Program-made: the position numbers and the translations under genes
Assembly (NCBI GenBank): GCA_036502345.1
Contig: DASXYT010000400.1
Coordinates: forward strand, 1 to 34,399
DNA from: Pseudonocardiaceae bacterium
Lineage (GTDB): Bacteria > Actinomycetota > Actinomycetes > Mycobacteriales > Pseudonocardiaceae
Direction of reading: 5' to 3'
Length of the DNA stretch: 34,399 nucleotides
Notes under the pieces: generated by a model
Database searches by the model: none
Told to the model about the DNA's origin: nothing
What the model saw: only the letters and a program-made list of their open reading frames with translations
Part shown: in pieces, positions 1 through 34,399 of the stretch
How the letters are laid out: every line of letters begins with the position of its first letter
Position numbering within the stretch: position 1 is the stretch's first letter

Positions 1-1356
1 GACGACCAGCACCGTGGCACCGACCCGAGTGGACAGTCCATATCGGACCAACAGGGTGACCAGCGACAACACCATCAGCCCGCCGATGACGTCCCAGCGC
101 CACGTGCTGGGCCGCTCGCCCCACGCCAGGTAGCCGCCGACCAGCACGGCGCCCGCGCTCAACGTGGCCTTCAGCCGCCACCGGGACACCACCGGTCCCT
201 CGTTGGCCAGCAGCGCCCACAGCAGCAGCACCGGGAACCACACGAAGTCGATCAGCCGCAGCGGCCAGCGGAACATCCAGATCTGCGAAGGGCCCAACAT
301 CAGCAGCCCGAACACGCCGCCGAACACGTAGAGCCCGATGTGCTCCCGCCACCGGTCGGCCAGCACCCGCCAGCGCAGCCACGGCAGCGTGGGCAGCACG
401 AACCACGCCAGGTAGACCACCGGCACGGTCAGGTACGGCAACCCGGTGTTGGTGCCGAAGTTGGTCAGGTACGGCTGGGTGCTCGGTGTGCTGAGTTCCA
501 GCAGGTTCGTCAGGTTCGGCTTGAGGAAGTTGTCGTTCAGCGTCTGGCTGGCAGCCCGGAAGCCGACCGACGACGTGAGCAGCAGCGGCAGGTAGACCAT
601 CACGTTCAACAGCGCCACCGAAACACCACTCAACAACAGCACGGGCACCCGGCCGCGCCGCCCGTTCAGCCACGCGTCGACGATGACAGCGAGGATGACG
701 AACCCGCAGACCAGCAGGCCGTACGGGTTGCCGATGGACACCACGAGATAACCGGTGACCACCAGCCACAGCGGCGACCGGCCACGCGCCACCAGTCGGG
801 CGGTCCACCACAGCCACGGCGTGAACGCGGTCAGCGTCAGCGCGTTGACCCACGCCGTGCCGTCCATGAAGAACGAGTAGCCGGCCAGTGGCACCGCCGC
901 GCCGATCGCGGCGGCCAGTGGGCCGCGGATGCCGTGGTCGCGGGCCAGCAGATACGTGCCGCCCGCCATCAGCAGCATGAACACGGCCTTGCCGAGCGCG
1001 ATCCCGACGGCCAGGTTGTCGATCGGGTAGATGGCGATCGCGACCGCCACCATCACCGGGTTCCACATCCCGGTGGCCGCTTCGGCCGCGAAGTTCCCGC
1101 CGCGCCACATGTCCAGGTTGAGCAGCGGCAGGTGGCCGTGCAGCACCGACTGCGCGATCCGGTGCCACACCGGCACGGCCGCGCCCGCCGAGTCGTCCCA
1201 GAAGTAGAAGATGTGGTTGCGCACCAGCGGCAGCGCGGCCCCCACCGCGACCGCGACGAGCATCAGCAGTGGCGCCACCGGCAGCCGGCGGCGGGGCGTT
1301 GGCGCTGGCTCGATGTCGCGCGCGGCGACCGGAGCGGTACTGGCGGTGACACTCAC
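1..1356 (-). CDS. Polytopic membrane protein, GT-C glycosyltransferase-like (possible arabinofuranosyltransferase). Partial: the N-terminal 452 codons are in the window and the 3' end runs off the left edge.
   Basis: My manual minus-strand translation from a GTG at 1356 (in-frame stop upstream at 1393-1395) runs without a stop to position 1. It is absent from the ORF track, apparently because the track omits edge-truncated ORFs. The product is very hydrophobic with many predicted TM helices. A DD motif (YFWDDSAG) sits in the first predicted loop, as in GT-C arabinosyltransferases (Emb/Aft). The gene sits in an arabinogalactan gene cluster. The plus-strand ORF 340-1806 is its antisense shadow. 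Confidence 0.6.
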   Translation of the reverse strand, partial: MSVTASTAPVAARDIEPAPTPRRRLPVAPLLMLVAVAVGAALPLVRNHIFYFWDDSAGAAVPVWHRIAQSVLHGHLPLLNLDMWRGGNFAAEAATGMWNPVMVAVAIAIYPIDNLAVGIALGKAVFMLLMAGGTYLLARDHGIRGPLAAAIGAAVPLAGYSFFMDGTAWVNALTLTAFTPWLWWTARLVARGRSPLWLVVTGYLVVSIGNPYGLLVCGFVILAVIVDAWLNGRRGRVPVLLLSGVSVALLNVMVYLPLLLTSSVGFRAASQTLNDNFLKPNLTNLLELSTPSTQPYLTNFGTNTGLPYLTVPVVYLAWFVLPTLPWLRWRVLADRWREHIGLYVFGGVFGLLMLGPSQIWMFRWPLRLIDFVWFPVLLLWALLANEGPVVSRWRLKATLSAGAVLVGGYLAWGERPSTWRWDVIGGLMVLSLVTLLVRYGLSTRVGATVLVV

Positions 1357-1409
1357 CCGCGACAGAGTAAACGTCGCGCTGGGCCGAACGGCCTAGTGGT
1401 GCTACCGCA

Positions 1410-2222
1410 TCAGAACCAGCGTTCCAACACCTGCGCCACTCCGTCCGCCGAGTTGGCCGCCGTGACCTCGTCGGCCACCGCGAGCACATCGGGGTGGCCG
1501 TTGGCCATCGCCACGCCGTGCCCGGCCCAGCGCAGCATCGGCAGGTCGTTGGGCATGTCGCCGAACGCGACGACGTCCTCGGCGGCCACCCCGAGCAGGT
1601 CGGCCACCTCGGCCAGCCCGGAGCCCTTGGTGATGCCGGCCGTGGATATCTCGATCATGCCGATGCTGCTCGAGTACGTGATGTCCACCACGTCGCCGAG
1701 CAGTGCCACGGCCGCGTCCTGCAGTTCGGCGCTGGTCATTCCGGTGTGCCTGACCAGCAGTTTCACTGCCGGGTGGCCCAACACCTCGGCCCTCGCCGCC
1801 GCGTAGACGTCGTCGCCGGGCCACGGGTGCTCGTAGCCGGCCTCGGTGGCGAACTCGCGCCCGGAAAGGCCCAGTGCCGACCGGCCGATCCGCTCGGTCG
1901 CCACCCGGCACTCGGGCATCGCCGCGTACAAGGCATGAGCCAGGTCACCCAGCTGTTCGGCGGACAGCGTGTGCGAGCCGAGCACCTGGTCGGAGCCGAT
2001 GTCGTAGAGGACGGCACCGTTCGCACACACCGCGTACCCGGACACGCCTGCGGCCTTCGCCACCCGGGGGATCCACCTCGGTGGTCGGCCGCTGACCAGC
2101 ACGAACGGCGTGCCCGCCGCCTGGGTACGGGCCACGACGGCGGCCGTGCGGGCCGTGACGCCCTCCATCGGGTCCAACAGGGTGCCGTCCACGTCGGACG
2201 CGACGAGCTTCGGTGTCTGCAC
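1410..2222 (-). CDS. HAD-superfamily hydrolase (Cof-like, HAD-IIB)
   Basis: Motif I DVDGTLL lies near the N-terminus (VQTPKLVASDVDGTLL). The C-terminal FGDMPNDLPML(RW)AG motif is typical of Cof-type HAD phosphatases. The start is chosen as the GTG at 2222, just upstream of the DxD motif. The longer ORF reaching 2309 adds an Arg/Pro-rich leader that is unlikely to be real. Confidence 0.8.
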   Translation of the reverse strand: MQTPKLVASDVDGTLLDPMEGVTARTAAVVARTQAAGTPFVLVSGRPPRWIPRVAKAAGVSGYAVCANGAVLYDIGSDQVLGSHTLSAEQLGDLAHALYAAMPECRVATERIGRSALGLSGREFATEAGYEHPWPGDDVYAAARAEVLGHPAVKLLVRHTGMTSAELQDAAVALLGDVVDITYSSSIGMIEISTAGITKGSGLAEVADLLGVAAEDVVAFGDMPNDLPMLRWAGHGVAMANGHPDVLAVADEVTAANSADGVAQVLERWF

Positions 2223-2307
2223 ACCGCCATCCTGCCGGTCGGACGTGAATGGCCGGCAACGCCAAGATTGTGGCCTACCGGGACGATCACCGGTTACCGT
2301 CGCTGCC

Positions 2308-3201
2308 ATGCGCGTCGGGATGGTGATTTTGCCTGAGTACCGCTGGTGGGCGGCGGAGCCGAAGTGGCGGGCCGTGGAGCGCTACGGCTTCGACCACGCC
2401 TGGACCTACGACCACATCGGTTGGCGGTCGCTGGTGGACGGACCGTGGTTCGGGGCGGTGCCGACGTTGACGGCTGCCGCCATGGTGACCGAGCGGATCG
2501 GGCTCGGCACGTTCGTCGCGTCGCCGCACTTCCGGCACCCTGTCCCGTTCGCCCGTGAGGTCACGGCGCTGGACGACGTGTCCGACGGCCGCTTCCTGCT
2601 CGGCATCGGGGCGGGCGCGATCGCCGGGTTCGACACCGAGGTGCTGGGCAGCGCGCCGATGACCGCGAAGACCCTGGTGGACCGGTTGGGCGAGTTCCTG
2701 GAACTGCTGGACAAGATCCTGGTCAGCGACCGGACCACGTGGAGCGGCGAGTACTACACGGCGGTGGACGCGCGCAGCACGCCCGGCAGCGTCCGGCGGC
2801 CCAGGGTGCCGTTCGTCATCGCGGCCAACGGGCCACGCTCGATCCAGCTGGTGGCCAGGTTCGGCCAGGGCTGGGTGACCACCGGTCCGCGCACCGACGA
2901 CGTGGAGCAGTGGTGGCAGGGCGTCGCCGAGCGGGCCGACCGGCTGACCACGGCATTGGACGCGGCCGGCAGGGCGCCCCGCGCGGTGCGCCGCTACCTC
3001 AGCCTGGACTCGGTGACCTACTCGCTGTCCAGTGCGTCCTGTTTCGCCGACATGGTCGGTCGGGCCACCGAGTTGGGCTTCACCGACGTCGTCGCGCACT
3101 GGCCGCGGGCGGACGGCGTCTACCAGGGCAGAGAGTCCGTGGTCGAGGAGGTCGCCGCCGACGTGCTGCCCACCCTGCCCGGACACACCAGCGTGGCATG
3201 A
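2308..3201 (+). CDS. LLM-class (luciferase-like) flavin/F420-dependent oxidoreductase
   Basis: The start MRVGMVILPEY..., the internal GIGAG motif and overall TIM-barrel LLM family sequence features support the call. It is divergent from the HAD gene. ATG at 2308 (residue 67 of the track ORF 2110-3201). Confidence 0.8.
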   Translation: MRVGMVILPEYRWWAAEPKWRAVERYGFDHAWTYDHIGWRSLVDGPWFGAVPTLTAAAMVTERIGLGTFVASPHFRHPVPFAREVTALDDVSDGRFLLGIGAGAIAGFDTEVLGSAPMTAKTLVDRLGEFLELLDKILVSDRTTWSGEYYTAVDARSTPGSVRRPRVPFVIAANGPRSIQLVARFGQGWVTTGPRTDDVEQWWQGVAERADRLTTALDAAGRAPRAVRRYLSLDSVTYSLSSASCFADMVGRATELGFTDVVAHWPRADGVYQGRESVVEEVAADVLPTLPGHTSVA

Positions 3202-3206
3202 CATAG

Positions 3207-4409
<1,203 letters not shown>

Positions 4410-4416
4410 GGAACGG

Positions 4417-4938
4417 ATGACCACCCTGGCCGGACGTGAGGTCGCCGCACTGCGCGGCGTGCAGTCGGCGCTCGGCGGCCGGCAGGTGGTCGGCGCCGCG
4501 CGCGCCCTGTCGCTGTTCGGCGAGCACAGCGCGGGGTGGTTCGCGCTCGGCCTGGTCGGCGCCGCCGTGGACCGCGACCGGCGCGGGCAGTGGCTGGGTG
4601 CCGCTGCCGGCGTGGTCGCGGCGCACGCGGCGTCGATCGCGGTCAAGCGGGTGGTCCGCAGGCCAAGGCCGGACGACCCGGACGTGCAGGTGCTGGTCGG
4701 GACGCCGAGCAGGCTGAGCTTCCCGTCCTCGCACGCCGCGTCCACCACGGCCGCCGCCGTGCTCTACGGCGGCCTCACCGGTCAGCGTGCCGCGGCCTCC
4801 GTCGTGCCGCCGATGCTGGTGTCCCGCATGGTCCTTGGTGTGCACTATCCGACGGATGTGGTGGCAGGCTCGGTACTGGGCGCCGCAGTCGGCGGCGTGG
4901 TGCTGCGGTGGTTGCGCAGGGAGCGGGGAACGCGATGA
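4417..4938 (+). CDS. PAP2-family phosphatase, Rv3807c-like (decaprenylphosphoryl-5-phosphoribose phosphatase candidate)
   Basis: PAP2 signature motifs are present (KRVVRRPRP; PSSH; VHYPTDV). The ATG at 4417 lies 8 nt after the glf stop and is preceded by GGAACGG. Its position between glf and ubiA matches the Rv3807c context. Confidence 0.85.
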   Translation: MTTLAGREVAALRGVQSALGGRQVVGAARALSLFGEHSAGWFALGLVGAAVDRDRRGQWLGAAAGVVAAHAASIAVKRVVRRPRPDDPDVQVLVGTPSRLSFPSSHAASTTAAAVLYGGLTGQRAAASVVPPMLVSRMVLGVHYPTDVVAGSVLGAAVGGVVLRWLRRERGTR

Positions 4939-5861
4939 CCGACGTCCGGCCGATCGAGTCCGAACAGCGGCAGCGCACTGTGCCCGGCATGGTCGCCGGG
5001 CTGGTACGCACCGCACGGCCCCGGCAGTGGCTGAAGAACGTCCTGGTCTTCGCGGCGCCGTTCACGGCGGGCCGGATCAGCGACGGCGTGGTGCTGCGCG
5101 CCGCGGTGGTCGCGTTCGTCGCGTTCTGCCTTGCTGCGTCCGCGGTCTACCTGATCAACGACGCGAAGGACGTGGCGGCCGACCGGGCCCACCCGACCAA
5201 GCGCAACCGCCCCATCGCGGCTGGCACCGTGCCGGTCCCGCTGGCATTCGCAGCCGGTGGCGTGCTGCTGGTGGCCGCGCTCGGCGTCTCTCTGGTGGAG
5301 AACTGGCAACTGCTCGTGGTGATCGCCGTGTACGAGGCGGTCCAGGTCGCGTACTGCTTCGGCCTCAAGCACGAGCCGGTGATCGACCTGTGCATCGTGG
5401 CGTCCGGCTTCCTGCTGCGCTCCATCGCCGGCGGTGTCGCGGCGTCCATCCCGCTGTCCCAGTGGTTCCTGCTGACCACCGCGTTCGGCTCGCTGTTCAT
5501 GGTGTCCGGCAAGCGGTACGCGGAGATCCGGCTGTACGAGGAGACCGGCGCCGAGATCCGGGCGTCACTGCGCAAGTACTCGTCCAGCTACCTGCGGTTC
5601 GTGTGGGCGACGTCGGTGGCCATCGTCATCACGATGTACAGCCTGTGGGCGTTCCAGCTGCACGAGCAGTTCCGGTCGGTGTGGTCGGAGATCTCCATCG
5701 TCCCGTTCGTCATCGCCCTGCTGCGCTACGCGGTGGACGTGGACGGCGGCAAGGCCGGTGAGCCGGAGGAGATCGTGCTGCGCGACCGGGTGCTCCAGGT
5801 GCTCGGCGTGTGCTGGGTGCTCAGCCTGGCGCTGGCGTTCTACTCCCGCACCAAGCTCTGA
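4935..5861 (+). CDS. ubiA: UbiA-family prenyltransferase: decaprenyl-phosphate 5-phosphoribosyltransferase (DPPR synthase, Rv3806c-like)
   Basis: The start ATG overlaps the PAP2 stop as ATGA. The UbiA D-rich motif NDAKDVAADRAHPTKRNRPIA is present. Multiple TM segments are predicted. The product is 308 aa, against 302 aa for Rv3806c. Confidence 0.9.
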   Translation: MTDVRPIESEQRQRTVPGMVAGLVRTARPRQWLKNVLVFAAPFTAGRISDGVVLRAAVVAFVAFCLAASAVYLINDAKDVAADRAHPTKRNRPIAAGTVPVPLAFAAGGVLLVAALGVSLVENWQLLVVIAVYEAVQVAYCFGLKHEPVIDLCIVASGFLLRSIAGGVAASIPLSQWFLLTTAFGSLFMVSGKRYAEIRLYEETGAEIRASLRKYSSSYLRFVWATSVAIVITMYSLWAFQLHEQFRSVWSEISIVPFVIALLRYAVDVDGGKAGEPEEIVLRDRVLQVLGVCWVLSLALAFYSRTKL

Positions 5862-7104
5862 CGGGGACCGTCTCGAAGCCGCGCGTCACGAGCAGCGGCC
5901 GCCGCACCGGCGGCCCGGCAGGCTCCAGCCCCGGGTACCGGCGAGTGAGTTCCTCGACCGCGATGCGGGCTTCCAGGCGCGCGAGGGCGGAGCCGAGGCA
6001 GTGATGCATCCCGAGCGAGAACGCCAGGTGCCGGGACGCGTTCGGCCGGTCGATCAGGAGCCGGTCGGGTTGGTCGAACACGGCGGGGTCGCGGTTGGCA
6101 CCGCCGATGGTCACGATGACCGGCGCGCCCTTCGGTATCGCCGTACCGTCCAGGTCCACGTCCTCGGTGGCCGTTCGCGAGGTCACCTGGACCGGGCTGT
6201 CGTAGCGGAGCAGTTCCTCGACGGCCCCGGGAATCAGGGCAGGCTCCTGCCGCAGCCGTTCCCAGTGCGCCGGCTCGCCGAGTAGGGCGACGGTGCCGTT
6301 CCCGATCAGGTTGACGGTCGTCTCGAAGCCGGCCACGAGCAGCAGCTGAGCCGTGCCGACCAGCTCGCCGGAGCTCAGCCGGTCGCCGTCGTCCTCGACA
6401 GCGGCCAGGGCGGACAGCAGGCTGTCGTCCGGATCGGCGCGCCGCTTGGCCACCAGGTCCCGCAGGTAGGAGGTCAGGGCCACTTCCGCCGCGCGCGTCT
6501 GGTTCTCGGCGGCATGCGAGGTCTGGGGTTCGAGGGTGGCGATGAGGGCGTGGCCCCAGTCCCGGAAGTCGGCCTGGTCCCGCGCGGGTACGCCGAGCAG
6601 GTGGCAGATCACCGCGATGGGCAGCGGGAAGGCCAGCGTGTCGACGAGATCGAAGCCGGTCGCGTCGGCGCTGGTGAGGAGCCGGTCGGTGAGCTCGCGG
6701 ATCCACGACTCGAGGCCGGCCAGCGCCTTCGGGGTGAAGGCACCGGAGACGAGGCGCCGGATCCGGGTGTGGTCGGGAGCGTCCATCGTCAGCAGGTCGG
6801 CGGCGGGCAGCTCCGCCCGGGGATCACCGGGCGGGTAGGCGGGCGGCCGGTAGCCGGGCTGGTGCACGGGGGACGAGCTGAACCGCCGGTCCCGCAGGAT
6901 GCTCTCGGCCACCGCGTGATCGGCCGTCAGCCAGGGGCCGAGCGTGCTGTGGACCAGTGGGCGCCTGCGGATGTCGGCGTAGAGCGGGTAGGGGTCGACC
7001 TTCGTCCTCGGTCGTAACCACCGGGCGAGGGGATCGCCGCGCCACTGGTAGTACCGGAGCACCGCGGGCTCCGCCCGGCGCAACACCCTGTCCCGGAGTT
7101 TCAT
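5821..7104 (-). CDS. Cytochrome P450 monooxygenase
   Basis: The heme-binding loop FSLGMHHCLGSALARLEA (FxxGxHxCxG) is present, as are the ExxR motif (EELLRY) and the I-helix AGFETT. The start is the ATG at 7104 (MKLRDRV, residue 180 of the track ORF). The product is 427 aa. Its 3' end overlaps the ubiA 3' end convergently by 41 bp. Confidence 0.9.
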   Translation of the reverse strand: MKLRDRVLRRAEPAVLRYYQWRGDPLARWLRPRTKVDPYPLYADIRRRPLVHSTLGPWLTADHAVAESILRDRRFSSSPVHQPGYRPPAYPPGDPRAELPAADLLTMDAPDHTRIRRLVSGAFTPKALAGLESWIRELTDRLLTSADATGFDLVDTLAFPLPIAVICHLLGVPARDQADFRDWGHALIATLEPQTSHAAENQTRAAEVALTSYLRDLVAKRRADPDDSLLSALAAVEDDGDRLSSGELVGTAQLLLVAGFETTVNLIGNGTVALLGEPAHWERLRQEPALIPGAVEELLRYDSPVQVTSRTATEDVDLDGTAIPKGAPVIVTIGGANRDPAVFDQPDRLLIDRPNASRHLAFSLGMHHCLGSALARLEARIAVEELTRRYPGLEPAGPPVRRPLLVTRGFETVPVRAWCGSRTPAPG

Positions 7105-7112
7105 GTACCAAC

Positions 7113-7126
7113 GGTATCCGGATACC
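7113..7126. promoter_or_regulatory. Perfect 14-bp palindrome GGTATCCGGATACC between the divergent P450 and TetR genes (candidate TetR operator)
   Basis: The sequence 7113-7126 is an exact inverted repeat. It lies in the 60-bp intergenic space between the P450 start (7104) and the TetR start (7165). Confidence 0.4.
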
Positions 7127-7164
7127 AGTGGAATATCAATGGGGCGTCGTGGCACCATGATCCG

Positions 7165-7752
7165 GTGGTCAGGACGACGAGGCAGGCTTCGAAGGCGGCG
7201 ACGCGCGAGCGCCTGCTGGGCGAGGCCCAGCGGCTGTTCCGGGAGCGCGGCTACGCCGCCACGTCGCTCGAACAGATCGCCGAGGCGGCCGACGTCACCA
7301 AGGGCGCCATCTACGGTCACTTCGCCAGCAAGGAGGACCTGCTGATCAACGCGCTCGAGGCGGCACCGCTTCCTGCCTGGGCGACCGACATGAACGAGCA
7401 GGCCCTGCCACTGCGCGACCGGCTGGCGCGGTTCAGCCGTGCCATGGCCGTGGACGAGGCGTTCCTGGACAAGGCAGGCCTGGCGATGGAACTCGAGTTC
7501 CTCGTGGCGCTGCTGCGCAGCCCGGACGCCCTGCGCCGGTACAGCGCCGTCCAGACACGGCGGCTGGCCGAACTGGTCGAGGCCGACCAGGATCAGCCGC
7601 TGCCCGGAACCACGCCCACCGAGGCCTGGGCCATCGGCCACGCGCTGCTCATCGGACTGCAGATCTACACGAACATCGCGCCGGACATCCTCACCCCGGC
7701 GGTGTTCGAGCGGGCCTACGAACTGCTCGCCGGCCTCTATCCCGAGGACTGA
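7165..7752 (+). CDS. TetR-family transcriptional regulator
   Basis: An N-terminal HTH is present (RERLLGEAQRLFRERGYAATSLEQIAEAADVTKGAIYGHFASKEDLL). The start is a GTG at 7165. It is divergent from the P450 gene. Confidence 0.85.
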   Translation: MVRTTRQASKAATRERLLGEAQRLFRERGYAATSLEQIAEAADVTKGAIYGHFASKEDLLINALEAAPLPAWATDMNEQALPLRDRLARFSRAMAVDEAFLDKAGLAMELEFLVALLRSPDALRRYSAVQTRRLAELVEADQDQPLPGTTPTEAWAIGHALLIGLQIYTNIAPDILTPAVFERAYELLAGLYPED

Positions 7753-8508
7753 CTAGACCGGCAGCTTCCGGAACACCGCGCGCGGCAGGTGCCGCAGGAC
7801 GGTCATCACCCAGCGCATCGGGCCCGGAGCCCAGGCCTGTTCCTGCCGGCCGCGCACGGCGGCCACTATGACCGCGGCCACCTGCTCGGGCGTCTGGGAC
7901 AGCGGCGCCGCCTTCAGCCCGTGGGTCATCCTGGTGTGCACGAAGCCGGGCCGGATCACCGACACGTGCACGCCGGAGGGCGCCAGCGCGTCGGTCAGCC
8001 CCGTGTAGAAGCTGTCCAGGCCGGCCTTGGTCGAGCCGTAGACGAAGTTCGACCTGCGCGGCCGCTCGGCGGCCGCCGACGACATCGCCACCAGCGAGCC
8101 GTGTCCCTGTCGCCGCAGCCGGTCGGCCAGCGCGACGCCGACCGTCACCGCGCCGACGTAGTTGACCTCGGCCATCTCCCGGGCGGCCTCGATGTCGGTC
8201 CAGGCGGCTTCCTGGTCACCGAGGATGCCGAACGCCACCAGCGTCACGTCGACGTCGCCGTCGGCGAAGGCCTTCTCCACCACCTCGGCGTGCGTCTCCG
8301 GGCGGCGGGCGTCGAACGGCAGCACGCTCACGGTGCTGCCGGTGCCACGCAGCCGCTGGGCGGCGTCGTCCAGTCGGGTACCCGGTCGACCGGCCAGGAT
8401 CACCCGCAGCGGCCGGGACCGCGCGAACGTCTCGGCGACCGCGAGGCCGATCTCGGACGTGCCACCGAGCACGAGCAGGGACTGAGGGTTGCCAACGGCG
8501 TCGATCAC
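7753..8508 (-). CDS. dprE2: Decaprenylphosphoryl-2-keto-beta-D-erythro-pentose reductase (SDR family)
   Basis: The product aligns end to end with M. tuberculosis DprE2 (Rv3791) as I remember it (VIDAVGNPQSLLVLGGTSEIGLA ... NFVYGSTKAGLD ... VLRHLPRAVFRKLPV). The GTG start overlaps the dprE1 stop as GTGA. The product is 252 aa. The longer track ORF reaching 8922 is a GC-rich upstream extension. Confidence 0.9.
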   Translation of the reverse strand: MIDAVGNPQSLLVLGGTSEIGLAVAETFARSRPLRVILAGRPGTRLDDAAQRLRGTGSTVSVLPFDARRPETHAEVVEKAFADGDVDVTLVAFGILGDQEAAWTDIEAAREMAEVNYVGAVTVGVALADRLRRQGHGSLVAMSSAAAERPRRSNFVYGSTKAGLDSFYTGLTDALAPSGVHVSVIRPGFVHTRMTHGLKAAPLSQTPEQVAAVIVAAVRGRQEQAWAPGPMRWVMTVLRHLPRAVFRKLPV

Positions 8509-9932
8509 AGGGCCAGCCTTCGTGACATGTCGGAGGAGAAGATGCCAGTGGGGTCGACGGCGGCACGGACCTTCCGCCACTCGTCGATCCTCGGGTACAT
8601 GCGCTGCAGCGCGTCCGGCGTGGTGCGCGACTCCTTGGCCAGGTACAGCCTGCCGCCTGCGGCCAGCACCAGCCCGTCCAGCCGCTCGCACAACTCGTGC
8701 AGCCCGGGGCGCACCGGGAAGTCCACGCACAGCGTCCAGCCGGGAGTGGGGAACGACAGCGGGGCCCGGTTGCCGGCGCCGAACCGCTTGAGCACGTTCA
8801 GCGCGGACACGTGCCCGGAGTGCGCGATCGTGTGCACGGCCTCGCGGATGGTGTCCTCGGCGCCGAAGGGCACCACGAACTGGTACTGCAGGAAGCCGCG
8901 CGGCCCGTAGACCCGGTTCCACTCGCCCGCGATGTCCAGCGGGTGCAGGAACTGGGTGATGTTCTGCACCGCGCCGGCCTTCGTCGGTGACTTGCGGTAC
9001 CAGAGTTCGGAGAACACCTTCGCCGTCACCCGGTTGAGGAGCCCGGACGGGAAGAGGTCGGGCACGGTCAGCAACTGCGGGGCGTCGAACTTCAGCGGCG
9101 CGCCACGCAGCTTCGCCGGCAGGTCGGCGACCGTCGCGTGGTTCGCCCTGGTCAGGATGCCCCGGCCGAGGTGCTTGCCGGTGGTCACCGCGTCGAACCA
9201 GGACACCGACTCGACGTAGTTCTCGTCACCGCTGGACTGCCGGGCCATCAGCTCGGCCAGGCTGCCCAACTGGCCGGTGTCCACCAGGAAGTAGGCGGTC
9301 TCCACGTGGTTGACGTGCAGCGTCGCGCCCAGCACGACACCGGTCAGGCCCATGCCGCCGACGGTGGCCCAGAACAGGTCGGCGTCCGGGCCGTCCGGGG
9401 TGAGCGTGCGGATGTCGCCCGCCGCGGTGGCCAGGTCCAGCGACAGCACGTGGTTGCCGAAGCTGCCCTCGACGTGGTGGGCCTTGCCGTGGATGTCCGA
9501 CCCGATGGCGCCGCCGACGGTGACCTGTCGGGTGCCGGGCAGTACCGGCAGCCACAGGCCGTGCGGCAGCAGCTCACGCATCAGTGTGTCCAGGCTCACC
9601 CCCGCGTCGACGGAAACCGTTCCGGCCTCGACATCGATCGTGTGAATCCGGTCCAGCCCGGTCATCTCGACGACCAGACCGCCGGAGTTCTGTGCCGGGT
9701 CGCCGTAGGACCGACCGAGACCCCTGGCGAGTACACCGCGCTCACCTGCGGCCTTGATCGCGTCGACCACGTCTGCCCGGTCGCGCGGGGTGACGACAGA
9801 GGCTGTCGACGGGGACGTCCGACCCCAGCCGGTCAGCCGCCGAGACTGCACCTGTTCGTGTTCCACCGTGGTGAGGGTATCCGGTGCCCATCGGGTACCC
9901 CGATAACGGACACTCCTAGAATTTCGATGCAT
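8505..9932 (-). CDS. dprE1: Decaprenylphosphoryl-beta-D-ribose 2'-oxidase (FAD-dependent)
   Basis: Identity to Rv3790 DprE1 is strong across the whole length (RLTGWGRT, GLGRSYGD, VLPGTRQVTVGGAIGSDIHGK, FLQYQFV, GGRLYLAKESRTT). I give the start as the ATG at 9932. An in-frame GTG at 9866 would give an N-terminus closer in length to Mtb DprE1 and is equally plausible. Confidence 0.9.
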   Translation of the reverse strand: MHRNSRSVRYRGTRWAPDTLTTVEHEQVQSRRLTGWGRTSPSTASVVTPRDRADVVDAIKAAGERGVLARGLGRSYGDPAQNSGGLVVEMTGLDRIHTIDVEAGTVSVDAGVSLDTLMRELLPHGLWLPVLPGTRQVTVGGAIGSDIHGKAHHVEGSFGNHVLSLDLATAAGDIRTLTPDGPDADLFWATVGGMGLTGVVLGATLHVNHVETAYFLVDTGQLGSLAELMARQSSGDENYVESVSWFDAVTTGKHLGRGILTRANHATVADLPAKLRGAPLKFDAPQLLTVPDLFPSGLLNRVTAKVFSELWYRKSPTKAGAVQNITQFLHPLDIAGEWNRVYGPRGFLQYQFVVPFGAEDTIREAVHTIAHSGHVSALNVLKRFGAGNRAPLSFPTPGWTLCVDFPVRPGLHELCERLDGLVLAAGGRLYLAKESRTTPDALQRMYPRIDEWRKVRAAVDPTGIFSSDMSRRLAL

Positions 9933-9961
9933 CAACCAGAGGCGCAAACCTGAAGGGTGAC

Positions 9962-10432
9962 GTGATGGCAACCGTGCGGGTGGAGCCGGTGCGCCGTGGC
10001 GTCGTGGACCAGGCGGCCCGGTTCGTGTTGTTCGGCGTGCTGTCCGCCGCCGTCGATTTCGGTGTGTACCAGCTGTTCCTGCACATCGGCACGTGGGCCG
10101 ATCTGGCAAAGGCGATCAGCTTCGTGTGCGGCACCGTGACGGCCTACATGCTCAACCGCAGGTGGACGTTCGACTCGGCGGGCGGTGCCGCCCCGGCCAC
10201 CCGGTTCGCGGCGCTGTACTCGGTCACCTTCTTCGTCAACGTCGGCGTGAACGCCTTGGGCCTGCACATGTTCGCCGGCCGGAGCTGGCAGGTGCCGGTG
10301 GCGTGGGTGCTCGCCCAGGCCGTCGCGACGATCATCAACTTCGTCATGCTGCGCGTCGTGGTCTTCCCTGGCGGCGCGGCGGCGGGCCGTTTTGCTGAAC
10401 CACTCACCGAGACAGGATCTGCGGAGGACTGA
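9962..10432 (+). CDS. GtrA-family small membrane protein (Rv3789-like)
   Basis: GtrA-like features are present (FVLFGVLSAAVDFGVYQLFL ... CGTVTAYMLNRRWTF) with 4 TM helices predicted. A GTG at 9962 is followed by an ATG at 9965. It is divergent from dprE1, whereas in Mtb Rv3789 precedes dprE1 on the same strand. Confidence 0.8.
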   Translation: MMATVRVEPVRRGVVDQAARFVLFGVLSAAVDFGVYQLFLHIGTWADLAKAISFVCGTVTAYMLNRRWTFDSAGGAAPATRFAALYSVTFFVNVGVNALGLHMFAGRSWQVPVAWVLAQAVATIINFVMLRVVVFPGGAAAGRFAEPLTETGSAED

Positions 10433-10438
10433 CGGCGG

Positions 10439-12355
10439 ATGGCCGGTACCTATTCCGTGAGCGATGACCAGCTGACCGGCGATCTGCGCCACCGTCCCGC
10501 GGAGCAGTTGCTGGCCGCGCGTGGCCTGTTCGCCGGGCCGTCGGCGCAGATCCCCCTCGACCTGTACGCCAAGGTCGGGACCGGGGTGGCCGACCGCACG
10601 CGGCACGGGATCGTGTTGCGGCCCCGGGCAACGGTCAGCACCAACACCTACTTCGGCCGCTTCCCGGCCAGCTACTGGCAGCGCTGGACCACGGTGACCG
10701 AGGTCCAGGTCGAGCTGGACTGCACCGGCAGCGGCGAGATCACGGTCTACGCGTCGGACTCGATCGGCGACTCGCGGGTGATCACCGGTGAGCACCTGTC
10801 CGGTGCGACCGACCGCACCGTGCGTCTGGTGGCGCCGGTGGACAAGTTCGTCGACGGCGGCGCGCTGTGGCTGGAGATCGCCTCCGCCGACACCGACCTG
10901 CGGATCGAGCGGGTGCGCTGGACGGTGTCCTCGCCGGACCGGATCACGCCGACCAACATCGTGGTGTGCACGCACAACCGGGTCGACGACTGCCTGGCCA
11001 CGCTCGCCGCGCTGGCCGACGACCCGCAGTCGCTGGATCTGGTCGGCACGGTCTATGTGGTCGACCAGGGGAGTGACCCCGTCGAGTCGCGGCCCCGGTT
11101 CGCCGAGGTGGCCAAGGCGCTGCGGGACAAGCTGACCTACCTGCGGCAGCCCAATCTCGGCGGCTCCGGTGGCTTCACCCGTGGGCTCTACGAGTCGACG
11201 ACACCCGGCACCGGCCCGGTCGACGTGCTGTTCATGGACGACGACGTGCTGTGCGAGCCGGAGGTGGCCATCCGGCTGGCCGCGTTCGCCAACCGCCTCA
11301 CCGAGCCGGCCATCGTCGGCGGCCAGATGCTGAACCTGCTGCACCCCAGCCAGTTGCTGGCGCCCGCCGAGCACGCCGACCTGGCCAGGATGCTGCCCGG
11401 CCAGATGATCCTGGACTCGAAGCTGAACGTGGACCTGCTGGCCACCAGGAAGGACGGCCGCGCCACGGTGGAGGAGAAGCGGCTGGACGCGGGCTACAAC
11501 GGCTGGTGGTGCTGCCTGATCCCGTCGGCGCTGGTCGAGGCCGTCGGCTACCCGCTGCCGTTCTTCTTCCAGTGGGACGACGTCGAGTACGGCTACCGGG
11601 CCCGTTCCCGCGGCTACGCCACCGTCACGCTGCCCGGCGCCGGCCTGTGGCACGCGGACTTCCACTGGAAGGACTGGGACGAGTGGCACCGGTACTTCAA
11701 CATGCGCAACGGGATGATCACCTCGGCGCTGCACCACTCCTTTGAGCCCAAGCGGGTGGCGGGCATCCTGGCCGGCAACCTCGCGCACTACCTGGTCGGC
11801 ATGCAGTACGGCCTGGCGGCGACCCTGATCAAGGCCATCGAGGACTTCCTGCGCGGCCCTGACGTGCTGGCCGACGGCGGTGTGGCAGCCGTCGGCGAGA
11901 TCCGCGCGCTGCGCGCCCAGTTCCCGGAGACGATCCGGCACCCGGCCACCGAGGTACCCGGTCTGCGGCCCGGCGAGGCCACCGAGATCCCGGCCGGTCC
12001 GCCGCCCGCCATCGAGGGCATGGTGCTGCTCAAGCGGGTCGTCCACCAACTGCTCGGGCGCGGTCCGCACCACGTCGGGACCGTGCGCGCGCACGACGCC
12101 CGGTGGTGGCACGTGTCACTTTTCGACACGGCCGTGGTGACCGACATGTCCCAGGAGGGTGTGCGGGTGCGCCGGAGGGACAAAGCCACGATGTTGCGCT
12201 TGGCCAGGCAGGGGATGGCGGTGCTGACCCGGCTGGTGCGTGAGGGTGGGGCCACCAGGGACCGCTATCGGGCCGCCGCCGGCAGCCTCGGCAGCAGGGA
12301 GTCCTGGACCCGGTTGTACGGTGCTCCCGCACCCGAACCCGATCGCGCGCCGTAA
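10439..12355 (+). CDS. glfT2: Galactofuranosyltransferase GlfT2 (bifunctional UDP-Galf:beta-(1,5)/(1,6) polymerase)
   Basis: The product is 638 aa, against 637 aa for Rv3808c. The DDD metal-binding motif (FMDDDVLCEP) and the catalytic WDD region (FFQWDDVEYGY) are present. The ATG at 10439 lies 7 nt after the gtrA stop. Confidence 0.95.
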   Translation: MAGTYSVSDDQLTGDLRHRPAEQLLAARGLFAGPSAQIPLDLYAKVGTGVADRTRHGIVLRPRATVSTNTYFGRFPASYWQRWTTVTEVQVELDCTGSGEITVYASDSIGDSRVITGEHLSGATDRTVRLVAPVDKFVDGGALWLEIASADTDLRIERVRWTVSSPDRITPTNIVVCTHNRVDDCLATLAALADDPQSLDLVGTVYVVDQGSDPVESRPRFAEVAKALRDKLTYLRQPNLGGSGGFTRGLYESTTPGTGPVDVLFMDDDVLCEPEVAIRLAAFANRLTEPAIVGGQMLNLLHPSQLLAPAEHADLARMLPGQMILDSKLNVDLLATRKDGRATVEEKRLDAGYNGWWCCLIPSALVEAVGYPLPFFFQWDDVEYGYRARSRGYATVTLPGAGLWHADFHWKDWDEWHRYFNMRNGMITSALHHSFEPKRVAGILAGNLAHYLVGMQYGLAATLIKAIEDFLRGPDVLADGGVAAVGEIRALRAQFPETIRHPATEVPGLRPGEATEIPAGPPPAIEGMVLLKRVVHQLLGRGPHHVGTVRAHDARWWHVSLFDTAVVTDMSQEGVRVRRRDKATMLRLARQGMAVLTRLVREGGATRDRYRAAAGSLGSRESWTRLYGAPAPEPDRAP

Positions 12356-12508
12356 CCGAACGGTCGCGCTGGAGGGCTGACATCCCGATGGCCAGCACGA
12401 CCGCCGAGATGACGGCTGAGCACTCGCAGGGCACCCGTACAGGCACAACGCCGGAACCGGGCGGTCCGGCGGCGCTGATGGCCCGTCAGGAGACCACCGG
12501 CGCGTTTC

Positions 12509-13474
12509 ATGTGGCGGGCCGCGCCGAACGTGAAGTACGACCATGACTTCGCCGAGGCGCCGCTGCGCGACGAGGAGTCGGAGAACCTGCACCGGCGCAT
12601 CGACGTGGACTACAACGGCTGGTGGATGTGCATGATCCCCAGGTCCATCGCGGAACGGCTGGGTCTGCCGCTGCCGCTGTTCATCAAGTGGGACGACGCC
12701 GAGTACGGCCTGCCGGCCGACCGGGCGGGCCACCCGACGGCCAGCCTGCCCGGCGTGGCGATCTGGCACATGCCGTGGTCGGACAAGGACGACGCGACCG
12801 ACTGGCAGGCCTACTTCCACCTGCGCAACCGGCTCGTCGTCGCTTCCATGTACAGCACCAGGGCGCAGGCGACCGGCCTGATCGCGCACAGCATGAAGAG
12901 CATGTGCAAGCACCTGCTGTCGCCGGAGTACTCGACGGTGGCGCTGCAGGAACGGGCCATCCAGGACTGGCTGGCCGGCCCTGAGCGGTTGTTCGAACTG
13001 CTGCCCTCCGCCCTGCCCGACGTGCGCCGGCAGCGGTCCGAGTTCGATGACGGCAGGGTGCTGGCCTCGGCCCGGCAGTTCCCGCTGCCCACGACGGACG
13101 CCGTGAAGGCCGAGCGGTTCCTCAAGCCGCCGACCAACCCGGTGACCAAGGTGAAGACGCTCACCGAGGGGCTGGTGCACAACCTGCTGCCGGCCAAGCC
13201 GCAGCACCACGAGCGGCCGCAGCTGAACATCGCGGCACGGGACGCCAGGTGGTTCCTGCTGTCCGGGATCGACGGGGCCACCGTGGCCACGTCGGACGGC
13301 CGGGGCGTGGCCTACCGCAAGCGCAACCCGAAGACGTTCTGGCTGCTGCTGTCCCGGTCCGTGGCCGCCCACCTGCAGCTGGCCAGGGAGTGGCCGAGGC
13401 TGCGCCGCCAGTACCGCAACGCGCACGCCGATCTCACGTCGCTGGAGTCGTGGGGCCGGATCTTCGAGCGCTGA
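12509..13474 (+). CDS. Diverged paralog of the GlfT2 C-terminal half only (321 aa). It lacks the N-terminal beta-sandwich and the DXD part of the GT-A domain. It is either a standalone domain protein or an old pseudogene.
   Basis: By eye it aligns with GlfT2 residues about 340-638. For example DVDYNGWWMCMIPRS aligns with DAGYNGWWCCLIPSA, and FIKWDDAEYGL with FFQWDDVEYGY. Weaker similarity continues to the C-terminus (ARDARWFLLS vs AHDARWWHVSLF). In-frame stops at 12410 and 12476 lie upstream, and only 153 bp separate it from the glfT2 stop, so no N-terminal half can be encoded here. No obvious SD precedes it. Confidence 0.6.
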   Translation: MWRAAPNVKYDHDFAEAPLRDEESENLHRRIDVDYNGWWMCMIPRSIAERLGLPLPLFIKWDDAEYGLPADRAGHPTASLPGVAIWHMPWSDKDDATDWQAYFHLRNRLVVASMYSTRAQATGLIAHSMKSMCKHLLSPEYSTVALQERAIQDWLAGPERLFELLPSALPDVRRQRSEFDDGRVLASARQFPLPTTDAVKAERFLKPPTNPVTKVKTLTEGLVHNLLPAKPQHHERPQLNIAARDARWFLLSGIDGATVATSDGRGVAYRKRNPKTFWLLLSRSVAAHLQLAREWPRLRRQYRNAHADLTSLESWGRIFER

Positions 13475-13494
13475 TGGGCCGGCGGCGGGCCTGC

Positions 13495-13749
13495 CTACCG
13501 GCCGGTGGTCGGCCTGCCGTAGATCTGTCCGATTCCGGGCAGTGTGTCCACGTGGGCCGCCACGACGTGGGCGAAGTTGACCGCGATCGACGAGCCGTTC
13601 CTGGCCGTGATGGTCTCCACACCTCCCTTGCGGATCAGCTCGGGCAGTCCGGCCACGAATTCGTCCTCCGTGTCGTCCGGCACGGAGATCAGCAACGGTT
13701 CGCGGATGCCGGACATGTGCAAGATCAATGCGCGTTTCGGATCGCTCAT
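13495..13749 (-). CDS. Small conserved actinobacterial protein (84 aa), possibly DUF3107-like
   Basis: The ATG at 13749 is preceded by GAGGTCG. The sequence MSDPKRALILHMSGIREPLLISVPDDTEDEFVAGL...ARNGSSIAVNFAHVVAAHVD resembles the DUF3107 pattern as I recall it. It is convergent with the GlfT2 fragment and divergent from a TetR gene. Confidence 0.55.
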   Translation of the reverse strand: MSDPKRALILHMSGIREPLLISVPDDTEDEFVAGLPELIRKGGVETITARNGSSIAVNFAHVVAAHVDTLPGIGQIYGRPTTGR

Positions 13750-13934
13750 GGTCACGACCTCACCAGCGGTGATACGTGCCGGCAAGCCGGGTTCGCTGCC
13801 GGCGCACAGCAGACCCGGGGATTGCGCTCAGGGCGTAATCCGGGCACCCGGTACCGGTCGGTACGGCGGGCGACACGACCGGCGATTGCCCCGAGTCGGC
13901 TTCGCTGTTTCGTTCCGGTGAGAAACTGTTCGGC

Positions 13935-14540
13935 GTGAGCTCGGTTTCGGCACACCCCGACCCGCGGTTGATCGCTGCCGCACTCGACTGCTTTCTGAGT
14001 TTCGGCGTCCGCAAGACCTCGCTGACGGACGTCGCTGACCGGGCAGGCGTGTCGAGAGCAACTGCCTACCGGACGTTCCGCGACAAGAACGGGCTGGTCA
14101 AGGCGGTCGCGGAAGCCGAGGTGGGCAGGTTCCTGCTGCGCCTCGACGAATCGGTCACCTGGGACGCCCCGCTGGCGGACGCACTGGAGCAGGCGATCAC
14201 CTTCACGCTGCGCTACCTGTCCGACCACGCTGTGTTGCAGCGCCTGATCGCGCGGGAACCGGAGCAGCTGACCGACCTCGTGGTGCCCCGACGCGGCGAG
14301 CCGTCGTTCGTGCAGGCACTGCTGCCGGCCGTGGTGGAACGCTTCGTGCGCACCCACCACGCGGTCCTGCGGGTGCCCATCGACCAGGCCGCCGAGTGGC
14401 TGCTGCGGATGTCCATCAGCATGCTGCTCAGCCCGGACACGACACTGCCCGACCCGAGAGCCGTGGCCGACCTGCTGATCGCCGGGATGGTCGAGACGGA
14501 TAGCACCGAGGCCGCCTCCGACGGGAAGTCGGCAGGCTGA
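13935..14540 (+). CDS. TetR-family transcriptional regulator
   Basis: An HTH is present (GVRKTSLTDVADRAGVSRATAYRTFRDKNGLV). The start is a GTG at 13935. The upstream intergenic region contains the palindrome CCGGTACCGG (about 13848-13857). Confidence 0.8.
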   Translation: MSSVSAHPDPRLIAAALDCFLSFGVRKTSLTDVADRAGVSRATAYRTFRDKNGLVKAVAEAEVGRFLLRLDESVTWDAPLADALEQAITFTLRYLSDHAVLQRLIAREPEQLTDLVVPRRGEPSFVQALLPAVVERFVRTHHAVLRVPIDQAAEWLLRMSISMLLSPDTTLPDPRAVADLLIAGMVETDSTEAASDGKSAG

Positions 14541-14551
14541 CCCCCGTGGCG

Positions 14552-15460
14552 TCACTTGCGGAAGAACTTCTCCTGCCGGCCCTGGCGGACCAGCCGCAGC
14601 CACTCCACGAACGCCTTGGGGTCGCGCCGGACGCCGATGAAGTACAGCCCGAACCGGATCACCTCGAGGGCGCCGATCTTGCGCATGCCGGGCTGGGACA
14701 GCAGGTAACCGCGGTTGCGGTAGGTGTAGTAGCGCTTCACCGGGTCACCGGGGTCCTGGGCGTGGAACCGGCCGCCCAGCATCGGCTTGAACTCCGCCGA
14801 GCCGTCCGGGTGCAGGTAGGCCACCTTCAGCGACGTGCCGAACGGCAGGCCGGAGCGGACCAGCCTGCGGTGCATCTCCACCTCGTCGCCACGCACGAAC
14901 AGCCGGTAGTCCGGCACGCCGATCACGTCCAGCGTGGCCGCCCGGAACAGCGCGCCGTTGAACAGCGACGCGATGCCGGGCAGGAAGTCGGTGCCCAGTT
15001 CCTCGGTGGTGCGCTTCCAGGTCAGGCCCCTGCGCAGCGGGAACGCCAGCCGGTCCGGGGTGTTGATGTCCGCGACCACCGGCGACACCTCGGCGAGGCC
15101 CCGGTTGCGGGCCTCGGCCAGCAGCGTGGCCAGCACCGTCTCGTCGGCGGGGCGGCCGTCGTCGTCGGCCAGCCACACCCAGCCGGCACCCATCGCCAGC
15201 GCGTGCAGCATGCCCAGCGCGAACCCACCGGCGCCGCCGAGATTGCGGTGCGACACCAGGTAGGTGCTGGGCACCGGACAGGCCGCCACGATGTCGCGGG
15301 CCGGCTGGTCAGGGCCGTTGTCCACGACGATCAGATGGTCCGGTGGCCTGCTCTGCGCCGCGATCACCTTCAGTGAGTCGACGAGCAACTCGCTGCGGTG
15401 CCTGGTCACCACGACCGCCACCACGGCGTCATCGCCGAGCGGCGGCAGGTCCTCGGTCAT
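14552..15460 (-). CDS. glfT1: Galactofuranosyltransferase GlfT1 (GT2; primes galactan on the linker unit)
   Basis: The product is 302 aa, against 304 aa for Rv3782. Identity is very strong over long blocks (VVVTRHR, HLIVVDN, RNLGGAGGFALGMLHALA, WVWLADDDG, AEVSPVV, LAFPLRRGL, LPGIASLFNGALFRA, GVPD.RLF.RGDEVE.HRRL.RSGLPFGT, YTYRNRGY, RRDPK). Confidence 0.9.
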   Translation of the reverse strand: MTEDLPPLGDDAVVAVVVTRHRSELLVDSLKVIAAQSRPPDHLIVVDNGPDQPARDIVAACPVPSTYLVSHRNLGGAGGFALGMLHALAMGAGWVWLADDDGRPADETVLATLLAEARNRGLAEVSPVVADINTPDRLAFPLRRGLTWKRTTEELGTDFLPGIASLFNGALFRAATLDVIGVPDYRLFVRGDEVEMHRRLVRSGLPFGTSLKVAYLHPDGSAEFKPMLGGRFHAQDPGDPVKRYYTYRNRGYLLSQPGMRKIGALEVIRFGLYFIGVRRDPKAFVEWLRLVRQGRQEKFFRK

Positions 15461-15498
15461 GCGTCAGAGCTCCGCACTGGTCGGGCTGGGGGTCCGGC

Positions 15499-16317
15499 TC
15501 ATGCTCGCGCACCGGCGTCGGGGAGTACAGCCTCCACACCGAGCCGGGCCAACTGATCCGGCCCCAGGTTCTCGTACGGGTCGCGGCCCTTGTAGGCGGT
15601 CAGCACGTCACGCAGCGGGCCCTGGTGCTTCACGTGCCCCTCGTCCATCCAGATGCCCGTGTCGCACAGCTCCATCAGGAACTCGTCCGAGTGGCTGGCG
15701 AACACAAGTAGACCCGACCGGTTGACCAGGTCGACCAGCCGGTCGCGGGCCTTGTCCAGGAACGCCGCGTCCACGGCGCCGATGCCCTCGTCCAGCAACA
15801 GGATCTCCGGGTTGATCGACGTCACCACACCCAGCGCCAGCCGCACCCGCATACCCGTCGAGTAGGTGCGCAGCGGCATCTGGATGTAGTCGCCGAGTTC
15901 GGTGAACTCGGTGATCTCGTCGACCCGCTTCTCCATCTGCTTGCGGGTCATACCGAGGAAGAGGCCCCGGATGATGATGTTCTCCAGCCCGGAGATCTCC
16001 GGGTCCATGCCGACGCCGAGGTCGAACACCGGCGCGACCTTGCCCTCGATCAGCGCGGAACCACGGGTCGGCTCGTAGATGCCGGCCAGCAGCCGCAGCA
16101 GCGTGGACTTGCCGGCACCGTTGTGCCCGACCAGGCCGACCCGGTCACCCTCGTGCACCGAGAGCGTGATGTCGTGCAGCGCCTCGATGATCGGCACCCG
16201 CTGGTCCATGCCGATCTTGCCGCCGACCTTGCCGAGGACAGCCTTCTTCAGGGACCGCGTTCTGGCGTCGAAGATCGGGAAGTCGACCGACGCGTTCCAG
16301 ACGTCAATGCTCACCAT
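15499..16317 (-). CDS. rfbE: ABC transporter ATP-binding protein, RfbE/Wzt-like (Rv3781-like)
   Basis: Walker A (GHNGAGKST), the ABC signature (YSTGMRVRLAL) and Walker B (ILLLDE) are present. The gene is adjacent to glfT1, as in the Mtb Rv3781-Rv3783 locus. Confidence 0.9.
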   Translation of the reverse strand: MVSIDVWNASVDFPIFDARTRSLKKAVLGKVGGKIGMDQRVPIIEALHDITLSVHEGDRVGLVGHNGAGKSTLLRLLAGIYEPTRGSALIEGKVAPVFDLGVGMDPEISGLENIIIRGLFLGMTRKQMEKRVDEITEFTELGDYIQMPLRTYSTGMRVRLALGVVTSINPEILLLDEGIGAVDAAFLDKARDRLVDLVNRSGLLVFASHSDEFLMELCDTGIWMDEGHVKHQGPLRDVLTAYKGRDPYENLGPDQLARLGVEAVLPDAGARA

Positions 16318-16330
16318 GTCGCGGCCTCAC

Positions 16331-17221
16331 TCACACCCAGTAGGACACTCGGGCCCGGTAGTTGCGCATGACCACCAAGGCCAACGCCCACCCGAGCACC
16401 GTGATACCGCCGACGGTAGCCCAGCTCCACCAGTCCACGTGCTGACCGGTCAGCGGAGCGCGCATGACCTGCACGAAGTGGTACAGCGGGTTGAGCTGGA
16501 ACAGCACCTTGGCCCACTCATTGTGCGACTTGCCGTTGCCGAACAGGTCGTCCGGCGACCACACGATGGGCGTCAGGTAGAAGGCCAGCTGGATGACGCT
16601 GTTGATCACCTGCGGAATGTCCCGGTACCGGGTGGAGATGATCCCGGCGGTCAGTGTCAGCCAGAGGCCGTTCAGCGCCAGCAGCACGAACGCGGGGATC
16701 GCGGTCAGCGACCACAGCCCGAGGCCGGGATGGATCTGCCCGAACGGCACATCCATCTGGTACGGGTGGTCCAGCGCCCCGAAGAAGATCACCAGCATGA
16801 TCACGTAGATGACCAGGTTGTGCAGCATCATCAGCGTCTGGCGCCACACGGTCCGCAGTGCGTAGACCGTCAGCGGGGCCGGCAGATGCTTGATCAGGCC
16901 CTCGTTGGTGATGAACGCGGTCATCCCCTCGGTGAGGCAGCCGTTGATGAAGCCCCACACGATGAAACCGGTGGTGACGTACGGCAGGAACACCGAGATG
17001 GGGTGCTTGAACAGCACCGCGTACAGGACGCCGAGGCCCACCGCCGTGACACCCATCGAGATGGTGATCCACAGCGGACCGATCACGGAGCGCCGGTAGC
17101 GCTGCTTGATGTCCTGCCATCCGAGGTGCGCCCACAGCTCACGCTGGGCGAGGCCCTGCCGGATGTCGTCGATGGCTCTGGTGAAGCTTCTGCTCGCCAC
17201 GCCTGCGGGCGGTCGGTCCAT
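16331..17221 (-). CDS. rfbD: ABC-2 type transporter permease, RfbD/Wzm-like (Rv3783-like)
   Basis: QRELWAHLGWQDIKQRYRRSVIGPLW is the conserved N-terminal cytoplasmic motif of ABC-2 permeases. Six TM helices are predicted. The start is taken as the ATG at 17221 (MDRPPAGV...). The GTG at 17323 is an alternative, but it would put the start 8 nt from the terminator-like hairpin. Confidence 0.85.
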   Translation of the reverse strand: MDRPPAGVASRSFTRAIDDIRQGLAQRELWAHLGWQDIKQRYRRSVIGPLWITISMGVTAVGLGVLYAVLFKHPISVFLPYVTTGFIVWGFINGCLTEGMTAFITNEGLIKHLPAPLTVYALRTVWRQTLMMLHNLVIYVIMLVIFFGALDHPYQMDVPFGQIHPGLGLWSLTAIPAFVLLALNGLWLTLTAGIISTRYRDIPQVINSVIQLAFYLTPIVWSPDDLFGNGKSHNEWAKVLFQLNPLYHFVQVMRAPLTGQHVDWWSWATVGGITVLGWALALVVMRNYRARVSYWV

Positions 17222-17330
17222 CGTGCTGGTTGCTGGCACGTCATGGAGGGTACCGGCGCGTGGTCGCCCATCTGGTGGCCGGTAGCCGGAGCGTGACCAT
17301 GGCCGTGTTCCTTTGGTGGCCACCGCACAG

Positions 17331-17362
17331 CCCGACCTGCCCGAGCTTGCGGGCAGGTCGGG
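17331..17362. terminator. Perfect 13-bp-stem hairpin (CCCGACCTGCCCG / loop AGCTTG / CGGGCAGGTCGGG) immediately downstream of bpa. It is a factor-independent terminator candidate.
   Basis: The inverted repeat is exact. It lies 41 nt after the bpa stop and upstream of the rfbD start. No strong U-tract follows it, as is common in actinobacterial terminators. Confidence 0.45.
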
Positions 17363-17402
17363 CTGCTGTTCTCAAGACCTTTGCGCAGGCCTACCGATCT
17401 GA

Positions 17403-17951
17403 TTACAGATATTGACCGGTACTGCGCAGGTGCGGCCCCTCCGACCCGTCACCGCCGGTGCCCGGCGGCAGCGCGCCCCTGCGCATCTGCTCCAACTGCA
17501 CCCTGGCGGCCATCTGCTGGGCGAACAGCGCGGTCTGGATGCCGTGGAACAGGCCCTCCAGCCAGCCGACCAGTTGGGCCTGTGCGATCCGCAGCTCGGC
17601 CTCGGACGGCGCGCTGTCCTCGGTGAACGGCAGTGACAGCCGCTCCAGTTCGTCCCGCAATTCGGGCGCCAGGCCGTCCTCCAGTTCCAGGATCGACCGC
17701 TGGTGGATCTGCTTGAGCCGGTTGCGGCTGGCCTCGTCCAGCGGCGCCGCGCGCACCTCTTCCAGCAGTTGCTTGATCATCGTGCCGATCCGCATCACCT
17801 TGGCCGGCTGCTCGACCAGGTTGCTCACGTCGCTGCCGCCCTCGATCTCACCGTCGACCATGTCCGGCATCGGCGCGGTGCCCAGCGGCGTGCCGTCCGG
17901 GCCGACCACGACGACGTGCCGCTGCCCGGTGCCGTCCGCTGCCTCACTCAT
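17403..17951 (-). CDS. bpa: Bacterial proteasome activator Bpa/PafE (Rv3780-like)
   Basis: The product is 182 aa and ends in the GQYL proteasome-docking motif (..HLRSTGQYL). The helical middle region resembles Rv3780. A strong SD (TAGGAGG) sits 8 nt before the ATG. It is adjacent to the RfbD/RfbE locus, as in Mtb. Confidence 0.85.
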   Translation of the reverse strand: MSEAADGTGQRHVVVVGPDGTPLGTAPMPDMVDGEIEGGSDVSNLVEQPAKVMRIGTMIKQLLEEVRAAPLDEASRNRLKQIHQRSILELEDGLAPELRDELERLSLPFTEDSAPSEAELRIAQAQLVGWLEGLFHGIQTALFAQQMAARVQLEQMRRGALPPGTGGDGSEGPHLRSTGQYL

Positions 17952-18077
17952 GACTGTGTCCTCCTAGGGGGTCCGTCGATGCCCAGCCTAGTGCGGTCGG
18001 GGTAATCCGAGGTGGCGACCGGTCAGCGGCCGGTACCCTCCGGCCGTCGCATTTCAGGGGCTCCGTACGGTGTGCCC

Positions 18078-19277
18078 ATGGCGTTGGACGTCGCTCGAAT
18101 TCGCGGGTTGTTCCCCGCGTTGGGCGACGGCTGGATCCACCTGGATGCACCGGCAGGCATGCAGATACCCGAACAGGTGGCCACGGCAGTGTCTATGGCC
18201 CTGCGCGCGCCGGTGTCCGGTCCGGGCGGTGTGTTCCCCGCTTCGCACCGCGCCCAGGCCATCGTGGACGCGGCTCGAAGGGCGGTCGCCGACCTCGTCG
18301 GCGCCGACCCGGCCGGGGTGGTGCTCGGGCCGAGTTCCGCGGTGCTGCTGGCCCGGCTGGCCGATGCGCTGGGCGCCGGCTGGCTGATCGGCGACGAGGT
18401 CGTGGTGTCCCGGCTGGACCACCCGTCCAACACGGCGCCGTGGCAGCAGGCGGCGCAGCGCTGCGGTGGCATCGCGCGCTGGGCCGAGATCGACATCGAG
18501 ACGTGCGAGTTGCCCGCCTGGCAGTACGACGACCTGGTCACCGCACGCACCAAGGCGGTCGCCATCACGGCGGCGTCCGGCGCGGTCGGCACCCGGCCGG
18601 ACCTGAACCGGATCTCCGAGACCGCCCGGCACGCCGGTGCCCTCGTCATCGTGGACGCGTCGTCGGCTGCGCCGTTCATGCCTGTCGACATGGCCACCCT
18701 CGGCGCGGACATCGTGGTGCTGTCCGCCAGCGCGTGGGGCGGCCCGCCGGTGGGCGCGCTGGTGTTCCGCGATCCCGCGCTGCTGGACCGGCTGCCGTCG
18801 TGCTCGCTGGAGCCCGGCGCCAAGGGGCCTGAGCGGCTGGAACTCGGGCCGCACCCGTACTCGCTGCTGGCCGGGCTGGTGGCGTCGGTGGACTACCTGG
18901 CCGAGTTGGACGATTCCGCCAGCGGGCCGAGGCGGGAGCGCGTGCTCACGTCGATGGGCTCGATGAAGGCCTACCAGGCCGGGTTGCTGGCCGGCCTGAT
19001 CAGCGAACTGCGGTCACTGCACAACGTGATGGTCATCGGCGACGCGATGCGGCGGGTGCCGGTGTTCGCGTTCGCCGTGGCCGGGGTGCGTGCCGAGGAC
19101 GCCGTCGAGCACCTCGGCAAACGAGGCATCTGCGCGTTCGCCGACAACGGCCACAACGGTGTGTTCGCGGCCCTGGGCATCGGCGAGGTCGGCGGCGCTG
19201 TGCGGGTCGGCCTCGCGCACTACACGAACACCGTCGAGGCCGACCAACTGGTGCGCAGCGTCGCCGAACTGGGTTAG
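18078..19277 (+). CDS. Class-V aminotransferase / cysteine desulfurase-like PLP enzyme (Rv3778c-like)
   Basis: The fold I class V pattern is present (RLDHPSNTAPWQ; a Lys-containing region; the C-terminal domain). The start is taken at the ATG at 18078 (MALDVARIRGLFPALGDGWIHLDAPAG); the track ORF begins at 18012. The gene sits next to bpa on the other strand, as Rv3778c does in Mtb. Confidence 0.8.
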   Translation: MALDVARIRGLFPALGDGWIHLDAPAGMQIPEQVATAVSMALRAPVSGPGGVFPASHRAQAIVDAARRAVADLVGADPAGVVLGPSSAVLLARLADALGAGWLIGDEVVVSRLDHPSNTAPWQQAAQRCGGIARWAEIDIETCELPAWQYDDLVTARTKAVAITAASGAVGTRPDLNRISETARHAGALVIVDASSAAPFMPVDMATLGADIVVLSASAWGGPPVGALVFRDPALLDRLPSCSLEPGAKGPERLELGPHPYSLLAGLVASVDYLAELDDSASGPRRERVLTSMGSMKAYQAGLLAGLISELRSLHNVMVIGDAMRRVPVFAFAVAGVRAEDAVEHLGKRGICAFADNGHNGVFAALGIGEVGGAVRVGLAHYTNTVEADQLVRSVAELG

Positions 19278-20257
19278 TTCGCCTTCAGCACGACCTTGCC
19301 GACGGCCTGGCTGCCCTCCACGATCCGATGCGCGTCGCTCGCCTGCTCCATCGGCAGCGTCTGCCCGATGACCGGCTTGACCTTGCCCGCCTCGATCAGC
19401 GGCCACAGCTGCGCTGTCACGGCAGCGATGATCTCCGCCTTGCTGCCGGGCCCGTCGACGGGCCGGCCACGCAGTCCTGTCGAGCCGACCGATGCCCGCT
19501 TGCCCATCAGCGAACCGATGCTGAGTTCCGCGCGGTTGCCACCCTGCATGCCGACGATCATCAGCCGGCCGCCGATCGCGAGTGCGTCGATGTTGCGGTC
19601 CAAATAGGACGCACCCATGTTGTCCAGGATGACGTCGGCGCCGTTCGTGGCGGCCTTGATCTCCGCGACGAAGTCCTGCTCCCGGTAGTTGATCAGGATG
19701 TCGGCGCCGAGGGCCTTGCAGTGTGCGAGCCGGTCCGCCGAGCCCGCCGTGGTGGCGACCGTGGCGCCCAGTGCCTTGCCGACCTGGATGGCGTGCGTGC
19801 CGATGCCGCCGGCGCCGCCGTGCACGAGCAGTGTGTCGCCGTCGGCCAGGCCGGCCAGCGTGACCATGTTCGACCACACGGTGCACGCCACCTCCGGCAG
19901 TCCGGCCGCGGCCACCAGGTCGACACCCTTCGGCAGCGGCATGAGCTGCGCGGCCGGCACGGCAACGCGCTGCGCGTAGCCACCGCCTGCGAGCAGGGCA
20001 CACACCTGGTCGCCGACCTGCCAGCCGGTGACGCCCGCGCCGAGTTCGGCGATCGTGCCGGAACACTCCAGCCCGAGGATGTCGGACGCGCCGGGCGGCG
20101 GCGGGTAGTGGCCCTGCCGCTGCAACAGGTCGGCCCGGTTCACCGCGCTGGCCGCCACGTCGAGCAGCACCTCGCCGTCACCGGGCGTCGGGTCGGGGAC
20201 TTTCGCCCACGTGAGGACTTCCGGGCCACCGGGTTCGCTGATCGTGATCGCGTACAT
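19274..20257 (-). CDS. qor: NADPH:quinone oxidoreductase (zinc-independent MDR superfamily, Qor-like)
   Basis: The product is 327 aa. The N-terminal MYAITISEPGGPEVL and the Rossmann motif GGAGGIGTHAIQVGKALGA are present, and it ends VVLKAN. The start is the ATG at 20257. The 570-aa track ORF is an upstream artefact. Confidence 0.85.
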   Translation of the reverse strand: MYAITISEPGGPEVLTWAKVPDPTPGDGEVLLDVAASAVNRADLLQRQGHYPPPPGASDILGLECSGTIAELGAGVTGWQVGDQVCALLAGGGYAQRVAVPAAQLMPLPKGVDLVAAAGLPEVACTVWSNMVTLAGLADGDTLLVHGGAGGIGTHAIQVGKALGATVATTAGSADRLAHCKALGADILINYREQDFVAEIKAATNGADVILDNMGASYLDRNIDALAIGGRLMIVGMQGGNRAELSIGSLMGKRASVGSTGLRGRPVDGPGSKAEIIAAVTAQLWPLIEAGKVKPVIGQTLPMEQASDAHRIVEGSQAVGKVVLKAN

Positions 20258-20311
20258 GGAGAGCACGGTAATTCGTTCGCGTGCCGAGGTGCGCGGCGGC
20301 AGCATCGGTAC

Positions 20312-20965
20312 ATGGAAGAGATGCCCGATCCGTGGCCGTTGTGGCAGCTGGAGCTGCGCACCCCGAGACTGACACTCCGCCCGGACGAGGACGTAGGGCT
20401 GGTCGAGCTGATGGCCGAGGCGTGCCGGGGCGTGCACCCGCCGGACGAGATGCCGTTCGGCATCCCGTGGACCGATGCGCCGCCGACCAACATGGTCCGG
20501 GAGGGCATCAAGTACCACTGGGCGAACAGGGTGGCGTGCGTGCCGGCGGACTGGCAGGTGAACTTCCTGGTGCGCCACGAGGGCCGGGTCATCGGTAGCC
20601 AGAGCCTGCGGGCGAAGGACTTCGCGGTGACGAGGAACGTGGACAGCGGTTCCTGGATCGGCCTGCGCCACCAGGGCAAGGGCTTCGGTACCGAGATGCG
20701 CGCGGCGATCCTGATGCTGGCGTTCGACCACCTGGACGCCACGGCCGCCAGATCGTCGGCGTTCCACGACAACCAGCGATCGCACGGCGTGAGCCGCAAA
20801 CTGGGCTACGAGGCCGACGGCACGTACGTCGAGAAGCGCCGAGGCGAGCCGGCCGTGAACGTCCGCCTGGTGGTCACACCGGAGCGGTTCACGAGGTATC
20901 GGCCGGACTGGAAACTGGAGGTCAGCGGCCTGGACAGGGCACTGCCGGTGTTCGGGCTGGCGTAG
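20312..20965 (+). CDS. GNAT-family N-acyltransferase (RimJ/RimL-like)
   Basis: The product is 217 aa starting MEEMPDPWPLWQLELRTPRLTLRP. This is a typical RimJ-like N-terminus, and the acyl-CoA-binding region QGKGFGTEMRAAIL is present. It is divergent from qor with a 54-bp spacer. Confidence 0.8.
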   Translation: MEEMPDPWPLWQLELRTPRLTLRPDEDVGLVELMAEACRGVHPPDEMPFGIPWTDAPPTNMVREGIKYHWANRVACVPADWQVNFLVRHEGRVIGSQSLRAKDFAVTRNVDSGSWIGLRHQGKGFGTEMRAAILMLAFDHLDATAARSSAFHDNQRSHGVSRKLGYEADGTYVEKRRGEPAVNVRLVVTPERFTRYRPDWKLEVSGLDRALPVFGLA

Positions 20966-20970
20966 ACATG

Positions 20971-21004
20971 GATCTGGGTGCGGCATCGAGGCCGCACCCA
21001 GATC
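20971..21004 (+). terminator. 14-bp perfect-stem hairpin (GATCTGGGTGCGGC / loop ATCGAG / GCCGCACCCAGATC), 5 nt after the GNAT stop
   Basis: The inverted repeat is exact and sits directly downstream of the stop at 20963-20965. It lacks a clear T-tract. Confidence 0.5.
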
Positions 21005-21433
21005 AACTCAACGGTTCCGTTGGCGGTGGCGCAATGGGTGGCGTGGAACGCCATCCGGAGGTCAGGAGACGTCCGGGGAGCTGACGTTCAACAGCGTCGA
21101 GTCGCGCGGGAGGGGCGTCGCTGGCGCCTGCGCAACTGGAGAACCGACGGCACACCGCCATTCGCGATCAGTCGACATCGCACCACCTGACCTTCCCGGG
21201 CGGCCGCGTTGGCGAGCTGGTTACCGCTGCTTGGCCGTCCAGTTACCAGAGTGCCCCTGTTAGCCAGGTCACACAACCCAAACAACGCCTCTGAGCTGCG
21301 AAAATCCACTGAACCGGTCCCGAAGAGACCCAGCGTGACCGGTGGTGTGGCACACCGTGTCCGCTGGTGCCCGGGTGAGTGAAGCGGCAACCCTGGCTGA
21401 CCCGCCGAGTAGCCGCCGATAAGCTGACCCCAG

Positions 21434-21518
21434 GGAAGCGTGGCAGAGCGGCCGAATGCATCCGCCTTGAAAGCGGAAGACGGGCAACCGTCCGGGGGTT
21501 CAAATCCCTCCGCTTCCG
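21434..21518 (+). tRNA. tRNA-Ser (anticodon TGA, decodes UCA). It has a long variable arm and no encoded CCA.
   Basis: The sequence folds by hand as follows. Acceptor stem GGAAGCG/CGCTTCC, perfect 7 bp. A 3-bp D-stem. Anticodon stem TCCGC/GCGGA with loop CTTGAAA. A long variable arm AGACGGGCAACCGTCCG. T-stem GGGGG/CCCTC with T-loop TTCAAAT. Discriminator G. Confidence 0.85.
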
Positions 21519-21520
21519 CA
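21465..21520 (+). repeat. 56-bp direct repeat, copy 1. This is the 3' portion of tRNA-Ser, from the anticodon loop through the discriminator plus CA.
   Basis: The sequence CCTTGAAAGCGGAAGACGGGCAACCGTCCGGGGGTTCAAATCCCTCCGCTTCCGCA is repeated exactly at 22687-22742. Confidence 0.85.
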
Positions 21521-21820
21521 GGTCTGGCCAGTAAGAACAGCCGTGGACCTGCCATGGGGCGGGTTCACGGCGTCGTCGATGACCTCACTTCATGACTGCC
21601 ACGTGAAGATGGGAAGGCAGCATGGACGACTCACATTGTCGCCAGGCCCAAGGTTGATTTCGGCGGACTCTGCCTCAGCACCAGCGTTCGACTGACCGGC
21701 ATCTGTAACGATCCGAAGCAACTGTTGGTGGCTGGTCGACCGTCAGCAGCAGCATGGCAGTGGCCCAGTTGCTGTTGAGGACCGAACTGGGTCTTGTTGC
21801 TCTGCAAGAAGAACTTCCAG

Positions 21821-22225
21821 TTACTTGTTGCCGATCAACGTCAAGCCTTCGTGTTCGGCGAAGTCTTCATAGTCTTTCACGTTGCGGGTGGCCAGCGGGA
21901 CATCGTAGGCGAGGCAGCAGGCGGCTATCCAGGAATCGTTCCCGGGGCGTGGGCGGCCTCTGAGCGCGGCGTATGCCGTGATGGTGCCCCAGGTGTGGGC
22001 GACATCCTGGTCGCTGTGCAGGACGTGCTTGCCGACGAGCCATCGAGCCAGCAGTTCCCGGCGATGTGGTCCCCATTGGCGTTGCTCGACCCATCTGGTC
22101 AGTTCGCCCAGCGTGACGAACGTGATGAGCAGCGGCCGACCGGCCAGCAGCCGGGCCATGTCCGCAGGCAGCTTGCGCTTGATGATCAACGACGCTACGT
22201 CGGTGTCCAGTGCAACGGGCTCCAC
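21821..22225 (-). CDS. vapC: PIN-domain ribonuclease toxin VapC
   Basis: The product is 134 aa. The PIN acidic residues are in place (LDTDVAS; E about 42; D about 97 in NDSWIAA; the C-terminal NVKDYEDF). The GTG start lies 2 nt after the vapB stop. Confidence 0.85.
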   Translation of the reverse strand: MEPVALDTDVASLIIKRKLPADMARLLAGRPLLITFVTLGELTRWVEQRQWGPHRRELLARWLVGKHVLHSDQDVAHTWGTITAYAALRGRPRPGNDSWIAACCLAYDVPLATRNVKDYEDFAEHEGLTLIGNK

Positions 22226-22227
22226 GG

Positions 22228-22431
22228 TCAGGCGATATCCGCTCGTCGGGCCGCGTAGGTGACGTCCAGGAACTCATCCAACTCGTCGTCAGACTCGAAG
22301 ATGCCGTCGCCGGCCCAGTCGTCGACCGACCTGATCGGCTGGACACCCTCACGGCGGAGAGCTTCCTCCAACGCCTCTCGCGCACCGGGGCGGGGCACGA
22401 CGTGCCGCGAGTGATCGTCCGCTGCTGTCAT
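22228..22431 (-). CDS. vapB: VapB-type antitoxin (67 aa)
   Basis: The ATG at 22431 is preceded by AAGGAGG with 7-nt spacing. The small acidic C-terminus is typical of antitoxins. It is translationally coupled to vapC. The longer ORF reaching 22476 lacks an SD. Confidence 0.75.
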   Translation of the reverse strand: MTAADDHSRHVVPRPGAREALEEALRREGVQPIRSVDDWAGDGIFESDDELDEFLDVTYAARRADIA

Positions 22432-22686
22432 GTCGCACCTCCTTGGCCGGGCTGGTCGCCAACCAAGGTTGGCCAACCTGCTTGGTCAGTGTCTCATGAT
22501 CCCGCCTTGCAGGCGATCAGCGCGACTCCCCGGTCGCGGTAGGCACTACCGGGCGAAGGCCCGGTCTCAATGCTGGTCTCATTGGTCTTGCGTTCGCCGG
22601 GGTGCAAAAATGTCCAGCCGTCGCATTGTGCCTGGTAGAAGCCGTGGTTGGACCTTCTCGAACCCCGTTGAACCCCGATGCGAAGA

Positions 22687-22742
22687 CCTTGAAAGCGGAA
22701 GACGGGCAACCGTCCGGGGGTTCAAATCCCTCCGCTTCCGCA
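22687..22742 (+). repeat. 56-bp direct repeat, copy 2 (partial tRNA-Ser 3' half; attR-like)
   Basis: It is identical to 21465-21520. The flanking bases diverge immediately outside the repeat on both sides. Confidence 0.85.
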
Positions 22743-22786
22743 AACGAACTGTGACCGGCGTGAACGTCTTCAACGAGGTCGACGTC

Positions 22787-24727
22787 TCAGGGTTTGCCGA
22801 TTGCTCGCAGGATCCTGAGACCGTCGTGACCGCTGCCAGCCTTTCGGGCTGCATCAGCCACTGTCCGATCCGGATGCTCGGTGGAGATCACTTCGAGCAT
22901 GCCGGCACGATCGGGATGGTCTGTGCCGGCCAGCGCGCGGACAAAGCCGATCTGGTCCTCGACCGGATACGTCGTCAGATCTGCGATCAACACGTCGTGT
23001 TCGTGCAACGCGGCGAAGTTGTCCGCCAACGACAGGGTGAGCTCCTGCTCGCTCGCATCGCTCCTGTCGAGGACGGAGTCCTGGATCAGCCAGGTGGTCG
23101 CGACCGCGCCGGCCAGGCCACCTGCGGAGCGCAGCCGCTGTACCTGTGCCACCCCCGCCGCGCCGGTGTGCGCCAATCCGTTCATCGCTACCAGGCGTGC
23201 CCAGGACGAGGACGTGTTGACACAGAACGCGGCCAGTTCGGCGGCGGCGGTGTCCGCACCCCGCACCGCAACCCACGCGATCAATACCGCATCGGTCACC
23301 TCGGCAGTCGCGTACTCCAGCGAACCGCACATCACGTCGACCGGCTCGCGGGCCAGATCCTCGATCAGCGGGACGTCGAACCCTTCCCCGCGCAGTGCAT
23401 CCCGCACGCCCCACAGGCCAAGCGGGGTCAGCCGCACGAGGGTCAGGTCGGGCTCATCGTTGCCGGACAGCTCGATCAGCTTGTCCCGCTCCGCGGGGTC
23501 GGTGGACGTGGTCAGGTCGACGGCCCCCAACAGCTCCATCGCGGTCAGCACCGCGGCCAGGTCGCGTCGCCACAGCAGTTCCCGAGCATCGACGATCAGG
23601 CTGCCCACGCTGGGAGCGACCGGTTCGACCAGAGCGTCCCGGATGATCTCGACCAGCAGCTCTACCGGCACCGGTGTGCCGCCAGCGGTATAGAGGCTCA
23701 GCCACAGCGCAGGCGCCACCTCCGGTAGCAATTGACCCAGCAGTGCTGGGGCCTCGTAGTAGCTGGTCGGAACGCACACCACTGGACCCAGCTCGGGGAA
23801 CGCGTCGAACGCCCGCTGCCATAGTTCGAGTGGGCGGTCCAGCAACCCGGCCGAGCTCCTGATGCCGATCAGCTTGCCCTTGACCACTCGCACCAGGTGG
23901 GCCGCCTTGGCCCATTCCACCAGCAGACTGACCTCGGGCAGGTCCGCGCTGCTGCGCGCCCGGGCCAGGTAGGGATGATCCACCTTCAGCAGCCCGGCCA
24001 GGTCCTTCGCGTCGGCCACCCGCAGCCGTTTGGTCGAGGTGAGCGTGCGGCCGGTACCCACCCAGATCACGAGCGCGCGCAGCCGGGTGACCAGGGGCGC
24101 GGATGTGGCCAGCGTGATCAGTTCCTCGGTTCCGGGGAGCGACACGGGCGGCAGCAGCCGATCCCCGTCGTCCTCGAAGTCGAAAGCCCCGATCTCCTCG
24201 TCGAACGAGCCACGCCGCATGATCTCGGCCAACACGTTCTGGTCGTAGTCGATCTCGCCGGTCTGGGCCATTGCCAGAAAGCGCCGCACCTGAGTCTCGT
24301 CCTCTGCGTCGACTCCGTTCTCGATCATTCTGGTTGCCCAGAACTTGGCCACACCGTAATTGCGTTCATCGGTCATGGCGGCCAGGAAAGCCGCCGTGTT
24401 CCGGTCGATCTCGGCGTGCAGCGCCGCCACGTCATGGGACCGCGTGGGGTGTCGGTCGGCCAGGAAGTCGATCCAGCCGTGCAGCGTGGGGATCACACCG
24501 GGGCGTTCGGATTCGGGAATGGTGACCTTGCGGGGGAACAGTTCGACCATGAGTTCGTGGAGGTCGTGGGCTGTCCACGGAACGCATTCCATCAGGTCCA
24601 GGGCTGTTTCGATGACGAACAGGTCCACATCGAGCCCGTGATCGTCGGTCCATGAGGCGAACTCAGTCATCAAGTCCTCGGGCGAGGTGTCGAGCCGGTG
24701 ATGTCCATCGTGGTGGTCAGCCATCAT
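22787..24727 (-). CDS. Hypothetical protein (about 646 aa) with an acidic His-rich N-terminus. I do not recognise a function.
   Basis: The long ORF has a protein-like amino-acid composition and no S/R/A skew. The start is taken at the ATG-ATG at 24727/24724 (MMADHHDGHH...). It lies in the lower-GC accessory segment. Confidence 0.7.
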   Translation of the reverse strand: MMADHHDGHHRLDTSPEDLMTEFASWTDDHGLDVDLFVIETALDLMECVPWTAHDLHELMVELFPRKVTIPESERPGVIPTLHGWIDFLADRHPTRSHDVAALHAEIDRNTAAFLAAMTDERNYGVAKFWATRMIENGVDAEDETQVRRFLAMAQTGEIDYDQNVLAEIMRRGSFDEEIGAFDFEDDGDRLLPPVSLPGTEELITLATSAPLVTRLRALVIWVGTGRTLTSTKRLRVADAKDLAGLLKVDHPYLARARSSADLPEVSLLVEWAKAAHLVRVVKGKLIGIRSSAGLLDRPLELWQRAFDAFPELGPVVCVPTSYYEAPALLGQLLPEVAPALWLSLYTAGGTPVPVELLVEIIRDALVEPVAPSVGSLIVDARELLWRRDLAAVLTAMELLGAVDLTTSTDPAERDKLIELSGNDEPDLTLVRLTPLGLWGVRDALRGEGFDVPLIEDLAREPVDVMCGSLEYATAEVTDAVLIAWVAVRGADTAAAELAAFCVNTSSSWARLVAMNGLAHTGAAGVAQVQRLRSAGGLAGAVATTWLIQDSVLDRSDASEQELTLSLADNFAALHEHDVLIADLTTYPVEDQIGFVRALAGTDHPDRAGMLEVISTEHPDRTVADAARKAGSGHDGLRILRAIGKP

Positions 24728-24890
24728 CTGACCACTATCGTGGTTCGGTCGATGCGGTCCGCGCAGACCCCCTCTCGGCGCGGTCCGACACAATTGCGAG
24801 ACGGGCCGGACCAGGCCGAACGAGACTCCTGGCGGTGACTACTGGGAACAAACGTGGCCAGTACTATCACTGTTGTGTACGATTGTTCCC

Positions 24891-25469
24891 GTGGTGGAGA
24901 GGCTGGATCAGTTGCCGGCGACCTTCAGCTACCGGGAAGCGCGCGAGCGGGGTGTGTCCAAGCGTCAGTTGTACCGGTGGCGTGACGACGGTGCGATCGA
25001 AGTGCTGAGCCGTGGCCTGTACCGGCGAATGAACGCCTCGCTGGTGGACACAGACCTGATCGAGATCGCCCATCGCGCGCCCGAGTCGACCTTGTGCCTG
25101 ACATCGGCGCTGGTCCGGCACGGCTTGAGTGACGCGATCCCGGCGGCACACGATGTGGCGATACCGAGAGGACGCCGTCCCCCCGTCGTGTCGGCGCCGG
25201 TGACCTGGCACCGGTTCGATCCCGACACCTTCGGTGTCGGCCGCGAGGCGCTGCCGTTGGACGAGCAAGTCACGATCGGCCTGTACAGCGCTGCCCGCGC
25301 GATCGTGGACGCATTCCGACTGTCTGGCCAGCACGGCTATGACGTGGCGTACGAGGCGCTACGTCGTTGGGTGCGCGCTGATGGGACGCCTGCAGACCTG
25401 TTGGAAGTCGCGTCGCACTTCCCTCGAACGATTCCCCGTCTGCGGACCGCCCTGGAGATCCTGCTGTGA
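24891..25469 (+). CDS. AbiEi-like (type IV TA antitoxin / transcriptional regulator family) protein
   Basis: The N-terminal domain (LPATFSYREARERGVSKRQLYRWRDDGAIEVLSRGLYRR) matches the AbiEi_4 pattern, which has an L-P-x-x-F region followed by G-x-Y-R. Start candidates are the GTG at 24891 or the TTG at 24873. Its stop overlaps a downstream ATG as ATGA, as is typical of abiEi-abiEii pairs. Confidence 0.65.
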   Translation: MVERLDQLPATFSYREARERGVSKRQLYRWRDDGAIEVLSRGLYRRMNASLVDTDLIEIAHRAPESTLCLTSALVRHGLSDAIPAAHDVAIPRGRRPPVVSAPVTWHRFDPDTFGVGREALPLDEQVTIGLYSAARAIVDAFRLSGQHGYDVAYEALRRWVRADGTPADLLEVASHFPRTIPRLRTALEILL

Positions 25470-25656
25470 CCGACAATCGCCCCACCGGCAGGGCCTTCTG
25501 GAACCACGTTGCGCCGATGGCAGCGTGGCGACGCAAACAGAAGCTCGACATCGTCCTACCCGAGCAGTTCCGGGACATCCTGGCTGCCGTCCGGGCTATG
25601 GTGCTGAAGATCAAGACCAGTGCGCACCACTCTCTCGGCGAACCCGCTGCTGGTCG
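25466..25656 (+). pseudogene. Possible remnant of the AbiEi partner (toxin) gene. Only about 60 codons remain before the ORF runs antisense into the next gene.
   Basis: The ATGA overlap with the AbiEi stop is present. The first roughly 60 residues look protein-like (MTDNRPTGRAFWNHVAPMAAWRRKQKLDIVLPEQFRDILAAVRAM...). Beyond about 25650 the frame becomes Ser/Ala/Arg-rich, which is an antisense artefact, and it overlaps the convincing minus-strand gene 25657-26862. No nucleotidyltransferase (KGG) motif is seen. Confidence 0.25.
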
Positions 25657-26862
25657 TCAGGATGGTGTCGGGGCTGCGTCCGTGACCTGGCCGACGAGTT
25701 CCGAGGGCAGACCGGCTCTCTCGGCGAGCCACAGGGCCCACTCCGCGAACATCGACTTGACGGCAAGTGTCGCCGGGTGGTCCGGAATCCAGTCGCCGTC
25801 GATCAGTTCGGTGTGGAACTCGACACGGTGTGGCGAGATCAGATACCGAGTCTCGGGCAGAGTGCCTTCCAGCCATTCTTCGGCGAGCGCTTCGACGGTC
25901 TCCTGCTCGGGCGGCGTGTCGTGGCGGTCGGCGTACCAGGAGGAGAACTCCGTCACCATCGGTTCGGCGTCCAGGTCGTGGTACAGCGACTCGGGATCCG
26001 GCCAGAGCCGAGGCGACTTGCGGAGCGCGTGCGCGATGTCGTGGACGCACCGGTTCGCCCTGAACCAGTTGTCGAGCACATCGCGAGCTTCGTCGCCGTT
26101 GACCATGTCGCTGCCGATGTCGCACTGGGCGAGGCAACTGAGCTGCTCGCCGGTGTGCACCTCGACCGGCTCGGCGCCGGCCGCCTGGTCACCGACCAAT
26201 GTCCGCCAGGCCGCGGCCGCCTGCGGCAGGTCGTCATAGGCTCCCGCGTGGGTCAGCGTGATGAATCCGCATGCGTCGATATCGAACAGGAACGCTGACG
26301 GATTGGCACCGTGCGGGTAGGACATGGCCGCCAGCACGGCGAGCCGTGTGCCGTACGCGTCCTGCATCCGCCAGACTTCGCCGGTCGCCTTGACCAGGTG
26401 CGACGACGCCAGCCAGCGTGGCTGCCGCGCGAACGCGGGTCGTCGCCTGGCGACCTTCAGCAGGCCGTTGATCTGATGGCGGGCGAACGACCGCAGTGCC
26501 GGGGAGCCGATCGCGGCCAGGCCGTGCAACAGCAGCCAGTCGCCTGTCAGATCGTCCGCGTCCCGGACGCGGTCGGCGGCGGCCACCGTCAGTTCTTCGA
26601 ACAACCAGTTGAACCGCAGGTCGCGTCCTACGTCGTGGATGGCCCGATGCATCTGCTCGCCCAGCAGTTCGCAGGTGGCCTGTTCCAACTCGCGCGGACC
26701 AGCCGCCTTACTGAGCGCATCCGTGTTGTCGAGGACGGCCGCGATGGACCCGGCGAACCAGGACGGCCGCTCGCGAACGGCTGCCGGCTCGTGGTCGATC
26801 CATTCGGAGCTCGACCGCCGCACATTGTGCTTCTTCTTGCGAACCTTCGACGCGGGCGACAT
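25657..26862 (-). CDS. Hypothetical protein (401 aa), function unknown
   Basis: The long ORF has a balanced composition and a Lys-rich N-terminus (MSPASKVRKKKHNVRRSS). Its C-terminal region shares a short TEF(A/S)SW..D.H motif with the N-terminus of the 646-aa protein. Confidence 0.65.
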   Translation of the reverse strand: MSPASKVRKKKHNVRRSSSEWIDHEPAAVRERPSWFAGSIAAVLDNTDALSKAAGPRELEQATCELLGEQMHRAIHDVGRDLRFNWLFEELTVAAADRVRDADDLTGDWLLLHGLAAIGSPALRSFARHQINGLLKVARRRPAFARQPRWLASSHLVKATGEVWRMQDAYGTRLAVLAAMSYPHGANPSAFLFDIDACGFITLTHAGAYDDLPQAAAAWRTLVGDQAAGAEPVEVHTGEQLSCLAQCDIGSDMVNGDEARDVLDNWFRANRCVHDIAHALRKSPRLWPDPESLYHDLDAEPMVTEFSSWYADRHDTPPEQETVEALAEEWLEGTLPETRYLISPHRVEFHTELIDGDWIPDHPATLAVKSMFAEWALWLAERAGLPSELVGQVTDAAPTPS

Positions 26863-27429
26863 CTGCCGATGTTATGACAAGGGTAGGACTTGGGTATGGA
26901 CCAGGACGAACTCCGGCGACGTTTCGCCGCGCTGACCACCGCCCACCTGGCCGACGGATCGCGGGCCATATGTGCCCGGCCCGGCATTTCAGCCTGGGCA
27001 CGATCCCCACCGGCCCACTGCACCTCGGCACCGCCCCGACGATGCGCTGGAGTCCGCCACCGTCGGCGAGTGGACGGTCGGACAGGCCGACCAGATCCGC
27101 TCCGGTGGGTCCCTACGCGACCAGGTCCGGTTCGACGCCTACCTCGCCGCCCGCCAACAGAAACCATCACTCAGCTTCCGCGACCACCTGCGAACCGTAC
27201 GCGGCGAGATCGAGGTCTGACGCCTCAGCTCCAGTCCCTGGGCTGCGCCATGCGGGTTCCGGCGACCACGTTTACCGCGGTTGTAGCAGTACGAGATGAG
27301 CGCAATATCGTCATACGTGAGCGCTGACCTGTGAGACAATGAGACCTGCTCAATTAACTGCTGTCGAAGTGTGGGCGGAGCGCAGTCTTGCTAACTACCG
27401 CCCGTAGGGAGCTGGATAGGACCGGAGGT

Positions 27430-27627
27430 ATGAATCATGCCCTGCGGTACTTCGCGCCGCCCATGAAGGACGCAGCGCCCGGTAGCTTCACGGCGCGTGA
27501 AGCGTATATATTTCGATGCCCCAAATGTACTCGCACGCCGCAGATCAAACTAGATCGATGGTGGCGCTTTCTTGACGAAAGCGTCCGTGTGGGCTTGGAC
27601 GTCGTCGACATATCCTTGCTACCCTGA
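27430..27627 (+). CDS. Small ORF (65 aa) with a CPKC motif, in the low-GC spacer
   Basis: The ATG at 27430 directly follows GGAGGT (MNHALRYFAPPMKDAAPGSFTAREAYIFRCPKCTRTPQIKLDRWW...). The local GC content is about 55-60%. Confidence 0.35.
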   Translation: MNHALRYFAPPMKDAAPGSFTAREAYIFRCPKCTRTPQIKLDRWWRFLDESVRVGLDVVDISLLP

Positions 27628-27763
27628 CAGCACTGCATGCGAGTCGGCAGCCCCTGGGCGCGGACGGGGTCACTTTCCGGGCTGGGCATCCTACGCGCCT
27701 AGCCACTTCGCATGTAGCCCGCTCATCCGGTGGGTCGGTTGACGACGTCCACCGGAGGTACCG

Positions 27764-27910
27764 ATGAGCCGCATGACGGCAGTTGGTTCGTCAGACGACG
27801 AGCAGACCGATGGCCATTTGTCGATGGGGCATCGCCGTCGGCGACCCCGTCCCGCCGTCGCTTTGGAGATACTGCTTTATGCGCTTGGGCGCCACAAGGG
27901 TTGGCTGTAG
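27764..27910 (+). CDS. Small ORF (48 aa, basic)
   Basis: The ATG at 27764 is preceded by CCGGAGGTACCG, an SD with 5-nt spacing (MSRMTAVGSSDDEQTDGHLSMGHRRRRPRPAVALEILLYALGRHKGWL). It is not in the ORF track because it is shorter than 60 aa. Confidence 0.3.
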   Translation: MSRMTAVGSSDDEQTDGHLSMGHRRRRPRPAVALEILLYALGRHKGWL

Positions 27911-27962
27911 CTCACTACCCGTACTGGGCCGTTGAACTAGCACCGGCCAATCGGGACAGGAG

Positions 27963-28532
27963 CTACTTTCCGGCGGTCGGGCTCGGCAAGGACGCCTTGA
28001 AGGACGCCGTCCACTGTGTCACCGGGCTGGTACAGGATTTGCCGTCGCCGGTCGCACACGTCTGGCTGTTCCACACCAGGAAGCTCAGCACCAACACTCC
28101 CACCAGGACCAACCCGTGGATTCGCCGCGTTATCGCGAGCGCGGGGAGGCCTGCCCGTGCCGCCCCTTGTAGTCGGTCCGCCACAGTCATGACGGCTGTC
28201 CCGTACGCGTAGACGACTTCGTGCGGGGCCCGACCGAAGCCGCGCGTCACCCGGCTGATCCCGAGGTCTGGCAGCAGCAGGAATACCCGAAGCAATTCCA
28301 TGAGCTCGACCACCGGCCGCACCAGGATGGTAGCCAGCCACGGGATGACGCGCCTCGTGATCAGCCGGAGCAAGGCGTAGCAGCCGATGCCGGCCAGAAC
28401 GAGCTCGAAGAATGTGCGCAGCCAGAACGTGATCCCGATTTGCGCCGCGATGCCGTCAACCAAGGTTACGAGATAACCCAGCAGCGGTGTGCCGCTGAGC
28501 GGGTTGAGCACCTCGCTGAGGTGGTGGACCAT
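27963..28532 (-). CDS. Small integral membrane protein (189 aa, about 4 TM). It is the last gene of the TIR/STAND/SPFH operon.
   Basis: Hydrophobic helices are present (LLGYLVTLVDGIAAQIGITFWL; LVLAGIGCYALLRLI; GLVLVGVLVLSFLVW). Its ATG overlaps the upstream SPFH gene stop as TAATG. Confidence 0.7.
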   Translation of the reverse strand: MVHHLSEVLNPLSGTPLLGYLVTLVDGIAAQIGITFWLRTFFELVLAGIGCYALLRLITRRVIPWLATILVRPVVELMELLRVFLLLPDLGISRVTRGFGRAPHEVVYAYGTAVMTVADRLQGAARAGLPALAITRRIHGLVLVGVLVLSFLVWNSQTCATGDGKSCTSPVTQWTASFKASLPSPTAGK

Positions 28533-29527
28533 TACTCGTCCTCCTCGTCGCCCTGGTCCATCGGTCCCAGGTCGATAGGCCCTGACACCGCAGGCTGCTG
28601 GTCCGCCTTGCCGATACCGAGCGCGCTGACGCCACGCAACTTGTCGATCACGATGCTGCTGGCGTTCGCCATGATGGCCGCTACGTCCTTCCGGTTCACC
28701 AGGTTCGCGTCCAGCAATTGGTTCAACACGGTGTTGGCGCCCTCGAACTCCAGCCGTTTCTGCTGCATGATCAGGTTGATCACATCATTGACGTCCTCGG
28801 TGTGCCCGGCCAGTCGCAACGCCAGCACATTGAGGTCGTCGGTCCGCAGCGCGTCGGCATAGAATCGCATCCGCTGCTCCTTCAACTGCAACTCGTGCTG
28901 CTCCTGGGCCGTCTCCAGTTCCCGCTTGTGCTTTGCCCGGAGCAGTTCCAAATCGTGGTCGTACCTTTCGCGTTCCTGCAGGCGCCCGGCCAGCGTGCGG
29001 TTGGCGATGTGTTCCCTTGTGGCATCGTCGAGTACCAGCACCACGGTGCAACGACTGACGACAACCGCTTTGGACACTTCGATCGCGCGATCGCCATAGT
29101 GCAGGTTGATCCTCCGTTCCGCGTCGGCACTGTGTTCTACCTCGTAGCCGCGGGTCACCTCGCGGAGCCGCTCCTCAAGGTAGCTACCGATGAACGGCAG
29201 CGGATTCGTGAGCCTGCCTGCGACGGCGGCCACCGGGTCGGCCACGCGCCAAGTGACCCGTACCTGCGCGGTGAAGGTGAACGCCTCCTCCATCGACGGC
29301 AGTTGGAGTTCGATGCTCTCCTGGTGCGGGGCGACATCGACCTGGTACACCTCCTTCGGAGTGCGCAACCAGAGCTCACCGTGGGTCAGCCGGCTGCTGC
29401 CGACTTCGTACCGGCCCTGTTTGGTCAGGTACACGACAGCGGTGTGACCGGATGAGACCGGGTTGAGCTTGCGCAGCGTGTTCCGGTCAGCAGCGAGTTG
29501 CTCGATGATCGCGTTGGGCTCGGCCAC
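28532..29527 (-). CDS. Soluble SPFH/band-7-like domain protein with a long C-terminal coiled coil (flotillin-like), about 331 aa
   Basis: The region TAVVYLTKQGRYEVGSSRLTHGELWLRTPKEVYQVDVAPHQESIELQ...TAQVRVTWRVADPVAAV resembles the SPFH core. It is followed by heptad-rich stretches (LELLRAKHKRELETAQEQHELQLKEQRMRF) and an acidic tail. The GTG start at 29527 lies 2 nt after the NTPase stop, with AAGGGG upstream. Confidence 0.65.
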   Translation of the reverse strand: MAEPNAIIEQLAADRNTLRKLNPVSSGHTAVVYLTKQGRYEVGSSRLTHGELWLRTPKEVYQVDVAPHQESIELQLPSMEEAFTFTAQVRVTWRVADPVAAVAGRLTNPLPFIGSYLEERLREVTRGYEVEHSADAERRINLHYGDRAIEVSKAVVVSRCTVVLVLDDATREHIANRTLAGRLQERERYDHDLELLRAKHKRELETAQEQHELQLKEQRMRFYADALRTDDLNVLALRLAGHTEDVNDVINLIMQQKRLEFEGANTVLNQLLDANLVNRKDVAAIMANASSIVIDKLRGVSALGIGKADQQPAVSGPIDLGPMDQGDEEDE

Positions 29528-29528
29528 G

Positions 29529-31736
29529 TCAGGCCCCTTTCTCGTCGAAGAAGGACAGCAGGGCCCGTGCGGCGTCGGCAGGACCGCCGCGCTCACTCGC
29601 CCAATACTGGAGGTAGTAGCGGATGCTGGGTAGTTCCTCGGACTTCTCGCCGATGTCGAGCAACAGTTGGGCCAGCGGTTCCCGCAATGTGGTGTCCCGC
29701 TGTGCGATCTTCACCCAACGGCGGATCTCTAGATACCCCCGACGCATGAATTCCGCAGCCTGGAGCATCCTCGCGAACAGCGTCAGAATATCGTCCCTGT
29801 TGGCCGACACGCGGTCGGCCATCCATATGAAGATGGGCCATTTCTCGGTGCTCTTGTCGACGTTGACGACGACGTAACAGGACACGATGAGCACCGACAA
29901 GAGTGCCGTCTCCCGGCGTTTGGGATGTTCGTCCTCGTCCGTCCAGCGCACCAGTGCCTGCAACACCTGGCTGGCGTCGTCCACTCGGCAGAACAGCTCG
30001 CTGATGCTCTCACCAATGGTGTATGCCATGGTCCAGTCGGCCTTGCGGGCCGCGTAGCGCAGCTGCTGCAGCGCCGCGCCGGGACTCATGGCCGTTGTGC
30101 TGCCGAGGGCTTGCGCTGCCGTCACGCGCCGGTTCCACAGCTCGCCCTGCGTGGCCGGGTGCCGTATCCATGTTCGGAGCAGTCGATAAACCACACGCGC
30201 GAAAGCCGGGTGCTGCCCGGGAATTTGAAGCGCGGCCACTGCTGCCTTGCGTTCGTCCTCGTCCCCGGACTGGGCCCACACCTCGATGACCGAGGACACG
30301 CTCGTGAAGTCGTAGAGGCTCAGCAGCCCAACCGCCATGCCTGCCCGAATCCGGACGCCCGCACCGCGTGTCCCGCCCAGGTCGTGCAGCCATTTCAGGA
30401 CGATGTCCAGTGCCTGGTCGTACTCGGCGACGAGGTGCTCCAGGACCCGCAGGGGCAGCCGCGCGTCCCGGAATCGTGCGCGTTTCACAGGTACCGTCCC
30501 GAACGGCGTTTCCTCGGTGCCGTCGACCAGTTCTGCCCGGGCGTCGGCCAGTCGTCCGTGCAGCGGTCGTTCGAACACCGGTCGGGCCCTGTCCATGCGA
30601 CGGGGGACCTCCACCACCTTGATCCGCTCGGCCAGCATTTCCGCGGCTGCGGCCACGAGTTGCACAGGTTCGTTGTTGAAGACCGACAGCGCGATCACGA
30701 AGGCCCGCTGCTCGATCTCCTGCTGCTGATCGAACCACTCGATGAAGCTGCTCTGGCTCGTCCGCGAATACCGCTCTTTGACCACCTCCACGTCGATCCG
30801 CTCTCGCGCGACCTCCACGAGGAGGGCGGCCAACTCGGCGAGCTCGCGGCGCGGCACGTCATCGGTCAGCTGGTCGACGATCTCGCGGACCTCGTCGCGG
30901 TCCAGGACAGCCGCACCATCGGCGGCGCGCGCCGATCCCTGCAGGCTCCATGTCACGTGCCTGCGCAGCAGCACTGCCGGTTCGATGGCGCCGATGTCGT
31001 CCACCACGAGGTGGCCCACCTCGCTGAGCCGCAACGATGTCGTCGCGTCGATGACCACGACGAGCCGACAACCCTTGTCCGCCATGAGCTGGGCGAGCTG
31101 TTCGGTGTGGTACGACTGAAGCTCCAGCGCCTGCTCCGGCTCCAGCGACTCCATCAGATAGCCATGGTTCGCCGCCAGGTCCTGCTCGCGTAGCGCCTTG
31201 AGCCGGGCGTCCGGATCGAGTTTGCGGACACCCTCCGTGCACGTGTCGTCCAGCAGGCGCAGCGCGGTCGTCGTGCGGCCGGTGCCCGCCCGGGCCCGCA
31301 GCAGGACGAGATGGTCCCTGGCCAGTCGTCGCCTGACGTCGTAATAGTTGCCAGGTTCGACGTAGCAGTCACGGATACCATCCAGGACCGGCCTGGGCAC
31401 CAGGCCACTGCGGACCACGAAGCCAAGGTGACCCGACGTTCCCGGCGTTAGATAACGGTCCCCGAGCGAACCGACGACAGTGTCACCGAAGAACACGTTC
31501 GCTGTACCCCCGCCCACCAGCGCGCGTAGGGCGGCGTCCATTTCAGTGCTGAAGCTCCGCCACTTTCGTGCGTTCTCCGGATCGGATGCCTTGTCCTGTG
31601 CGCTGTCGGCGTCCTTCTTCTCGTCCTTCTCGTCCGTGTGGACCTTGTCGGACTGGCTCTTGTCGGCCTGCTGTGACGGCTCCTCGGCCACGTGCTCTTC
31701 TGCTGCCTTGGTCTCCTCCTGTGCCTCATTGGCCAT
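29529..31736 (-). CDS. STAND-like P-loop NTPase (735 aa). It has a disordered acidic/Lys-rich N-terminus, an NB-ARC-like core with the Walker A variant GTGRTT, and a C-terminal helical-repeat (sensor-like) region.
   Basis: HLVLLRARAGTGRTTTALRLL fits the STAND strand-1 plus GxGGxGKTTLA motif, but with Arg in place of Lys. CRLVVVIDATT, about 75 aa downstream, fits Walker B. The C-terminal 400 aa are predicted all-helical. The ATG at 31736 overlaps the TIR gene 3' end by 11 nt (ATGGCCAATGA) and is preceded by GGCGGGGG. Confidence 0.75.
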   Translation of the reverse strand: MANEAQEETKAAEEHVAEEPSQQADKSQSDKVHTDEKDEKKDADSAQDKASDPENARKWRSFSTEMDAALRALVGGGTANVFFGDTVVGSLGDRYLTPGTSGHLGFVVRSGLVPRPVLDGIRDCYVEPGNYYDVRRRLARDHLVLLRARAGTGRTTTALRLLDDTCTEGVRKLDPDARLKALREQDLAANHGYLMESLEPEQALELQSYHTEQLAQLMADKGCRLVVVIDATTSLRLSEVGHLVVDDIGAIEPAVLLRRHVTWSLQGSARAADGAAVLDRDEVREIVDQLTDDVPRRELAELAALLVEVARERIDVEVVKERYSRTSQSSFIEWFDQQQEIEQRAFVIALSVFNNEPVQLVAAAAEMLAERIKVVEVPRRMDRARPVFERPLHGRLADARAELVDGTEETPFGTVPVKRARFRDARLPLRVLEHLVAEYDQALDIVLKWLHDLGGTRGAGVRIRAGMAVGLLSLYDFTSVSSVIEVWAQSGDEDERKAAVAALQIPGQHPAFARVVYRLLRTWIRHPATQGELWNRRVTAAQALGSTTAMSPGAALQQLRYAARKADWTMAYTIGESISELFCRVDDASQVLQALVRWTDEDEHPKRRETALLSVLIVSCYVVVNVDKSTEKWPIFIWMADRVSANRDDILTLFARMLQAAEFMRRGYLEIRRWVKIAQRDTTLREPLAQLLLDIGEKSEELPSIRYYLQYWASERGGPADAARALLSFFDEKGA

Positions 31737-32811
31737 CGCTACCCCCGCCGAAGTAGTAGTTGTTGTTGTCGCCGATCCTGCCCATCATCACGTCGCCGTA
31801 GAAATAGTTCCTTCTGCCACCCGCGTCCTGCTGTGTCTGGCTGTCGGACCGTTTCGGATATCCGGGCACGCGGACCCAGCCAACCTGTGAGTCTGACAAC
31901 TCGACGGCCTGGTAGTCGGCGGGATTGGACCTGGGGTTCGCGGTGTGGATGACATCCTGATACCAGCGTTGAGACAGCACGAACAATATTCGGGCGCGTG
32001 GCGTGGTTTCCAGAATGTCGCGCAGAACAGGAGCGTCGGCCATCGTGGTGGCATCGATCGTGGTTTCGCTGTCCCATTCGCCACCGGTGACCACTTCGCC
32101 TCCGTGCACCGAGATTCGCAATGCCTGGGCCAGCGTGCGCCGCTGGACAACTTCTTCCTCGATCGCCGGCAGGAGGAACGTGAGCACATCGGATTTGGAC
32201 GCGATGTGTGAGGGAAGCAGGGCGACCACCCGGTGGTCGGATCGCGCGACCAGTGCGGGCGGCAGGTTCATCCGGCAGGCACTGAGAGCGGCGATCAAGA
32301 TTGCGGTCAGAGCCACGTCCGGCTCAGCCGAGGCGAGCACGATGACGGACATGGTGCTCGTCAGCGGATCGGGAGCCGAGTCGGTGTCGAGCTTGGCATT
32401 GATCATCAGGACCAACTCGGCGGGCGACGTCCGGCGTGCGTCGATGTAACCGATGCTATCGAGTAGTCCGGGAATTCTGGTGTCGTCGAATCGGACCGGC
32501 AGGATGTACGCAGTTCGGCTGCGCAGTGCTCGCTCCTGCGCACTCTTCCGCTCATGATTGGTCCAAATTTTCCGAGCGTAGTCTGCCGATGCGAAAAGCA
32601 CGCAGTATCGTGAGTCGTGGCCATAGACCTCGCTCAGGTGCGTATACAGATCGCGGCCCAATAGGTCAGCGGTCTCGTACTCGTCGTAGAACACTGCTAC
32701 ACCGGCGCTCTTCAACAACCGCGCGACGTCGGCGACATAGTGCCGCTGCTCTGCGGCGAACGACAGACACACGTCGTACGTCTCGGCCGCAGGGCCGACC
32801 TTCTCAACCAC
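31726..32811 (-). CDS. TIR-domain protein (about 361 aa). It has an N-terminal TIR with the catalytic Glu preserved, a C-terminal domain of unknown fold, and a Gly/Tyr/Asn-rich tail.
   Basis: TYDVCLSFAAEQRHYVADVARLLKSAGVAVFYDEYETADLLGRDLYTHLSEVYGHDSRYCVLFASADYARKIWTNHERK matches the bacterial TIR pattern (YDVFLS...; (S/A)xxY(A)xSxWCxxE with the Glu at W+4). The GTG start at 32811 is preceded by GAGGGGGA with 6-nt spacing. An alternative ATG lies at 32865. The tail reads RRNYFYGDVMMGRIGDNNNYYFGGGSDGQ. Confidence 0.8.
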   Translation of the reverse strand: MVEKVGPAAETYDVCLSFAAEQRHYVADVARLLKSAGVAVFYDEYETADLLGRDLYTHLSEVYGHDSRYCVLFASADYARKIWTNHERKSAQERALRSRTAYILPVRFDDTRIPGLLDSIGYIDARRTSPAELVLMINAKLDTDSAPDPLTSTMSVIVLASAEPDVALTAILIAALSACRMNLPPALVARSDHRVVALLPSHIASKSDVLTFLLPAIEEEVVQRRTLAQALRISVHGGEVVTGGEWDSETTIDATTMADAPVLRDILETTPRARILFVLSQRWYQDVIHTANPRSNPADYQAVELSDSQVGWVRVPGYPKRSDSQTQQDAGGRRNYFYGDVMMGRIGDNNNYYFGGGSDGQ

Positions 32812-33021
32812 CCGAATCCCCCTCGGGAATGAACCACTGTCCGCAACATGTGCAGCAGACGCCATACGACTCGCCGTTGCATCCCGTATTGCGGAACTGT
32901 CCAGATGTTGTCCAGTAGGGCAGCGGTCGACCGTCCGCCGTGGATGCGCCAACAGGCTCGCCACGGTCAGCTGTATCCCAGAGGAGCGTGCTTGTGACGG
33001 AGGGTAGTCGCTACCCTTAGA

Positions 33022-33045
33022 CTTGATTGATTCCAGAAAAGAGTG
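33022..33045 (+). promoter_or_regulatory. furA promoter/operator (CTTGATTGATTCCAGAAAAGAGTG), AT-rich FurA-box-like
   Basis: It closely resembles the M. tuberculosis pfurA region as I recall it (CTTGACTAATTCCAGAAAAGGGAG). A TTGATT -35-like hexamer and a CAGACT -10-like hexamer end about 8 nt before the furA GTG, which suggests a leaderless or very short-leader transcript. Confidence 0.45.
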
Positions 33046-33058
33046 CAGACTTCGGCAC

Positions 33059-34399
<1,341 letters not shown>

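Follow-up and report, generated by a model that had tools for sequence, protein, structure and literature searches.

Elements that integrate into tRNA genes of actinomycetes, namely pSAM2, SLP1 and the pMEA-type AICEs, have a size of 10–25 kb and carry int, xis, replication and transfer functions. The locus considered here, a vapBC cassette at a tRNA-Ser(TGA) gene, resides in a contig of 34,399 nt, analysed over its whole length (hereafter the window), which belongs to an NCBI MAG labelled 'Pseudonocardiaceae bacterium'. The cassette shares with these elements the host group and an att segment extending from the anticodon loop to the 3' end of the tRNA gene (in AICEs sometimes the whole gene, as in the loci L034 and L101 of the present comparison), but none of the int, xis, replication and transfer genes are present in it. 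Cis-mobilizable elements (CIMEs) were first described for islands related to ICESt1 of Streptococcus thermophilus (PMC5704250), and a case of accretion and cis-mobilization in Streptomyces is cited in the same review (PMC5704250). The anatomy of CIMEs and of the cassette is the same, and the alternative occupants of its site and the variable DNA next to it are as in tandem accretion. In contrast to CIMEs, the cassette is approximately ten times smaller than typical, has a toxin–antitoxin (TA) pair as its sole cargo and occupies an actinobacterial tRNA gene; moreover, the same cargo lineage is found at several tRNA att sites, and mobilization is putative.

TA pairs inside att-bounded elements are represented by HipAB in a composite island at tRNA-Trp of Shewanella (PMC8978831) and by SezAT/AbiE in ICESa2603 (PMC11062541). 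Here, as there, the TA pair would penalise loss of the element by excision or deletion; however, those TA systems reportedly protect large, cargo-bearing elements with their own integrase, whereas in the present case the TA pair is the whole element. With the TA cassettes of integrons and dif modules, the locus shares the position of a TA pair between recombination sites and, putatively, movement by a recombinase encoded elsewhere. In Acinetobacter plasmids, TA 'dif modules' are bounded by XerC/D sites. TA cassettes in chromosomal integrons are reported as well (PMC13108822). The sites are attC or pdif in these systems and a tRNA-derived att here, and the recombinases and host groups differ too. 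In Sulfolobus islandicus, tRNA genes with insertion remnants were reported, one insertion region, at tRNA-Met, containing vapBC (PMC3718332); it belongs, however, to another domain of life and involves another integrase type, and neither repeat-bounded cassettes with vapBC alone nor a recurrent position of the operon by a displaced tRNA fragment are described in that paper.

The features of the locus are listed in Table 1. The tRNA-Ser(TGA) gene was called by ARAGORN and has an Rfam tRNA score of 57.8 bits (gathering score 29); in the second copy of the repeat no tRNA gene was called by ARAGORN or Rfam. The first base of copy 1 immediately precedes the 7-nt anticodon loop, and the last base lies 2 nt beyond the discriminator base. 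The two copies are identical at 56 of 56 positions, with a start-to-start spacing of 1,222 nt, and the interval between them (21521–22686, 1,166 bp) codes for vapB and vapC alone. The original prediction of a tRNA-Ser(TGA) with an exact 56-bp duplication of its 3' half enclosing 1166 bp proved correct to the base, and its description of the content, namely vapB with an AAGGAGG SD, vapC with GTG 2 nt past the vapB stop and no other gene, was confirmed. A search with the 56-mer allowing up to 3 mismatches retrieved only these two copies in the window and none in 100 shuffles, and no second distal att copy was found within the window by this search; the possibility of a generic repeat with further copies, raised along with the prediction, gained no support in the window.

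Table 1. Features of the tRNA-Ser(TGA) locus and its right flank (positions in the window)
Feature	Position	Strand	Remarks
tRNA-Ser(TGA), intact	21434–21519	+	attL side: native 5' half and 56-nt identity segment
Direct repeat copy 1, 56 nt	21465–21520	+	
P' arm, non-coding, 300 nt	21521–21820		tRNA 3' end to vapC stop
vapC, PIN-domain toxin, 134 aa	21821–22225	-	GTG start; Pfam PIN
vapB-like antitoxin gene, 67 aa	22228–22431	-	AAGGAGG 6 nt before ATG
P arm, non-coding, 255 nt	22432–22686		Upstream of vapB; several repeat motifs
14-nt palindrome AGGTTGGCCAACCT	22466–22479		P arm
Promoter-proximal motif TGAGACACT	22491–22496	-	P arm
Tandem pair GGTCTCAATG / GGTCTCATTG	22563–22584		P arm; 12-nt spacing
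Tandem pair GAACCCCGTT / GAACCCCGAT	22660–22679		P arm; 7 nt before repeat copy 2
Direct repeat copy 2, 56 nt	22687–22742	+	Displaced partial tRNA-Ser 3' half, core of attR
B', native downstream flank of the tRNA	22743–22790		Resembles the sequence directly after tRNA-Ser in L098
Variable, defence-like region, 11.6 kb	22787–34399		Outside the cassette; Pfam scans
Unknown protein, 627/668 aa	within 22787–34399		Right-flank region
AbiEi-like protein	24873–25469		Right-flank region
Unknown protein, 401 aa	within 22787–34399		Right-flank region
Band_7 protein	28532–29596		Right-flank region
735-aa protein	29529–31736		Right-flank region; faint nSTAND3 match
TIR_2 protein	31726–33186		Right-flank region
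Fur-family protein	33023–33490		Right-flank region

An intact tRNA gene with a direct repeat of its 3' part around foreign DNA, by which tRNA-integrative elements are recognised, is present, and the identity segment starts at one of the canonical positions (anticodon loop, T loop or 3' end). Judging by its sequence, a repeat running from the anticodon loop to the 3' end is a classic tyrosine-integrase att footprint. As in CIMEs, both attL and attR are retained (both copies are exact, and the arms have tandem repeat motifs), and genes for integration and transfer are lost, with vapB and vapC alone in the interval. The perfect repeats had been taken for the sign of a recent event or of gene conversion, and this inference stands; gene conversion between copies 1.2 kb apart could be their source.

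The VapC protein matched Pfam PIN above the curated cut-off (E = 1.5e-6), its best NCBIfam matches were VapC models specific to tRNA(fMet), none of which reached its curated cut-off, so that no subfamily is assigned, and the profile of the VapC family matched solved VapC and FitB structures, down to E = 1.7e-12. In the family alignment, D7, E41 and D118 are invariant and D97 is nearly so; these are candidate PIN acidic residues. From these matches VapC is predicted to be a PIN RNase related to tRNA-cleaving VapC and FitB. At the vapB-vapC junction the TGA stop is followed by CC and then by GTG of vapC, the genes thus being coupled. Nearly all of the 87 homologous vapBC loci contain a candidate ORF of 60–95 aa that ends where vapC begins, and the motif ...P(I/V)xS..(D/E)..FESDEELDEFL...R is common to most of these candidate vapB ORFs, in which the N-terminal third varies. 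Searches with VapB against Pfam, NCBIfam and the PDB gave no match, and a recognisable DNA-binding domain (AbrB, RHH, Phd, HTH) was not found, which lowers the standing of the predicted protein as a canonical VapB but not as an antitoxin.

The dN/dS values are 0.09–0.20 for vapC and 0.05–0.24 for the vapB-like gene. The operon has the attributes of type II TA systems, namely, a PIN toxin with candidate acidic residues and a small coupled upstream gene, and the low dN/dS together with the conserved candidate residues indicates, on the level of sequence, that vapBC is functional. A scan of the cassette for terminators and promoters revealed no terminator and a single weak promoter-like site, located inside vapC.

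No credible ORF was found in the P' arm, which has a GC content of 0.587. The AT-rich stretch of this arm at about 21780–21830, previously pointed out as atypical, does have a GC content of 47% vs the window mean of 68%, which places it in the lowest 0.3% of 51-nt windows; it consists of the vapC stop codon and the surrounding sequence. Between the P' arm and the native downstream flank of the related-species contig L098 no similarity was detected (z = -0.2).

The tandem motifs of the cassette are GGTCTCA and GAACCCCG. Five of the nine TGAGAC sites of the window lie within 22491–22821. The layout of P-arm motifs is common to the window and the independent tRNA-Ser cassette L015, TGAGAC being located at positions -356, -344 and -271 in the former and -354, -342 and -263 in the latter, with a 10-nt tandem repeat beside the core in both. 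The motif TGAGACACT was also found upstream of vapB in L004, L087, L089 and L091; it precedes vapB in tRNA-Tyr cassettes too, at a distance of 35–65 nt, so that at least TGAGACACT belongs to the operon. The distal tandem motifs are common only to the two tRNA-Ser cassettes, and TGAGAC as a family-wide arm motif was rejected since, the promoter-proximal copy aside, it is limited to the window and L015. The TGAGAC core is also part of the promoter-proximal motif, which accompanies vapBC in tRNA-Tyr cassettes, and the arm motifs might be operators for VapB instead of recombinase sites. No arm similarity was observed between the window and its closest, tRNA-Tyr-linked vapBC relatives; no conclusion about 'arm swapping' was drawn, because at dS of 0.5–0.9 neutral arms are unalignable anyway.

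Pfam scans of plausible ORFs in the interval and in the whole window gave no Phage_integrase or resolvase match, and tblastn of three tyrosine integrases and one large serine recombinase against the window retrieved nothing credible. The Pfam and tblastn results agree, window-wide, with the earlier statement that the interval contains no integrase; thus, an integrase, with or without an excisionase, is not encoded in the element. A candidate integrase remnant in the arms, with 19 of 56 identities to the integrase of L022, is antisense to vapB and devoid of the catalytic motif, and was discarded as spurious. A phage or plasmid origin was likewise rejected: in blastn against phages and plasmids the cassette matched by its tRNA part only. 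In viral contigs, no match was found by the exact 56-mer scan and no relatives by the VapC-profile scan.

Integrases of the vapBC loci were detected by Pfam and by a search with phage L5 Int, whereas a regex for tyrosine-recombinase box II yielded nothing useful. The gene order int, vapB, vapC was found in L022, where the integrase is intact and located directly upstream of vapB, while in L027 only the C-terminal 66 aa of an L022-type integrase (94% identity) are left upstream of vapB. A weak integrase remnant is located between vapC and tRNA-Met in L050, and the ICE-like locus L058 contains tRNA-Phe, a tyrosine integrase, vapBC and a TrwC relaxase. VapC identity of L022, L027 and L058 is only 53–56%, and all three hint at derivation by deletion from an autonomous ICE or IME. 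No integrase of matching specificity adjoins the mini-cassettes L034, L023 and L015 or, according to precomputed Pfam annotations, L006, and a parent element for the tRNA-Ser type was not found. The original prediction left open whether the locus is a decayed island or a minimal hitchhiker; both alternatives receive support, from the integrase in L022 and its remnant in L027 and from the perfect repeats and common motif layout in two diverged tRNA-Ser cassettes.

A T-arm-like match was found within 700 nt of vapBC in 28 of the 87 homologous loci, and T-arm-like motifs, whole tRNA genes included, are five times denser within this distance than elsewhere in the same loci (Poisson P = 6e-13). Those inspected proved to be whole tRNA genes or their 3' fragments (Ser, Tyr, Met, Thr, Arg and Ala); the fragments beside vapBC begin with the anticodon loop or no more than about 5 nt 5' of it (tRNA-Ser, Tyr, Met, Thr). 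Cassettes with vapBC alone are represented by five cases of 1.07–1.29 kb, four of them in tRNA genes: the window cassette at tRNA-Ser(TGA) (repeat of 56 nt, period of 1,222 nt), L015 at a different tRNA-Ser(TGA) (56 nt, 1,067 nt), L034 at tRNA-Arg(TCT) (48 + 37 nt, 1,068 nt), L023 at tRNA-Met (decayed copy, 1,288 nt) and L006 (17 nt, 1,101 nt). In L034 the whole tRNA-Arg(TCT) is duplicated, 77 nt together with 10 nt of flank, the sole difference being in the anticodon loop. Although the window and L015 are diverged (vapBC 60% and VapC 61% identical, dS 1.5, i.e. saturated, outer flanks unrelated), both have perfect 56/56 repeats with the same boundaries. A perfect repeat of 51 nt was found in L087; L007 corresponds to L087 without the 8.3 kb of cargo that separate vapC from the tRNA. 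Within the tRNA-Tyr group, the T stem of the fragment has two forms, AGTGG/CCACT or GAAGG/CCTTC, and in L087 it has the form of its own tRNA. In close vapBC relatives at different sites, homology ends at the operon borders. The cassette is accordingly one member of a recurring class of vapBC modules linked to tRNA att sites and is more than a one-off relic.

Strain L094 shares the 7 kb upstream of the tRNA gene at 99.8% identity, and synteny in this stretch extends to L097 and L098. In L094, a large serine recombinase gene is located at tRNA-Ser in place of the cassette. In the related species L098, a B'-like sequence comes directly after the tRNA (approximately 48 nt at roughly 65% identity), which gives an empty-site-like junction; blastn aligned L098 1411–1514 with window 22790–22687, and global alignment of the 60-nt flanks of the window and L098 gave z = 5.7, the score of 12 being one point above the best of 300 shuffles. 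The check for an empty site, proposed with the original prediction, thus led to this empty-site-like junction in a related species; in the same species, L101 contains a complete tRNA-Ser beside B' and the right flank, but its 34 nt upstream mismatch the left flank of the window, and it was rejected as a same-species empty site. Neither a clean same-species empty site nor an excised circle was recovered. Identical content in all related strains, which had been named as a sign of a non-mobile origin, was not observed, given the serine recombinase of L094 and the junction of L098. This variation of the site between strains and species, together with the non-generic 56-mer, supports the view that the locus is the footprint of an integrative element now holding the TA module only. 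A search for synteny via the 668-aa flank protein in species-representative genomes was not useful, as it retrieved one distant locus only (47% identity, Actinokineospora MAG).

The cassette is probably an integrase-less, att-flanked (CIME-like) TA element kept by addiction. A circular DNA with vapBC and an attP holding a copy of the tRNA-Ser(TGA) 3' half would have entered the chromosomal tRNA gene by site-specific recombination of the tyrosine-integrase type, with crossover in or near the anticodon loop; integration would have restored the tRNA on the attL side and left a 56-nt copy of its 3' half displaced at attR. In its present state the element is devoid of integrase and excisionase, with an intact type II TA pair under purifying selection as the sole cargo. 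Since loss of the cassette would cost cells or lineages the unstable antitoxin, addiction may explain its persistence while other island genes turn over. The integrase-less state is most likely due to descent from a small int-vapBC element or from a larger island that lost its integrase, as suggested by the intact integrase upstream of vapB in L022 and the remnant in L027. Since both att sites are intact, a cognate integrase acting in trans could still excise or move the cassette, which might also move together with a neighbouring element.

A dead relic of the same origin, from which the other genes were deleted and which is now inert, is a possible, though rather unlikely, explanation; the att copies would then be perfect through recency or gene conversion, and the arm motifs would serve transcription or autoregulation of vapBC. 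This agrees with the absence of a recombinase in cis, with the integrase remnants upstream of vapB in L027 and, weakly, between vapC and tRNA-Met in L050, with the decayed fragment of L023, with the presence of TGAGACACT upstream of vapB in tRNA-Tyr cassettes, which links it to the operon, and with the 8.3-kb difference between L007 and L087, according to which internal indels do occur. However, long repeats are perfect in four independent cassettes or islands (56 nt in the window, 56 nt in L015, 48 + 37 nt in L034 and 51 nt in L087) despite vapBC divergence to dS of 0.5–1.5, the agreement of the L087 fragment T stem with its own tRNA is not expected of a free-drifting relic, and the distal tandem motifs are common to the two tRNA-Ser cassettes only. 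An origin with no dedicated recombinase, either by a RecA-dependent single crossover (Campbell-type) or by a swap of tRNA-flank alleles through homologous recombination with DNA of a relative, appears improbable. A homologous crossover would neither start duplications at the anticodon loop in four tRNA species nor produce identical boundaries in two tRNA-Ser cassettes, and 56 nt is a poor RecA substrate; in its favour are the whole-tRNA duplication in L034 (77 nt and 10 nt of flank), the complete tRNA-Ser with 6 nt beside B' and a foreign upstream flank in L101, the end of homology at the operon borders in close vapBC relatives at different sites, and the three downstream alleles in one clade (cassette, serine-recombinase gene and B'-like flank), which fit allele replacement.

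VapC toxins cleave tRNAs in the anticodon stem-loop, the region where the fragments start, the nearest matches of the VapC profile are tRNA(fMet)-specific endonucleases and FitB, and the association with tRNA-like elements is strong (28/87 loci). A coupling of toxin and tRNA might be considered on these grounds, with the tRNA or its 3' half as target, decoy or regulator of VapC or, in a wilder form, with VapC-made 3' halves seeding the duplications; it is very unlikely, since members of one VapC clade (at least 70% identity) neighbour Met, Thr or Tyr tRNA, the fragments occur in both orientations and on either side of the operon, and a tRNA-like element within 700 nt is lacking in about two thirds of the loci. 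Moreover, the anticodon loop is likewise the standard, textbook crossover site of tRNA-targeting tyrosine integrases. An assembly artefact, namely, a misjoin of the MAG contig across the 56-nt repeat, is hardly credible. The window is a metagenome-assembled contig, the same-species contigs L095 and L096 stop before the tRNA (at window 20735 and 21161), and the related-species contig L099 stops at the tRNA itself; but an independent JGI contig from another sample (L100), colinear with window 31995–19888 at 99.94% identity, spans both 56-mers and both flanks, and the same architecture was found in the unrelated assemblies of L015, L034 and L087. Logan unitig L001 consists of the interval flanked on either side by exactly 30 nt of the repeat, the length predicted for k=31, and fits the integrated and circular forms alike. 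The species is present in the samples SRR11833745 and SRR11836440 and in JGI 3300036773, 3300036819, 3300036855, 3300036823 and 3300036805.

If the reading of the cassette as an integrase-less TA element kept by addiction is true, a TA pair is by itself capable of taking and keeping a tRNA integration site without a recombinase of its own, and has done so more than once, at various tRNA genes of soil Actinobacteria; this would provide a testable case of chromosomal TA modules as the addictive residue of mobile elements. VapBC of this family beside a tRNA 3' fragment would then offer a practical marker of the outer borders of integrase-less islands, which island-prediction tools relying on integrases would miss. 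No established principles would be changed. A wider reading, rather doubtful when all its parts are taken together, is that of a class of 1.1–1.3-kb integrase-less 'att cassettes', seemingly undescribed, with one VapBC lineage as cargo. Such cassettes would have settled in att sites spanning the anticodon loop to the 3' end of at least four actinobacterial tRNA species and would be recombination-competent, with perfect repeats tracking the host tRNA and conserved arm motifs; they would be moved in trans by resident tRNA-specific integrases and would act as the constant outer anchor of defence islands linked to tRNA genes, with turnover of cargo between vapC and the tRNA, as exemplified by L087 vs L007 and by the Mrr, McrBC, JetA-like, TOTE, TIR and SMODS genes observed downstream of vapC in other loci.

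The tRNA-Ser(TGA) gene in this Pseudonocardiaceae lineage would represent a strain-variable hot spot beside defence-like genes. The right-flank region has a GC content of 0.651 vs 0.696 in the left flank, and the syntenic loci L094, L097 and L098 lack it. Since these 11.6 kb beyond repeat copy 2 are variable as well and defence-like, the site looks like an accretion hot spot.

The tRNA-Ser(TGA) gene of the window is intact, and a 56-nt stretch of its 3' half recurs without a mismatch 1,166 bp farther on, which is the anatomy of an att-type site. Mapped onto the tRNA, the repeat opens one base ahead of the 7-nt anticodon loop (CTTGAAA) and extends to two bases past the discriminator base. Only these two copies are present in the 34.4-kb window, even with three mismatches allowed, and none was found in shuffled sequence. 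Two minus-strand genes, vapB and vapC, are located between the copies, and no further credible ORF was found there. The original prediction of an exact 56-bp duplication of the tRNA 3' half enclosing vapBC was thus right to the base by ARAGORN, Rfam and the repeat search. The AT-rich stretch that it placed at 21780–21830 does exist (47% GC, among the lowest 0.3% of 51-nt windows) and is no more than the region around the vapC stop codon. An 89-nt 'tRNA-Arg(CCG)' called by ARAGORN at 27064–27152 is probably a false positive within GC-rich sequence; tRNA-Ser was the only tRNA found in the window by Rfam at the gathering threshold.

Coordinates of features in the window and in related loci
Feature	Position	Strand	Remarks
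tRNA-Ser(TGA)	21434–21519		ARAGORN; Rfam 57.8 bits
Direct repeat, copy 1	21465–21520		56 nt, exact
Direct repeat, copy 2	22687–22742		56 nt, exact
vapC	21821–22225	-	GTG start; Pfam PIN above curated cut-off; family profile matches solved VapC and FitB structures
vapB-like gene, 67 aa	22228–22431	-	AAGGAGG 6 nt before ATG
AbiEi_4-like regulator	24873–25469		Pfam
TGAGACAATGAGAC	27332–27345	+	second tandem pair of TGAGAC motif
Band_7/SPFH protein	28532–29596		Pfam
735-aa protein	29529–31736		Pfam, faint nSTAND3 match
TIR_2 protein, 486 aa	31726–33186		Pfam; followed by Fur-family gene
Large serine recombinase, L094 (same species, JGI 3300036819)	4–1462		abuts tRNA-Ser 3' end
Truncated recombinase, L097 (sister species)	1475–2270		
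tRNA-Arg(TCT) copies, L034	4238–4314; 5306–5382		around vapBC cassette

The toxin–antitoxin pair is intact, with the predicted SD of vapB and coupling of the genes (TGA stop of vapB 2 nt ahead of the vapC GTG), and dN/dS values of vapB and vapC of 0.05–0.24 show purifying selection. Residues D7, E41 and D118 never vary in the VapC family alignment, and D97 hardly varies; all four are candidates for the acidic residues of the PIN domain. Members of the antitoxin family (~65 aa) have a variable N-terminus and a conserved C-terminal motif FESDEELDEFL...R, in fuller form ...P(I/V)xS.DEL....FESDEELDEFL...R in the window and the related loci examined. No recognisable DNA-binding domain was found in this family by searches of Pfam, NCBIfam and PDB, all without a match, and it may represent an undescribed VapB-type family. 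Candidate operator or promoter elements are a 14-nt palindrome, located 35–48 nt ahead of the vapB ATG, and the TGAGACACT motif close to it.

Genes for integrases or resolvases were not detected by Pfam among the plausible ORFs of the window, and tblastn against it with phage L5 Int, two tyrosine integrases of related loci and one large serine recombinase found none, which bears out the predicted lack of an integrase in the interval. A weak tblastn match antisense to vapB, considered as an integrase trace, was dismissed, as the catalytic motif is absent. Among 130 flanking ORFs, only two tyrosine recombinases and two TrwC relaxases were found. In the vapBC locus L022, a 284-aa integrase is encoded immediately upstream of vapB; at the same position in L027 only its last 66 codons remain (94% identity). 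Locus L058 is an ICE-like element with tRNA-Phe, integrase, vapBC and relaxase.

The left flank contains housekeeping genes (GNAT, PIG3-type quinone oxidoreductase and class-V aminotransferase; synteny with L094 and L097 adds ABC transporters and glycosyltransferases) and is syntenic in relatives; the right flank, with GC of 0.651 vs 0.696 on the left, is missing at their syntenic loci. The same-species contig L094 is 99.8% identical to window 14515–21519, and identity ends exactly at the tRNA 3' end, where an encoded CCA is followed by a hairpin and the gene of a large serine recombinase with the domains Resolvase, Recombinase and Zn_ribbon_recom. No stop codon interrupts this ORF ahead of the tRNA, which it crosses in antisense. 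The sister-species contig L097 (Qor 88% identity) has the same flank and a truncated recombinase copy. Serine recombinases are not known to target tRNA 3' ends. In the more distant contig L098 (Qor 80% identity), the tRNA ends with GCA, as in the window, and the sequence directly after it aligns with window 22743–22790, beyond the second repeat, over only ~48 nt (z = 5.7; score 12 vs 11 for the best of 300 shuffles, one point), with no alignment to the window flank after the first repeat (z = -0.2). This junction, though only ~48 nt are compared, looks like what an unoccupied attB should be. Relatives L094, L097 and L098 do not share identical content at the site, in agreement with the mobile origin originally predicted.

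In another same-species contig, L101 (JGI 3300036855), the right flank with window 22743–22790 is joined to a complete tRNA-Ser and 6 upstream nt; the 34 nt beyond these differ from the window left flank and resemble the native tRNA leader in a diverged form. Because of this mismatch, we do not take L101 for an empty site; it could represent the distal junction of the serine-recombinase element. From the inner repeat edge to the contig end there are exactly 127 nt (56 + 71), a length suggestive of a branch point in a k=127 assembly graph; the sample would then contain more than one allele.

Databases contain more than 1,500 relatives of this VapC, of which the closest named ones are from Pseudonocardiaceae MAGs. 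Among 87 loci collected, oriented with vapBC on the plus strand and studied by a T-arm scan and inspection, a number have tRNA 3' fragments missed by ARAGORN, whose 5' boundary is the anticodon loop or no more than ~5 nt 5' to it. The majority are found ~200–450 nt upstream of vapB and on the strand opposite to it, which is where the window has its partial copy. The fragments are of tRNA-Tyr (L004, L008, L011, L087/88; farther off, L089 and L091), tRNA-Met (L032, L045, L066, L080; farther off, L061, L071 and L084), tRNA-Thr(GGT) (L009, L017), tRNA-Ser(TGA) (L015, L075) and tRNA-Arg(TCT) (L034). A complete tRNA, convergent as in the window, is located 230–390 nt downstream of vapC in L015, L034, L023, L006 and L007. 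The orientation or side is reversed in L051, L078, L079, L068, L024, L030, L069 and L074. Within 700 nt of vapBC, T-arm-like motifs occur in 28 of 87 loci, and their density there is 5 times that of the remaining sequence of the same loci (P = 6e-13).

Repeat-bounded cassettes containing vapBC only are present in five loci: the window, L015 (also 56 nt), L034, L023, with a decayed copy, and L006, where the repeat measures 17 nt and falls in the terminator that follows the tRNA. In L034, the whole tRNA-Arg(TCT) and ~10 nt of its 5' flank are duplicated, and the copies differ in the anticodon loop alone (T vs GG), like a crossover scar. Ordinary metabolic genes flank L034, L023 and L015. Locus L087 contains a 9.2-kb island between perfect 51-nt repeats of tRNA-Tyr; vapBC is at its far end, and it encodes TIR/SEFIR, NUDIX and SMODS but no integrase. 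The ends are the same in L007, with the 8.3-kb cargo missing. Other fragment-bearing loci carry defence genes downstream of vapC (Mrr, methylase with McrBC, DUF3375 and TOTE primase-helicase).

A VapC clade of at least 70% identity includes L022, L027 and cassettes linked to tRNA-Met, tRNA-Thr and tRNA-Tyr; in the window VapC clade (at least 79%), other members are mostly linked to tRNA-Tyr, and L005 and L090 have no tRNA nearby. Since one VapC clade spans several tRNA contexts, the module has switched its att context repeatedly. Between close relatives at different sites, homology mostly ends at the operon borders or ≤~35 nt from them. In L010 (270/1208), L040 (657/1671) and L070 (901/1743), vapBC homologues lie between non-tRNA-like direct repeats of 17–45 nt, spaced 0.84–1.0 kb; similar cassettes may therefore occupy non-tRNA att sites. 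Locus L004 contains fragments of a second vapB (83–86% identical) and a second vapC (75–79%) at 8732–8819 and 12096–12347, ~1.1 kb before and ~2 kb after the intact vapBC, which suggests that related cassettes inserted in tandem or into one another. Contigs of ~1.19–1.25 kb carry many of the close and mid-distance VapC homologues; a repeat-bounded cassette would have this size in a k-mer graph, a hint that such cassettes abound in soil metagenomes.

Between the window and L015, the outer flanks are unrelated, VapC is 61% identical (dS ~1.5) and tRNA-Ser ~82% identical over the repeat; in both loci, the two repeat copies agree at 56/56 positions and are delimited at the same two points. Their non-coding arms are no longer alignable, but the layout is kept: two TGAGAC-containing repeats 12 nt apart, ~140–150 nt upstream of vapB; the TGAGACACT motif near the promoter; and a 10-nt tandem repeat abutting the core. 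Five of the nine TGAGAC hexamers of the window lie within 330 bp at the cassette arm. Promoter-proximal TGAGACACT belongs to the operon, because it is found in tRNA-Tyr cassettes as well; distal motif copies could be extra operator sites instead of recombinase arm sites. In the tRNA-Tyr group, the T stem of the fragment has two forms, AGTGG/CCACT (L087) and GAAGG/CCTTC (L004, L089), and that of L087 agrees with the tRNA of its own locus. The perfect repeats, kept layout and T-stem match speak against old drifting scars and in favour of recent events, continuing recombination or gene conversion; a recent event or gene conversion had been proposed from the identical repeats.

Integrases targeting tRNA genes have an established sublocation pattern, which points to integration by a tyrosine integrase, with crossover presumably within the anticodon loop. 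Subsequent loss of the integrase would have left a CIME (cis-mobilizable element, in the definition of PMC5704250), which would be retained through addiction and could be mobilised in trans. We regard this course of events as fairly probable; that the cassette is mobile at present is possible, if doubtful. An inert relic is unlikely. An origin by homologous recombination is improbable, and a functional link between the tRNA and VapC, which their recurrent proximity might suggest, is slightly more so. Least credible is an assembly artefact, checked because the window is a complete MAG contig: the JGI contig L100, of a different sample, matches the window collinearly over both repeats and both flanks at 99.94%, and Logan unitig L001 comprises the interval and exactly 30 nt of repeat per side, the length that k=31 predicts.

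Islands flanked by att sites but lacking an integrase have been described before, as have islands stabilised by a TA pair. Descriptions of a TA-only cassette of ~1.2 kb, or of one VapBC lineage recurring beside displaced fragments of several tRNA species, were not found in full-text literature searches; the closest text found was a list of tRNA insertion remnants with vapBC in Sulfolobus (PMC3718332).

The right flank has the look of a defence island at 24873–33490, and several unknown proteins of 189–668 aa are also encoded in this flank. The TGAGAC pair TGAGACAATGAGAC, in the orientation opposite to the cassette-arm copies, lies in a low-GC non-coding stretch (~27300–27650) of this variable region and could either bind the same protein as those copies or delimit another element.

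Follow-up and report, generated by a model that had tools for sequence, protein, structure and literature searches.

Effector/NLR gene pairs whose two products are joined by short shared amyloid motifs have been described in bacteria, and their effectors include TIR and guanylate-cyclase domains (Dyrka et al., 2020). In the pairs of the BASS (bacterial amyloid signalling sequence) class, the effector gene lies upstream, 91% of the pairs are collinear, and 42% of the ORF pairs overlap; TIR2 and guanylate-cyclase effectors are represented, actinobacteria are among the hosts, and 'all-in-one' fusions have already been reported (Dyrka et al., 2020). One pair, Bab/Agp (BASS11), has been shown experimentally to be an antiphage Abi system (Ibarlosa et al., 2024). 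A second group of conflict systems combines effector-associated domains (EADs) with nSTAND or iSTAND NTPases and is enriched in multicellular prokaryotes, and cNMP cyclase and Band-7 domains are coupled in actinobacterial systems (Kaur, Burroughs, Iyer, & Aravind, 2020, 2021). Here, we describe a four-gene cassette. Filamentous bacteria and fungi are known to have immune gene pairs that work by amyloid signalling, and the cassette most likely represents a variant of these that has not been described before.

The window, that is, the whole analyzed stretch of 34,399 nucleotides from a Pseudonocardiaceae bacterium, carries all four ORFs on the minus strand in the region 27963..32865. A first-pass annotation had proposed that the genes for a TIR protein, an NTPase, an SPFH protein, and a TM protein are coupled in a single operon, and both the ORFs and their overlapping or near-abutting junctions bear this out. 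Gene 1, encoding the effector (31726..32811, minus strand; 361 aa), overlaps by 11 nt, as previously proposed, with gene 2, encoding the NLR-like NTPase (29529..31736, minus strand; 735 aa), and the junction between the TIR stop and the NTPase start at 31736 reads ATGGCCAATGA. Gene 3, for the SPFH/Band-7 protein (28532..29527, minus strand; 331 aa), does start with a GTG after the NTPase stop (TGA-c-GTG, GTG at 29527), but the spacing is 1 nt and not 2 nt. Its own stop overlaps the start of gene 4 at 28532 in the expected sequence TAATG; gene 4 (27963..28532, minus strand; 189 aa) encodes a small multi-pass membrane protein. The start of gene 1 had been placed at ATG 32865. GTG 32811 is more likely, because a Shine-Dalgarno sequence, GAGGGGG, goes with it and an identical public protein (P0034) starts there.

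The GC content of the operon is 64.1%, compared to 69.7% for positions 1–20000, a smaller contrast than the 60 versus 70% given earlier. A tRNA-Ser gene exists (21434–21519), but the nearest tRNA gene is that of tRNA-Arg(ccg) (27064–27152), 0.8 kb from the operon. The adjacency of furA and katG was confirmed by a FUR match (E = 8e-16) and by an 11-residue KatG motif in the reading frame that begins at 33483. The surroundings had also been called a typical defence-island context. This description was not upheld. Although an AbiEi antitoxin-like gene is present 2.5 kb from the operon, the neighbours of homologous cassettes in six annotated contexts are mostly metabolic genes, with no defence islands among them.

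The gene 1 protein consists of a TIR domain (32392..32781, minus strand; about aa 11–140), a degenerate class III nucleotidyl-cyclase homology domain (31867..32364, minus strand; about aa 150–315), a Pro-rich linker, and a C-terminal BASS-like motif (31732..31821, minus strand), GGRRNYFYGDVMMGRIGDNNNYYFGGGSDG, which covers the 30 residues that precede the C-terminal Gln. The TIR domain matches the TIR fold and family (TIR_2, E = 1.5e-15). The Glu of its 'WTNHE' lines up with the catalytic Glu of 'WTNYE' in the NADase AbTIR and is invariant among the homologues (alignment A4), in agreement with the intact catalytic Glu noted in the first pass. The original description as a TIR protein was correct but incomplete, as it had missed both the shared tail motif and the cyclase-homology domain that forms the C-terminal half of the protein. 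This domain matches the class III cyclase-homology fold. Both metal-binding Asp residues and the Asn/Arg transition-state pair are lost in the window copy and in all TIR-fused forms, whereas both pairs are kept in the stand-alone domains of loci L028–L030, L032, and L037 and in protein P0235.

The gene 2 protein begins with an acidic disordered N-terminus and a helical hairpin, followed by a BASS-like motif (31431..31511, minus strand; aa 76–102), GGTANVFFGDTVVGSLGDRYLTPGTSG, a P-loop NTPase domain resembling nSTAND3, a helical/winged region, and C-terminal HEAT/ARM-type helical repeats (29532..30449, minus strand; about aa 430–735), presumed to serve as a sensor or interaction domain. The disordered N-terminus, the P-loop domain, and the helical repeats had been recognized correctly as STAND-like features. 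The proposed similarity to NB-ARC was not recovered, as neither profile nor fold searches gave an NB-ARC or NACHT match, and the STAND assignment comes from nSTAND3 matches that were sub-threshold both for the window NTPase (E = 0.004) and for the 25 of 30 family members showing them. Fold searches returned mainly HEAT repeats and generic AAA+ ATPases; Avs5 was the sole STAND structure found. In the Walker A motif 'GTGRTT' (31269..31286, minus strand; aa 151–156), Arg replaces the canonical Lys (alignment A1), and the Walker B motif 'VVVIDATT' lacks the Glu present in most homologues. The Walker A Lys is kept in L014, L015, and distant clades, and some relatives possess this Lys and the Walker B Asp-Glu. 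Judged by these residues, the protein may bind nucleotide without hydrolyzing it. The family comprises 754 clusters (50% identity) at E ≤ 1e-30 and is unannotated.

Genes 3 and 4 were confirmed to encode an SPFH/band-7 protein without a TM segment and a 4-TM protein, respectively. The gene 3 product, composed of an SPFH domain, a long helical region, and an acidic tail, scored 27.0 bits with the Pfam model Band_7 (gathering cut-off, 23.6), and several of its homologues carry a precomputed PF01145 annotation. It has neither lipidation sites nor a TM anchor. Only 55 relatives were found, all of them actinobacterial where named. Hydropathy analysis of the gene 4 product revealed four hydrophobic segments, and an alignment of 18 orthologues a conserved tail, C-x(7-9)-C-x-S/A-P-x3-W. 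It had no Pfam, PADLOC, or NCBIfam match, and on the basis of its sequence, we place it outside every known family.

This gene order recurs, with differing flanks, in about 35 independent actinomycete loci or genomes. L001–L038 gave tblastn matches in this order to the effector, NTPase, and SPFH genes and, in loci that have one, to the TM gene; their genera include Amycolatopsis, Lentzea, Saccharothrix, Actinokineospora, Umezawaea, Nocardia, Streptomyces, Phytohabitans, and Hamadaea. The predicted co-occurrence of the genes across genomes holds, with the order kept in Pseudonocardiaceae, Nocardia, and Streptomyces and the flanks not syntenic. Junctions across the recurring loci are 4-nt overlaps or 1-nt gaps; effector and NTPase genes overlap by 4–14 nt in most of 37 loci, and about 30 of 39 loci have the SPFH start overlapping or right behind the NTPase stop. 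This recurrence of gene order with tight junctions exceeds chance. NTPase and SPFH genes form the constant core of the cassette, the latter partnering the NTPase as constantly as the effector does.

The effector itself is exchanged among relatives. A cyclase-homology domain alone, with both Asp residues kept, is found in Nocardia and L028–L038, a TIR domain alone in L022 and L033, and a TIR domain with a dead cyclase domain in the clade of the window. The series from active cyclase via TIR plus dead cyclase to TIR alone represents a natural experiment in effector replacement.

In nearly every locus, a G/N/V/D-rich motif of 17–30 residues is present at both the C-terminus of the effector and the N-terminus of the cognate NTPase. 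For the window, local alignment of the effector tail with NTPase residues 76–102 gave a score of 60, with 12 of 30 positions identical. Cognate pairs reached a mean Smith-Waterman score of 55.8, compared to 35.3 ± 1.8 for permuted partners, and none of 5000 permutations attained the observed value; shuffled sequences scored 23.6 ± 4.9. The motif co-varies in both genes, locus by locus. In L021, IHAKNFIGGDAIIGTQVGGDNING is paired with IHATNFIGGDATIGTQVGGDNIGG (21/24 identical), and the L023 pair is identical at 23 of 30 positions. The motif coding segments of these two loci show 83–87% DNA identity between the two genes, and for L021, 9 of the 11 differences, counted by eye, are synonymous. Among 30 homologues, the receptor motif has three invariant positions, N80, F82, and G92, and two that hardly vary, G84 and D93. 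In AF2 models, NTPase residues 76–108 and the effector tail containing the motif have pLDDT values below 50. The motif composition (G 16%, V 8%, D 8%, N 7%, K 1.5%, P 2.5%) matches the bias reported for BASS, which we count in favour of a BASS-like reading; by eye, the motif is nearest to the BASS3 pattern 'NTF.GPTA.Q[VI]GD'. We infer from these sequence properties that the motif is of an amyloid type.

On balance, we believe that this conserved actinobacterial cassette probably serves in conflict or regulated cell death, with an NLR-like receptor and an effector joined by a short self-templating, amyloid-type (BASS-like) motif. Gene 2 would encode the receptor, an nSTAND3-type P-loop NTPase with C-terminal HEAT repeats and a motif of ~25 residues in its disordered N-terminus. 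The gene 1 product, with its TIR NADase domain, dead cyclase-fold domain, Pro-rich linker, and the same motif at its end, would be the effector. A cue sensed via the HEAT repeats would cause the NTPase to oligomerize and thereby cluster the N-terminal motifs into a beta-rich seed. This seed would template the C-terminal motif of the effectors, which would polymerize so that their TIR domains form the composite active sites needed by TIR NADases. Depletion of NAD+ or an ADPR-derived signal would then likely lead to growth arrest or death. The SPFH and gene 4 proteins would most likely act as an oligomeric, membrane-associated platform or executioner.

A somewhat unlikely alternative sees the shared motif as a conventional docking peptide of the heterotypic kind, acting by beta-strand augmentation or as an EAD-like adaptor and without amyloid templating, in which case the TIR effector would still be under NTPase control. 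With our own HMMs, built from the validation part of the sequence sets published for BASS1, 2, 3, 4, and 6, the motifs scored mostly below 5 bits, and the best values, 9.1 (BASS3) and 9.9 (BASS2), fell within the shuffled maxima of 7–11, in line with such a peptide. One relative (P0333) has a globular EAD1 adaptor at the motif position and another (P0235) fuses the cyclase domain straight to the NTPase (hhalign E = 2e-33), so that proximity alone may suffice. A docking peptide would, however, be expected to meet a complementary surface, whereas here both partners carry a near-identical motif. The motif is moreover G/N/V/D-rich, poor in K and P, and disordered, and the effector tail of the window contains a partial second repeat (NYFYG...NYYFG), all of which are features of self-templating motifs.

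Two further explanations concern the output of the cassette. A second messenger of the Thoeris or Pycsar type, i.e., a cADPR isomer or cNMP made by the TIR or cyclase domain, might activate the membrane protein or an SPFH killer. We regard this as distinctly unlikely. In the window, the cyclase domain lacks both metal-binding Asp residues, the TM family shows no relationship to PycTM (hhalign probability 0.3%), and profile searches detected no SLOG, Macro, SAVED, or cNMP-binding ligand domain in the SPFH or the TM protein; the matched motifs would also be left unexplained. The idea draws its support from L042, L046, and L047, in which the cyclase looks active and genes for cNMP_binding-HTH_Crp and PycTM proteins adjoin, with the PycTM gene of L047 in the fourth position directly after the SPFH gene, and from the weak ThsB similarity of the TIR domain. 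Least probable, in our judgement, is a non-immune module for development, allorecognition, or membrane stress, with dormancy or regulated cell death as its local outcome. The patchy distribution and variable insertion sites speak against it, as do the effector swapping and fast motif co-evolution typical of conflict systems, and the one BASS pair put to the test so far acts against phage. Such a role would nonetheless fit the restriction of the cassette to filamentous, 'multicellular' actinomycetes, its mostly metabolic neighbours, and the lack of cassette copies in viral contigs, and BASS/NLR systems are enriched in multicellular bacteria, their roles being largely untested.

If the amyloid-type relay is real, this would be the first amyloid templating known to switch on a TIR enzyme, and amyloid signalling would reach enzymatic effectors and not just pore-forming ones. 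Oligomerization is required for the active sites of TIR enzymes as well as class III cyclases, and an amyloid-type tag would give simple, switch-like activation. More tentatively, the cassette might represent a new and widespread actinobacterial immune system, in which such a relay connects an nSTAND3/HEAT receptor to an interchangeable TIR NADase or class III cyclase, with an SPFH cage and its membrane partner as an integral third module. The SPFH/membrane module could then be the site of signalosome nucleation or a membrane executioner, and the constant SPFH partner offers a testable link between membrane scaffolds and NLR-like signalling in bacteria. As the NTPase family is large, unannotated, and invisible to PADLOC, antibiotic-producing actinomycetes contain a whole class of candidate immune loci that is being missed.

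PADLOC matched only the TIR domain of the four proteins (PDC-S66; weakly ThsB, E = 1.7e-4) and found no named system, just as none had been recognized in the first pass; the other three proteins matched no model, including ThsA-type, Avs, and NLR models. PADLOC has no model for these three, and the blank, being absence of evidence, does not argue for a defence role. A split TIR/STAND-like pair as such does have a precedent in the described pairs (Dyrka et al., 2020). Like these BASS pairs, the cassette has an actinobacterial host, an effector gene immediately upstream of and overlapping the receptor gene, and a G/N/V-rich, K/P/L-poor motif of ~25 residues at the effector C-terminus that is repeated near the receptor N-terminus. 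It differs in that the motif is not recognized by our HMMs for BASS1, 2, 3, 4, and 6, in its two extra obligate genes, SPFH and TM, and in its receptor, which is nSTAND3-like with HEAT repeats instead of NB-ARC/NACHT with TPR or WD repeats and would for this reason have escaped the published BASS screen. Its effector is no Bell-type pore former. With the EAD/nSTAND systems, the cassette shares variable effectors (TIR, often-inactive cNMP cyclase) tied to an NTPase by a short homotypic adaptor, and a relative of its NTPase carries EAD1. Its adaptor, however, appears to be an unstructured amyloid-like peptide in place of a globular domain of the EAD or Death-like type, its Band-7 protein is separate and translationally coupled instead of being a domain of a vWA component, and the window cassette lacks the MoxR/vWA/VMAP ternary core. 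The antiphage proteins of the Avs and bNACHT type, with TIR or other effectors fused to them, likewise combine an NTPase, a repeat sensor, and an effector and follow the oligomerization logic proposed here, but the present effector is separately encoded and motif-joined, and the NTPase is of another clade, with Arg for Lys in Walker A, SPFH and TM partners, and no PADLOC Avs/NLR match. The TIR domain, with its intact catalytic Glu and weak similarity to ThsB, recalls Thoeris, although a ThsA-type (SIR2/SLOG/Macro/TM) effector is absent, and three relatives only recall Pycsar by their adjoining PycTM and cNMP-binding genes, whereas the window has a dead cyclase and a TM protein other than PycTM; neither system has an NTPase with matched motifs. 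Plant HIR (hypersensitive-induced reaction) proteins physically associate with NLRs. They are SPFH-family oligomeric scaffolds in an immune/cell-death pathway, and the likeness is an analogy with the SPFH fold as its common ground, the bacterial protein differing by its lack of lipidation sites and TM anchor. If the broader reading is true, the cassette would correspond in bacteria to the SPFH (HIR)-associated NLR immunity of plants.

The ORF scan of the window contained all four minus-strand genes proposed in the first-pass annotation, namely the longest ORF that includes the TIR gene (31726-33186), an NTPase gene encoding 735 aa (29529-31736), the longest ORF that includes the SPFH gene (28532-29596), and a gene for a 189-aa TM protein (27963-28532). 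The tight junctions described there were likewise seen on reading the strand, with ATGGCCAATGA between the TIR and NTPase genes, TGAcGTG between NTPase and SPFH, and TAATG between SPFH and TM. Purine-rich, Shine-Dalgarno-like stretches are located 6-9 nt 5' of each of the four starts on the minus strand: GAGGGGG before GTG 32811, GGGGG before ATG 31736, AAAGGGG before GTG 29527, and GAGGAGGA before ATG 28532. For the TIR gene, GTG 32811 is the most likely start and gives a product of 361 aa; a public protein identical to it (P0034) is also 361 aa long. Scanning the operon for promoters and terminators gave no more sites than shuffled sequence did.

About 30 close homologues of the NTPase, every one labelled 'hypothetical', are found in Pseudonocardiaceae. 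Tblastn with the four window proteins recovered the order upstream gene-NTPase-SPFH-TM in Amycolatopsis, Lentzea, Saccharothrix, Umezawaea, Actinosynnema, Nocardia, and Streptomyces, and NTPase plus SPFH also in more distant Pseudonocardiaceae MAGs, Phytohabitans, Hamadaea, and others. A scan with one genome per species yielded 41 loci. The genes flanking the cassette vary between genomes. The GTG start assigned there to SPFH is also backed by the homologues, as in approximately 30 of 39 loci the NTPase and SPFH genes either share 4 nt or are separated by 1 nt. We conclude that the cassette is conserved and that NTPase and SPFH form its core. When 1.84 billion representative proteins were searched with the profile, the NTPase family comprised 754 clusters at E≤1e-30, and the matches were near full-length for most of the best 150 of these; the family is therefore large and unannotated. 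Only 55 relatives of the SPFH protein were detectable, and all of those with a source name were actinobacterial.

The first gene product matched TIR_2 with E=1.5e-15. PADLOC recognised only this domain in the operon (PDC-S66 at 4e-13; ThsB weak), and an NCBIfam search of the operon proteins gave no additional family. The catalytic Glu is intact, as the first-pass annotation had stated: 'WTNHE' of the window protein aligns with 'WTNYE' of the TIR NADase AbTIR, and 20 homologues all have this Glu. According to tblastn, distant loci keep only the C-terminal half of the protein. This half, overlooked in the first pass and here called domain X, is homologous to class III nucleotidyl cyclases. Its profile, built from 23 sequences, matched the Ma1120 adenylyl cyclase (E=7.9e-5) and, more weakly, other cyclases, and the domain reached a pLDDT above 90 in the AF2 model of the window protein. 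Stand-alone cyclase versions, present in Nocardia and in the homologous loci L028-L038, retain both metal-binding Asp positions (VVDVE, DRGDG), and several of them the Asn and Arg pair too. Both metal-binding Asp residues are lost in every TIR-fused version, including that of the window. Two loci (L022, L033) have the TIR domain alone, and one (L035) has two cyclase domains. As TIR-alone, cyclase-alone, and double-cyclase loci all occur, the effector head is interchangeable.

The AF2 model of the NTPase (pLDDT 80) consists of an acidic disordered N-terminus, a helical hairpin, a disordered motif at residues 76-108, a P-loop alpha/beta domain, a helical/beta-hairpin module, and approximately 300 residues of HEAT-type repeats. 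The STAND assignment of the first-pass annotation may hold in the strict sense, but the nSTAND3 match of the window protein is sub-threshold (E=0.004). We use 'NLR-like' as a description of architecture. Among 30 family members, 25 matched nSTAND3 (best 8e-6) and 16 matched HEAT_2. A search of PDB sequences with the NTPase profile gave no meaningful match, HEAT/ARM repeats dominated the fold searches such that the NTPase clade was not separable, and a profile scan of viral contigs revealed no relatives. In the family alignment, most Pseudonocardiaceae and Nocardia proteins, including that of the window (31269-31286), have exchanged the Walker A Lys for Arg (GTGRTT or GWGRT); L014, L015, and the distant clades retain the Lys. 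The Walker B motif of the window protein is without the Glu of most homologues (VVVIDATT versus VVIVDEST). Judged by these residues, the receptor may be a nucleotide-binding switch with little or no NTP hydrolysis.

Each effector ends in a short motif preceded by a PGYPxPP-type linker, and in nearly every locus the cognate NTPase carries the motif again, 55-130 residues from its N-terminus and directly ahead of the P-loop domain. In the window, the effector C-terminus reads GGRRNYFYGDVMMGRIGDNNNYYFGGGSDG and the NTPase N-terminus GGTANVFFGDTVVGSLGDRYLTPGTSG; the corresponding pairs are GKTTTNTFFGQTSIDHLGDNN and GTGTNNIFFGTTSVATLGDNH in L008, GVTANNMFVGDVQAQMIVGRDNVSRPA and GFSANNLFLGSVQVDTLIGRDNYARTA in L019, IHAKNFIGGDAIIGTQVGGDNING and IHATNFIGGDATIGTQVGGDNIGG in L021, and DGETTLNFYDKVRATTIVGRDQTNHY and DSSTTTDFRARVAVAHDLIGRNQINHY in L028. 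Cognate pairs scored 55.8 on average, compared with 35.3±1.8 for partner-permuted pairs, and none of 5000 permutations reached the observed value; relatedness among the loci makes this a conservative test. Shuffled sequences scored 23.6±4.9. We are thus highly confident that the pairing between effector and NTPase is real. The two motif-coding segments are 83-87% identical at the DNA level in L021 (7873-7938 and 8226-8291) and L023 (7810-7877 and 8154-8221), and no DNA repeat was detectable between those of the window. A codon-by-codon count by eye classified 9 of the 11 differences in L021 as synonymous and 2 as non-synonymous, which points to selection for matching peptides and not to a fresh duplication. 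Both motifs fall into low-confidence, unstructured stretches of the AF2 models. G, V, D, and N are frequent in their composition, whereas K and P are scarce.

The SPFH protein matched Band_7 with 27 bits (cut-off 23.6) and has no TM segment according to its hydropathy. It occurs as consistently as the effector does, and its gene is translationally coupled to that of the NTPase. Its family profile had a sole match in the PDB, M. tuberculosis OmamC/Rv1363c (9r33; E=3e-4), an orphan Mce-associated membrane protein. The match covers profile positions 216-326 (window ~28550-28880) in the helical tail and probably reflects coiled-coil similarity. The TM protein has no Pfam domain match, and its family is limited to the Pseudonocardiaceae, Nocardia, and L022 clades, with LLLPD/E, VY.YG, and a C-x7-9-C-x-SP-x3-W tail as conserved features. 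We rejected a diverged PycTM as its identity (BLASTP E=1.8; hhalign probability 0.3%; 15 orthologues without a Pfam match).

Distant cassettes have genes for vWA proteins or a PP2C_2 phosphatase (E=2.7e-21) in place of the TM gene, or a vWA-like domain fused to SPFH (L028 11082-12215; L032 9857-11587 and 11674-12351; L036-L039), an arrangement that calls to mind TerY-type vWA/PP2C modules. Actinokineospora (L045 13250-17815; also L007) has no TM protein; four co-directional overlapping genes for 752, 376, 265, and 127 aa follow SPFH. Those of L045 gave no significant Pfam match, and the 752-aa product resembles a P-loop GTPase only marginally. Genes for cNMP_binding-HTH_Crp regulators and stand-alone PycTM (PF18967) lie beside cyclase-type cassettes in L047 (6303-12128), L046 (15500-16692), and L042 (2268-4430), and in L047 a true PycTM gene is the fourth gene, immediately 3' of SPFH. 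These neighbours suggest that the fourth position is a membrane effector, with cNMP signalling in the active-cyclase versions. Coupling of cNMP cyclase and Band-7 domains has been described for actinobacterial conflict systems, in which many such cyclases are inactive (Kaur et al.). In the weakest step of our model, SPFH and the TM protein would form a membrane-associated oligomeric platform or executioner. Within the literature collection searched, no paper linked SPFH to TIR/STAND defence operons.

The first-pass annotation had placed the operon in low-GC DNA next to furA and katG. Both genes indeed adjoin it, and its GC content is lower, although at 64.1% versus 69.7% for positions 1-20000 instead of 60 versus 70%. 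The 21.5-33 kb region (GC 62-66%) looks accessory, and several of its ORFs have no family. The 3' 56 nt (21465-21520) of a tRNA-Ser(tga) gene (21434-21519) are repeated exactly at 22687-22742, 1222 bp downstream. This att-like duplication brackets either a short insertion or what is left of an integrated element; it surrounds a separate 1.2-kb segment and was the only such repeat, none enclosing the operon in the repeat search. A tRNA-Arg(ccg) gene (27064-27152), 0.8 kb from the operon, has no comparable repeat. An AbiEi antitoxin-like gene is located at 24873-25469 on the plus strand (PADLOC AbiEi E=3e-51; Pfam AbiEi_4); no AbiEii toxin was recognised beside it, and the overlapping or adjacent ORFs at 25466-26239 (plus strand) and 25657-26862 (minus strand) had no family match. 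Together, the low GC, the tRNA-Ser duplication, the AbiEi-like gene, the family-less ORFs, and the tRNA-Arg gene fit horizontal acquisition. The claim of a typical defence-island context, however, found no support: in six annotated neighbourhoods, homologous cassettes sit mostly amid ordinary metabolic genes, and the scan of viral contigs recovered no copy. The defence-island argument is therefore weak.

[quoted passage not shown] One pair with such bacterial amyloid signalling sequences (BASS) has since been demonstrated to be an antiphage abortive-infection system. The window cassette has the same defining traits, namely the motif sites, overlapping adjacent genes, composition, and actinobacterial host. 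Part of the sequence sets that accompany Dyrka et al. 2021 served to rebuild HMMs for BASS1, 2, 3, 4, and 6. Our motifs mostly scored below 5 bits, and the top scores (L017 effector against BASS2, 9.9; L013 effector against BASS3, 9.1) were no better than the best shuffles. These scores do not establish membership in any of the five families. On visual comparison, the motif of the Pseudonocardiaceae, N-F-F-x-G-x-T-S-V-G-Q-V-G-D, is similar to the BASS3 subset 'NTFxGPTAxQ[VI]GD'. We consider the chances that the motif is amyloid in nature to be about evenly balanced.

Overall, the initial observation of the operon was confirmed and its interpretation partly supported. The system is unannotated and fairly widespread in actinomycetes, with a function predicted from sequence. 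Two relatives of the NTPase among the representative proteins would complete the parallel with the described amyloid-motif systems as 'all-in-one' forms: P0235, in which the cyclase-homology domain is fused directly to the NTPase (hhalign E=2e-33; possibly a gene-calling artefact), and P0333, with HTH_3, EAD1, and a YukD-like N-terminal domain ahead of it. EAD1 is known from NTPase-centred conflict systems, where it serves as a homotypic effector-adaptor domain (Kaur et al.). Our best description of the locus is a new form of amyloid-motif (BASS-type) NLR/effector systems, set apart from them by its nSTAND3/HEAT receptor, its TIR effector with a fossil cyclase domain, and its obligate SPFH and membrane partners.
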